DNA from: Macrostomum hystrix
Lineage: Eukaryota > Animalia > Platyhelminthes
Reading direction: 5' to 3'
Assembly: GCA_950097015.1 (NCBI GenBank)
Contig: CATNEN010000002.1
Location: forward strand, 7,254,001-7,318,000
Length of the DNA: 64,000 nt
Shown: positions 1-64,000 of the stretch, piece by piece
How the letters are laid out: every line of letters begins with the position of its first letter
Numbering within the stretch: the first letter of the stretch is position 1
Translations under genes and position numbers: made by a program
Notes under the pieces: generated by a model
Database searches by the model: none
What the model saw: only the letters and a program-made list of their open reading frames with translations
What the model was told of the DNA's origin: nothing

Positions 1-710
1 AGTGTCTGAGGGGTAGAAGTGTCTGGATGGTAGAAGTGTCTGAGGGGTAGAAGTGCCTGAGGGGCAGAAGTGTCTGAGGGGTAGAAGTGTCTGAGGGGTA
101 GAAGTGTCTGAGTGGCAGAAGTGTCTGAGTGGTAGAAGTGTCTGGGGGGGTAGAAGTGTCTGGGGGGTAGAAGTGTCTGGGGGGTAGAAGTGTCTGAGGG
201 TAGAAGTTTCTGAGGGGTAGAAGTGTCTGAGGGGTAGAAGTGTCTGAGGGGCAGAAGTGTCTGAGGGGTAGAAGTGTCTGGGGGGTAGAAGTGTCTGGGG
301 GGTAGAAGTGTCTGGGGGGCAGAAGTGTCTGGGGGGTAGAAGTGTCTGGGGGGTAGAAGTGTCTGGGGGGCAGAAGTGTCTGAGGGGTAGAAGTGTCTGA
401 GGGGTAGAAGTGTCTGAGGGGCAGAAGTGTCTGAGGGGCAGAAGTGTCTGAGGGGTAGAAGTGTCTGGGGGGTAGAAGTGTCTGGGGGGCAGAAGTGTCT
501 GAGGGGCAGAAGTGTCTGAGGGGCAGAAGTGTCTGAGGGGCAGAAGTGTCTGAGGGGTAGAAGTGTCTGAGGGGTAGAAGTGTCTGAGGGGTAGAAGTGT
601 CTGGGGGGCAGAAGTGTCTGAGGGGCAGAAGTGTCTGAGGGGTAGAAGTGTCTGGGGGGCAGAAGTGTCTGAGGGGCAGAAGTGTCTGAGGGGTAGAAGT
701 GTCTGGGGGG
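1..710. repeat. 17-bp minisatellite (AGAAGTGTCTGAGGGGT)n, runs off the window start
   Basis: Direct tandem repeat. A shorter copy of the same array lies at about 10940-11160. Confidence 0.97.
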
Positions 711-949
711 CTGGTGGTCCGATCCGAAGATCGTGGCTCTCCCGCTCTCCTATGCGTACAATTTCACAGTGCGAGAGGCTAAAGTCGCTAATAAGAAAAA
801 GTTTTGATCCAAGGCAAGTTAGTTTATGTCTATGGGTGTACTAGAGTTAGATTTACGCCCATACTTAATTTGATGCGCATTAAAAAATCTTTAATTGCTT
901 GCCACTCTTACTCACTTTTATCACTTTAAAGCTTCGATTCTGAGTTAAA

Positions 950-2059
950 ATGGCAACCTTGCTTACTCTGCTGAGTCTGGGTTTCGTCTGTGCCCTTTTG
1001 GCCTGCATTACGAAACGTTGGAATGGCGGCGGACTGTTTGACTTGCAGGGTACGATATTGCTGAGTTGCTGCGATAACAAATCAACTTTTACACTCAGAA
1101 TATAGTAGCCCGTTAAACTTTTACGTTTCCCTTTGCAGAATACGGCTATTACGTATTTCGTGTCAGAGACATGACCCTCGTCGGCACCGTTGTTTTGGGG
1201 ATTGGCATGCTACTCGAGTTATTCGCGACTATGGTCAAGAAGCTCAAGACGAGCACTGCTCTCAACGTAGTGATCCTGATTTGCTGCATTATCAGCGGTG
1301 AGTACAAATCCTTGTTCCGCTAAATTTGCCCCTGAGTTAAAGCCACAGCGTGAACCTTTCTCTCCCAGATTTTACAGCTCGCTCACACTACCCCAACTCA
1401 ACAGCCCGCACCCACAACCCCAACTCTACGGCCCGCACCCACAACCCCAACTCTACGGCCCGCACCCACTACCCCAACTCTACAGCCCGCACCCACTACC
1501 CCAACTCTACGGCCCGCACCCACTACCCCAACTCTGTGGCCCGCACCCACAACCCCAACTCTACGGCCCGGACCCACTAACCCAACTCTACGGCCCGCAC
1601 CCACAACCCCAACTCTACAGCCCGCACCCACTACCCCAACTCTGTGGCCCGCACCCGCTACCCCAACTCTGTGGCCCGCACCCACTACCCCAACTCTGTG
1701 GCCCGCACCCACTACAACTATACCCCAACTCTACAGCCCGCACCTACCACCCCAATACTACCGCCCGCACCTACCACCCTAACTCTACAGCCCGCACCCA
1801 CCATCTAAATTCTAAGGCCAGTGCCGACGACCCCGAAGTCTATTTGAAAGTGCTCTTTTTATGTCAACAAGCCTCGAATTTTTTGTTTTAAGCGCTCTCC
1901 TTGTATGTGCACCCCGCAGTTCTAGAGCTGTCATCTGGCCTTTTCTTCTACCTCTGGAGGTACTCATATAGCGGCTACAGCCTCTGTCTGCTGACTGCCA
2001 GCGTTGTGTTCGCTATGGAAGCTCTGATTTTGAACATCAGGCAGTGGCGTCGCGGTTAA
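950..2059 (+). CDS. Minimal four-TM claudin/PMP22-superfamily-like protein, paralog 1 (132 aa, 3 exons)
   Basis: Exons 950-1049, 1139-1297 and 1920-2059 have GT-AG introns in matching phase 1. They give MATLLTLLSLGFVCALLACITKRWNGGGLFDLQEYGYYVFRVRDMTLVGTVVLGIGMLLELFATMVKKLKTSTALNVVILICCIISVLELSSGLFFYLWRYSYSGYSLCLLTASVVFAMEALILNIRQWRRG*. Four hydrophobic segments, a W..GLF motif after TM1 and a YSGYS motif before TM4. Structure is conserved in copy 2. Confidence 0.85.
1385..1800. repeat. 27-bp minisatellite (CCACTACCCCAACTCTACAGCCCGCAC)n in intron 2 of paralog 1
   Basis: Direct tandem repeat; counterpart at 11830-12145. Confidence 0.95.
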
Positions 2060-3032
2060 AGATTTATTTTTTTTGAACAGGCTAGCAATATTTGGCATTC
2101 TACTAGTATTAAAAAGACAATTTAATTCGACAGGACAAAGACTGAAAGATATTGACTCATTATGTTTTCAGTTTTAACTTCATGTATCCCCCTTTTGCCC
2201 CGGGCGAGTGTCTATGTGATGCATGTTTTCATTTATTTCCCTAGGTAAATAAATCATTTATTTCCCGCTGCCCCGCGGGAAGCGGGTTCGAAGCGGGCTT
2301 CGTCTCGGTCAATAAACGAGACACCTCTTGCTTTTGCCCGCTAGACAACAAAATAAATGGGGAATATATACCATTTATTTGCATCGGTGCAAATAAACGG
2401 TTCATTTCACTCGCGCGTAGAAAATATTAAAACGCTGCTTCAAACTGCTCAATAGTCTAAATCAATAAACTTCACTTTACTTCACTCAGAGCTCAAATTT
2501 AATTTGACCATAGACATCGAATATTTTTTTTGCTTTTTACCTCATAAAATTTAATAACGGGCTAAACGCCCCCTTGACCCCGCTTACCCTGTTACGCTGC
2601 TTCTAATTTTAAGTGGGGATACATCTCGCATTCCAAATTAATACCACATTAATTCCACAAAAATGCTTTCGTGCCTCGCTTATTGACCTCAAGCAATAAG
2701 TCACTCAAGTCACTCAAGTCACTCAAGCATTTTGTGCCTAAGAACTGGTATAAATATATGAGTTGCATTGTATAACGTTGGATTAGTGCTTTAGAAGGTT
2801 CGTTAGATGCACGCTCGTTTAAAGAGCTAAGGGAGCTAGTTGAGGAGGAGTGCTGAGAAAAAATATTTTCTTAATTCACACTCATGCGAGAATATGGCCC
2901 AGTCACCAGCTAAAGTCAAGCTTTCGAATTTGAGAAAATTTCCAAACGAGATGATATCCGCATTGTCTACCGAGGAGATTGACCCAATTCTGGATGAGCC
3001 TGATGATCTACCGGAGTCGGCGATTGATCGAG

Positions 3033-4234
3033 TAGATGATCGCAGTTTAGCGTGAACTTGGCTCCCAGCAGAAAGTGCCTCGCTCGCTGTGTCGCCCACA
3101 CGATGGCCAGAGCCTCCCTCTCGATGTTGGAATAGTTTTGCTCGGCTGCCGTCAGCCGCCTGGAGAAGTAGAGCACTGGGTGGCCGTCTTGCGTGAGGAT
3201 GGCTGAAACCGCCTTCTCACTAGCGTCCGTAGTCAGAGTCGTGCGCTTCGTCGGGTCGAAGATCCGGATCACCGGATAGGCCGCCAGCGCCCGTTTAAGT
3301 TCGTCGAACTCCTTCTGCTGGTTCGGGCCCCATTTGAACGGTGTCTGGCGGCTCCTTAAGGCAGTCAGCGGCTCGACTCGCTTGGAGTAGGCCTGGATGT
3401 AGCGGGCGTAGTAGTTCGTCAGCCCTAGGAATGACTCCAGTTCCTTCCGACACGTTGGCGCTTTGGTTTGCAGCACTTTCTCCACCAGCTTGGTGTCCGG
3501 CCGGATGCCTTCAGCAGAGATTCGGTATCCCAGAAAGGATATTTCGGTGCTCCTGAAGACGCACTTTTTCTCGTTGATCTCCATCCCTGACTTGCTCAGC
3601 TTGGCTAGCAGTTGTTCGACTTTTGCGTCCAGTTCAGCTGCTGTCCGGGCGCCGATGCAGACATCGTCCTGATAGATCACCAGGTTCGTCACCAGACCGC
3701 CGATCGTGGCTTCCATGGCAGCTTGGAACTGCGCGCTCGCAGTTTTCACGCCGTAAGGCATCCTCGTCCAGCGCAGCAAACCGATCGGGGTGTTGATGGT
3801 GAGGATTTCCCTGGCCGACTCGTCCAGCTCGATCTGGTTGTAGGCGTTCGTCAGGTCAACCGTGGCGAAGTGGGACATCCCTGACAGCTCTGTAAAGGCT
3901 GTCTCGATGTTCGGGAGCGGGTACGAGTCTGCGCAAATTTGCGGGTTCACACTCACTTTGTAGTCGGCGCAGATCCGCATGGCGCCGTCGGTCTATCGCG
4001 GCCAGGCGCATTGATAGCCTGAGCGTGGGCGGGCACGGTGCCGCCAATGTCCTTTAACTCTTCACTGACCTATTAATGTACATGCCTATTGTGTGGCACG
4101 TGGCCACCGCTCAATAATATCGCACGTTGTACTTGTATCTCGCGTTCTATATAAGTGATGTGACTGATGCACAAATTTATTATCGTGTTCGCTCCAAACT
4201 AACAAACATAAGATTCACTCTAAACGACACGACA
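3033..4234 (-). mobile_element. Deleted Ty3/Gypsy LTR retrotransposon: 5' LTR, PBS and RT-RNase H fragment
   Basis: ORF 3980-2967 has RT motifs (MRICADYK, YPLP, FATVDL..AYNQI, YQDD) and RNase H motifs (TDAS, EREALAI, CDH). A 187-bp LTR at 4048-4234 has TGTC...GACA ends, followed on the minus strand by a PBS-like TGGCGGCACCGTG from 4046. gag, protease, integrase and the 3' LTR are missing. The element is absent from duplicate copy 2. Confidence 0.92.
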
Positions 4235-4303
4235 CGAAGATCTACTAGAGTCTCTTTTCCAGAAGATACCCGACGAAGAGGCTGCGCTCGCATTTGCACT
4301 GGA

Positions 4304-5043
4304 CCGACGCTGCGGCGGCGAGCGTCGGTCTGGTGGTCAACACGCAGAAGACCGTCGTGCTCTGCGTGCCGGGCGACATCGAGGCCGCAATTTTCTGCCG
4401 AGGCGCTGACGGGCAGGTGGCGGAACTCCCGCGCTGTCAGCAATTCGTCTACCTTGGCGGTCTGGCGCTTAACGTCCGCGAGGATCTGCGGCGTCGCCGC
4501 GGTCTTGCCTGGGCAGCCTTCCACTCGGTGCGAGCTGTCCTGCATTCCGTGGCCCTGCCTGACCGTCAGAGGGCGGCGCTGTTCCAGGCGGTGGTCGAGA
4601 CCGTCCTGCTTTACAACGCCGAGACATGGACGCTGACGGAGACGCTGGAGCATCTAGTCGATGCAGCGCACGCTGGCCTGCTGCGCGCTGCCTTCAAAGT
4701 CGGCAAGGATGATCGGACCACCAACGCGGCACTCTATCGCCGCGCCGGCCTGACCCGTCCAAGCGAGCTGTTGCGCCGTCGGCGGCTACAGCTGGCAGGC
4801 CACCTAATCCGAGCCGAGGAGTACTGCCCCCAGCCCGTGCAAGAGGTACTTCTGCTGACGACGCAAGCACCCTACCGGCGGGGGCAAGCGCGAACTCGGC
4901 GTTTCGTCGACTGCCTGCTAGCCGACGCCGGCGCCCCGGATACTGCCGGGGGTCCTGCTTTTGTTCGCGCCCAGGCCTTGAAACATGCCTTCTGACGCCA
5001 TGGACCATGGAGAGACCTGGCGTATATTGTTGTTGTTGTTGTG
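4304..5043 (+). mobile_element. 5'-truncated RTE-clade non-LTR retrotransposon
   Basis: C-terminal RT/thumb motifs (GLVVNTQKT, FVYLGG, LLYNAETWTL) ending at 4995, then a (GTT)n tail. 10-bp TSD TTGCACTGGA at 4294-4303 and 5044-5053. The empty site is present in copy 2 near 14277. Confidence 0.92.
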
Positions 5044-5289
5044 TTGCACTGGAACAACTCATTTCTGAAATTGAAGAGACCGCTGCTAGCGAAAGTGTGA
5101 CAAAGGCTACTGAATATTACTTCTGCAAGTTGCCAAGCTTCATGGAGAACCATCCGTCAGTTCAGTGGGATTTGTAGACTGCGACACCGCGAGAGAGATC
5201 TCCTACTTCGGCGACAGAGGTGGCGAGTGGATTCGCTCCCTGAGCAACGAATCCTTTCGTTTGGAGACGGATTCGGATGCGATTGAAGT

Positions 5290-8095
5290 GGTAGCGTATT
5301 TAGTTATTCTGGGTAGCGTACTTAGTTATTCTAGGTTGCGTATTAAGTTATTCTGGGTAGCGTATTTCGTTTTTCTGGGTAGCGTATCTAGTTATTCTGG
5401 GTAGCGTATTTAGTTATTCTGGGTAGCGCATTTAGTTATTTTGGGTAGCGTACTTAGTTATTCTAGGTTGCGTATTCAGTTATTCTGGGTAGCGTATTTA
5501 GTTATTCTGGGTAGCGTATTCAGTTATTCTGGGTAGCGTATTTAGTTATTCTGGGTAGCGTATTTAGTTATTCTGGGTAGCGTATTTAGGTATTCTGGGT
5601 TTGATGTGGAGTGTGCTGCGGGAATCGAGTGGGAATGTGAGCCAGCGGAATTTTTCCAATTTTTAGTAGCCAAATAATCGCGACCCACATAGCAGCTGGC
5701 CGCAGAACACCATCATTAATCTTAGGGCCGGGCTTGGGGCGGAGGTGAATTAAGTAGCCGCCGATTCCCCTTGCCTCGGATCTGTCTAGTCTCCTGTAGA
5801 AGTGACTGATCGCGGCCATAGCAATACTGTATGGACTAGTTTAGGTCATAATTCCCCTCCAAACCGCGATCAGATTGTAGGGATCACTCATGCGTCTAGA
5901 GTGAGCATTAATTCTTCATGTCCCCTTTCTTTACTGTAACCCGAGCCGAAGCTCGATTATGACCTTTTCCCCCTTTAGATACATGTAACGACACTATAGG
6001 CAGGTCGGCGCCTGCGCTTCCCATATCCCGGCGGGATCACAATCATTGGCCGACTGCCGGCAGACGCTCCTAGTGGGGCATCTGGCGATTCTCGCCGCCG
6101 CTTCGGTGGGCAATTGGGGTGGCATAATGCCGACCCGATTCCTCGCTGACAGGCTGGCGAGCATGTGGGTTGCTTTGATGGATGCGGGGTTGACGGAGCT
6201 GCAGGACTATTTAAGAAAGCGCGCTGCGCTGCCCCTTTTACCTGGACCTTCCTTCCACAAGCCTTCCCTCCGAACCTTCCCTGGAGCAAACTTCCCCTTT
6301 GGACCTTCTCCCCCTGTCCGGTCCCGGAACTCGGTCCGTGGACTCTCCCCCTGCTAGCCTAGCACTTAGCCCCTGAGCCTGAGGCTCCAGAGCATAGCTG
6401 CAGGTAAATACCTGTTAGTTCCCGTAAGTATAAGCCACCTCCTTGGGTGAGCTCCAATTGAGCATCGAGCTCCTTGCAGCCTGGCCCCTTGCCAGCTGTG
6501 TTTAGCAACTCCTCGTCTCGTTCCCCTTTTATTTGCCCATCCCTACGAGAGCGACGGCCTGCAGCAAAGTCAGCCAGCATCAGATAAGTAACCCGCGCAG
6601 CGGACACTAATTGTTATCCCTAAGGGATTTATTATTTAGCTAGTGGGGCAAACGGGGCAAGGGCGGTATTTTAGCCTAATAAACCATTTATTAATTGACT
6701 GCCATTTTTAATAATTAGGCCAATTTTATAACAACTAAACCTTTCCTTATCATGCTATTCTCTTCTCTTTATTTTATCGCTAGGCAGCCCTCGATCATGA
6801 GTGGCTAACTTATTAGGGGGATGGGCTCTGGTGATGCCGAGCTGAAAGCTGCGGCAGGAAGACAACTGTGAGCGCGCATGAAAGTAATAAGGAGCTAGGG
6901 ATTTGCGAGTAAAATGCGGAATGTAGCGTGTGCATTGCTGCTTAGGGGCGGGGAATTCCTTGGCCGGCTTTCCTCTCTCACTGGCGGATTCCAGTGTACG
7001 CGTCAAACTCCTTTGTCAATTGAATTCTCCTTCTATTCCCCGCCCTCGCAACTACGGCCATGGGAGCGAGAGGCGTGACCTAATATTTATCGCTTGCATA
7101 ATCACTCAGCCAGTGTTCTGCTTAATCTCTCCTGCCTCTGACTTCCTCATCTCACCCAGATTCGGATTTGCTAGTTATTTAATGTGTAGGCTGCAATCTA
7201 ATGTAAGGAATGTGCCTGATGTTTCATGAGTAGGATTCCGGCTATGGGTTTCTCATTCGAGTTCGGAGTACCACCTTTCTAGACCACTGTAGCGCAGTTT
7301 CAGGAATCCCCTGTTGAGGCGTGTCTCGATTCCTTCTGGGGTCTTCGCCCTAGTCTAAAACGGAGGTTACAGAATGCCCTATTTTTCGGCTTGTCTGAGA
7401 TCTGTGTGACAAACTAGGAGCTGTGAACTCCGGGGACCCAAGTTCCCAAATGTCTGCGGTGGCAACGTAGGCGCATTGGGTGGTGGCGCTACCCTAGATC
7501 ATTTTCCGCTTTGCCAATAGCCTTTCCGCATTTCTAAGACAAGAGCCTGGGCCGAATCGACCACTGCTACCACTGTTAGGAGTCAGTTATGTACATGCTA
7601 CTGATGACAGTAGGCTATCTAGCCCTGTCCTACCTGCTTGCGGGTAGTCCGATATCTCTTTAGACTTTAGCCGGTTTCGAGCACTGCTTGGGGTAGGCAC
7701 GGCAATCATGCCTGTGGCCTATGGGTTGAGTGGGACTGGCCAGCCTGAGGCCGAGAGGACCACTCCCTGCATCCACTGTCTCTCCCTTCATCTCTCCCTT
7801 CATCCCCCTCCCCGCGATAAATCGCGAGGCTTTGCGGTACGACTTCTAACTCTATCGCCATTCCCACACTCCCTTTCTCTCTTGAGGATAGGTCATCGGA
7901 TTGCAAAACCCGCACCCACTTCAGGTTGCGTATTTAGTTATTCTGGGTAGCGTATTTAGTTATTCTAGGTTGCGTATTTAGTTATTCTGGGTAGCGTATT
8001 TAGTTATTCTGGGTAGCGTATTTAGTTATTCTGGGTAGCGTATTTAGTTATTCTGGGTAGCGTATTTAGTTATTCTGGGTAGCGTATTGTCTGGG
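5290..8095. repeat. 22-bp minisatellite (GGTAGCGTATTTAGTTATTCTG)n, split into about 5290-5601 and 7924-8095 by an insertion
   Basis: Direct repeats on both sides of the 5602-7923 insertion; related array at 14865-15255. Confidence 0.93.
5602..7923. mobile_element. 2.3-kb solo-LTR-like insertion inside the 22-bp satellite
   Basis: TG...CA ends with an imperfect 8-bp inverted repeat (TGATGTGG / CCACTTCA). 4-bp TSD GGTT at 5598-5601 and 7924-7927. Internal TATA-like GGACTATTTAAG near 6206 and AATAAA near 6678. No recognisable coding capacity; absent from copy 2. Confidence 0.65.
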
Positions 8096-9814
8096 TAACG
8101 TAAAAATGACCCCCTATCCAATGCAATCTAAAATTAATATATAATATTTTCTGATGAGCAGCAGTCATGGACTTTGATTGTCAGACTGATTGGCTATTGA
8201 AGCGAAGCTGAAATCGAGCAAAATGTAGTCGCATTGCTTTAGCAGCAGAACTACAAATAGAAGAATTCCCCCACACAATTTTCGTGCTGCACCCGAACGG
8301 AGCAACGCAAGCACACAAAACTCAAGCCAACTTTTTTTGCGCATCTTCTGAAACAATAATCAAGTCGCCAGCTCCTCAGACCTTCGAGATATTCAATGTT
8401 TCTGGCTGGAGTTCAGATTTTTCCTATAAGAGCTAATGTATTTCATACCCCCTTTACACTAATTAGCACTGCCTTGCCAGGCCTTCGAAATTTGCCGTCA
8501 TTTTCTTGCCAGTCAACGAATGTGCCTGCATCTTCTCCGTTTTCTGTGGTCATCGATCTTTATCTAGACGGACTGCTGGACCTTCAAGGGCTACAATGGA
8601 CACCCTGACGCGAATTACTCCAGTTTCACTGATCAAGCATAAAACATTAGGCGCAGCTCAACCACAGTACACCATCGCCTAGTCTGTCAACCAATCAGTC
8701 ACCACCCACCGCTGTTAGCATTCAAGCGCTGCCAAAAATATTTCAGCGCCCCCTTTGTAATCAGGTGGCAAAATGGCTTTGGTAGTCCTACTGTTAATGT
8801 CTTAAGTCCTCTCCTCTCTACTCTCAGTAGTGCGAAACAAAATAAAATGTCGAAGAAATACGAGTAAGACCTCAAGATTTAGTTTCTCAGTCCTCAGAAG
8901 CGCAATGTGAAGGGACATAGATTTTTATCTTGGCTTTTGATTGCTTTAAAAGCGGCTTCGCTTAAGACGTCACCGTGAAGACACTGAGGTCCACCTGATG
9001 TCTGGCGATCAAAAGCAGAATTGTTCGGGCACGCGTTTCTTTTAACTTGGAACAAGAGACAGAGAGATCAGCTTTCTTTACTCTGCCTTGAAATAGGAAA
9101 TACACGGAAGGGCTTGAGTACTTCAGTTCAGAAAATCTTAGAATTTTTTTATTTTTAAACACTTAATGCCTCTTTGAGCAGAAAGCAAAGCTGGTTCACT
9201 TGAGTAAGTTCGGCAGTTTTCCATCTTTTCTTCTTGCCATGCCAACTATCTCTTAATTTTCGGCTGTTTCGGTTGAATCTGCAGCCCCAACAGGTATCTA
9301 TATACAGAAACAGAACAGTATTGTATCTGCCCTGCCACTAAACCTTGGCCTCCGCTACTCCTCATCAGATCCACATCTACCTGGGAAAAAACAAAATGCA
9401 AAATTCCCAAAGAAGGAAGGGGAGAAAGCAAGGCGATATGAAGCCCGAGGGAGGTCCGGAGATAAGAGAAGATTAATTCTTGTCTCCTCCATCATTTTCT
9501 TCCGTTGCTACCTGTGGCGAGTAGCTGGGGGGGATGGCAGGAGACTCGAAGGAGTTGAAAATCCTGCCGAGGGAGCGGACTGCACATCGGGGCGAAGTCC
9601 TTTTGCTTCATTCTTACCCGAATCTTTGGGGTGGCGGCAATGGCGTGTCGGCGGGGCGAGAGCGACAGTCAGCTGACTGATTGACTGCCTGGCTGACGGT
9701 TGGTGTCAGCTTAGTTTTGCAATTTTGCTCAATTTAACAATTTCCATCAAGGTTTGCGCAGTTTTCACTGTCTAAGAGTGCACGGATAAAAGTGCAGGAC
9801 TCGGAGCTATTGAA

Positions 9815-10150
9815 AGACTCCTGCTTCGATTCTTGTTGTCTCTCCTGCTTCGATACTTAGCGTGTCTCTCCTGCTTCGATTCTTGTTGTCTCTCCTGCTT
9901 CGATACTTAGCGTGTCTCTCCTGCTTCGATTCTTGTTGTCTCTCCTGCTTCGATTCTTGGTGTCTCTCCTGCTTCGATACTTAGTGTGTCTCTCCTGCTT
10001 CGATTCTTGTTGTCTCTCCTGCTTCGATACTTAGCGTGTCTCTCCTGCTTCGATTCTTGTTGTCTCTCCTGCTTCGATACTTAGCGTGTCTCTCCTGCTT
10101 CGATTCTTGGTGTCTCTTCTGCTTCGATACTTGGTGTGTCTTCTCAGCGT
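9815..10150. repeat. 24/26-bp minisatellite (TCTCCTGCTTCGATTCTTGTTGTC / TCTCCTGCTTCGATACTTAGCGTGTC)
   Basis: Direct repeats; longer counterpart at 16385-16890. Confidence 0.95.
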
Positions 10151-10304
10151 TAAAAAATTAATGTGACCTTTTTCGCATCGACCCAGCTTTGATCTGAGTG
10201 ACTTACAGCTGTCAACAGGTATTTATGATAGTTTTTATTATACAGATGGTGTAGCTTAAAACTTTTCGTTTGTTCCTTTTTTAAGCAAATGACACATTCA
10301 TGGC

Positions 10305-10655
10305 AGGGGGTGAGTACTGCAGCGAAACGCGTCTGCCTCCCGCGCTAAGGTCCCTGAGCTCGATTCTGCGGCGAAGCCACTTTCATTTGGGTCCATCCGC
10401 GGAGAGAAGGCTTGGGGTTTGTTGTGCAATTTAAGCCCTCAAGGGCGACCACCCAATGCTCAGTAAGAGGGTACACTGCCTGACGATAAGAAAGTCATGC
10501 CAGATTTACACACCTGTGTGAGCGTTTGCCTGAGTAAAGCTTCTGTGTGCGAGTGTGCTCAGGAGTCAGCGAAACAGGCAAAATTGCCCCCTCGCTGGCT
10601 GCGGGTCTAGTGAGTCACCAAATGATGCGCCATTGCCCACAGCCCTCCTGCAAAT
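10305..10655 (+). mobile_element. tRNA-derived SINE, decayed copy
   Basis: Colinear with the reverse complement of the full-length copy at 62414-62750. Confidence 0.85.
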
Positions 10656-10939
10656 AAAATTAATTCCTACTTCACTACGGTACTATCCATTCAATGCAGC
10701 GCCAAGTGGGTGAGGAATCTGTATTACGAGCCGCTGTTTTATTCTAAATGCTTTGACATTGCAGTGAAAACATTTACGGGGGGAATGTTGACATTAGGGC
10801 TGCGATATTCTGATGTCATGTACAAGTGCTCACGAAAGCAGAACTACCAGAAACTCGATGGCTGAAGGCATGAAGACATTGTGAGTGACGATATCCGGGG
10901 CGGGGGGTATTGGCAGTTAAAAGTGGACGTTGGGATCGT

Positions 10940-11160
10940 CACAAGTGTCTGGGGCGTAGAAGTGTCTGAGGGGTAGAAGTGTCTGAGGGGTAGAAGTGTC
11001 TGAGGGGTATAAGTGTCTGAGGGGTAGAAGTGTCTGAGGGGTATAAGTGTTTGAGGGGTAGAAGTGTCTGAGGGGTAGAAGTGTCTGAGGGGTAGAAGTG
11101 TCTGAGGGGTAGAAGTGTCTGAGGGGTAGAAAGTCTGAGGGGTAGAAGTGTCTGAGGGGC
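10940..11160. repeat. 17-bp minisatellite, copy 2
   Basis: Same unit as 1-710. Confidence 0.95.
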
Positions 11161-11409
11161 TGGTGGTCCGATTCAAAGATATATTTCGTGCATGGCTCAT
11201 ACGCTCTCCTATGCGCACAACTTCACCAGTGCAAGAGAGGCTAAAGTCAATATAAAGTAAAAGTTTTGATCCAAGGCAAGTTAATTTACGTCTATGGGTG
11301 TACTAGATTTAGATTTACCCCGTACTTAATTTGATGCGTATTTAAAAATCTTTTTTGCTTGCCACTCTTGCTCACTCTTATCACTCTTAAGGTTCGATTC
11401 TGAGTTAAA

Positions 11410-12401
11410 ATGGCAACCGTCTTTACTCTGCTGAGTCTGGGTTTCGTCTGTGCCCTTTTGGCCTGCATTACGAATCGTTGGAATGGCGGCGGACTGTTTG
11501 ACTTGCAGGGTACGATATTGCTGAGTTGCTGAGATAACAAATGAACTTTTACACTCAGAATATAGTAGCCCGTTTAACTTTTACGTTTCCATTTGCAGAA
11601 TACGGCCATCATGTTTTTCATGTCAGAGTCATAACCATCATCGGCACCGTTTTTTTGGGTATTGGCGTGCTACTCGAGTTATTCATGAGAATGTTCAAGA
11701 AGTTGAAGCAGAAAACTTCTATCAACGTAATGATCCTGATTTGCTGCATTATCAGCGGTGAGTACAAATCCTTGTTCCGCTAAATTTGCCCGTGTTTAAG
11801 CCACAGCGTGAACCTTTCTCTCCCAGATTTTACAGCCCGCACCCACTACCCCAACTCTACAGCCCGCACCCACTACCCCAACTCTACAGCCCGCACCCAC
11901 TACCCCAACTCTACAGCCCGCACCCACTACCCCAACTCTACAGCCCGCACCCACAACCCCAACTCTACAGCCCGCACCCACTACCCCAACTCTGTGGCCC
12001 ACACCCACAACCCCAACTCTACGGCCCGCACCTGCTACCCCAACTCTACAGCCCGCACCTACCACCCCAATTCTACACCCCGCACCTACCACCTCAAATC
12101 TACAGCATGCACCCACCACCCCAACCCTACGGCCCGCACGCACCATCTAAATTCTAACGCCAGAGCCGACGACCCCGAAGTCTATTTGAAAGTGCTCTTT
12201 TTATGTCAACAAGCCTCGAAGCATTTCTTTTAAGCGCTCTCCTTGTATGTGCACCCCGCAGTTGTAGGGCTGTTATCTGGCCTTTTATTGTACCTCAGGA
12301 GGTACTCAGAAAGCGGCTACAGCCTCTGGCTGCTGACTGCCAGCGTTGTGTTCGCTATGGAAGCTATGATTTTGAACATCAGGCAGTGGCATCGCGGTTA
12401 G
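11410..12401 (+). CDS. Minimal four-TM claudin/PMP22-superfamily-like protein, paralog 2 (132 aa, 3 exons)
   Basis: Exons 11410-11509, 11599-11757 and 12262-12401 have the same lengths and phases as paralog 1. They give MATVFTLLSLGFVCALLACITNRWNGGGLFDLQEYGHHVFHVRVITIIGTVFLGIGVLLELFMRMFKKLKQKTSINVMILICCIISVVGLLSGLLLYLRRYSESGYSLWLLTASVVFAMEAMILNIRQWHRG*. Confidence 0.85.
11830..12145. repeat. 27-bp minisatellite in intron 2 of paralog 2
   Basis: Direct repeat of the same unit as 1385-1800. Confidence 0.95.
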
Positions 12402-13009
12402 TATTTATTTTGTTTGAACAGGCTAGCAATATTTGGCATTCTACTAGTATTAGAAAGACAATTTAAATCGAATGGACAAAGACTGAAAGACACTGAATCA
12501 TTATATTTTTATATTGTTCTTATTTACCCTTGATGGCAAACGCTTCTTCGTCCTTCTAAAAAATATTCAACGATATTTTTTTATTTTTATAATTTCTACA
12601 ATGAAGGTGTTAGAATTTATTTTTGCATGACAACTCTATCTGCAGTTGGTCTGAGTGCACTTTTAGCTGCTGCATGCCTTAGACCTGATTCTGATGATTC
12701 CCCCACTTGCCCCGGGCGAACATCTCTGTTTTCAGTTGAAACTTCATTTATTTGCATCGGTGCAAATACACAGTTCATTTCACTCGCGCGTAGAAAATAT
12801 TAAAACGCTGCTTCTAACTGCTCAATAGTCTAAATCAATAAACTTCACTTTACTTCACTCAGCTATAGCTCAAATTTAATTTGACCATAGACATTGAATA
12901 ATTTTTGTTTTTCGCTCATAAAATTTAATAACGGGCTAAACGCCCCTTGACCCCGCTTACCCCGTTACGCTGCTTCTAATTTTAAGTGGGGAGATATCAC
13001 GCATTCGAC

Positions 13010-13790
13010 ATTAATACCACATTAATTCCACATTAATTCCACATTAATTCCACATTAATTCCACATTAATACCACATTAATTCCACATTAATTCCACATT
13101 AATTCCACATTAATACCACATTAATTCCACATTAATTCCACATTAATTCCACATTATTACCACATTAATTCCACATTAATTCCACATTAATTCCACATTA
13201 ATTCCACATTAATTCCACATTAATTCCACATTAATTCCACATTAATTCCACATTAATTCCACAATAATACCACATAAATTCCACATTAATTCCACATTAA
13301 TTCCACATTAATTCCACATTAATTCCACATTAATTCCACATTAATTCCACAATAATACCACATTAATACCACATTAATTCCACATTAATACCACATTAAT
13401 TCCACATTAATTCTACATTAATACCACATTAATTCCACATTAATTCCACATTAATACCACATTAATTCCACATTAATTCCACATTAATTACACATAAATA
13501 CCACATTAATTCCACATTAATTCCACATTAATTCCACATTAATACCACATTAATTCCACATTAATTCCACATTAATTCCACATTAATACCACATTAATTC
13601 CACATTAATTCCACATTTATACCACATTAATACCACATTAATTCCACATTAATACCACATTAATTACACATTAATACCACATTAATTCCACATTAATTCC
13701 ACATTAATTCCACATTAATACCACATTAATTCCACATTAATTCCACAATAATACCACATTAATTACACATTAATACCACATTAATTCCAC
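13010..13790. repeat. 11-bp minisatellite (TTCCACATTAA)n
   Basis: About 70 units. The matching site in copy 1 (about 2630-2662) has only 2-3 units. Confidence 0.97.
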
Positions 13791-14010
13791 AAAAATGCTT
13801 TCGTGCCTCGCTTATTGCCCAAGAACTGGTATAAATGTATGAGTTGCATTGTATAGCGTTGGATTAGTGCTTTAGATGGTGCATTAGATGCACGCTCATT
13901 TAAAGAGTTCGCTTTCAACTTAGACTAAGGGAGTTAACTAAGGGAACGTTGGATTAGTGCTTTAGAAGGTCCGTTAAATGCACGCTCGTTTAAAGAGCTA
14001 AGGGAGCTAG

Positions 14011-14862
14011 TTGAGGAGGAGTGCTGAGAAAAAATACTTTCTTAATTCACACTCATGCGAGAATATGGCCCAGTCACCAGCTAAAGTCAGGCTTTCGAAT
14101 TTGAGAAAATTTCCAAACGAGATGATATCCGCATTGTCTACCGAGGAGATTGACCCCATTCTTGATGAGCCTGATGATCTACCGAAGTCGGCGATTGATC
14201 GAGAAGACGAAGATCTACTAGAGTCTCTTTTCCAGAAGACACCCGACGAAGAGGCTGAGCTCGTATTTGCACTGGAACAACTCGTTTCTGAAATTGAAGA
14301 GACCGCTGCTAGCGAAAGTGTGACAAAGGCTACTGAATATTACGTCTGCAAGTTGCCAAGCTTCATGGAAAACCATCCGTCAGTTCAGTGGGATTTGTAG
14401 ACTGCGACACCGCGAGAGATTGACTGTCTTTTGAGTCACTTCTACGGTCCACTTCGCAAGAAGGATGGCGAACACTTTGCTCCAGCCACGTTGATTTGCA
14501 TCCGAGCGGCCCTCTTCCGGCATTTTATGTCGACAGGGCCAATCAATATTCTGACCGACAGTGCATTCTACGCATTCAACAAGACGCTGAAGTCAATGGG
14601 TAGAGTGGGCAAAGAAGTATCCAGGGATTCATGTGACGATATCAAGGAAGCTGTTTTGAGTGCGTTGCCAGACAAAAGCCGCTACCCCGTGGCAGCTATA
14701 TGAAGCTCTATTTAGCTAAGCGTCAGCAATCCATCCCATCAAGCAGTGCTGATACGGTGAAAAGACATTTCTTCCTGCAGCCGAAGAAAACTGGCTGGCC
14801 GAATGGAGCATGGTACTGCCTGCACAAGCCATTGGTGTTAATCCGTTGGGTCAGCTGATGAG
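14011..14862 (+). pseudogene. Degenerate Crypton-like (DUF3504 tyrosine recombinase) DNA transposon gene
   Basis: Reading across a stop and frameshifts gives TKATEYYV, LLSHFYGPLRKKDGEHFAPATLICIRAALFRHF, YPV...KLYLAKR...FFLQPK, and WYC...IGVNPLGQLM. These motifs are typical of Crypton/KCTD1/ZMYM/QRICH1 DUF3504 regions. The interior is heavily deleted. Confidence 0.78.
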
Positions 14863-14864
14863 TA

Positions 14865-15255
14865 CTTAGTATTCAGTTAGTCTAGGTAGCGTATCTAGTT
14901 ATTCTGGGTAGCGTATCTAGTTATTCTGGGTAGCGTATCTAGTTATTCTGGGTAGCGTATCTAGTTAGTCTAGGTAGCGTATTTAGTTAGTGTAGGTAGC
15001 GTATTCAGTTAGTGTAGGTAGCGTATTCAATTAGTCTAGGTAGCGTATTCAGTTAGTCTAGGTAGCGTATCTAGTTATTCTGGGTAGCGTATCTAGTTAT
15101 TCTACTAGGTAGCGTATTCAGTTAGTCTGGGTAGCGTATTCAGTTAGTCTAGGTAGCGTATTCAGTTGGTCTAGGTAGCGTATTCAGTTTGTCTAGGTAG
15201 CGTATTCAGTTAGTCTAGGTAGCGTATTCAGTTAGTCTAGGTAGCGTATTCAGTT
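14865..15255. repeat. 22-bp minisatellite variant (GGTAGCGTATTCAGTTAGTCTA)n
   Basis: Direct repeat, homologous to 5290-8095. Confidence 0.95.
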
Positions 15256-16384
15256 ACCACAGTACACCATCGCCTAGTCTGTCAACCAATGAGTCACCGC
15301 CCGAAATCTGTCAACTAATTCAAGCGCTGCCAAAAAAATTTCAGCGCCCCCTTGGTGATCGGGTGGCAAAATGGCTTTGGTAGTCCTACTGTTAATGTCT
15401 TAAGTCCTCTCCTCTCTACTCTCAGTAGTGCGAAACAATTTAAAATGTTGTAGAAATACGAGTAAGACCTCTAGATTTAGTTTCTCAGTCCTTAGTAGCG
15501 CATTGTGAAGGGACATAGATTTTTATCTTGGCTTTTGATTGCTTTGAAAGCGGCTTCGCTTAAGACATCACCGTGAAGACACTGAGGTCCACCTGATGTC
15601 TGGAGATCAAAAGCAGAATTGTTCGGGCATGCGTTTCCTTTAACTTGGAATAAGAGACAGAGAGATCAGCTTTCTTTACACTGCCTTGAATTAGGGAATG
15701 CACGGAAGGGCTTGAGTACTTCAGTTCAGAAAATCTTTGAATTTTTTTTAAACACTCAATCCCTCTTTGAGCAGAAAGCAAAGCTGGTTCACTTGAGTAA
15801 GTTCGGCAGTTGCCATAGCAACTATCTCTTAATTTTCGGCTGTTTCGGTTGAATCTGCAGCCCCTACAGGTATCTATATACAGATACAGAATTGTATCTG
15901 CTCTGCCACTACACCTTGGCCTCCGCTACACCTCAGATCCACATCAGCCGGGCAAAAAAATAAAATGCAAAATTCCCAAAGAAGGAAGGGGAGAAAGCAA
16001 GGCGATATGAAGCCCGAGGGAGGTCCGGAGATAAGAGAAGATTAATTCTTGTCTCCTCCATCATTTTCTTCCGTTGCTACCTGTGGCGAGTAGCTGGGGG
16101 ATGGCAGGAGACTCGGAGGAGTTGAAAATCCTGCCGAGGGAGCGGACTGCACATCGGGGCGAAGTCCTTTTGCTTCATTCTTACCCGAATCTTTGGGGTG
16201 GCGGCAATGGCGTGTCGGCGGGGCGAGAGCGACAGTCAGCTGACTGATTGACTGCCTGGCTGACGGTTGGTGTCAGCTCAGTTTTGCAATTTTGCTCAAT
16301 TTAACAATTTCCATCTAGGTTTGCGCAGTTTTCACTGTCTAAGAGTGTACGGATAAAAGTGCAGGACTCGGAGCTATTGAAAGA

Positions 16385-16890
16385 CTCCTGCTTCGATTCT
16401 TGTTGTCTCTCCTGCTTCGATACTTAGCGTGTCTCTCCTGCTTCGATACTTAGCGTGTCTCTCCTGTTTCGATACTTAGCGTATCTCTCCTGCTACAATA
16501 CTTAGTGTGTCTCTCCTGCTTCGATTCTTGTTGTCTCTCCTGCTTCGATTCTTGTTGTCTCTCCTGCTTCGATACTTGGTGTGTCTCTCCTGCTTCGATT
16601 CTTGGTGTCTCTCCTGCTTCGATACTTGGTGTCTCTCCTGCTTCGATACTTAGCGTGTCTCTCCTGCTTCGATACTTACTGTGTCTCTGTTGCTTTGATA
16701 CTTAGTATGTCTCTCCTGCTTCGATTCTTGGTGTCTCTCCTGATTCGATTCTTGGTGTCTCTTCTGCTTCGATTCTTGGTGTCTCTCCTGCTTCGATTCT
16801 TGTTGTCTCTCCTGCTTCGATACTTAGCGTGTCTCTCCTGCTTCGATTCTTGGTGTCTCTTCTGCTTCGATACTTGGTGTGTCTTCTCAG
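16385..16890. repeat. 24/26-bp minisatellite, copy 2
   Basis: Same units as 9815-10150. Confidence 0.95.
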
Positions 16891-17044
16891 CGTTAAAAAA
16901 TTAATGTGACCTTTTTCGCATCGACCCAGCTTTGATCTGAGTGACTTACAGCTGTCAACAGGTATTTATGATAGTTTTTATTATACAGATGGTGTAGCTT
17001 AAAACTTTTCGTTTGTTCCGTTTTTTAAGCAAATGACACATTCA

Positions 17045-17400
17045 TGGCAGGGGGTGAGTACTGCAGCGAAACGCGTCTGCCTCCCGCGCCAAGGTCCCTG
17101 AGCTCGATTCCGCAAAGCGACTTTCATTTGGGTCCCATCCGCGGAGAGAAGGCTTGGGGTTTGTTGTGCAATTTTAGCCCTCAAGGGCGACCACCCAATG
17201 CTCAGTAAGAGGGTACACTGCCTGACGATAAGAAAGTCATGTCAGATTTAAACACCTGTGTGAGCGTTTGCCTGAGTAAAGCTTCTGTGTGCGAGTGTGC
17301 TCAGGAGTCAGCGAAACAGGCAAAATTGCCCCCTCGCTGGCTGCGGGTCTAGTGAGTCACCAAATGATGCGCCATTGCCCACAGCCCTCCTGCAAGTAAA
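17045..17400 (+). mobile_element. tRNA-derived SINE, decayed copy (duplicate of 10305-10655)
   Basis: Near-identical to 10305-10655. Confidence 0.85.
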
Positions 17401-17691
17401 ATTAATTCCTACTTCACTACGGTACTATCCATTCAATGCAGCGCCAAGTGGGTGAGGAATCTGTATTACGAGCCGTTGTTTTATTCTAAATGCTTTGACA
17501 TTGCAGTGAAAACATTTACGGGGGGAATGTTGACATTAGGGCTGCGATATTCTGATGTCATGTACAAGTGCTCACGAAAGCAGAACTACCAGAAACTCGA
17601 TGGCTGAAGGCATGAAGACATTGTGAGTGACGATATCCGGGGCGGGGGGTATTGGCAGTTAAAAGTGCATCGAATTGGTGCGGAACGCGGC

Positions 17692-18237
17692 CTATGCCAA
17701 GCTGCCGTCCTGGCTCTGGTGAAAGTGCACCTTCACCACCGACGCGCTCTCCGACGCCACCCGAAGCCGCCTGGGCTGCTCCGGTTTCAACGGTAGTTTT
17801 GCCTCGTTCTGGCATTCAACCAAAGTCCTGCAGGTCGCCGCATTGACAGCCGGAGCTTCTTCCGCCTCCGCGAGGTCGTCCGCGGCCATCGCCGCAGCCG
17901 CCTCCGCCTCCGCCATCGCCGTCTGTCTGGAAAGTCTTCGTCTGCGCGATCTGTCGCGATAGTGGCACGCCACCATGCAGGCAGCAATGAGCAGCATGAG
18001 GCAGGTGAGCACCAGGGCGATCTTGACGCCGTCCCAGGGATCGTAGTACAGGCTCATGATGCGGGACTTCACGCCGTCGTAGCGGTAGTATTTGTACAGC
18101 TCGTCGAAGGAGATCAGACGGCGGCCAGCGAATGCTAGCCGGAATTTCTCCGGATCCCAGGTGCGCAGCGGCTGAGTGGCTGCCCAGGTGGTCGAGCTGG
18201 GATCGTCAGCTGCGGGCTCAACTGTACTATTAGCCAT
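17692..18237 (-). CDS. Single-pass membrane protein (181 aa), no signal peptide, unknown function
   Basis: ATG-initiated, GC3-rich intronless ORF. One TM segment (IALVLTCLMLLIAACMVAC) followed by a basic cluster (RDRSRRRR). N-glycosylation sequon at N3 and a Tyr-rich juxtamembrane region. Confidence 0.8.
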   Translation of the reverse strand: MANSTVEPAADDPSSTTWAATQPLRTWDPEKFRLAFAGRRLISFDELYKYYRYDGVKSRIMSLYYDPWDGVKIALVLTCLMLLIAACMVACHYRDRSRRRRLSRQTAMAEAEAAAAMAADDLAEAEEAPAVNAATCRTLVECQNEAKLPLKPEQPRRLRVASESASVVKVHFHQSQDGSLA

Positions 18238-18521
18238 CCTGAGCGCTCGAGTTCTGTCGTCCGATCCACTGCCAGGTTTGTCGAGAAATTTCTTCTCTTA
18301 TAAGCCGATCAAACGAATGCCCAAGCGGCTGCCACTCCGCCTTCATCGTTACCGCTCCTAGCCAATCAGCGGTGAGTTTGAAGGGGCTGCCTGGCTTTCT
18401 AGTGCAGTCCACGTAAAAATATTTGACGCCAAGAATTTGCGAAGGAGTACAATGTTAGATTTAGTTACTAAGCGTAACTGGGAGCTAACCAAAGTTTGTC
18501 AGCTGATTCCTCAGTTGAGCC

Positions 18522-18645
18522 ACATTAATTTGGGGTCCAGCAGCGGAGACAGAAGTTTAGGGGGCTCGTTGTGCAATTTCCGAAACTCAGGGTCAATCTC
18601 CGAGGCACAGTGAAATTATGCACTGCCTGACGATGAGAAAGTCCA
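18522..18645 (+). mobile_element. SINE fragment (central part)
   Basis: Contains TTGTGCAATTT...CACTGCCTGACGATGAGAAAGTC, shared with the other SINE copies. Confidence 0.65.
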
Positions 18646-19803
18646 TGCCTGTGTATGGTACCTACGTACAGGATCCGTTTAATATCCGTGAGTGCACAAT
18701 GATTTGGAGTCCTCTCTCCCGAGCGGGTGGTTGAGACCGATTATTATTACTATTATTATTACACCCGGACTTGCAAATGCCATTTTAATAAAGGAAGCAA
18801 GAGTTTCAGTTAATGGCCGAAGAGCTAATCACAGAAGTTTCCGATTAAAAAGACTGTACAAAAATGTAGCTTGAAACAGTAGACCACGAGGGGCATTTTA
18901 AATACCCGTGTTTTTGTATCTCCAAAAATATTGAACAAATCGCTCTAAAAATCCGAAACACGGGCTTAAATTTAGCACGGAAATAATCCCAGAGCATCGT
19001 CATCGTCAATATCGTCGACTCAACGACTCTCGTCGGGGTGTTCTGCATGGTGGTAAAAACGACTAATATAAGTGCATTTTTTCTGCTCACAAAATTTCGT
19101 CATGAAACCGTATCAGCTATTATTGTTTGTTGTTTATATTGTTATTTTTTAATCTCTGAACATCTCAACTATGCTGACGTCGGACTGTTTTTAAAGCTAG
19201 TTCATCGCAAAGGCGGGAAATTTTGATACATGTCGTGGACTTGGACGCAAATGGGTAATTTGGTTTGGTGAACATGGCTTCAAGAATGGTCAGTTTGTAA
19301 TCTTGCCTACACGTGTCAACAACTTTGAATAGTTCAAGTGGCTCCTTATTACGAGTACAACAACTATCGCAACCTAGTTTACATTCAAGCGTTTTTTTCT
19401 GAGCGATAAATAAAAGTACATGTTAGGTTCTAAGAAAGACGCCATCTTAAGCAATTTAGAAGTCGCCAAAGTGCAAGAAAAAATATTTTATCATTATCAA
19501 ATTCAGTGAATTTCTGCTTTAACGCACTCATACCTGGATATTCTCCAGCAGTGGGCATTGGGACTGGTTTGGTACCGTCACCATCATTTTGATGGAGTGG
19601 CCTTGGCTGGCACTGTCCTTCCTGAAATCAGGAAAGGAAGCACAGAACTAGAGGCGGACACAGAGCATGCAGCGGTGATGGATGCCCCGCGGTGAGCAAC
19701 CCTGGGACTGACCCAGTGAGGCTGCCCTGTCCTGCTCTGACTTGGGGAAATCTGAGCGACTAAGAGGAAACAAAAACCTTTTTTAAAGCAGACCGAATTC
19801 TGA

Positions 19804-19805
<2 letters not shown>

Positions 19806-19833
<28 letters not shown>
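19806..19833. repeat. (CTG)n microsatellite
   Basis: Direct. Confidence 0.9.
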
Positions 19834-19836
<3 letters not shown>

Positions 19837-20329
19837 TGTCTGACTCTTTCTCTTTCTATTTTCGCTATCCAAGCCGCCTCCACCCTTAGCAAAGACAGTT
19901 CTTGTTTTAGCAGCGCAAACAGGGCCTGGGAAATCTCCCCCTCCTACATTTGCTTGTGAATATCCCCGGCCCGAGGCCGAGTTTTCTGTCGTCTGTGCAC
20001 GGCCAAATCCAAGCATTTCATGTCGAACCTGTCAACCAGGTCTGAGGGGGGGGAAGGGGCAGGGACCACAGCCACCAGAGGGATTTTCCTGACTTTCTAG
20101 GGTCGGCTGAAAATCCTCAGGAGCAAACAAGCCGGCCTCGTCTTAGCATGCCATGCCATGCATGCCACGGCTGCGTCAATTGCTACTAAAATAACCAACT
20201 GGCTTTGAGGCCGAAGTTTGCTTTAGAGGGCCTTTTACATGTACAGGTGGCCTGGTCTTGTATCTTTGTAACTCACACCTACTTCTCTCCCATTCTATTC
20301 CCCTGCACCGCCTATATCTTCTATCTTCG

Positions 20330-20760
20330 AGCGCCTGCCTCTCTCCCTGCCCCTCTCTCCCTGCCTCTCTCTTCCTGCCTCTCTCTCCCTGCCTCTCTCC
20401 TCCTGCCTCTCTCCTCCTGCCTCTCTCTCCCTGCCTCTCTCCTCCTGCCTCTCTCCTCCTGCCTCTCCCTCCCTGCCTCTCTCCCTGCCTCTCTCTCTGC
20501 CTCTCTCTTCCTGCCTCTCTCTCCCTGCCTCTCTCCCTGCCTCTCTCTCTGCCTCTCTCTTCCTGCCTGTCTCTCCCTGCCTCTCTCTCTCTTCCTGCCT
20601 CTCTCCCTGTCTCTCTCCCTGCCTCTGTCTCCCTGCCTCTGTCTTCCTGCCTCTCTCCCTGCCTCTCTCCCTGCCTCTGTCTCCCTGCCTCTGTCTCCCT
20701 GTCTCTCTCCCTCTCTCTCCATCTCCCTGCCTCTCTCTCCCTTCCTCTCTCCTTGCCCCT
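20330..20760. repeat. CT-rich low-complexity repeat (CCTGCCTCTCTCT variants)
   Basis: Direct; source of several artefactual ORFs. Confidence 0.93.
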
Positions 20761-21399
20761 CTCCCCCCGTCATCTCCCCGCACGAATTCACCTCTCTGTT
20801 CTCGCCAGCCAAGCTTCTCTCGGACGCATTCGGCTCGTGCCTCCCACACGCAAAAGTGCATTTTGTATTGGTGAAATCTGAACTTGGAAATTGCGTTTCT
20901 GCGGCTTGGAATTTTCCATTTTCTCGTATTTGAATACCGGTCTCACTCGCCAGCCTTGTCAACCAGCTTCCTTTAAGGAATCAAAGAGAATAAAAGTAAG
21001 ACTTGCTTGCCCTTGGCCAGCACGGCGTCTATTGACACTGCTCAGCTCAGCTGCCTGCTCACAGCAATCGATTTGGGGTTAAGCTGTAATTTTCATTTCC
21101 TGAGCTACAATGATGTTTCGTTATTGCTTTCTGACCGAAATCGTTCAGTCCATGCTTTGCGTGATTTGGAATAAATTTTCAGTTTACATCGGACAGACAG
21201 GACTCCAAACGTAACCCGAATATGAGTCATGAATATTCAATGCAGCGCCGGATTTCATGGCCCATAGTCGATTAAATGATATGCGAGCTGGGGTTGGGTA
21301 CAATTCAGTGTTGCGCTTGTTAATTTTCATTCTCTTTCTGTTAATAATAATATTTAGACAAAGAGTAAATTTTTTTAAAACGAAAAAATGAGGCCATGA

Positions 21400-21900
21400 A
21401 CTAAAACCCTGACAAGGCTGTGGACTCACCCCAATGAGTAGATATAGGCTGTGGACTCACCCCAACTAAAACCCTGACAAGGCTGTGGACTCACCCCAAT
21501 GAGTAGATATAGGCTGTGGACTCGAACACAATGAGTAGATATAGGCTGTGGACTCGAACACAATGAGTGGAAGCAGGTTGTGGACTCGAACACAATGAGT
21601 GGAAGCAGGTTGTGGACTCGAACACAATGAGTAGATATAGGCTGTGGACTCGAACACAATGAGTGGAAGCAGGTTGTGGACTCGAACACAATGAGTGGAA
21701 GCAGGTTGTGGACTCGAACACAATGAGTAGATATAGGCTGTGGACTCGAACACAATGAGTAGATATAGGCTGTGGACTCGAACACAATGAGTGGAAGCAG
21801 GTTGTGGACTCGAACACAATGAGTGGAAGCAGGTTGTGGACTCGATCACAATGAGTGGAAGCAGGTTGTGGACTCAACCACAATGAGTGGAAGCAGGTTG
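21400..21900. repeat. 32-bp minisatellite (TGTGGACTCGAACACAATGAG + TAGATATAGGC or TGGAAGCAGGT)
   Basis: Two unit variants interspersed. Confidence 0.95.
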
Positions 21901-22339
21901 TGATTATAATTATCTGGCTGATGACTGCAGCAATCCATATTGCAAATTTGTGAATTCTGCAGGTTCTAGTAAATATATTTCATCAGTGCCATCAGTCGCG
22001 ACATTCTTCATAGCATCTGCGCACTTTTACATAATTGCATTTCTTCTATAGCAAGACAGTGTTAAGCAGGTCTTCTGGGGCCCAATAGCAACAGTAGCAG
22101 CGACTGCACACCGAGCTGTAGTTGACTGGCTTCTGGGCCTAAGATAGAGACGGAAATTATGTACAATCACATTTTGGAGTGCGAAATGCAAATCCGCAGA
22201 GCTGGCAAAGTGGAAGCGAGACGGATTAGTCAATGAGGAAATTTGGTCATTTCTAGGATAATCTGCTTCTAGGGAATTTCTGCCTGAGTTCCAACTCAAG
22301 AGACTGCAAAGAAAACTAGCTGACTTAGGGGCAAAAGTG

Positions 22340-24003
22340 CATCCAAACCCTTCACAGAACATTTTAGAGGCCCTACAAAACCTTCACAGAACATTTTAGA
22401 GGCCCTACAAAACCTTCACAGAACATTTTAGAGGCCCTACAAACCCTTCACAGAACATTTTAGAGGCCCTACAAACCCTTCACAGAACATTTTAGAGGCC
22501 CTAAAAAACCTTCACAGAACATTAGCCTACAAACCTTTCACAGAACATTAGCCTACAAACCCTTCACACAACATTAGCCTACAAACCCTTCACAGAACAT
22601 TAGCCTACAAACCCTTCACAGAACATTAGCCTACAAACCCTTCACAGAACATTAGCCTACAAACCCTTCACACAACATTAGCCTACAAACCTTTCACAGA
22701 ACATTAGCCTACAAACCCTTCACAGAACACTAGCCTACAAACCCTTCACAGAACATTAGCCTACAAACCCTTCACACAACATTAGCCTACAAACCCTTCA
22801 CAGAACATTAGCCTACAAACCCTTCACAGAACATTAGCCTACAAACCTTTCACAGAACATTAGCCTACAAACCCTTCACACAACATTAGCCTACAAACCC
22901 TTCACAGAACATTAGCCTACAAACCCTTCACAGAACATTAGCCTACAAACCCTTCACAGAACATTAGCCTACAAACCCTTCACAGAACATTAGCCTACAA
23001 ACCCTTCACAGAACATTAGCCTACAAACCCTTCACAGAACATTAGCCTACAAACCCTTCACAGAACATTAGCCTACAAACCCTTCACAGAACATTAGCCT
23101 ACAAACCCTTCACAGAACATTAGCCTACAAACCCTTCACAGAACATTAGCCTACAAACCTTTCACACAACATTAGCCTACAAACCTTTCACAGAACATTA
23201 GCCTACAAACCCTTCACAGAACACTAGCCTACAAACCCTTCACAGAACATTAGCCTACAAACCCTTCACACAACATTAGCCTACAAACCCTTCACAGAAC
23301 ATTAGCCTACAAACCCTTCACAGAACATTAGCCTACAAACCCTTCACAGAACATTAGCCTACAAACCCTTCACAGAACATTAGCCTACAAACCCTTCACA
23401 GAACATTAGCCTACAAACCCTTCACAGAACATTAGCCTACAAACCCTTCACAGAACATTAGCCAACAAACCCTTCACACAACATTAGCCTACAAACCCTT
23501 CACAGAACATTAGCCTACAAACCCTTCACAGAACATTAGCCTACAAACCCTTCACAGAACATTAGCCTACAAACCCTTCACACAACATTAGCCTACAAAC
23601 CCTTCACAGAACATTAGCCTACAAACCTTTCACACAACATTTGCCTACAAACCTTTCACAGAACATTAGCCTACAAACCCTTCACAGAACACTAGCCTAC
23701 AAACCCTTCACAGAACATTAGCCTACAAACCCTTCACACAACATTAGCCTACAAACCCTTCACAGAACATTAGCCTACAAACCCTTCACAGAACATTAGC
23801 CTACAAACCCTTCACAGAACATTAGCCTACAAACCCTTCACAGAACATTAGCCTACAAACCCTTCACAGAACATTAGCCTACAAACCCTTCACAGAACAT
23901 TAGCCTACAAACCCTTCACACAACATTAGCCTACAAACCCTTCACAGAACATTAGCCTACAAACCCTTCACAGAACACTAGCCTACAAACCTTTCACAGA
24001 ACA
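22340..24003. repeat. 26-bp satellite (CCTACAAACCCTTCACAGAACATTAG)n, preceded by about five 32-bp related units
   Basis: Direct. Confidence 0.97.
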
Positions 24004-24541
24004 CCTGAGTGCCTTACAAATTCTGACTGAACATCAGAGTTACTTGTTTACATGAAATATAAAAATGTCAACAAATTTTCCTAATGTACTAAGTATTTTC
24101 GGGTCGCATTGTGGCGCCCAGAGCCCATTGTGTACTTCATATTGAATTAACTAACTCCGCCACAGCAGCCTCAGAGATGGCTAGATCTGAAAATTTATAC
24201 GGCTGAATTGGCCACCCAAGGCACCCCCTGCTGGACCTTATCTATCTAATCTGCGAACGGATTAAAGGAAGTTGGTTAGAGCGGCTGACAGGGAAATCTG
24301 CATTCAAAGAAACTGATTGGAATAAATGCTGCGAGCTGATCGCGACAGACTCCCCCCACCCTCCTCTCCTCATCTGCTTTATTGGCGGCCTCTGGAATCT
24401 CACTCATGCTCAAGGCAATCGGCCCCCTTAATCCCCACTCAGCCCAATGAGATCCCCAAGGGATTCAATTGCGGGCTACCCGCCCCGGGGCAGTGCACGA
24501 ACCTCATCCTCATTTTCTTAGGACTCTGCCTGGTGTGGCTG

Positions 24542-25772
<1,231 letters not shown>

Positions 25773-26365
25773 TAATCTGTCCATCTAAATATTTATCTAT
25801 GTCGCTTACTATTTACGAGCTACCAAAATATTTCAGGCCATTGTGTCCTTTAAATATGCTGTACTCTTTCTAGGTTTGATCTATATATATTCGCTATCTT
25901 TGCTACTTTTTGAAAGTAGCAATAGACGTTAACATAGCATTTCTACTTGTTTTGTATTTTTATCGATAATTATCGAATTTTTTTTCAAAAGACTTTTTGT
26001 CCAACACTATAGAAAATTAAACTCTCTCCTAATAATTTGAAGTAAAAAATTAGATTTGTTTAATTGATATCGAGCAGCAAAATATGGAACAATGAAGGAC
26101 GCGTGATGAGTTTTTCAGATTTGTTTTTCCTACTTCCCAGTTTTTTGTTAGACTCCCAGAATCGAAAGGTGAATTTTCGCAGAATTTAACCTTAGTTTTT
26201 GCAATTTAGTTATATAGAAGGTAGAAATGATATTTAAGTATTCTACTGTGTACAGCTGTTCAGTCCACGGACAGGTGGCCGCCACACAAATTGTCTACCC
26301 CAACTAGGTTTTCTAATTTAACCAACGTCTTGCGCAAAGATTTTACTAGCTATGTTGATAAAAAA

Positions 26366-26470
26366 TTATTATTATTATTATATTAATTGCAGGAGGGCTG
26401 CGGGCCATGGCATATCACTTCGTGACAGTAGACCCGCAGCCAGCGAGGAGGCAATTCTGCCCATTCAGTT
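26366..26470 (-). mobile_element. SINE 3' fragment with tail
   Basis: TTATTATT...TTGCAGGAGGGCTG...GACCCGCAGCCAGCGAGGAGGCAATTCTGCCCATT matches 62414-62510. Confidence 0.8.
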
Positions 26471-27282
26471 GGGCAGAATCGAGCTCAGGAATCTTCAGAC
26501 GAGACGAGACGAGGTGCGAGAGGCGAACGCGTCAGACCGCTTGGTGTAGGAACTATAGGACGCTTGTGAGTACAGAACTGATTCCATTCGACCAATCGAT
26601 TTCACTCATGTGGCTTCAGTCCGAAAAGCGTCTGAAGCTAAAAAAAACAATCATAAACTGCTTTGCTCCCCCGGGAACTTTCATTCAAAGACTCCCTCAG
26701 TGCGGCCCCAGGATTTGAGCGCCAGAAGTAGGAATCGCAATCGAATTATGCCCCTAGTCCGGCTTGAAGTGTTATAAAACTACAGAAAACTGCTCAAGAC
26801 AGGAAAAGGACGCCACAGAAATATATTCGTGCGCTTTTCTGATCTTCCGTGACCCGCGGACAGTCCCCAGTAGAAGAGGAAATCGAATTTACATTCTCTG
26901 ACTTCTCAGGGAGTGGACAGAGGGGATTTCTAGATCATTGAAGGCGGACACGATTGAGTGAAAGCGCACTCTATTTTATCCCCTCAACTCCTGGGGATTT
27001 CGGTCCTTGCAGCTGCGACTGGTCGGAGCAGATTTTCAAATCGAGTTATTCCTGCCTCTGCAAACCCTGAATTAAAGAACGGCCTCCCACGCGTGGCCGC
27101 TCACCGCGCCGGTTGCGTCGCCAACTCGAATAATTGGGCAAGAATTGTCCAGCCCAGTCGGGTCTTTGCGGTTGGCAAAAGTTCATATCTGAGACGGGGT
27201 CTCAAACTCGATTTGGTTGACTGCACTAATACAGGATCTAATTGGATGTAGGCGTGGACAATTTTCTACTATACTTCTACAG

Positions 27283-29303
27283 AAATTTACAGCAACAACA
27301 ACAAACTAGTCCCGCCAAACAGGCCACTTCAGAAACGGGAAAGAAGCCAGACAGGGCGCTTTCAGGCCAATCGACCCCAAAAAGTCACAAAAACATGCTT
27401 TTTCCTGGATGCCAGCTGCTACGATGCCAGCTGCTCGTATCAAGAGCCGGTCAGGGCCTCGCCAAGGCAGCCGAGCCCTGAGCCTGAGTCGTCCAGAGCC
27501 ACGGATTTGAGCACAGAGGCCCTGGCCAATCCTCGTCGTCTCACCAGGTCGTTAACGACGTCCGGCACGAGGCCATCGGCGAGCGAGCGCGTGCTGGGCC
27601 GCCTTCCAGGGTCAGGGAGCGATAGTGAGTCGGTGCAGCAGATAAGGCCATCGGAGTTCAGCAAATTGGGCCGGGCAAGAAGTGCCTCTAGGCCCGGGGC
27701 GGAGCGCGGCCACCTCCGCAGGGAAGGACGAGGTGACTGCTCCAGCTGGGGCGCGGAGCCTGGCAACAACAGCGCTGTTGGCGAGAAGGATGGCTCCGGC
27801 GCCGCCTTTCTCCGTCCCTCCGGCGGTCGAGCCGTCCAGGGCCAACGCTCGGGAAGCGGCAGCATCCCGTGATGACCCTCGCCGCAACCCTGTGTGTTAT
27901 CGTTTATCATTATCGTTTCTGCAGCTCTGTATTTGATCTCGGCTGGAGTTCGGAGGGCACTGTGAAGACGACTGTCTTCCGCACATTCAACGTCTTTCGC
28001 AGCCGCAATGCGTCGGATCATGCAGCACCTTCAGCCGTCAATGGCAGCAGACCGTAAGGACTCTAGACTGTGCACGTCTGATGATGCGCTTAATTTGAAA
28101 TTCATACTAGGCCTCATTATCCGGATTTCAGTATCGATCTCTAGCAATGTAGAATTTTCTGGTTCTGTCAGGTACAGGTAAGTGACAACTGCAACCGCGC
28201 TGGGCTGATCTGTTTCTGATGGATTAAATTATAAATTCTGCCCTAGCACACTCCCACACAAAGCAGCTGCAGAAACGAGTGCGCCGCGTGAACCATGTGA
28301 CATTGACAATCTAACATCCTGTTCATTGTTACTGAACGAACCGAGTTCGCACTCGCCAAGAGCTTTGAGTTCAAGATACTCGTATTTTATCAAGCGACCA
28401 AATCGACACAGATGGGCAAAAGTCTTGAACGAAAATATCTTGACTTTAAGGACTAACAAATCGCTTAAATTAGACTGCAAAATACAATATCAATAACCTT
28501 GAAATATTTTTATACCTTTTAGCCTAGACTGTGCTGGGGTGCAAAAAGGCCTGGGATTTTCCTGCAATTTACGCCTTTGAGGGCCAACCTCACAGACCTG
28601 AAATCTGAGCACAGGCACTAGGCCAACGAAAATTAATTAATGAGAACTCATGACCGCTTAGCTGCTTCACCGCAACCTCTTGAACCAGACAATGCTAGGC
28701 AATGTCTAGGGTCGCACTTCACCAGATTCAAGAAAATGTCCTTTTTATCTCGGATTTGACTGCATCAGCTACCGTGAGCCAGACAAGGCTATCACAGTCC
28801 AAAGAAAAGACTGGCAGTCGCTGTCCCAAGTGGTTGAGCTGGCTCCTACTCTCCGCGGGAACAGTCTCATGGCCCGATTGTACTCCAAGCATTGAGTGGC
28901 TTCAATAGTCACGAAAGTGGCAATCACAAGTGCGCATTACGCGGGTCGCGAGACACTTTTATCGACTACAAGAATGAAACTGTTCTCCCACCCTTGTCCC
29001 AGGCCAGTCAAGTCAACGAGTCTGACTAGATTTGAGTAGTGCTTCTAGGAATAGTCTGTCCGTTAAAGGTAGAAAAAAACTAAAATTGAATGGTTTTGGA
29101 GCAGAAGATCGATGCTTAAAAAACACGGACTTGAGAAATGTTGTGTGCACAATCTTAACTTACCATTTACCCTGCTTGCCTTGCCATGTGTATTTGTGCA
29201 CCTGGACCAGGTGTTCAACGCGGCGGCGTCGGTTATATAGAGATGAAAAGCTGCGATCTATGATGCCCCAGAATATTGGGCAATGGCACTGCATCGCAAC
29301 TTG
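27283..29303 (+). CDS. Partial spliced gene of unknown function (S/R/P-rich)
   Basis: GC-rich exon about 27283-27868, then 27925-28053, a possible 6-nt exon 28172-28177, and 29211-29303. All junctions after the first exon are GT-AG in phase 2 and keep one open frame (…GSGSIP-SVFDLGWSSEGTVKTTVFRTFNVFR…). No family recognised; gene ends not found. Confidence 0.45.
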
Positions 29304-29504
29304 GTAGGAAACAAGAGATTAGTTGGGATTCTGTGGGTCCAACTGTCGCGCCCGTGCTTGCCGATCAGTTTTAGTGTCTAGTTTAGGTTTACACTGGCTA
29401 AAAAGGAAGATCAACAACTCAACTGCTCGATTGAAAGTGCGTTTTTTTATAAAGAGGCTTTGCACTCGGGATTTGGGAATGCGTGAAAATTAAAAACAAG
29501 CTTG

Positions 29505-29572
29505 AGGCTAACTCAGTTGGTAAGAGTTTTGGACACTGACTGAGATATCTGCAGTTCGAATCTCGAGTGGAA
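29505..29572 (+). other. tRNA-like remnant (A box TCAGTTGGTAAGAG, B box GTTCGAATC), probably a SINE head
   Basis: Pol III boxes at tRNA-like spacing but no intact cloverleaf. A similar decayed motif lies near 38380-38435. Confidence 0.35.
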
Positions 29573-30104
29573 TCTTAATCTCAATCATTGAACCAGACAT
29601 TTTAACTCCAAGACTGTACTTTGTTTTTGGATGCGGCAACGCAACAACCGCAGCCACTGGCTGTACATTTGACCCGATTATGCTAGCCGTAACTTCTATC
29701 CTTCCATTTTTCTATTTATTTATGTCTATGGTAAGAAATAGCTTTGAAAAAATATAGGCATCTGTGACTGCGTACTTTTCTCTTTATAATTATGAAACTG
29801 TCGTAACATTCATAGTCTATGGCGAAATCTAGTTTGTATCGAAACTTGCATAGCATGCATGGCTATCTTTCTATTTGCTAACCCTTCCAAGTATAAGCAA
29901 ATAAACTGATTAGTCTAATAATCTGGTTTAGATTTTCTTAAAATTTTGTTCCAATAATGCTGTACTGAGGCACGTCTCGTGACTTAATTAATGTCGTTTT
30001 TATCTTTTGTCTACATAGCATTTATTTGGTATATGATGGCAAAATAATGTACGCATACTGTACGCATAAAACACGTTCAGTGAACATTTATACCTTTCAA
30101 TTTA

Positions 30105-30310
30105 GGATGCGATGTGCGTCAACCCCTCCACTTATGACGCGATGTACATCAACCCCTCCACTTATGACGCGATGTACATCAACCCCTCCACTTATGACGC
30201 GATGTACATCAACCCCTCCACTTATGACGCAATGTACAATCAAACCCTCCTATTATGGCGCAATGTGTATTTCAAACCAATTTGCGTCAACCCTTCACTT
30301 ATGACGTAAA
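30105..30310. repeat. 30-bp minisatellite (ACATCAACCCCTCCACTTATGACGCGATGT)n
   Basis: About four good units plus degenerate ones. Confidence 0.9.
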
Positions 30311-31127
30311 TAGTGTTTGAAGTCACGCAGCCTTATAAAGGAAAAGGGAATACGCTCGTAAATAAGTAATCTACAGTCTTATCTACCAGTCCAGGCCTCT
30401 CTTATCTGTTGCATTCAGTCCTAATTGTGGCGAATGATAAAGATAATCACGCACACTAAAGATTCGGAACTGAGTGCGAAGTTGTGATTAATAGGCAGAC
30501 AGAATGCGGAAGGAGACTCAGCTAGCAAGGTAAATGCGAAGATTGCATGAGAAGGTCGCCCCAACACAGCCAGCTTTTAAAGGTAAACCAGGCGAGTTTA
30601 GGCAAAAGTGCGAGCTATCAGGTGAGCTGTGCAGCAATTGCCAGACTTGGCCATGTGGAGAGCCTCAGAGGGTAAGAAGAGAACAGGAGGACAAGAAGAT
30701 GGATGAGAGCCAGGACCTGGCGTTAACGAGGCCTGTCAGCTGATTCGGATGTGGAACTTACCTCTACTTGCCTCTACTTATCTCTACTCATAAAGCGAGA
30801 TTGGCTTTGAGCCGCATGGCTGGACAGGTGTCACTCCGTCATCCTTCCGGGCCAGTGGGGGCAGGCCAGACGGGCTGGGGGCGGGCTACTATATATAGCA
30901 CCAGACACTGCCGACTGGTGACAGTGATTCGCCTCGGCAAACATGGATTTGATAAAAAATGCTGGCTGTGAAAATTCAATCATGCTGATGCACCGCCCGT
31001 CGGATTTAAATTAAAAATAAATTCACAACAGCTCACAGCCCTTTTTGTAGAAATTCGGCATTTTTAATACTTTTTTTCACTTCATAGCGATTTTTTCAAG
31101 AAAGAAGTCAACATTTTCGGACAATAT

Positions 31128-32357
31128 TGCCAGACACTGATAATCAGCTACCAGATGTACTGATATTCAGCTACCAGATATTGATATTCAGCTACCAGAT
31201 ACTGATAATCAGCTGCCCGATACCGATAGCCAGCTACCAGATACTGATAATCAGCTGCCAGACACTGATAATCAGCTGCCAGACACTGATAATCAGCTAC
31301 CAGACACTGATAATCAGCTACCAGATATTGATAATCAGCTGCCAGATACTGATAATCAGCTGCCAGACACTGATAATCAGCTACCAGACACTGATAATCA
31401 GCTGCCAGACACTGATAATCAGCTACCAGATACTGATAATCAGCTGCCAGACACTGATAATCAGCTACCAGACACTGATAATCAGCTACCAGACACAGAT
31501 AACCAGCTACCAGACACTGATAATCAGCTACCAGATACTGATAATCAGCTGCCAGACACTGATAATCAGCTGCCAGACACTGATAATCAGCTACCAGACA
31601 CAGATAACCAGCTACCAGACACTGATAACCAGCTACCAGACACTGATAATCAGCTACCAGACACTGATAATCAGCTACCAGATACTGATAATCAGCTACC
31701 AGATACTGATAATTAGCTACCAGATACTGATAATCAGCTACCAGATACTGATAATCAGCTACCAGATACTGATAATCAGCTGCCAGACACTGATAATCAG
31801 CTACCAGATACTGATAATCAGCTACCAGATACTGATAATCAGCTGCCAGATACCGATAGCCAGCTACCAGATACTGATAATCAGCTACCAGATGTACTGA
31901 TATTCAGCTACCAGATATTGATATTCAGCTACCAGATACTGATAATCAGCTGCCCGATACCGATAGCCAGCTACCAGATACTGATAATCAGCTGCCAGAC
32001 ACTGATAATCAGCTGCCAGACACTGATAATCAGCTACCAGACACTGATAATCAGCTACCAGATACTGATAATCAGCTACCAGATATTGATAATCAGCTAC
32101 CAGATACTGATAATCAGCTACCAGACACTGATAATCAGCTGCCAGACACTGATAATCAGCTACCAGATACTGATAATCAGCTGCCAGACACTGATAATCA
32201 GCTGCCAGACACTGATAATCAGCTACCAGACACTGATAATCAGCTACCAGATACTGATAATCAGCTACCAGATACTGATAATCAGCTACCAGACACTGAT
32301 AATCAGCTACCAGACACAGATAATCAGCTACCAGATGTACTGACACTCAGCTACCAG
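31128..32357 (+). repeat. 21-bp tandem array (CCAGACACTGATAATCAGCTA)n, possibly coding (PDTDNQL)n
   Basis: Direct repeat with a 737-bp higher-order duplication (31151 vs 31888); see findings. Confidence 0.95.
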
Positions 32358-33556
32358 AATTTCAACACTCTTTATTAATCAGTTTGAAACCAGTCTGCAG
32401 TTATTTTACACCCCAAAATCTGTCACAGCAAGCTTCCAAAAGGCGCCACTGTAGATTCATGAGCATTCCATCCAAAACAGCTCTACTCCAACTCATCCTG
32501 GTGTGTTATCTGCTAAAAGCTTTTCAACATGCAACCACATGAAGGCCTTCCTATTATGGCCTGCACCTAACTGAGTGCTCAAATGAGTGCTCAACTGAGC
32601 GAACAGCGAATCGGTAGCTCCCAGTCAAATGAATTAATTATTGTTAATGCTGGAAGAGACTGAATGCCTCTGTTGCTGCTCTCAGATAGTAATTCAATAT
32701 ACCGCATCCAGACAGCTGTGCAGTACGACGGCTCGCTCGATGCAGTCAGTGCCGAGTGCACTGTCGAGGCAATGACCGAGGCAACACCCCCCCCGAGGGA
32801 CAGCGCAATGGTCTGTAGGGATCTGTTGCACTTGTCTGCATTTGTTAGCCTTCAAACTCGGCTATGTAAAAAGGGCTAACAGGCGGAGACAGTCATCAGT
32901 GGATGTTAGACCAGTTCTGAAGTTTCTTCAGAAAATTTGATAAAATTCTGAAATCCGAACAACGTCAATTCACCCCTTTTAGATGGCTGGGTGTGATAAA
33001 ATTATTGTGCATTTCGGGGGACAAACGATTCTGATATGGAAAATCTAGTCTGCGGCCAGCACGGAATCCCACGGGATTCTTCCCTATCCAAAAGGTACGT
33101 TTCTGAGAAAGTTTGAAAAGTTGTGCTAATTTCCTGTGGCTCAGCCGGCCCCTCCACTTGGCTCTCTCCTCACCACTGTACCCCCCGCTCTCGATTGGCA
33201 TTCTCCTCGAAGTGCCAGGGCGCGACGCTGTGGCCTCTGAGGTCGCCATCGACCTGCTGGGCGCTGCATTCAGCATTCTCGCCTTCCGAATTTCAATTTT
33301 GATTCTAAGCCTCCCCCGGCCTGAGAGACTCTAGCCGGGGCTGCGCGGAACTGATCCCCAGGTCGCAGCCATTGGCCCAAACGCGTGGCCCAATCACAGC
33401 GGACTGACTTCAACAGGAATTTTAGCCCAGTTCAGGACTTCAAAAATACAATCGATGCGGCTGGAGCAACTCCTACAGGGTATATAGAACACTTGCATGG
33501 GCCAGACAGACACGTACACACAGGACCACCAGAACAACTTTCGTGGCAAATTCAGC

Positions 33557-34909
33557 ATGAACGCCAGCGACGTGATCGATACTGACCCGATGATGTCCGG
33601 GGACAGCGAACGGCTCTACCGCCAGCTGCTGCTGCCGTCCTACATCCTGAGCCTCTGCGTCTCGCTGGCCGCGCTGCTGTCTCTGGTCTTCACCCTGTGG
33701 ATCTTCGCGAGGAAGCGCGACGCTACAGCCGGTGCCAGAGGCATGGTGCTGCTGATCGTCACAGGCCTATTCACCGCCGCCGCACTCACCATCCTGCACG
33801 TCAGCAGCATCTACGGCCTGACTAGCGCCGGCGGCCCCGACTCCGCCGAGAACTCCAGCGTCGTAGCTAGCGCGCCGTCGTCGTCCATGGTGATGTTCGC
33901 AGATGCGCAGTACCTGGTGACCAACGCCAGCCTCCTGCTGCGCAACTGGTGGGTCACCTTCCTCACCGGCATCCGCTTCATTGTGATCCTCTTTCCGCTG
34001 CACGTCCCGGAGATCCTCACGCGGCGCCGCCAGTCTGTGGCTTTCGCTCTCATTCTCTGCCTCTCCATAGCCATCAGCGTGGTGAGGCATGTCGAAGAGA
34101 AGGCCTGCAGCTCGGTGGGGAACCAGACCGACCAGCAGGCTCAGCAGGCCTCTTGTGAGCGCTTCATTCTGTTCTTCTTCGTCATGCAGACCGGAATTCC
34201 AGTGCCGGCGGTGCTGGTGCTGTCTGTGGCTCTCGCAGTCCACCTCTGCGCCGCCAGGGAGCCGTCGGACGCGTCTACCGCGGCGGGCTACGTGCGACGC
34301 TCGGAATCGACTGTCTCGTCGAATGTGATCTCGACGAACTCGGCTGCCACGGTGGGCGCCGCCTGGCGGCAGCAGCACCAGCACGCGGCCTCTTCAGTGC
34401 TGAAGAACCGAGGCCGCTGCAGAAAGCGCAAGGCGACGAGAATTCTGCTGGTCCTGGCTGCCACCTTCACCGTGCTCGAGTTGCCGACCTTCGTCTACTT
34501 CATCATGCTGCACTTCTTCCCGGACGTTCGCAGCTCGAGCCGGGTCAAGGGCCAGCTGATCTTCTCCGGCTTCAACGCGCTGATTACTTTGGACACACTC
34601 GCAAACTTCTTCATCTTCTTTGTGTTCTCGGACTCGTTCAAGCGCGAAGTTCAGAACTGCTTCAGGCGCCGACTGCAGCTCCCTGAGCTCTGCCGCTGCA
34701 GAGACAAACGCCAACGGCTGCGGAACCTTCGCGATGGCGGCGTCGGCGGCCGCAGCTTCGGTGGCGCTGCCGAAGGCCTCGGCAGAGGCGGCGACGCTCT
34801 CGTCAGCAGCGTCAGCAACGGAGGCGGCGACCTCGACCTGGCTATTGTGGCGGACCATTCGCTGCCTGCGCCGACAGCAATGCCTGAACTGTATCCTTTA
34901 CGGGACTGA
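33557..34909 (+). CDS. Intronless class A (rhodopsin-like) orphan GPCR, FMRFamide-receptor/Srw-like
   Basis: Seven hydrophobic segments; TM3 end GIRFIVILFPL in place of DRY; TM6 ATRILLVLAATFTVLELP; TM7 LDTLANFFIFFVFSDSFKREV. The likely start is MNAS at 33557 (sequon N-A-S); an upstream in-frame ATG lies at 33497. Confidence 0.93.
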   Translation: MNASDVIDTDPMMSGDSERLYRQLLLPSYILSLCVSLAALLSLVFTLWIFARKRDATAGARGMVLLIVTGLFTAAALTILHVSSIYGLTSAGGPDSAENSSVVASAPSSSMVMFADAQYLVTNASLLLRNWWVTFLTGIRFIVILFPLHVPEILTRRRQSVAFALILCLSIAISVVRHVEEKACSSVGNQTDQQAQQASCERFILFFFVMQTGIPVPAVLVLSVALAVHLCAAREPSDASTAAGYVRRSESTVSSNVISTNSAATVGAAWRQQHQHAASSVLKNRGRCRKRKATRILLVLAATFTVLELPTFVYFIMLHFFPDVRSSSRVKGQLIFSGFNALITLDTLANFFIFFVFSDSFKREVQNCFRRRLQLPELCRCRDKRQRLRNLRDGGVGGRSFGGAAEGLGRGGDALVSSVSNGGGDLDLAIVADHSLPAPTAMPELYPLRD

Positions 34910-34959
34910 CTCGCAGTTGAAAATCTCCTGGTACACAAATCATTTCGCACTTTACTGTA

Positions 34960-35078
34960 TTGACTGACCGACTGACTGACTGACTGACTGACTGACTGAC
35001 TGACTGACTGACTGACTGACTAACTGACTGACTCACTCACTCACTCACTCACTCACTCACTCACTCACTCACTCACTC
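34960..35078. repeat. Compound (CTGA)n(CTCA)n microsatellite
   Basis: Direct. Confidence 0.95.
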
Positions 35079-35727
35079 AAATTAATATACTTCTTTTTGT
35101 ACAGGACCATGTGTCAGCAAGCAGTAATTCTAAACTTGCGCGCCCTGCTGCATCGGAAAGATATTCCAGTAGTGTACAACTGTAGTCGGGATCGGTATAT
35201 GATCACGTTGGAGATTTTCATTGAATATACTAGCTTTTGAAGGCCATTTTCACCTCTTATTTTTTAAGCGATATATTGTAGACCTGCATACCTGGAAATC
35301 ATATTCTTGTCCACCGGTTTTATATTATCTGTCTAAAAGATTTTCGCAAAAATGCTGCTCAGAGTAAAATAGCAATTTCAGTTCCACCCAATGTGGCATC
35401 CACAGCCTGAAATACAATGGCATTAGTAATGCTTCGGCTATTGTAAAGAAAACTGTTAGTTGAATCGCAAATTCAAGACTTTAATAATATAAATCTTCAG
35501 AGTTATACTCTAGCCTATAAGCCATAAATCCTCACACATTTTTGGCCCTCAGAGAATAAAGATAAGAAACTCCAATGCCGTTGCCGAGAGACAATGTGTC
35601 AGAACAATCTCGGATCTTAAAGTAACTTAAACCGATTTATTAATACAGCCAGAACTTTCTTAAGGATTATTGACGACACAAATTTGTCTCGGCTACGTGT
35701 GTTAAGCACCTGGTCGAAGTGTGCCAA

Positions 35728-37791
35728 TCAACGCGTGGGGCTTTGTGTCTGGGTAGCAGTGCCATAAGGAGCTGGCAAAGTGGCAAAATTTATTTGGTTT
35801 TCAATTGTTGTGGCAACTTCCATTTGGTTTCCAGTTGTAACATCTATATAAATTTGGTTTCCAGTTGCAGTATCTACATCAATTCGGTTTTCAGTTGTAG
35901 CATCTACATAAATTTGGTTTCCAGTTGTAGTATCTACATCAATTGGTTTCCAGTTGTAGTATCTACATCAATTTGGTTTCCAGTTGTAGTATCTACATCA
36001 ATTTGGTTTCCAGTTGTAGTATCTACATCAATTTGGTTTCCAGTTGTAGTATCTACATCCATTTGGTTTCCAGTTGTAGTATCTACATCAATTTGGTTTC
36101 CAGTTGTAGTATCTACATCAATTTGGTTTCCAGTTGTAGTATCTACATCAATTTGGTTTCCAGTTGTAGCATCTACATCAATTTGGTTTCCAGTTGTAGC
36201 ATCTACATAAATTTGGTTTCCAGTTGTAGCATCTACATCAATTTGGTTTCCAGTTGTAGTATCTACATCAATTTGGTTTCCAGTTGTAGTATCTACATCA
36301 ATTTGGTTTCCAGTTGTAGTATCTACATCAATTTGGTTTCCAGTTGTAGTATCTACATCAATTTGGTTTCCAGTTGTAGTATCTACATCAATTTGGTTTC
36401 CAGTTGTAGTATCTACATCAATTTCGTTCCAGTTGTAGTATCTACATCAATTTGGTTTCCAGTTGTAGTATCTACATCAATTTGGGTTCCAGTTGTAGTA
36501 TCTACATCAATTGGTTTCCAGTTGTAGTATCTACATCAATTTCGTTCCAGTTGTAGTATCTACATCAATTGGTTTCCAGTTGTAGTATCTACATCAATTT
36601 GGTTTCCAGTTGTAGCATCTACATAAATTTGGTTACCAGTTGTAGCATCTACATAAATTTGGTTTCCAGTTGTAGCATCTACATCAATTTGGTTTCCAGT
36701 TGTAGTATCTACATCAATTTGGTTTCCAGTTGTAGTATCTACATCAATTTGGTTTCCAGTTGTAGTATCTACATCAATTTGGTTTCCAGTTGTAGTATCT
36801 ACATCAATTTGGTTTCCAGTTGTAGTATCTACATCAATTTGGTTTCCAGTTGTAGTATCTACATCAATTTGGTTTCCAGTTGTAGTATCTACATCAATTT
36901 GGTTTTCAGTTGTAGTATCTACATCAATTTGGTTTCCAGTTGTAGTATCTAAATCAATTTCGTTCCAGTTGTAGTATCTAAATCAATTTCGTTCCAGTTG
37001 TAGTATCTACATCAATTTGGTTTCCAGTTGTAGTATCTACATCAATTGGTTTCCAGTTGTAGTATCTAAATCAATTTGGTTTCCAGTTGTAGTATCTACA
37101 TCAATTTGGTTCCAGTTGTAGCATCTACATAAATTTGGTTTCCAGTTGTAGTATCTACATCCATTTGGTTTCCAGTTGTAGTATCTACATCAATTTGGTT
37201 TCCAGTTGTAGTATCTACATCAATTTGGTTTCCAGTTGTAGTATCTACATAAATTTGATTTCCAGTTGTAGTATTTACATCCATTTGGTTTCCAGTTGTA
37301 GTATCTACATCAATTTGGTTTCCAGTTGTAGTATCTACATCAATTTGGTTTCCAGTTGTAGTATCTACATCAATTTGGTTTCCAGTTGTAGTATCTAAAT
37401 CAATTTGGTTTCCAGTTGTAGTATCTACATAAATTTGGTTTCCAGTTGTAGTATCTACATCCATTTGGTTTCCAGTTGTAGTATCTACATCAATTTGGTT
37501 TCCAGTTGTAGTATCTACATCAATTTGGTTTCCAGTTGTAGTATCTACATAAATTTGATTTCCAGTTGTAGTATTTACATCCATTTGGTTTCCAGTTGTA
37601 GTATCTACATCAATTTGGTTTCCAGTTGTAGTATCTACATCAATTTGGTTTCCAGTTGTAGTATCTACATCAATTTGGTTTCCAGTTGTAGTATTTACAT
37701 CCATCTGGTTTCGAATCTCATTGACAATCTTGTTAGAAATTGTAAGCAAAAGCAATGTAGCAAAAAGCACCAAAAACTCTAAAAAATCCAT
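35728..37791 (-). CDS. Candidate secreted Thr/Asp-rich repeat protein (GNQIDVDTTT)n, frameshifted as assembled
   Basis: ATG at 37791 (acaATGg) with signal-peptide-like MDFLEFLVLFATLLLLTIS, about 64 units of 10 aa, degenerate in-frame terminal units, TGA at 35730-35728, AATAAA at 35641-35636. Nine 29-bp units break the frame; the first stop is at 37096. Confidence 0.55.
35790..37712. repeat. 30-bp tandem array (ATTTGGTTTCCAGTTGTAGTATCTACATCA)n
   Basis: Direct. Confidence 0.98.
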
Positions 37792-38232
37792 TGTACAGGC
37801 TTCCAACAGCAAGCTGGGGCATTGGGACACGCACCCGACTGAAATTTGACCTCTGCGCAAATACAACCGTTCTAGAGCGGAGTGCTAGATCATGGAACAG
37901 CTGAGAACTCGGCGACTGAGGGGAATACAGACACACGAGACAGATCCTGTTGGGGGCAGGGTATGGTAGTAACCAGCTCACCCATTGAGCACTAATAAGT
38001 TAAAAATGCCTCCCTCCACCTCCATGTTAACTGTGTGTGCATGTGCTTATTGTTCCTACATATCCCATAGCGGCGGTGGCTGCTCCTAATAAAAAGGATG
38101 AGAAGGGAATGCGGAGTCCATCGCACTGTTTTATTGGTTTAGTCCAGCCTCAGGACAGATGTAATTTCATAGGGACAGAGCAGAGAGTTGCCGCCAATAA
38201 ATTATGCAGGGCAGCGGACTTAGGCAAATACC

Positions 38233-38256
38233 TGCTGCCGCTGCCGCTGCTGCTGC

Positions 38257-38322
<66 letters not shown>
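38233..38322. repeat. (CTG/CCG)n microsatellite
   Basis: Direct. Confidence 0.95.
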
Positions 38323-38324
<2 letters not shown>

Positions 38325-38844
38325 CTTAATGCTCATCTTAATATAATTGGGTTAGCCGCGACTAATATTATAAGCCTTTTAACCCAGTAGTTGGATTTCA
38401 AAGTTCTGACCGAGAGATCGGGAGTTCGAATCTCATCTAATAGGAAGGAAATTGTATCATTAAGTCAGGCAGATCATTCACGTTGCCTCAGTTGGCCCAG
38501 CCGATAATAACTCAAATTGAAAAGTTCCACATTATCTAAAACAGCTATTGGATCCATGATTCACATAGCTTTTAGAAACAAAAAATTCACGGGTCGTTAA
38601 ATGGTGGAGAGGGATAGCGGTCACCGCCGTCAGTGCTTGTGGTGCGTGGGTGTGGATCATAAATCATCAATTGGCTTAAATTCACAAAGGAAAAATTTAA
38701 TGACCAAAGTTTTAATTTATTGAGTCAAATCGGTAGAAAACTATACACTAAAGAGATACGTGGGTTTATGCCACAAAGATAATAACTTACTGTTTCCAAT
38801 CAAACCGTAAATTGTGGTTGTCGCAAAAAAAGTAATTAAACTCA

Positions 38845-39185
38845 CGTAACAGGTACTCATGTACCCACACAGGTACTCAGGTACCCAGGTACTGAGGTAC
38901 CCAGGTACTGAGGTACCCAGCTGCTCAGGTACCAAGCTACTCACGTATCCAGGTACTCATGTACCCACACAGGTACTCAGGTACCCAGGTACTGAGGTAC
39001 CCAGGTACTGAGGTACCCAGCTGCTTAGGTACCAAGCTACTCACGTATCCAGGTACTCACGTACCCAGGTACTCACGTACCCAGGTACTCACGTACCCAG
39101 GTACTCACGTACCCAGGTACTCAAGTACCCAGGTACTTAAGTACCCAGGTACTCAAGTACTCAGGTACTTAAGTAGCCAGGTACT
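38845..39185. repeat. 17/18-bp repeat (CAGGTACTCACGTACCC)n with a duplicated block
   Basis: Direct. Confidence 0.9.
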
Positions 39186-39560
39186 TGCACCACCCTGGCA
39201 ACGAAATGGCCGACGGCCTAGCCAAGGCCGGTTCGGGGTCGCTTTTTGGCCCCTGCCTGGAGTCTCCAGAATCCACCCCGTCACCGTCGTCACCTCTTGG
39301 ATTAACCAGTGGGTGGCCTCGAAGCACAAGGACAGGTGGATCAACACCGACGATTTATCGGCAGTCTTGCGCTGCTGTTCCCTGCTTGGACTCAATCGCA
39401 GGGACATCAGGGAGTCACAATGGCCCTCTCTGGCCATGGCTGTTTCGCTAGGCTCTCCGATGTTTTCAGAGGCCTGAAAATATCTTTCAGCTCGTTTGAT
39501 ACCTAAGGGACACCGGACGAGCAACTCTCCACCTCCTGGGCCCTCGGCATCAACAGAACC
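39185..39560 (+). pseudogene. 3' remnant of an RNase H-containing non-LTR retrotransposon (I/R1/Loa-type)
   Basis: [12 protein letters not shown] is the RNase H C-terminal motif. After frameshifts come [10 protein letters not shown] and LSGHGCFAR, typical of the region before the terminal zinc knuckle. Confidence 0.7.
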
Positions 39561-40265
39561 CATGCGCGACTCCGCAACTCTAGTTGCCCGTTGTCGCCGG
39601 GGGTAAGCGGACTGGGCGGGACGCTTCCGCGCGGCATCCGGTTGAGGCCTCCTGCAGCTGAATTGAAGTAAGTCAAGAAGGTCAGCTAAGCTCAGACCTG
39701 CGGGTGGGAATCCGCGAGTGGATAGTGCGAAGCGGCAAATTCTCTCATTTTAAGTAAGGATAAAGGAACTAGATTGGAATGCGATCCCATATCACGAATT
39801 GCAAACAATCACGTTGCCTGAAGTAATGGGTTAGGGCCGGGACTGTCACTCAAGAAATCCCACTCTGAGCAATTCGGATGATTGGCTGCTTAAGCACAAA
39901 TAGTTGCCGGGTGGGGGAATAGGCGATGATCGATGAGATAAACAAACCAGCTTCGATATCTGCATTCGGCTCTATAAACTCAAAACAGGCCAAGCCAAAT
40001 CTAAACAGAGCAACAGCACTATCTCGCTAAGCCTTGTTATAGCCAATAGATAAAACAATATCTTAAACTACCTGTCAATCTATCGATCAATCAATCAATG
40101 TTTTTGCAGCATTCCTTCATCCGAGTGAACATCCATACCAATAGTGAAATGTCTATGGTAAAAATCGATTCTCATATCTTAGCATAAAAATCAACGTAGC
40201 CTTTAATTTCCGAATCTACTTATAAGAATAATTTCCCACTGGTGAAGCAGCTCGTTACATCAACC

Positions 40266-41363
40266 ATGAACGATGATGATTCAGCCAGCGGGACCGCCAC
40301 ACAAAGCCAGAACGAAGAGGACAGCAATGCTGAGAGTAAGGCGTCGCAAAAGCCGGCGACAGCAACAATAGGCTGGCACAACACCTCCGAGCACGGAATT
40401 TCACTTAAGCAGCATCAGCAGCTGCCGTCCCAGATCCGTATGGTGTGTCGCGGAGCCTCCGAGTTGTTGCACATGCTGGACAAAGAAATTGTCAAGCGCC
40501 TGACGGATCCGAACACGCAGAGTCTGCGAAACACCGTCAGCTGCTCCTGCTGCGGGCGCAACTTTGCCAAGGCGTTCTCACTCCAGGCCGGCTTCATCCG
40601 GGTGTTCTCTCGCAGCGACAGTTTTCGCAGCGAGGCCGAGCGGAAGTTCATCATCGAGGGCGACATGGTGGCGTGGGCAATCGCCGATTCCGACTGCCAG
40701 CCGACCACAGCTCTGGAGCGTCTGGAAGTCATTCAGAAGAACTTCCGTCGGCTGCATCTGAGCAGCCTTCAGGTCTGCAGCGTCTGCCTCCATAGGCCGG
40801 GCTTTCACTTCGTGGATATGGTCGGAACCGACTGCGTAGGTAGGCCGGTCATCTTCTCATCCTTCGACCCTAAGGCCTCTATGGGGCTGAACCTGGCAGA
40901 CCTGCCGGCCTACCTGACGCACCTGTTTTACTGTATTTGCCATGGCCTCAGGTGCGATTTACTTTTCCTGTGTTTGCTATCGATCGGGGCTGTGAAAGCA
41001 ATCAATATGATCTGACCTTTCGTCTCCAGATTTCTGCCGGAAACTCAGCACGGCGTCTGTCTGTTCTTCGACTGTGTCAGCCTGGAGGCCAGCCACTTCA
41101 CGGCTGACACCGTCAGCTCAGTGGCCGAGGTGCTGAAAATGCTGCCCTGTCGGGTGGCGTACGTTATCCTGAGCAGGCTGCGTTATCTGCAGCGCCGCCT
41201 GCTCGTGCCCCTGCTGTACCTCACGGGCATGCAAAACCGAGTGATCTTCTTGCCCAACGGAATCGATCGCGAGAAGATGCTCGACCGGTTGATGTCGACC
41301 CAGATGTTCCAGGAGCCGCTGGCCAAGTGGCTGGTGGACCACTGCTGTGCTGAGGAAGGATGA
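40266..41363 (+). CDS. CRAL-TRIO (Sec14-like) lipid-binding domain protein, about 339 aa, 2 exons
   Basis: Exons 40266-40951 and 41030-41363 with a phase 2 GT-AG intron. Motifs GTDCVGRPVIF, QHGVCLFFDC and MLPCRVAYVIL. Confidence 0.82.
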
Positions 41364-41619
41364 AGGCTTGCATCGGGATGAGGTACAGGGGAGTGTGCAA
41401 GAGGGAGGAGAAACTTACATTTATGCAAAAATCTGAAAGTTAATTCAGAGGTTTAATTATTCATCGTTCCGATTGAAATTATTCCGATATCCGATATCAA
41501 TAAATCGACAAGCAGAGGTAATGTCGTGTTACCCTCTCCTGCAATTAAAAATTCTTCAACGAATTCGGTTTTCAAGGTTACTTCGAAAGCTACTGCGGAT
41601 GCTGTAAATATTGTTAGAA

Positions 41620-41620
41620 T

Positions 41621-41655
<35 letters not shown>
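41620..41655. repeat. (ATA)n microsatellite
   Basis: Direct. Confidence 0.9.
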
Positions 41656-41656
<1 letters not shown>

Positions 41657-42079
41657 CACCCCTGACTTCGAATGCTATTTCAACTCGGTAGAACACAAAA
41701 CCGCTATAAGATAGCATCTGTTGGAAATATCGACATTGCATATCCATCTTTGGTTTGGCATGCAGAGAATAGAAAATTTGCATGGGGATTATATGGGATC
41801 CGATGACATGACAAGCCTTTGGATCACTTTTATCCTTCTATTCCTTGTTGTAAATGGTGGATTTCCATTCATTAACGATGAATCCGCCAAATGGCATTTC
41901 ATCTGTGGGGTATGACATTTCTAACAAATGCTATGGACCAGACAGTATGAAGCCCAATCTAATCCAAGAAAAATATTGATATTAGCCCATATTAGTGACG
42001 AGATCTTGGGCAACTACCTGCATATTAGAGGACATACGTGTACTTGACCTGGTACTGGAGTACTATAGGGGGTGTTTCG

Positions 42080-45000
42080 GATATACTGCATGGCTCTGAA
42101 GTACCCAGGTTATTTGTATCGGATATACATGGCTCTGAAGTACCCTAGTCGGGTGTACATGGCTCTGAAGTACCCTAGTTATGTGTATCGGATGTACATG
42201 GCTCTGAAGTACCCTAGTTATGTGTATCGGATGTACATGGGACTGAAGTAACCTAATTATGTGTATCGGATGTACATGGCTCTGAAGTACCCTAGTTATG
42301 TGTATCGGATGTACATGGGACTGAAGTAACCTAATTATGTGTATCGGATGTACATGGCTCTGAAGTAACCTAGTTATGTGTATCGGATGTACATGGCTCT
42401 GAAGTACCCTAGTTATGTGTATCGGATGTACATGGCTCTGAAGTACCCTAGTTATGTGTATCGGATGTACATGGCTCTGAAGTACCCTAGTTATGTGTAT
42501 CGGATGTACATGGCTCTGAAGTACCCTAATTATGTGTATCGGATGTACATGGCTCTGAAGTTCCCTAATTATGTGTATCGGTTGTACATGGCTCTGAAGT
42601 ACCCTAATTATGTGTATCGGATGTACATGGCTCTGAAGTACCCTAATTATGTGTATCGGATGTACATGGCTCTGAAGTACCCTAATTATGTGTATCGGAT
42701 GTACATGGCTCTGAAGTACCCTAGTTATGTGTATCGGATGTACATGGCTCTGAAGTACCCTAGTCGGGTGTACATGGCTCTGAAGTACCCTAGTTATGTG
42801 TATCGGATGTACATGGCTCTGAAGTACCCTAGTCGGGTGTACATGGCTCTGAAGTACCCTAGTTATGTGTATCGGATGTACATGGCTCTGAAGTACCCTA
42901 ATTATGTGTATCGGATGTACATGGCTCTGAAGTAACCTAATTATGTGTATCGGATGTACATGGCTCTGAAGTACCCTAGTTATGTGTATGGGATGTACAT
43001 GTCTCTGAAGTTCCCTAATTATGTGTATCGGATGTACATGTCTCTGAAGTACCCTAGTTATGTGTATCGGATGTACATGGCTCTGAAGTACCCTAATTAT
43101 GTGTATCGGTTGTACATGGCTCTGAAGTTCCCTAATTATGTGTATCGGATGTACATGGCTCTGAAGTACCCTAATTATGTGTATCGGATGTACATGGCTC
43201 TGAAGTAACCTAATTATGTGTATCGGATGTACATGGCTCTGAAGTACCCTAGTTATGTGTATGGGATGTACATGTCTCTGAAGTTCCCTAATTATGTGTA
43301 TCGGATGTACATGTCTCTGAAGTACCCTAGTTATGTGTATCGGATGTACATGGCTCTGAAGTACCCTAATTATGTGTATCGGTTGTACATGGCTCTGAAG
43401 TTCCCTAATTATGTGTATCGGATGTACATGGCTCTGAAGTACCCTAATTATGTGTATCGGATGTACATGTCTCTGAAGTACCCTAGTTATGTGTATCGGA
43501 TGTACATGGCTCTGAAGTACCCTAATTATGTGTATCGGATGTACATGGCTCTGAAGTACCCTAATTATGTGTATCGGTTGTACATGGCTCTGAAGTACCC
43601 TAATTATGTGTATCGGATGTACATGGCTCTGAAGTACCCTAATTATGTGTATCGGATGTACATGGCTCTGAAGTACCCTAATTATGTGTATCGGATGTAC
43701 ATGGCTCTGAAGTACCCTAGTTATGTGTATCGGATGTACATGGCTCTGAAGTACCCTAGTCGGGTGTACATGGCTCTGAAGTACCCTAGTTATGTGTATC
43801 GGATGTACATGGCTCTGAAGTACCCTAATTATGTGTATCGGATGTACATGGCTCTGAAGTAACCTAATTATGTGTATCGGATGTACATGGCTCTGAAGTA
43901 CCCTAGTTATGTGTATGGGATGTACATGTCTCTGAAGTTCCCTAATTATGTGTATCGGATGTACATGGCTCTGAAGTACCCTAGTTATGTGTATCGGATG
44001 TACATGTCTCTGAAGTACCCTAGTTATGTGTATCGGATGTACATGGCTCTGAAGTACCCTAATTATGTGTATCGGTTGTACATGGCTCTGAAGTTCCCTA
44101 ATTATGTGTATCGGATGTACATGGCTCTGAAGTACCCTAATTATGTGTATCGGATGTACATGTCTCTGAAGTTCCCTAATTATGTGTATCGGATGTACGT
44201 AGCACTGAAGTACCCTAATTATGTGTATCGGATGCACATGGGACTGAAGTACCCTAATTATGTGTATCGGATGTACATGGCTCTGAAGTACCCTAGTTAT
44301 GTGTATCGGATGTACATGGCTCTGAAGTACCCTAGTTATGTGTATCGGATGTACATGGCTCTGAAGTACCCTAGTTATGTGTATCGGATGTACATGGCTC
44401 TGAAGTACCCTAGTTATGTGTATCGGATGTACATGGCTCTGAAGTTCCCTAATTATGTGTATCGGATGTACATGGCTCTGAAGTTCCCTAATTATGTGTA
44501 TCGGATGTACATGGCTCTGAAGTTCCCTAATTATGTGTATCGGTTGTACATGGCTCTGAAGTTCCCTAGTTATGTGTATCGGATGTACATGGCTCTGAAG
44601 TACCCTAGTTATGTGTATCGGATGTACATGGCTCTGAAGTTCCCTAATTATGTGTATCGGATGTACATGGCTCTGAAGTACCCTAATTATGTGTATCGGT
44701 TGTACATGGCTCTGAAGTTCCCTAATTATGTGTATCGGATGTACATGGCTCTGAAGTACCCTAATTATGTGTATCGGATGTACATGGCTCTGAAGTACCC
44801 TAGTTATGTGTATCGGATGTACATGGCTCTGAAGTTCCCTAATTATGTGTATCGGATGTACATGGCTCTGAAGTACCCTAATTATGTGTATCGGTTGTAC
44901 ATGGCTCTGAAGTTCCCTAATTATGTGTATCGGATGTACATGGCTCTGAAGTACCCTAATTATGTGTATCGGATGTACATGTCTCTGAAGTTCCCTAATT

Positions 45001-45692
45001 ATGTGTATCGGATGTACATGGCACTGAAGTACCCTAATTATGTGTATCGGATGCACATGGGACTGAAGTAACCTAATTATGTGTATCGGATGTACATGGC
45101 TCTGAAGTACCCTAGTTATGTGTATCGGATGTACATGGCTCTGAAGTACCCTAGTTATGTGTATCGGATGTACATGGCTCTGAAGTACCCTAGTTATGTG
45201 TATCGGATGTACATGGCTCTGAAGTACCCTAATTATGTGTATCGGATGTACATGGCTCTGAAGTACCCTAGTTATGTGTATCGGATGTACATGGCTCTGA
45301 AGTTCCCTAATTATGTGTATCGGATGTACATGGCTCTGAAGTACCCTAATTATGTGTATCGGTTGTACATGGCTCTGAAGTTCCCTAATTATGTGTATCG
45401 GATGTACATGGCTCTGAAGTACCCTAATTATGTGTATCGGATGTACATGTCTCTGAAGTTCCCTAATTATGTGTATCGGATGTACATGGCACTGAAGTAC
45501 CCTAATTATGTGTATCGGATGCACATGGGACTGAAGTAACCTAATTATGTGTATCGGATGTACATGGCTCTGAAGTACCCTAGTTATGTGTATCGGATGT
45601 ACATGGCTCTGAAGTACCCTAGTTATGTGTATCGGATGTACATGGCTCTGAAGTACCCTAGTTATGTGTATCGGTTGTACATGGCTCTGAAC
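42080..45692. repeat. 39-bp satellite (GATGTACATGGCTCTGAAGTACCCTAGTTATGTGTATCG)n, 3.6 kb, with 30-bp variants and higher-order blocks
   Basis: Direct; source of the 1224-aa minus-strand ORF. Confidence 0.98.
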
Positions 45693-48600
45693 AGAGATAA
45701 TTTTTGACGGCGAAGTCAGCTGCACCATTTTTATCAATTCGAGCTATATGCTCGTTTTTATTGCGAAACTATATGTCTTACGAAATTGCTCATTGCAAAA
45801 CTAATATAAAAGGGGCATTTTGTCGACCTTGAATTTTAAAGCTGTTAAAAAGGCTACTGACACGAAAAATAGTTACAACAGTTGGCGTTCTTGTTAAAAT
45901 TCTGAGGAAATCTTTTGGGCAAGAAAGAGGCTAATATTTTCTTTAAGTACACACAGATAGCAAACATGAGTTGGCTCGATCAATTGTGTCTGGAGATTTC
46001 GCAACTTTGAGGATGTTTGCGGCCTTCGAGTCTGTATAGAATAACTGAAATCTGTGTGAAGTACACAGTACAATGGTTGTCAGGAACAGGCATATATGAC
46101 ACTGAATAAATCAGATGCATGAAGTCACACGCATGGACAGCCATGAAGTGTGTCTGTACGTGTGCTGCAGTGCAAATATGTACACACCTGCAAGCCGATA
46201 TAGACAGCAAGAGAGGGCTAGTGGTGGTGTGTGACATGTGGCATGTGTTTAAGTCTACGGTTTGGCGCAAAAGATTACATTTATGTCGACTGTCGCAATA
46301 CAATACGCTAGACATGCATACCAATTTGCCAACAATGCGCATTATTGTCAAGTCAGTCACATTTGATGCAGTCGATCTTCCAAAGTTTGCAATTGTTTAA
46401 CCAGCTGTCAATTGCTCACGAAAAATCAAATAAGGAATTACACTTCCCTATTTCCCGTCTACCCTGCGTGTATGTGGTCGCGTAGCCTATTTGTGACCAT
46501 TGTCTGCTCGTCCTTTTTTAACGGTGGGGTTTGTGGTTGCCGGTCGGTTAGATTCTTGCCGAATCTCTTCCGCTGTGCACTGTATATTTTTGGATTGCCC
46601 CTTGGCTTGGACACGATACAAGGTGATTAGATCTCAGTAGAGCCCCCCGATTTTGCCAGTGGAAGGGCAGTTAATATCTAACTATAATCACAACGATCAA
46701 AATTCTATATAGGCCCTATACGTGAGAGACTGGCACAATGCATTTGTGCATTTTACATTTTTGTATGGGATGGTGGCATTTTGGAAATAACAATAACAGA
46801 GCAGCTTGATTCGGGAAACGCATTCGGATTGTAGCAACAATTTCGGGAAAAGGAAGGGCGCATTTTATATAATTAACAACAGTTTTTGGAGGTGTGTGGT
46901 GGAAAATGTTCACGGGAGACCATGGCAGGCATTATATAGGAGCACCCACTTTTACCTATTGCGGACCCGGCGATGGGACCACAATCTGCCAGCCCACTAG
47001 ATTCACGACGGAGCAAGCCGTGAAATAGGGCTTCCGCAGGCGGGCAGCCCTGTGGGGAACCCCTGCCTGAGGTAGGGTGGTAAAGGAGCGGCAATGCCAA
47101 ACCAAACTAGTTTGGAAAATTGACCACAAGGACCCGCGTGGGGTATACAGCCCAACCTGGGGTTAGAGCCGCAAGTCTTGGCCCGCAGGGATTGGCACAG
47201 GTGTGCCCTGAAGCCCGGAAACAAGGACCTTGGGCCGATAGAATTGGATTAAGGCCAGAGAGACCCGCACCCGTTGACCCAGGATGTAAAACCATTTAAC
47301 GTATTTTATTACGATAGCTTTTTTGCACTACTTCGTTTCTTATAAGGCAGTATTTCCATTTATTTTATATCAAAGGTCCTTTAGGGCAAATGCATAAGCC
47401 AAAGTCGTTATTATAGGATACTAAAAATGTTCTTCATGCATAATCAAAATTCTTGGTTTAATTTTAATCCTCCGTGACATGCAAATGCATATTATTTCAT
47501 AAAGTTTGTTTCTAGGTATTTATGGGGCTGCATGTTTGTGCTTGCTAGTGATTGGCATCTTACTTCAAAGTCAACTTTAACAAAAAAAGATTTTTGTAAT
47601 TAAATGAAGTATAATATACAGATTCTTTATCAAAATCCGTTAAGTTGTCAAAGTTGTTCAGATTTAAAATATAACACCGTAAAAAAGTATAACAAAGCAC
47701 TAGAAAACTTTTGAAAAACTATGATATTCTTTTTTAGTTCTGATAATTTGTTTGTCAAGTTCAAAGTTAAAATATTTTTTAGTTCTTAATTAGTGCTTTG
47801 ATTGTTGCTTTTTGGCACAAAAATAATGACGAGATTCTTGCAAATCTGTGTAAAATGCCGATTTAGCTTTTTAGCAAGCTGTAACTTCACAGTGCGACTA
47901 ATATATGGTTTAGGCCTTGTTTGAGGTTTCTTAAATGTAGTGATATAGCTGGGATAAGATTTTCTGTTGCATTTTCTAATTCTCTCACTATCGAGTTGTG
48001 GCTTAGGCATAGGCCTAACAGTATATATCAAGGTCTAATAGCCTATGAGATCATATATCACATGTTATATTTAGATCAGATAATTTACATATAATTTAGT
48101 TTATTTTGTGTAGAAAAGAAACTTAATTTCACACTTTGGGGCATTGTTTCCATGCCTTTTGATGAACATAAAATAAGCTTCAATATTATAAATTTAATAG
48201 ACAAGGCTACAGTGTATAGTTGTGGCTATTGTTGTGACTGTAATTATAGAACTTTAGGGCAAAGCAGCCATGTCCATTAGCAAACCATGATGACAATGAT
48301 CTTACTCTATGGGCCAAAACTAGGGAAATAGTGGCTATTTTTATATTGAGTTGTAGTAATTGCTTGGGGATCTTAAAAATAGTGAAATTTTAACTAGTGT
48401 CCTTTTGCCACCCATTTTTATACCCAAGGGGAAAATGTCTTGCTTGAAAAAAATTAGGCAGCACTTGAATGATAACAGGGTTGGGTGGTGTCTGATTAGT
48501 TGATAGACTATGTAAGGCTGTCCTCTGGTTAGAGAAACTCACATCAGGGTGTCCATAGTATCTTAGTTTGCTTTCTATAGTTGTAGTCCTTGAAGGTCTA

Positions 48601-49023
48601 GGAGTCTGTCTAGATAAAGGTGACACTAGACACCCGGTGACCACCAAGGATGAAGATAATGCAGGCATATTTAGGTGACATGCTGATAAATTTTAAAGGC
48701 ATGGCAAGGCTATACTGAGGCATAGTGCTAATTTGGTATAGGGGTGTATGAAATAGTATTCCACTAGCACTTATGGGAAAAATCTGACCTTTGGCCAAAA
48801 GCATTGAATATCGTGAAGGTTTAAAAAGAAAGCTGGTGACTTAATTCTTGTTTCAGAAGATGCACAAAAAAGGTGGCCCTTGAGTTTTGTTTGCTTGTGT
48901 TGCTCCAATCAGGTGCAGCAAAATTTATTTCCAGCGGTAATCACCCCCCTTGATCCATCGGTTGTTCTACTGTTAACACTCACCTATAAGATATCTTGCT
49001 AGCATTCAAAAGTGTGACTTGCA

Positions 49024-52000
49024 ATGTTAAATTCTGCATTGCAGGATCGCAGCAGCCAAATTCCACCACATCTGCCAGCGATTGGCGAGTTGGCTGCAGG
49101 TCCTCGACATTTGCAACCTCGGCACCTGCTCGCACCATTTCGTCATTATCATCATCAGCATCAACAGCATCAGCAGTACAGATTCCACCAGGCGCCGCCT
49201 CCTAGGCATCTGCATCCCGGACCTCGTCCCATCGGCCAGTTGGCTATGCCTTCGCCTTCCGCCCCTCCCCCGCCGCCTCCCCCACCTCCACCGCCAGCGG
49301 CAGATGTGACGAATGAAGCCACAAATTCAAACATCGGCGCCTACTGCGCGAGCCGCGTGCCCCCACCGCCATTCCCAGTTGCCAGCCAGTTGAGCAGTCG
49401 ATCGTCAGCTTCAATTAATGAGCAGCTGCACGATTATCCTACTCCAAACAAGATGGCCCGCCTGGCCAATCACAATGAGCCTTTGTTTGCATCCGATGAT
49501 TATTACAAAGAACCACCAGCTGCGGAAGTTGAAAACCAGACCGATGAGGTTCAAGACGAGATCAGTGACGCGGAATCTGTTGAAATTGATGACGGTCATC
49601 CGGACGGATGTTCGGCAGCGGGCCCAACAGAGACTCTGCTCTCCCGTTGCTACAGACGCGCCCTGTCGCGCGAGTCTGTACAGCCGGGCTTCGCCAGGAT
49701 TCGCGGAATGGCCGCGTTGGCCGCCGAACCTGACCGGGAGCTGCTGGCTGAATTGGCTAGCTTGAAGTCCCTGCCTGAGCCGCCTGTGATGCAATTCTAT
49801 TCGTGCGATTATTGCTCGTTTAGCACCGAATTCGAGGGTCAGGCGGCAATCAAACTCGTCATGGAGCATCTGACAGCTGCTGGACACGGCACCGCTAGCA
49901 GGTTCGCGCACTGTCCTGCTACACCTATTTATAATGCACCTGTTATTAATATAGCTAAAATAGCTGTCTAAAATATGGCTACACCTGTTAAAAGTGCAGC
50001 TGATGATGAATCACACAGGTACGCGCGCACGGAGGACGGCCGTGTGTCGGTGTCTAACCCGGCCCAGCTGGTCGCCCCCAGTCGCAGCAAGCGGGCCGCC
50101 GATGCCAGTCGTGTGGCCATTGTCTGTCCAGCCTGCCTGCTCCAATTCGACAGCAAATTCGCCTGCGGCCTGCACCACCTGCTGCACCACTCTGGCCGCA
50201 CCGAACGCTACGCCCTGCTGCCCGTGCTGGCCAGCCGCAGTGTCGCATTCACCCCAGCTCACCTGTGCAAGCCCTGCGGTCGGGAGTTCGCGTCGGCTGA
50301 AGAACTGCACCGGCATTGGATCACCGGGGCCGGCTGCTGTCCTTTTCCTGGACTACCGACTGACCAGCAGCAGCAGCAGCAAGCTGTCCTGGTTCATGTG
50401 GCCTGTCCCTACTGCAAGAGACAATTCGCTTCTGTGTTGCGGTCACAGACGACCGCTGGTGAGTGACCGCGCTCGGACCAATGTCGATGACGATGAGAAA
50501 ATCAGTGCAGATGTACACACATGTGTGAGCGTATGCCTGTGTACAGTAACTGTGTGCGTGTGTGCTCAGGAGTCAGCGAAATGGGCAGAATTGTCTCCTC
50601 GTTGGTTACCAGGTTATAATGATATTTTGTGAATGCAATGAGCTCAGGCCATATCTGACCATTTTTCATCACGTCATGCTCATACTTGTCTCATCTCAAA
50701 CCTGCTCAATTGTCCAAAGGTGCTGCTTCTGTCAGCTCATACTCGCCGTCCTGCCGCACCGCGCTGTCATTGCTGGCTGCCCGTCGTCACATTGTTGGGT
50801 TGCACGTCCAGCGCAGCTCCGGCAGCCACGCCGCCCTCTTGAACATGCGCGTCACCTTCCTGGGCCTGGGTGCGAATCGAACTCGCGTCCTCACCGTGCC
50901 ACCGTTGACCCAGCGCAGCCCGTGCGACACCCTGCTGTACTGCATCAAGCTGGCCAAGGAGGTCAAGGCGCAGCTGGACAGGGACTGCCCTGCCAGCTGC
51001 CCGCTCTCTGAGCGGATGCGGGCCGAGATTGTCCAACTGCAGCAGATAATGCTGGCTGCTGCCAAGTAGGGCCACAGCACAATGGACATGCTTCTTCTGC
51101 TCAAACGAGTCCAGAGCTGTTGCAATTCCTTTAATCTTTTTTATTAATCTAGATTTTCTAGATCGCGGTTCGGCAAACCGAAATGCCCGTCGGGCCAAAA
51201 TAGAAATCTAAATTAAGACGTCTGCCGGCTGGATTTGAGATGGAAAATTGCATAAGACAGGACAGAGATGAGACACTGGAGAGAGATGAGACGCTGGAGA
51301 GATATGAGACGCTGGAGAGATATGAGACGCTGGAGAGAGATGAGACACTGGAGAGATATGAGACGCTGGAGAGATATGAGACACTGGAGAGAGATGAGAC
51401 GCTGGAGAGATATGAGACGCTGGAGAGAGATGAGACACTGGAGAGAGATAAGACAGGGGAGAGAGATGAGACACTGGGGAGAGATAAGACAGGGGAGAGA
51501 GAGATGAGACACTGGAGAGAGATGAGACACTGGAGAGAGATGAGACACTGGGGAGAGATAAGACAGGGGAGAGAGATGAGACACTGGGGAGAGATAAGAC
51601 AGGGGAGAGAGATGAGACACTGGAGAGAGAGATGAGACACTGGGGAGAGATGAGACGCTGGAGAGAGATGAGACACTGGAGAGAGATAAGACAGGGGAGA
51701 GAGATGAGACACTGGAGAGAGATGAGACGCTGGAGAGATATGAGACGCTGGAGAGAGATGAGACACTGGAGAGAGATAAGACAGGGGAGAGAGATGAGAC
51801 ACTGGGGAGAGATAAGACAGGGGAGAGAGAGATGAGACACTGGAGAGAGATGAGACACTGGGGAGAGATAAGACAGGGGAGAGAGATGAGACACTGGGGA
51901 GAGAGATGAGACACTGGAGAGAGAGATGAGACACTGGGGAGAGATGAGACGCTGGAGAGAGATGAGACACTGGAGAGAGATAAGACAGGGGAGAGAGATG

Positions 52001-53133
52001 AGACACTGGGGAGAGATAAGACAGGGGAGAGAGAGATGAGACACTGGAGAGAGATGAGACACTGGGGAGAGATAAGACAGGGGAGAGAGAGATGAGACAC
52101 TGGAGAGAGATGAGACACTGGAGAGAGATGAGACACTGGAGAGAGATAAGACAGGGGAGAGAGATGAGACACTGGGGAGAGATAAGACAGGGGAGAGAGA
52201 TGAGACACTGGAGAGAGAGATGAGACACTGGAGAGAGATAAGACAGGGGAGAGAGATGAGATACTGGAGAGAGATATGAGACACTGGGGAGAGATAAGAC
52301 ACTGGGGAGAGATAAGGCAGGAAAGTTTTTTGTACGATAGACAATAGAAAGTCAGGAGTGATATATACATAAAAAATACATATTAGATCGATTAACAAGC
52401 GGCATAGATAGTTCTAGGGATAAGATCTAGCACATTTTTAGGCCAAAGTTTGCCGACACCTTACTCAAGATTGTTTATATCGTTCCATTTTTAATTAATT
52501 GCATGTCATAATAAATACTGTAGTTGTTGTTTTCTTTCAACAAAGTGTTTTGCAGCTTTTTTATTTCATTGTCTGCTTTCAACTTCTAGTCACATCTAGA
52601 GAAATCATCGTCTTATTAATCGGATAAATTCGGGGCTAGCGAGGAGGCAATTCTGCCCATTCCGCTGACTCCTGAGCACACTCAAACACAGATACCCTGA
52701 CTTTCTTATTGGTCAGGCGGTGTCAAGGTGCACGACAAGCCCTCTTACCGCGGCTGCGCCCCAAATGAATAGGCCTCGCCGCGAGAATCGAGCTTGGGGA
52801 CTTTGGTACGCGTAAGACCAACTCCATCTCAGGGTACCAGAATCAGCAGGCAGGGAAATTAGGATGTATTTGGCGGCCTTCTCTGTCCAGACTAAACAGC
52901 TGGGTGTACACCACCTTTAGAAGGGCTGCTGTGGCACCAGGCCAGGTGTTGTTTCTGTCTGCCTTATTCAATTGACTCTTGGCGGGTTTGCAGCCAGCTA
53001 CCGAGTTGAGGCCAAAGCCAAAGCGCTAGCGATAGCGGCCGAGAGTTCACACACCGAGTCCGCTGCTGTTGAATTCAGGCGGGTGCTGCCAAAAATTGAA
53101 GGCCTAACAGCTGAATTGTGGCCAAACAGCTGA
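49024..53133 (+). CDS. Pro-rich, multi-C2H2 zinc-finger coding region; possibly the 5' half of the Polycomb-like gene
   Basis: Phase-compatible exons 49024/49045-49901, 50019-50458, 50720-51065 and 52998-. Fingers CDYC…HLTAAGH, CPAC…HHLLHH and CKPC…HRHW, plus a partial CPYC. Either ends at TGA 53133 or splices on to 53130. The 5' end is uncertain. Confidence 0.62.
50483..50600 (+). mobile_element. SINE fragment, intronic
   Basis: GACGATGAGAAAATCAGTGCAGATGTACACAC…GCTCAGGAGTCAGCGAAATGGGCAGAATTG is shared with the other copies. Confidence 0.8.
51262..52320. repeat. GA-rich 18-20-bp minisatellite (GAGACACTGGAGAGAGAT variants), intronic
   Basis: Direct. Confidence 0.95.
52633..52812 (-). mobile_element. 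SINE, internally deleted copy
   Basis: Matches 62490-62715 with gaps. Confidence 0.78.
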
Positions 53134-53150
53134 GCACTGCTCAACCCGGC

Positions 53151-56100
53151 ATGGCAGCCAGCGGAGCTGCCGCCGACTGCGGCTTGGAGCGCTGTTATTG
53201 GCGCGCTCACTCAGGGGTTATTGTGACGGCGGAGATTCTGTCCTCGCTTCAGCAACAGCAGCAGCGCCTAAAACAGCAGCAGCAGCAAAAGCAGTTGCTG
53301 TTAATCAGATTGTTGGACACAGGCGAGAAGCGCCTGGTCCGCCTCAGAGACACCTGGCCCTGCCGCCTGAGACCCGCCTCCGCATTGAACTCGTCAGCTC
53401 GATCGCCGCCAACCTGTCAGAAATGTCGCCAGCGTGTGGACCAGGCGGATAGGCACGCCACGATATTGTGCCAGGAGTGCGGCAACCATTATCACACCGC
53501 CTGCGGCCTGATTGACCAGGCCATGACCGATGGCTATGACAGCGGCTTCTTCCGCTGCAGAAACTGCTGCTTCCGGCTGGCCGTCCGCCCGCTTGGCGCC
53601 GTGTCCGACGGTCGCGACGGCCGCCTTCTGCGCGCGGTCAAGCGACACCTGGAGTACAGTCCAGCCCAGCTGACTTGGCCCAATGATCTGGAGAATGCGG
53701 ACAATGTGTACTGCTACTGCGGCGGGCCCGGCAACACAGCCTACGGCATGCTGCGCTGCATCGCCTGCAAACAGCATTTTCACCTGGCCTGCGTGCAGGA
53801 CCTGCCTGATTGGATGCGCTACGGACTGCTGCCCTGGGATCGGTGAGTTCTGGTCTGAAATCCTGGACTTGCGGGTTTTTTTTCAGAAATAATCTACTGA
53901 GATCCTCATTATTCATCTAGTGAAATCCTCATTATTCATCTAGTGAAATCCTCATTATTCATCTAGTGAAATCCTCATTATTCATCTAGTAAAATCCTCA
54001 TTATTCATCTAGTGAAATCCTCATTATTCATCTAGTGAAATCCTCATTATTCATCTAGTGAAATCCTCATTATTCATCTAGTGAAATCCTTATTATTCAT
54101 CTAGTAAAATCCTTGTTATTCATCTAGTAATACGGGAGAATATGGGAGGATACGGGAGAATGTGGGAGGATACGGGAGAATATGGGAGGATACGGGAGAA
54201 TGTAGGAGGATACGGGAGAATATGGGAGGATACGGGAGAATGTGGGAGGATACGGGAGAATGTAGGAGGATACGGGAGAATATGGGAGGATACGGGAGAA
54301 TGTGGGAGGATACGGGAGAATGTAGGAGGATACGGGAGAATGTGGGAGGATACGGGAGAATGTGGGAGGATACGGGAGAATGTGGGAGGATACGGGAGAA
54401 TGTGGGAGGATACGGGAGAATGTGGGAGGATACGGGAGAATGTGGGAGGATACGGGAGAATGTGGGAGGATACGGAGGATACGGAAGAGCACGTGTGTTA
54501 CAAAATAATCTGGTGTGGAATGATGTGAGTGAAATGCTAGTATACTCGTAATATGCTGTTATTATCTCATACTCACCAATAGGTTCTACGCCTTCCTTTG
54601 CGCCTGCTGCAACAAGTTCGAGCCCCAGCCAGGCACCGAGTTCGTGCACCGGCTGCCGATGCGCTGGCCGGATCTGGTCCACATGAGCCTGCTGAACCTG
54701 GCTGCCACCAGCGAGAGCTCCGGCTTCCACTGGGCCCGGCATGTCACGCCCTGGCTGCGCTCCGTCTGGCACCGACTGTACGTGTCCAACCTGCGCATGG
54801 CCGACCTTGAGACCCAGGTGAACTGACTGTGCAACACCTTCTAGTGTGCCCTGTCTGTGTGTCTGTAGGCCTGTCTTTCTGTTCTGTCTTTCTGTTCTGT
54901 CTGTAGGCCTGTCTTTCTGTTCTGTCTTTCTGTTCTGTCTGTAGGCCTGTCTTTCTGTTCTGTCTTTCTGTTCTGTCTGTAGGTCTGTCTTTCTTTCTAT
55001 CATTTTTCTGTAAGTCTAATTGCTAGTGAAGTCAGTGCAGCCTATAAAAAGTGCTGATCTGTCTCTCAAGGTGGTTCAAGCGCTGGCCGGCCACACCAAG
55101 CGCTTCCAGTCAGTCGTGATGTCGGCCGGCGACACTCTCTATCGGCCGCTCTGCCCGCTGCGCCCGCCCGTGGTGACGCCGCCGCAGCCTGGCAGCCACC
55201 TGGCCCGCGTCAACTGGGCCGCCCGCATCACCTATGCGCCTCCGCGTGGCGACCTGCCCGCCGGCCTGCTGCGAGATCCTTCAACGCCCGGCCCAGACGA
55301 AGCCGACGCCATCGCCTTGGCGACCGCGGCTGCGGCGAATTCCGCCTCGGCTGGCATGAAAACTGCGCCGTCGACGGCTCGACTGGGCGAAATGGACGAC
55401 AAGGTCGACTACGACGAAGATGACGAAGGCAGTGACGTCAGCTTTGATGAAGATAACGATCAGCTGCTCGACGAAGACTCCGCCGACGACCTTCTGGATG
55501 CGGACTTCAAGCCGGGTGCGGCCGCTGACAATCCGGCTTCGTTTAAGTCGACTTCGTCGGTGACGGAGTCTCCGATTTCGTCTGTGGCCGGCTCAGGCAC
55601 TGGAGCTTCGGCTGGGTGAGGCTTGCTTCATTCTTTCCAATTGTTTTTTGTTTTTTATGATGCATTCAAAATGAACACATTGCTTGAAGAAGATTGGTTC
55701 AAATCTAAGATTGGCGCCTCAACTACGAAACTAAATTCTATGCTCTTTCTTTAATACGAATTATTCAACGTCTCACGTTTAGCCGCCGTAGATTCGCGCC
55801 TAGTCAGCGTCGCAGCCTTCAGCAGCAGCCTCAGTCGTCCAAGCAGCGACGCCGTCGGCCGCTAATGAATCTGCCGCGTCGGAAGCCGACAGCTGGTGAC
55901 GCTCCGGCCACGTCGTCACGCGGCGTCAAACGTTGCCGGCCAGCAGAAGATGCGGACTCGGGCGAGCCCACATCGCCGCCGGAGAAGCGGGAGGCGCCGT
56001 TGCGACGCAGCGCTAAGCCGAACTTCTTGCGCGACCCGGCGGCCAGCTCCGGCATTTTAGACAGCGACAGCGAGGAGCAGTCCTATCACAGCGCCGATTT

Positions 56101-56929
56101 TAACACCTCCGAGGACGACATCAATGATGCTGACTTTGTGATTCGCGGTTCCAGGCCGCCGGGTCGTTCCGGCGACAGGCGGCAGCGCAGCGGTGGTAGC
56201 CGACTGTCCAGTCGTCAGCGGCGTCGGCAGCGTCGCAGGCTGGACTCCAGCGATCTGGACTCGGCAGCTGGCAGCTACGTCGCCGATGCCGACGCTGCTG
56301 CAGACTTTGACGATTCCAAGGCCGGTGTTGACTCAGTCGAGGCCGCCGACGTAATCGAGCCTTCCGACGAGCTGAAAATTGACATCTTGGAGGAAGAGTC
56401 GGATTACAAACTGCAGCAGCCGCCGCAGCAGCAGCAGCAGCAAACTAAGAGACGCCAGACGCAGCCGTCGAAGTCGCGAGCTTCTCGTCCGCAGTCGTCG
56501 GCATTGCGTCGGTTGGCTGCCGGTGGCTCCGGGAGATCTCGTGGCTCAGCCTCAGCTGCTCGCTCTGCATCGGCCGCGGCGTCGCCCTCCGTGCCATCAG
56601 GACCGATTCGCTTCGTGGCACCCGACGCCGCCTCCGTGCTGGCGTTCATCCCGCCGTCAGATCGGCATCCGTTTCGGCTGCCCTGGGAGCTGCCGGTGCA
56701 CACGGATGTCAGAGCCAGGCGCACTCTCTGGCTGCAGGTTCATGCAGTTCTGCCGCCGCCCGACATACCGGCGAAGCTTTCCGAGCTGGAGTCTCGCTTA
56801 GACGTGGCCTGTCGCGCTAGGCACGGCTCGCCTAGGAAGCTGCTGATTGGCCAGCTGATGGGCACCAGGGACAGGCGACTGCCAGACGGCAAGACGACTG
56901 CGCACGACTCGCTCTGCAGATGGTGGTGA
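53151..56929 (+). CDS. Pcl: Polycomb-like protein (PHF1/MTF2/PHF19 family): degenerate Tudor, PHD1, PHD2, extended-homology/winged-helix domain, acidic region, C-terminal chromo-like segment
   Basis: Exons 53151 (or 53130)-53842, 54583-54817, 55071-55615 and 55783-56929, all phase-compatible. Diagnostic PCL sequence: LEY…LTW…N…YCYCGGPG…MLRC..CKQHFH..C…LLPWDRFYAFLC..C…EFVHRL.MRWPDLVHMSLLNL. Confidence 0.9.
53905..54127. repeat. 23-bp minisatellite (ATCTAGTGAAATCCTCATTATTC)n, intronic
   Basis: Direct. Confidence 0.95.
54131..54480. repeat. 20-bp minisatellite (TACGGGAGAATGTGGGAGGA)n, intronic
   Basis: Direct; abuts the 23-bp array. Confidence 0.95.
54860..54990. repeat. CT-rich intronic repeat (TCTGTAGGCCTGTCTTTCTGTTCTGTCTTTCTGTTCTG)
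   Basis: About three units. Confidence 0.85.
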
Positions 56930-56989
56930 CCTTTGTACTCGCGTTATTAGGGCATGCTTTCTTGCGGTTCTGAAAGTTATTTAGAAGCT

Positions 56990-57270
56990 TCTATTGGTCT
57001 GGAAGCGAAAGCCGTAAGATCCTTTCTGATTGGTGAGGAGGCGAAAGGCGTTAAATACTTTCTGATTGGTCGGGAAGCAAAAGACTATCGAGACTTTCTG
57101 ATTGGTCGGGAAGCAAAAGACTATCGAGACTTTCTGATTGGTCGGGAAGCAAAAGACTATCGAGATTTTCTGATTGGTCGGAAAGCAAAAGACTATCGAG
57201 ACTTTCTGATTGGTCGGGAAGCAAAAGACTATCGAGACTTTCTGATTGGTCAGGATGCGAAAGGCGTTAG
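56990..57270. repeat. 36-bp minisatellite (TTTCTGATTGGTCGGGAAGCAAAAGACTATCGAGAC)n
   Basis: Direct, with degenerate flanking units. Confidence 0.93.
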
Positions 57271-58544
57271 AACAATAAATTGTTTTGAGAACTAGATTAG
57301 AATCTAAAGTTTCTCAGACCTCGCTGGTGATTCAATCAGTTTTTGAATTCGCCAGCAGATCATATTAAATATCTTAGTTTTAGAACTTTTGGAACCTTTA
57401 TTTCAATTAGCTGCTAACTCACAGCAAAGTTTCTGTGTTGCCATAGTGTCTTGCTGTACCGATTTAAAGCCTTTATTTCTTAGTTTAATTTCCTTAATCT
57501 GCTGCGTGTAATATAAATTTAACGTAGTTTCCTGATTAATGAAATAAAAATGTCAAATATAAATGTCCTTATTATCTTTTCTTTTCTTTAAAAAGTGATA
57601 TGAGTAAAACATATTTAACAACATGCGGCGCAAGCCCTTGATTACAAAACTATGTTTCAGATAATCTGCTTAATGCATTTATAGCATTTCTATAGGCTTT
57701 ATGCTTGCTGTAATGTGACATTTATCTATTTAGCTACTTCTAATCGGAAACCATTTGAAACCTTCTAATCAAAACTGCCGTTGTCAAATTAGTTCATCGT
57801 TTCAGATTTCCTATTAAATCATTCCTTCGTGCCAAATCATGTTGGCCATATCAATTACAGCTTTTTTATTAAAAACGAACTTTTTTTGTTAAAACTAAGC
57901 TACGCTTTTGAAAAGCTGTTTTGTAGGGTTTTGGCATGGCGTGATTTTAAGCTGTGTAAACAGAACATTTTTCTTGTTTGTTTGATGTTGTTAGTTCAAT
58001 TTGTACTTTTGTTTAAGATTCTTCTGTTCACACAGTCCCGTGTATTTCTCTTTGAGAATTGAAAGTCTGTCAGTTTGTCTTAGATTTTTGTGTTTTTAAT
58101 TTTGTCACATTTTTCCTCAATCGATATTTTTCATGTCTAAAGATGAGTGCTTATTGAGTGTAGAATTGTAAGGTTTTCTGGTATTTAGTGTCTAACATAT
58201 TTATATTTAAAATACACCGCAACCAGTGTGCCTATTGTGCATGATCAATTCACTCCTTAATTATTCTATCCGCTTGCATAGAGGCTAAAACATCCTAACA
58301 TTTCTTTTTTGCTAAGGGCTGTTATATTCTAGAAAATATTTATTGACGTGTCGAAAAAGTTACATGTTTTTTTATGAAAGTACACTATGCTTTCCTTCGG
58401 ATGGATTTTTGTCACGAATTTGAGAACTTTGTCTGCTTTTCTGCATATTCAGTCCTATTTTTTATTAACATGCGCGTTATCAATGCTGTAGAGTTTAACT
58501 CTAATAGCCAATCAGCTGTCTGGTCTTCTTAAATTTTGTACATT

Positions 58545-59190
58545 CGCTAGCCATGAGCTGTGTCGCTAGCTTAAAGCATGTACATTCGCTAGCCAATGAG
58601 CTAGCTGTCTGGCTAGCTTAAAGCACGTACATTCGCTAGCCAATGAGCTGTGTCGCTAGCTTAAAGCGTGTACATTCGCTAGTCAATGAACTGTGTGACT
58701 AGCTTAAAGCATGTACATTCGCTAGCCATGAGCTAGCTGTCTGGCTAGCTTAAAGCACGTAAATTCGCTAGCCAATGAGCTGTGTCGCTAGCTTAAAGCA
58801 TGTACATTCGCTAGCCAATGAGCTAGCTGTCTGGCTAGCTTAAAGCACGTACATTCGCTATCCAATGAGCTGTGTCGCTAGCTTAAAGCATGTACATTCG
58901 CTAGCCAATGAGCTGTGTGACTAGCTTAATGCATGTACATTCGCTAGCCAATGAACTGTGTCGCTAGCTTAATGCACGTACATTCGCTAGCCAATGAGCT
59001 GTGTCGCTAGCTTAAAGCGTGTACATTCGCTAGCCAATGAACTGTGTGACTAGCTTAATGCATGTACATTCGCTAGCCAATGAACTGTGTGACTAGCTTA
59101 ATGCATGTACATTCGCTAGCCAATGAACTGTGTGACTAGCTTAAAGTATGTACATTCGCTAGCCAATGAGCTGTGTCGCTTGCTTAAAGC
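58545..59190. repeat. 43/47-bp minisatellite (GTACATTCGCTAGCCAATGAGCTGTGTCGCTAGCTTAAAGCAT)n
   Basis: Direct. Confidence 0.95.
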
Positions 59191-60660
59191 ATATACATTT
59201 GCCAGGCAGGTAGTTACAGAATGCAGATTCGTCTAACTATTAAGGCTAGGAATCGGATAGATTTTCGCCAGTCATTGTGAATTATAGTAAAGCCTAAAGA
59301 ATGTACATTTCAGCAGCCAGAAGAGCTTTGTGAATTCTTTGGAATGTGCATTCTATCCTATCACTGTAGGGCTGCGCACCGCACGGCTGTATATTATAGC
59401 TTGCTCTGTCCTGTGTTATCCATACGCATACTTTATGATATATTTACTGTTATTCGGGTCTGCTCACTGCTCAGTGTCAACTCAAATGCCTTAAGAATGC
59501 CCCCTAAATGCCTAGCCTGCTTTGAAAATACAACTGATAATCTATCGCAATTTTCTTGATAAATATATATTGGAAAATGTATATGTACTCACAACTTCAT
59601 TGATCGCATAGCTTCAATTTACAGTTTCACCTCTGATCACTAAACCCTGCGCTCAGAAGCAGCTTGGATATTGTGACCGGCCAAATCTTTGTGTGATTTT
59701 TCTGCTTCGGCTTCTTTTCTATGAGTCTAAGGAGGTTGTTGCATAAAATACCATAAAAATGCCCACTGACCTTGCCATAGATTACGAGCATAATTACAAA
59801 TTGTAATTGCTTGCAATTATTCTCAACTAGCTATTCTCAAAATGCTACAGTACTTAAGACTCTAGATAGGCTTTGACATAGACAAGTTTAAGAAGGAGAC
59901 TATACGAGCTATCAGAGGTTTAAAAAAGTGGTTAAGTCCATAGACAAAAATGACGACGGAACTGAAAGTTCCGAACAGCCAAGCTCGAGAAAGAATGAAA
60001 TCGCTTGTCGGTCCACGGAGAGTGTATAGGATTTGGCCATAGACGATTGCTTCCACACCCCAGAACCAGCCTACGAGTTTTGTCTGTTTGAATGGAGTCC
60101 CTGAGGCTATGGGGGTTACTTAAAAAGGCAGCCAGTCTCATATCTTAAGGACTAATCAATAACTAGTTGTCTAGGCCCTTGCAGAGTTGAATTCTCTATC
60201 CACATATTTAGGAGTAAGGAGAAAGAGGAGAATGATGCTGATTTTGGCTGATTACAACTATACATTGTAATGTGCAGTTTAACGAACGAACTGAATAGGG
60301 AATTCAAAATTTCGGAAAATTGCAGTTTTGAGACATCAAATGGGTGTGAATGTTACAAAATGTGTCATTTTAGATATATATTTTAGAGTACGTGCAATTT
60401 ATCTACATTCTATTAGATTTTTCGATAGCGCGAATGCGTATGGCACATTAAATATGAAGTTTAGAGAATTTTCTATCTATAAAATGTGCTATTTTTAGGG
60501 AATGCTCAGCAGCGACTGTTCAATTTACAGAGCTAGATTTTGTTATAATCTGCCATCTGATGATAACTTTCAAACTGGATGTGTTTGACGAATTTTTGGT
60601 TAATTTCATTGACAAAGGCTTACTGCATGTCAAAAACTCCTAAATGCTGATTTAAAGAAA

Positions 60661-61262
60661 GGTAGTTGTTATTTGTCCGGTTACCCGGACAAATAGCCGT
60701 TTGATTATTCGTCTGGTTAACCGGTTAACAGTGACTTTGCTGTCAACCACTGATGTCAAAGTGGTGGTAAAATTCATGTAGGCATCGTTTCTTAGAAATG
60801 TTTATCATATAAATCCATTGTTGAGTTAGCTGAGTCCCTGGCAAATTAGGAAACTAAAAGCTAACCTATCTAACTAAAAGGGCAATTGATCTATATGCTA
60901 TCTATATATAATTTTAGGTTGCCGATTGCCGACAGACCAATGCCTGGATCAAGGAACAGCTATGTCTTCGTTTATATATATATATATATCTTAATATATT
61001 GCCTCTTAATATACTTATTTATTTATTTAATAAATAGTAGATTGTAAATAAATATTTAATTAATAAATAAATAGTTATACTACAGTGGTCCTTGAATCTG
61101 ATTCCCTTCAAAACTTAAGGCTTTTAAAATGTCAAATTTACTCAGTATAGCAAGATGCAGGAGATATAGTCAACACCGAAAACTTAAAGTTTTGGTTTTA
61201 ATTTAACCGGACGAATAATCAAACGGCTATTTGTCCGGTTAACCGGACAAATAACAACTGCC
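60661..61262. mobile_element. 602-bp non-autonomous DNA transposon (MITE), Mutator- or Merlin-like
   Basis: About 60-bp TIRs (GGTAGTTGTTATTTGTCCGGTT… / …AACCGGACAAATAACAACTGCC). 9-bp TSD TTAAAGAAA at 60652-60660 and 61263-61271. AT-rich non-coding interior. Confidence 0.9.
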
Positions 61263-61339
61263 TTAAAGAAAAGGCACAGATCATGAAGCAGGAAATAAGG
61301 CATCATCAGTCAGCAAAAACACTCGCAGTCCATGGTTGC

Positions 61340-62275
61340 TCACGCAATGTACGCGCGAATGCTAGCCAGAATGCCCTCCCCGCACTCGGGGCAGTTGGAC
61401 CTGCGCGACAGGCAGCCGCCGCACAGCAGGAAGTGGGCACAGGGCAGGGTCACGTGACTTCGCCTACTTGACTTGCACGTGACGCACTGGTCCGAGTCGT
61501 CTGTCTGTGGTGATTTTTTATCGATTTCCGCACTAGAACTCGGCTGCTGCAGTTGCTGTGCCATCGCCTGTGACTGTTGGGGTTGTAGCTGGGCGGGCGT
61601 CGCCGACGATGACAGAACCTCCCTCGTTTGGCAGGCCTCGGTCAGGGCCCGCTGAATGTCGACGACTGTTTCGTCTGGCATGGAGTCGAGCATTGGCTCA
61701 GAGTCCTGCATGAGCTGGATGAGGTCTCCGGGCCGGCTGGTCGGCAGGGCGCCGTCCCGACTGCGCATGAACTGGCGGCAGATGACGAAGATCATTCGAC
61801 GCTTGTCGAATCCGTAGGAGGCCACGCAGCCGAGCAGGTGCTGGTTGCTCGCCGAGCCGAGCTCATTGTGAAGCTTTACGCAGGCGCGGTGAAGCTTAGC
61901 GGCGTCGGCAGGTACGGCGCCGACTTCGGCGGCCTTGAGCAGTCGAGCGAGCTGGCAGTTCGGGCTGCCGTCCAGGTGCTGCTTGAGCGGATCTGCTGTC
62001 GAATCGAACAGCAAGCTGGGCTCGCAGCGCAGTCCGCAGTGGAAGCAGATTAGCGATGACGAAGTCGCCGCCGCCGCTGCTGCTGCAGTTGCTTCTGTTT
62101 TAACGAAAAACCCGGCGTCCGCCCATCTCTCCGCGCTGCCATTGTCTTTGTCGCGGGACTCTTTGTTATTTTCGCTTTCATTGGGTGACTTCGGGCTGAT
62201 TCTGCGTCCCTCTGGGAAAGTTTCAAGACGACGTTTCAGTGTCAGGAGGTCCGGGTGGTGAGCAGCTGTGGCCAC
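61340..62275 (-). CDS. IAP-like protein: one BIR, a UBA-like middle region and a C-terminal RING; 5' exon/start not identified
   Basis: BIR: RRLETF…WADAGFF…CFHC…HLDGSPNC. RING: CVTC…PCAHFLLCGGC…CPEC…RAYIA at the C-terminus. There is no in-frame ATG before the BIR, so an upstream exon is likely. Confidence 0.88.
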   Translation of the reverse strand: MATAAHHPDLLTLKRRLETFPEGRRISPKSPNESENNKESRDKDNGSAERWADAGFFVKTEATAAAAAAATSSSLICFHCGLRCEPSLLFDSTADPLKQHLDGSPNCQLARLLKAAEVGAVPADAAKLHRACVKLHNELGSASNQHLLGCVASYGFDKRRMIFVICRQFMRSRDGALPTSRPGDLIQLMQDSEPMLDSMPDETVVDIQRALTEACQTREVLSSSATPAQLQPQQSQAMAQQLQQPSSSAEIDKKSPQTDDSDQCVTCKSSRRSHVTLPCAHFLLCGGCLSRRSNCPECGEGILASIRAYIA

Positions 62276-62413
62276 GAATATAAGCGAGCCTTCACCATGC
62301 AGGATTCGGAGTTACATATTTATGACTTTAATTCTGTCTCTTCCGACAAAGCGAACTCATATTTAAATACATGTATTACTAGCTGCAGTGCTCATAAACT
62401 AATGAAATCACTT

Positions 62414-62750
62414 AATAATAATAATAATAATTGCAGGAGGGCTGTGGGCAATTGCACATCATTTAGTGACACTAGACCCGCAACCAGCGAGGAGGCAATT
62501 CTACCCATTTCGCTGACTCCTGAGCACACACGCTCACACAGGTGTGTACATCTGCCCTGACTTTCTCATCGTCAGGCAGTGTACACTTCACTGTGCCTTG
62601 GAGGTTGTACCTCAAGGGCGTAAATTGCACGACAAGCCCCCAAGCCTTCTCTCCGCGGCTGCGCCCCAAATAAATGTGGCCTCGCCATGGAATCGAACGT
62701 AGGGACCTTGGTGCGAGAGGCAAACGCGTTAACCGCTCTGCCACCGACCC
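62414..62750 (-). mobile_element. Full-length tRNA-derived SINE (337 bp)
   Basis: tRNA-like head GGGTCGGTGGCAGAGCGGTTAA…GTTCGATTCC (A and B boxes), (ATT)n tail, and 13-bp TSD AATGAAATCACTT at 62401-62413 and 62751-62763. Confidence 0.92.
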
Positions 62751-63924
62751 AATGAAATCACTTGAACCCTTGAACCAGTTACTTGAAGTCCACTGGTTAG
62801 TTTCTATTATGCTTGTGAGTACCTGCCTACTTTTAAGTAGTAAGGATAATCCGAGCGCGCAAAGTTCTCAATGCATGTGTGATAACTGCCAAGAAGAGTA
62901 TTGTGAAAGTAATTTCTAAGTCTCAAACAATGGCGGAATCTGTTTTCGACAACTTTCATGCTAAGACAAGCTCCTGGATAATGCCGTTTATTTTTTACTT
63001 CAATCTTACATAAATGCATCTTAATGCTTTAGGGCATTTCTTTTGCAAGTTGAAGTAAATGCAATATAACACGACATTTTACGAGCAGAATAAAATAATG
63101 GCATCTTAAGTCGGCTCAAACAGCGCTCCTAACTGTGTACATATGTTCAGTCCATGGACTGAATCTAAAATCACCCTATAGTTTCTATCCTAGATAAATG
63201 ATACTCATTTTACAACTGTGTGAACTGAAGGAACCCTAGGAAAATTATCTTGGACTCAGGCTGTATTCACTGAAGTTCTTATTGTAAACTTACATGTTAT
63301 GTAAACAAAGACTTCCTGGCGATGAATCCGATTCATTAAATGGCGCAGCTTGTTTGCGGTCTGGTTGCTAAACATGACGGATAAGACCTGTGTTGCGAAA
63401 TCACTGTACTCTACATTGGCCATATTTCAATGCTTTCAAATAGGCAAGTTTCAAATGCTTTTGTAATTCTGCTTCGCGCAAATTATCTTTCGATTTCACA
63501 CATGAGAATCAGTCACATACGAGAAATTAACTTGTATTTATACTGCACAAACGCACTTGTCAAAACTTATACGAGTAGAACATTCCACTTGGATATTCAT
63601 GGCAGTTATTTGAAGAATTCCACTTCCTTTGTGACTCATGGAATTCACAGACTATTAATAGATTATTTTCTGGTGTACATTTCTATCTGGAAAAGAAGAC
63701 TGCTGTACGCTTGTACGAGTACATGCATTGTAGAGTAAATAGAAAAAAGTAGAGAAGGATCATCTAGCAAAAAAATTCATGACTAAATACCTGGTTAAAT
63801 TAAAAACATAACATTTCCGTCACGAGTCCAAAGCTAATTATAATTATTACAATAGCCGTCTGTTTAGTCGCCGTATTCCTTCTTGAGAACTGATGTCACC
63901 AAATGCGAAGCTAATAATAATTAT

Positions 63925-64000
63925 AACTCTCCTCTTGTGCGATTCTTATGAGAGTGACTCTCCTCTTGTGCGATTCTTATGAGAGTGACTCTCCTCTTGT
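63925..64000. repeat. 31-bp minisatellite (CTCCTCTTGTGCGATTCTTATGAGAGTGACT)n, runs off the window end
   Basis: At least two units visible. Confidence 0.85.

What the first reader, a model, noticed from the sequence alone, without database searches (positions are those of the whole stretch)
950..12401. Tandem pair of hidden 132-aa four-TM genes diverging almost only by amino-acid changes
Seen: two intact 3-exon paralogs (950-2059 and 11410-12401) that the ORF track does not reconstruct. Hand comparison gives 30/132 aa differences and about 41 coding substitutions, only about 6 of them synonymous. Exon 3 has 11 non-synonymous and 0 synonymous changes. Exon 2 differs at 26/159 nt, while adjacent intron 1 differs at only 4/89. 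A rough pN/pS is about 2. Inference: positive selection or neofunctionalisation of a small membrane protein, as expected for recognition, reproductive or host-pathogen surface molecules. Gene conversion homogenising exon 1 and intron 1 is an alternative for part of the pattern.
Basis: partly seen in the sequence, partly recalled or inferred. Interest (0 to 1): 0.82.

Follow-up and report, generated by a model that had tools for sequence, protein, structure and literature searches.

The report
Fast-evolving claudin-like flatworm gene copies
Two neighbouring copies of a small four-helix membrane-protein gene in a flatworm genome (probably Macrostomum hystrix) are real, intact genes from a young three-copy cluster whose proteins change about three times faster than neutral DNA, a textbook-style case of adaptive divergence after duplication in a protein of unknown function.

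Summary
Both 3-exon, 132-aa models are intact, with GT-AG introns. They differ at 30/132 residues through 36 non-synonymous and 5 synonymous changes (omega 2.3), which is not significant for this pair alone (p=0.08).

The pair lies in a tandem segmental duplication. It belongs to a seven-gene family in a 220-Mb, 42-contig genome that matches the Macrostomum hystrix assembly. A third close copy, C, lies 83 kb upstream. The parental type is D/E on another contig.

- **Age of the copies:** D/E are 77-82% identical to a M. lignano orthologue and evolve at omega about 0.1. A/B/C split from D/E recently (dS 0.12-0.22, against about 1.1 to M. lignano).
- **Speed of change:** A/B/C are only 46-52% identical to D/E and the orthologue. 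A has 49 lineage-specific residue changes against 3 in D.
- **Selection tests:** Maximum-likelihood omega is about 3 on the A/B/C stem (p=0.015) and crown (p about 5e-4). A conservative single-hit count gives p=0.02-0.07.
- **Gene conversion:** It is also real. B and C are virtually identical through the 5' flank, intron 1 and the start of intron 2. This, not selection, explains the exon-2 versus intron-1 contrast.

The fold is a weak match to PMP22/EMP/claudin. Function and expression are untested.

The parts
950..1049 (+). Gene A exon 1 (ATG; N-terminus, TM1, start of the first outer loop with the W..GGLFDL motif)
   Evidence: ATG at 950 and a GT donor at 1050. The same exon occurs in B, C, D, E, F and G.
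1050..1138 (+). Gene A intron 1 (89 nt, phase 1)
   Evidence: GT...AG boundaries. It differs at 4/89 from B and 4/89 from C. B and C are identical here.
1139..1297 (+). Gene A exon 2 (distal outer loop 1, TM2, inner loop, most of TM3). It contains the hyper-divergent island, codons 34-70.
   Evidence: It differs at 26/159 from B. In the island dS is 0.21 and dN 0.19.
1298..1919 (+). Gene A intron 2 (phase 1), with a 27-bp minisatellite at 1386-1801
   Evidence: GT at 1298 and AG at 1918-1919. TRF finds 15 copies of period 27. Reading through from exon 2 meets a TAA after 9 codons. The same minisatellite sits in intron 2 of B and D.
1920..2059 (+). Gene A exon 3 (end of TM3, outer loop 2, TM4, C-terminal QWRRG, TAA stop)
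   Evidence: 11 non-synonymous and 0 synonymous differences from B. Exon-3 omega among A/B/C is 9.8, p = 0.002.
11410..11509 (+). Gene B exon 1
   Evidence: It differs at 2/100 from C.
11599..11757 (+). Gene B exon 2
   Evidence: It differs at 30/159 from C although both flanking intron stretches are identical to C.
11758..12261 (+). Gene B intron 2, with a 27-bp minisatellite at 11831-12143
12262..12401 (+). Gene B exon 3 (TAG stop)
1..10925 (.). Segmental-duplication unit carrying gene A. It is larger than unit B because of extra sequence, including a retroelement fragment.
   Evidence: Self-BLAST blocks match 490-2168, 2372-3036, 5044-5196 and 8661-10925 to 10940-17667 at 89-98% identity.
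10940..17667 (.). Segmental-duplication unit carrying gene B
   Evidence: A third unit with gene C lies at G000:C2:7170577-7174112 and has the same 17-bp satellite upstream.
1..710 (.). 17-bp minisatellite directly upstream of gene A. The same array lies at 10943-11159 upstream of B and also upstream of C.
   Evidence: TRF; BLAST against the C region.

Best explanation
A and B are functional genes for 132-aa four-helix membrane proteins. They belong to a flatworm family that most resembles the PMP22/EMP/MP20/claudin tetraspan fold.

**History.**
- A conserved parental gene (type D/E, the orthologue of M. lignano Mlig011666) was copied to a new locus within the lineage of this species, most likely Macrostomum hystrix.
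- The new copy lost 8 N-terminal codons and gained 3 codons in the first outer loop.
- It replaced about half of its residues while synonymous and intron sites changed by only about 10-20%.
- It was then amplified to three copies (C, then the tandem pair A and B) by duplication of a 7-11 kb segment.
- The three copies keep diverging by amino-acid replacements. These are densest in TM2, the short outer loop 2, the inner loop and the distal part of outer loop 1.
- Gene conversion keeps the 5' flank, exon 1, intron 1, the 3' end of exon 2 and the start of intron 2 nearly identical.

**What is shown:** the gene structure, the family, the timing, the rate asymmetry, omega above 1 under codon models, and the conversion tracts.

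**What is inferred:**
- The excess replacements were driven by positive selection for new or changing interaction surfaces, partly inside the membrane.
- The proteins act, like other tetraspans of this fold, as small scaffolding, adhesion or auxiliary subunits.
For: **Real genes.**
- Seven intact paralogues share both phase-1 intron positions.
- The M. lignano orthologue has exons of 142/150/140 nt with the same phases.
- Among A/B/C there are no indels in 396 coding columns against about 8 indel events in 664 non-coding columns.
- The indels on the stem are in frame.

**Timing.**
- dS from each of A-E to M. lignano is 1.10-1.17. dS between A/B/C and D/E is 0.12-0.22, and intron divergence is 0.09-0.28.
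- The topology (ABC,DE) beats (DE,Mlig) by 17.9 lnL.

**Asymmetry.**
- D/E are 77-82% identical to P0001. A/B/C are 46-49% identical.
- Tajima-type counts are 44-49 against 3-8, p 1e-7 to 1e-11.

**Omega.**
- NG86 gives 2.0-2.65 within A/B/C and 1.6-2.8 against D/E.
- GY94 ML on A/B/C gives 3.4-3.8, p 1e-4 to 4e-4, under four codon-frequency models.
- Without the exon-2 island omega is 11.6, p 2.5e-4.
- In a parametric bootstrap under omega = 1, none of 150 replicates reached the observed value.
- Branch models give background 0.11-0.15, stem 2.5-3.1 (p 0.015) and crown 3.3-3.9 (p 1.4e-4 to 5.6e-4).
- Single-hit codon columns are 37 non-synonymous to 6 synonymous in A-E, against 12 to 43 for D versus M. 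lignano (Fisher p 2e-10).

**Conversion.** B equals C over a run of 23 consecutive variable sites (p 5e-5).

**Fold (three weak leads that agree).**
- AF2 model of orthologue P0001: four helices, pTM 0.70.
- Foldseek and VIA-align top matches are TARP-gamma, Cav-gamma1, claudin-3/-15 and MP20 (TM 0.6-0.75; Z 14.7-15.2).
- A profile search against PDB sequences puts claudin-4 and claudin-18 in five of the six matches, at E 1.4-2.9; the single best row (E 1.1) is an unrelated phage protein.
- Language-model neighbours with a Pfam family are all PMP22_Claudin-type.
Against: - The gene is short, and all sequences come from one genome, so fixed differences and polymorphism cannot be separated.
- With multi-hit codons removed the non-synonymous excess over neutrality is only marginal (p 0.02-0.07). 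23 of 55 variable codons in A/B/C are multi-hit. Seven of these are consecutive (codons 35-41 in C) and look like one complex event.
- Gene conversion is active here, which violates the single-tree assumption. The M1a/M2a site tests are therefore not trustworthy.
- Replacements in A/B/C hit positions invariant in D/E/F/M. lignano as often as variable positions (39/70 vs 40/61, p 0.29). The ancestral constraint pattern is gone, which fits loss of function as well as change of function.
- No transcript evidence was available for A, B or C.
- The fold assignment rests on an orthologue of the parental type. It is not significant by sequence, and generic four-helix bundles score almost as high (Z 14.4).
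Confidence: 0.65

Rival explanations
1. Relaxed constraint only. After duplication the C2 copies lost their function or most of it and drift neutrally (true omega about 1). The open frames survive by chance or because the loss is recent.
For: - Replacements fall on family-invariant positions as often as on variable ones.
- The A-B pair alone is not significantly above 1 (p 0.08).
- Single-hit counts are only marginally above neutral.
- A-B coding and non-coding divergence are alike (10.4% vs 8.7%).
- There is no expression evidence.
Against: - ML omega is 3.3-3.9 with p below 1e-3, and none of 150 neutral simulations reached it.
- The chance of no stop codon in about 83 crown substitutions is 0.058, and lower still with the stem included.
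- There are 0 indels in coding sequence against about 8 in flanking non-coding DNA (p about 0.02).
- All 12 splice dinucleotides are kept in three genes.
- The indels on the stem are multiples of three.
- The non-synonymous rate in exon 3 (about 0.27 per site on the A/B/C tree) exceeds that of the adjacent intron (about 0.12).
Confidence: 0.15
2. A conversion mosaic without adaptive evolution. The copies are older than they look. Gene conversion has homogenised introns, flanks and many synonymous sites. The divergent coding patches are simply old sequence that escaped conversion.
For: - There is clear conversion between B and C.
- The four segments support conflicting relationships: (B,C), (A,B), (B,C), (A,B).
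- The exon-2 island has high dS as well as high dN.
Against: - Conversion copies synonymous and non-synonymous sites alike, so it cannot raise their ratio. Outside the island omega is higher, not lower (11.6).
- dS from all five genes A-E to M. lignano is the same (about 1.1), and no A/B/C-type protein was found among 1.84 billion representatives.
- A/B/C and D/E lie on different contigs.
Confidence: 0.1
3. A mutational artefact. Clustered multi-nucleotide or templated mutations (micro-conversions from unknown donors, slippage near the minisatellites) create many adjacent changes. Single-step codon models misread these as positive selection.
For: - Seven consecutive codons (35-41) are almost completely rewritten in C, starting two bases into exon 2.
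- 23 multi-hit codons occur among A/B/C.
- The locus is full of minisatellites.
Against: - Removing codons 34-41 or 34-70 strengthens the signal.
- Single-hit codons alone still give 28:4 and 37:6 against an expected ratio of about 2.7:1.
- Such events would also produce frameshifts, and none are seen.
Confidence: 0.1

Closest known systems
PMP22 / EMP / MP20 / claudin / TARP-gamma tetraspan superfamily (Pfam PF00822, PF13903 and relatives)
   Same: - Small size, four TM helices, short cytosolic ends.
- A conserved W and a G-L-aromatic motif just after TM1.
- Best structural matches are Cav-gamma1, TARP-gamma, claudin-15 and MP20 (Z 14.7-15.2, 129-141 residues aligned).
- Claudins make up five of the six weak profile-vs-PDB matches, just below an unrelated phage protein.
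- UniRef names one M. lignano member 'Epithelial membrane protein 2'.
   Different: - No Pfam model is matched (best is Claudin_2 at E 5.7, on a distant relative).
- The first outer loop is only about 22 residues long, has no cysteine pair in A-F, and is not predicted as a beta-sheet.
- W and GLF are 3-4 residues apart instead of about 18 (the claudin spacing is from my own knowledge).
- Generic helical bundles score nearly as well.
M. lignano hypothetical proteins Mlig011666 (P0001), Mlig029609 (P0004) and A0A1I8FTX5 (P0002)
   Same: Same family and same three-exon structure. P0001 is the orthologue of D/E (77-82% identity), P0004 of G (54% identity), and P0002 of F.
   Different: No M. lignano counterpart of the A/B/C type was found. 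A/B/C are only 46-49% identical to P0001, although they are as close to D/E at silent sites as dS 0.12-0.22.
Homogenised introns beside divergent exons in multigene families (for example HLA class I/II introns versus peptide-binding exons; from my own knowledge)
   Same: Non-coding parts are kept nearly identical by recombination or conversion, while particular coding stretches stay or become very different.
   Different: Here the pattern is between paralogues in one genome, not between alleles. Balancing selection has not been tested.
Rapidly evolving, lineage-restricted genes of Macrostomum (reproduction-related genes discussed by Wiberg et al. 2023, PMC10468722)
   Same: Same genus. Fast sequence evolution and gene turnover make homologues hard to detect.
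   Different: Nothing here links A/B/C to testis, ovary or tail expression. The link is only a hypothesis.

Membership tests
PMP22/EMP/MP20/claudin superfamily | Four transmembrane helices in a left-handed bundle, about 130-220 aa, both ends on the same (cytosolic) side | tested here: met
   Four hydrophobic segments are present in A, B and C. The AF2 model of orthologue P0001 has helices 2-26, 48-77, 81-111 and 117-142. The orientation is inferred from the basic inner loop (KKLK) and tail (RQWRRG).
PMP22/EMP/MP20/claudin superfamily | Match to a Pfam model of the clan (PF00822, PF13903, PF10242) above the gathering score | tested here: not met
Single exons of A and B gave no hit. For full-length homologues P0001, P0002, P0004 and P0006 the only hit was Claudin_2 at E 5.7 (7.1 bits, cut-off 29.1) on P0006.
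PMP22/EMP/MP20/claudin superfamily | Outer loop 1 signature W-(x)n-GLW-C-(x)n-C and a beta-sheet formed by the outer loops | tested here: not met
   W24 and G28-L29-F30 are invariant in A-F and P0001. But there is no cysteine pair, the loop is about 22 aa, and the model shows a short helix plus a low-confidence coil with no strands.
PMP22/EMP/MP20/claudin superfamily | Closest solved structures are family members, clearly above unrelated folds | tested here: inconclusive
   The top six VIA-align rows are Cav-gamma1, TARP-gamma8/3, a designed claudin fold, claudin-15 and MP20 (Z 14.7-15.2). An unrelated ROP-type bundle follows at Z 14.4. Foldseek E-values are 0.02-0.3. hmmsearch against PDB gives claudin-4 and claudin-18 at E 1.4-2.9.
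MARVEL domain proteins (PF01284) | Match to the MARVEL model, or closest structures being synaptophysin, synaptogyrin or occludin-type | tested here: not met
   There was no MARVEL hit at E <= 10. Synaptophysin scores Z 12.9 and synaptogyrin Z 11.8, both below the claudin-type matches. The only support is an automatic UniRef name on the G-type M. lignano proteins.
Genes under positive selection after duplication | dN/dS significantly above 1 on the derived lineage, with a constrained parental lineage | tested here: met
   Background omega is 0.11-0.15, stem 2.5-3.1 (p 0.015) and crown 3.3-3.9 (p <= 6e-4). Caveat: the single-hit-only counts give p 0.02-0.07.
Paralogues undergoing gene conversion | Significantly long identical tracts and conflicting relationships along the gene | tested here: met
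   B equals C over a run of 23 variable sites, permutation p 5e-5. The segments alternate between (B,C) and (A,B).

The most novel reading that the evidence does not exclude
A/B/C form a newly born recognition module. On this reading a tetraspan of the claudin/EMP fold was recruited, within the M. hystrix lineage, into an arms race. Candidates are sexual conflict around hypodermic insemination and selfing, or a pathogen or toxin that docks on the protein. Adaptive change would be centred unusually on a transmembrane helix (TM2) and the tiny outer loop 2. Conversion of regulatory and 5' parts would keep the three copies co-expressed.
Probability: 0.12. Interest if true: 0.7.

Novelty: new member of a known kind. 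Interest (0 to 1): 0.45.

Why it matters
Whole-gene dN/dS well above 1 is rare. It usually marks proteins involved in reproduction, immunity or conflict.

This case has a clean natural comparison:
- a conserved parental pair (omega about 0.1);
- three young daughters (omega about 3);
- an outgroup orthologue;
- all in a model genus that has positional RNA-seq, in situ hybridisation and RNAi.

The protein belongs to an unannotated flatworm family with a claudin/EMP-like fold. The case could show what such minimal tetraspans do and how change inside a membrane helix can be adaptive.

The locus is also a compact example of gene conversion and divergence acting side by side. It shows why a contrast between exon and intron divergence is not by itself evidence of selection.

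Tried and rejected
- **Pfam on each exon of A and B:** nothing, the pieces are too short.
- **Pfam on full-length database homologues:** nothing significant.
- **Word-based protein search with P0001:** only M. lignano itself.
- **Literature search for the M. lignano gene ids, and their look-up in the supplements of Wiberg et al. 2023:** no occurrences. Expression could therefore not be read off.
- **Literature search for Macrostomum plus claudin, PMP22 or EMP:** nothing relevant.
- **Earlier notes of this scan:** none on this locus or family (one search was a malformed query).
- **Fold search library 'atlas':** not available.
- **Is the 27-bp intron-2 minisatellite a hidden Pro/Thr-rich coding exon?** Rejected. 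All three frames of the unit are open by composition. Read-through from exon 2 stops after 9 codons. The array is present in D, whose M. lignano orthologue protein has no such insert.
- **Site models M1a/M2a:** significant, but I give them no weight because divergence and conversion differ along the gene.
- **Do A/B/C still avoid changing family-invariant positions?** They do not, so I dropped the argument for retained ancestral constraint.
- **C7:1653580-1653699(-) (E 0.001) and C1:9973350 (E 0.19):** weak exon-like hits, not examined further.
- Searches used single exons by reference and database homologues as proxies. Joined coding sequences were built only inside local scripts from the session's files. 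They were used for codon counting and likelihood, and once for a local tblastn against three fetched M. lignano loci.

Full report
**Organism and setting**

The window is G000:C2:7254001-7318000 of a 220,453,370-base, 42-contig eukaryotic assembly. The only published assembly I found with these figures is Macrostomum hystrix, at about 220 Mb and 42 contigs (Wiberg et al. 2023, PMC10468722). The nearest database proteins all come from Macrostomum lignano. I therefore take the genome to be M. hystrix, a free-living flatworm. This is an inference. It is not human. The window is extremely rich in minisatellites (56 TRF rows).

**The observation**

Reading the sequence and translating the models confirms two intact three-exon genes.
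- Gene A is 950-1049 / 1139-1297 / 1920-2059.
- Gene B is 11410-11509 / 11599-11757 / 12262-12401.
- All introns are GT-AG and phase 1. Each gene encodes 132 aa with four hydrophobic segments.
- They differ at 30/132 residues. There are 41 sense-codon substitutions, of which 5.0 are synonymous and 36.0 non-synonymous by Nei-Gojobori. dS is 0.056, dN 0.129 and omega 2.31.
- By segment the differences are 4/100 in exon 1, 26/159 in exon 2, 12/140 in exon 3 (11 non-synonymous, 0 synonymous, plus TAA/TAG) and 4/89 in intron 1.

For this pair alone, however, omega > 1 is not significant (Fisher p 0.08). Overall coding divergence (10.4%) does not exceed aligned non-coding divergence (8.7%, p 0.38).

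**Context in the genome**

A and B sit in two copies of a tandem segmental duplication, 1-10925 and 10940-17667, which match at 89-98% identity in blocks. Each gene is preceded by the same 17-bp minisatellite and carries a 27-bp minisatellite in intron 2.

Whole-genome searches used DNA and exon-by-exon protein profiles. They find seven loci in all.
- A and B, in the window.
- C, 83 kb upstream on the same contig. It lies in a third copy of the unit.
- D and E, a tandem pair 3 kb apart on contig 39.
- F, on contig 9.
- G, on contig 1.

All seven give intact ORFs with both introns at the same positions and phase. Protein identities to A are: B 77%, C 65%, D/E 48-50%, F 35%, G 24%.

**What the protein is**

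Single exons hit no Pfam family. A profile of the seven exon-3 peptides was searched against 1.84 billion representative proteins. It found only five real relatives.
- P0001 (143 aa), P0002 and P0003 are M. lignano proteins of the D/E and F types.
- P0004 (159 aa) is a M. lignano protein of the G type.
- P0006 (161 aa) comes from a metagenome contig.

The sources call these proteins 'hypothetical'. Automatic UniRef names include 'Epithelial membrane protein 2' and 'MARVEL domain-containing'. No A/B/C-type protein from another species appeared.

Full-length homologues match no Pfam model. Three weak lines of evidence agree with each other.
- A family profile searched against PDB sequences gives claudin-4 and claudin-18 in five of its six matches, at E 1.4-2.9. 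The single best row, at E 1.1, is an unrelated phage protein.
- An AF2 model of P0001 (pLDDT 75, pTM 0.70, four helices) is closest to TARP-gamma, Cav-gamma1, claudin-3/-15 and MP20. Foldseek gives TM 0.6-0.75 at E 0.02-0.3. VIA-align gives Z 14.7-15.2.
- The language-model neighbours that carry a Pfam family are all of PMP22_Claudin type. The three nearest clusters are unannotated platyhelminth clusters.

Generic four-helix bundles score almost as high (Z 14.4). The claudin loop signature is only half present: W and GLF are there, but there is no Cys pair and no predicted sheet.

I therefore call it a divergent flatworm tetraspan that works like, and is probably remotely related to, the PMP22/EMP/claudin group. 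It is not a demonstrated member. MARVEL is a poorer fit (no Pfam hit; Z 11.8-12.9).

**Gene conversion**

I aligned A, B and C from -240 to +110, leaving out the minisatellite.

| Segment | B vs C differences |
|---|---|
| 5' flank | 1/240 |
| Exon 1 | 2/100 |
| Intron 1 | 0/89 |
| Exon 2 | 30/159 |
| First 74 nt of intron 2 | 0/74 |
| Exon 3 | 23/137 |

- The variable sites fall into four blocks. These support in turn (B,C), (A,B), (B,C) and (A,B).
- The run of 23 consecutive sites with B = C has permutation p 5e-5.
- The divergent patch in exon 2 (codons 34-70) begins two bases after the acceptor site.
- That patch is as diverged at synonymous sites (dS 0.21-0.28) as at non-synonymous sites, with omega 0.9-1.6.
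- In C, seven consecutive codons (35-41) are almost wholly rewritten.

It does not reflect replacement-only evolution.

**Selection**

The signal of omega > 1 lies mostly outside that island.
- On the three-taxon A/B/C tree, my GY94 implementation gives omega 3.4-3.8. The LRT against 1 has p 1e-4 to 4e-4 under F3x4, F1x4, equal and F61 codon frequencies.
- Dropping codons 34-41 gives omega 5.5. Dropping codons 34-70 gives 11.6 (p 2.5e-4). Exon 3 alone gives 9.8 (p 0.002).
- In 150 data sets simulated under omega = 1, the 95% point of the LRT was 3.99 and the largest omega was 2.36.

The wider comparison is more telling.
- dS between A/B/C and D/E is only 0.12-0.22, and intron and UTR divergence is 0.09-0.28. 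dN is 0.33-0.38, giving omega 1.6-2.8.
- Against F and G, silent sites are saturated and omega is 0.25-0.6.
- I recovered the M. lignano coding sequence from its locus. It has exons of 142/150/140 nt with the same phases.
- dS from each of A, B, C, D and E to it is 1.10-1.17. dN is 0.14-0.16 for D/E but 0.41-0.45 for A/B/C.
- The tree with A/B/C sister to D/E beats the alternative by 17.9 lnL.
- With the M. lignano protein as outgroup, A has 49 private residue changes against 3 in D. All six pairings give p 1e-7 to 1e-11.
- Branch models give background omega 0.11-0.15, A/B/C stem 2.5-3.1 (p 0.015 against 1) and crown 3.3-3.9 (p 1.4e-4 to 5.6e-4). The three-ratio model beats one ratio by LRT 66-90.

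**Caveats I could quantify**

- Using only codon columns with a single changed base, the counts are 28 non-synonymous to 4 synonymous among A/B/C (p 0.04). Among A-E they are 37 to 6 (p 0.02-0.07, depending on kappa). The expected ratio is about 2.7:1. The change of regime is beyond doubt: the same count for D against M. lignano is 12 to 43, Fisher p 2e-10. The step from 'no constraint' to 'positive selection' leans partly on multi-hit codons.
- Replacements in A/B/C strike family-invariant positions as often as variable ones. The old constraint pattern has gone.

**Arguments against plain decay**

- There are no frameshifts in three genes, against about eight indels in the flanking non-coding alignment.
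- The stem indels are in frame.
- All splice sites are kept.
- There is about a 6% chance of escaping stop codons in the crown alone.
- The non-synonymous rate in exon 3 is about twice that of the adjacent intron.

**Where the changes fall**

Among A/B/C, the share of variable positions by region is as follows.

| Region | Variable positions |
|---|---|
| TM2 | 65% |
| Outer loop 2 | 67% |
| Inner loop | 44% |
| Outer loop 1 (mostly its distal half) | 41% |
| TM1 | 10% |
| TM3 and TM4 | 25-27% |

Kept in all members are W24, GLFDL (28-32), the CC of TM3 and the GYS..LLTA..VFA.EA block of TM4.

**Verdict**

- The unit of interest is a three-gene daughter clade (A, B, C) of a conserved parental gene, not just the tandem pair.
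- Gene conversion is demonstrably at work and explains the exon/intron contrast.
- The case for positive selection is good (about 0.65) but not closed.
- Function and expression are unknown.

It is a new, well-framed example of a known phenomenon, in an unannotated flatworm tetraspan family. It is not a new kind of system.

Exon-wise references and database homologues were used instead. Joined coding sequences existed only inside local scripts.

Noticed in passing
window 2967-3980 (-): A 337-aa ORF carries reverse-transcriptase and RNase H domains (RVT_1, RT_RNaseH, RT_RNaseH_2; E down to 6.5e-31). It is a retroelement fragment inside duplication unit A, within the stretch about 3037-5043 that unit B lacks. 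The insertion therefore came after the duplication, or was deleted from B.
   Followed up: partly
window 1386-1801 and 11831-12143; L004:1898-2145: A 27-bp minisatellite (a multiple of three, with all frames open, one reading TTPTLRPAP) sits in intron 2 of A, B, C and D. It produces false ORFs of 123-197 aa in the ORF list. It is judged non-coding because the M. lignano orthologue protein has no such insert and read-through from exon 2 stops at once.
   Followed up: yes
window 1-710 and 10943-11159; G000:C2 about 7170577-7170872: The same 17-bp minisatellite (AGTGTCTGAGGGGTAGA) lies about 240 bp upstream of the start codon of each of A, B and C. It marks the edge of the duplicated unit and may have mediated the duplications.
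   Followed up: partly
window 940-949 and 11400-11409; L004/L005 about 1458-1467: The last bases before the ATG (..gAGttaaaATGGCAAC) are conserved between A/B/C and D/E, although the sequence further upstream is unalignable. Since Macrostomum trans-splices many mRNAs, the AG could be a spliced-leader acceptor. This is speculation and was not tested.
   Followed up: no
L039 (G000:C1:6822500-6826500, minus strand): Paralogue G (162 aa) has a long outer loop 1 with a cysteine. Its intron 1 is filled by another minisatellite. Its M. lignano orthologue P0004 is only 54% identical, so this branch of the family also evolves fast.
   Followed up: partly
G000:C7:1653580-1653699 (-) (L018/L040) and G000:C1:9973350-9973517 (-): These are weak exon-3-like (E 0.001) and exon-2-like (E 0.19) matches to the family profiles. 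They may be further very distant members or chance hits.
   Followed up: no
window 5290-5600, 7924-8088, 14869-15256; 9818-10141, 16385-16884: Further minisatellites (22-bp and 24/50-bp units) are shared between the two duplication units, with different copy numbers. Overall the window holds 56 tandem-repeat rows, including kilobase arrays at 22344-24003, 35792-37712 and 42089-45691.
   Followed up: no
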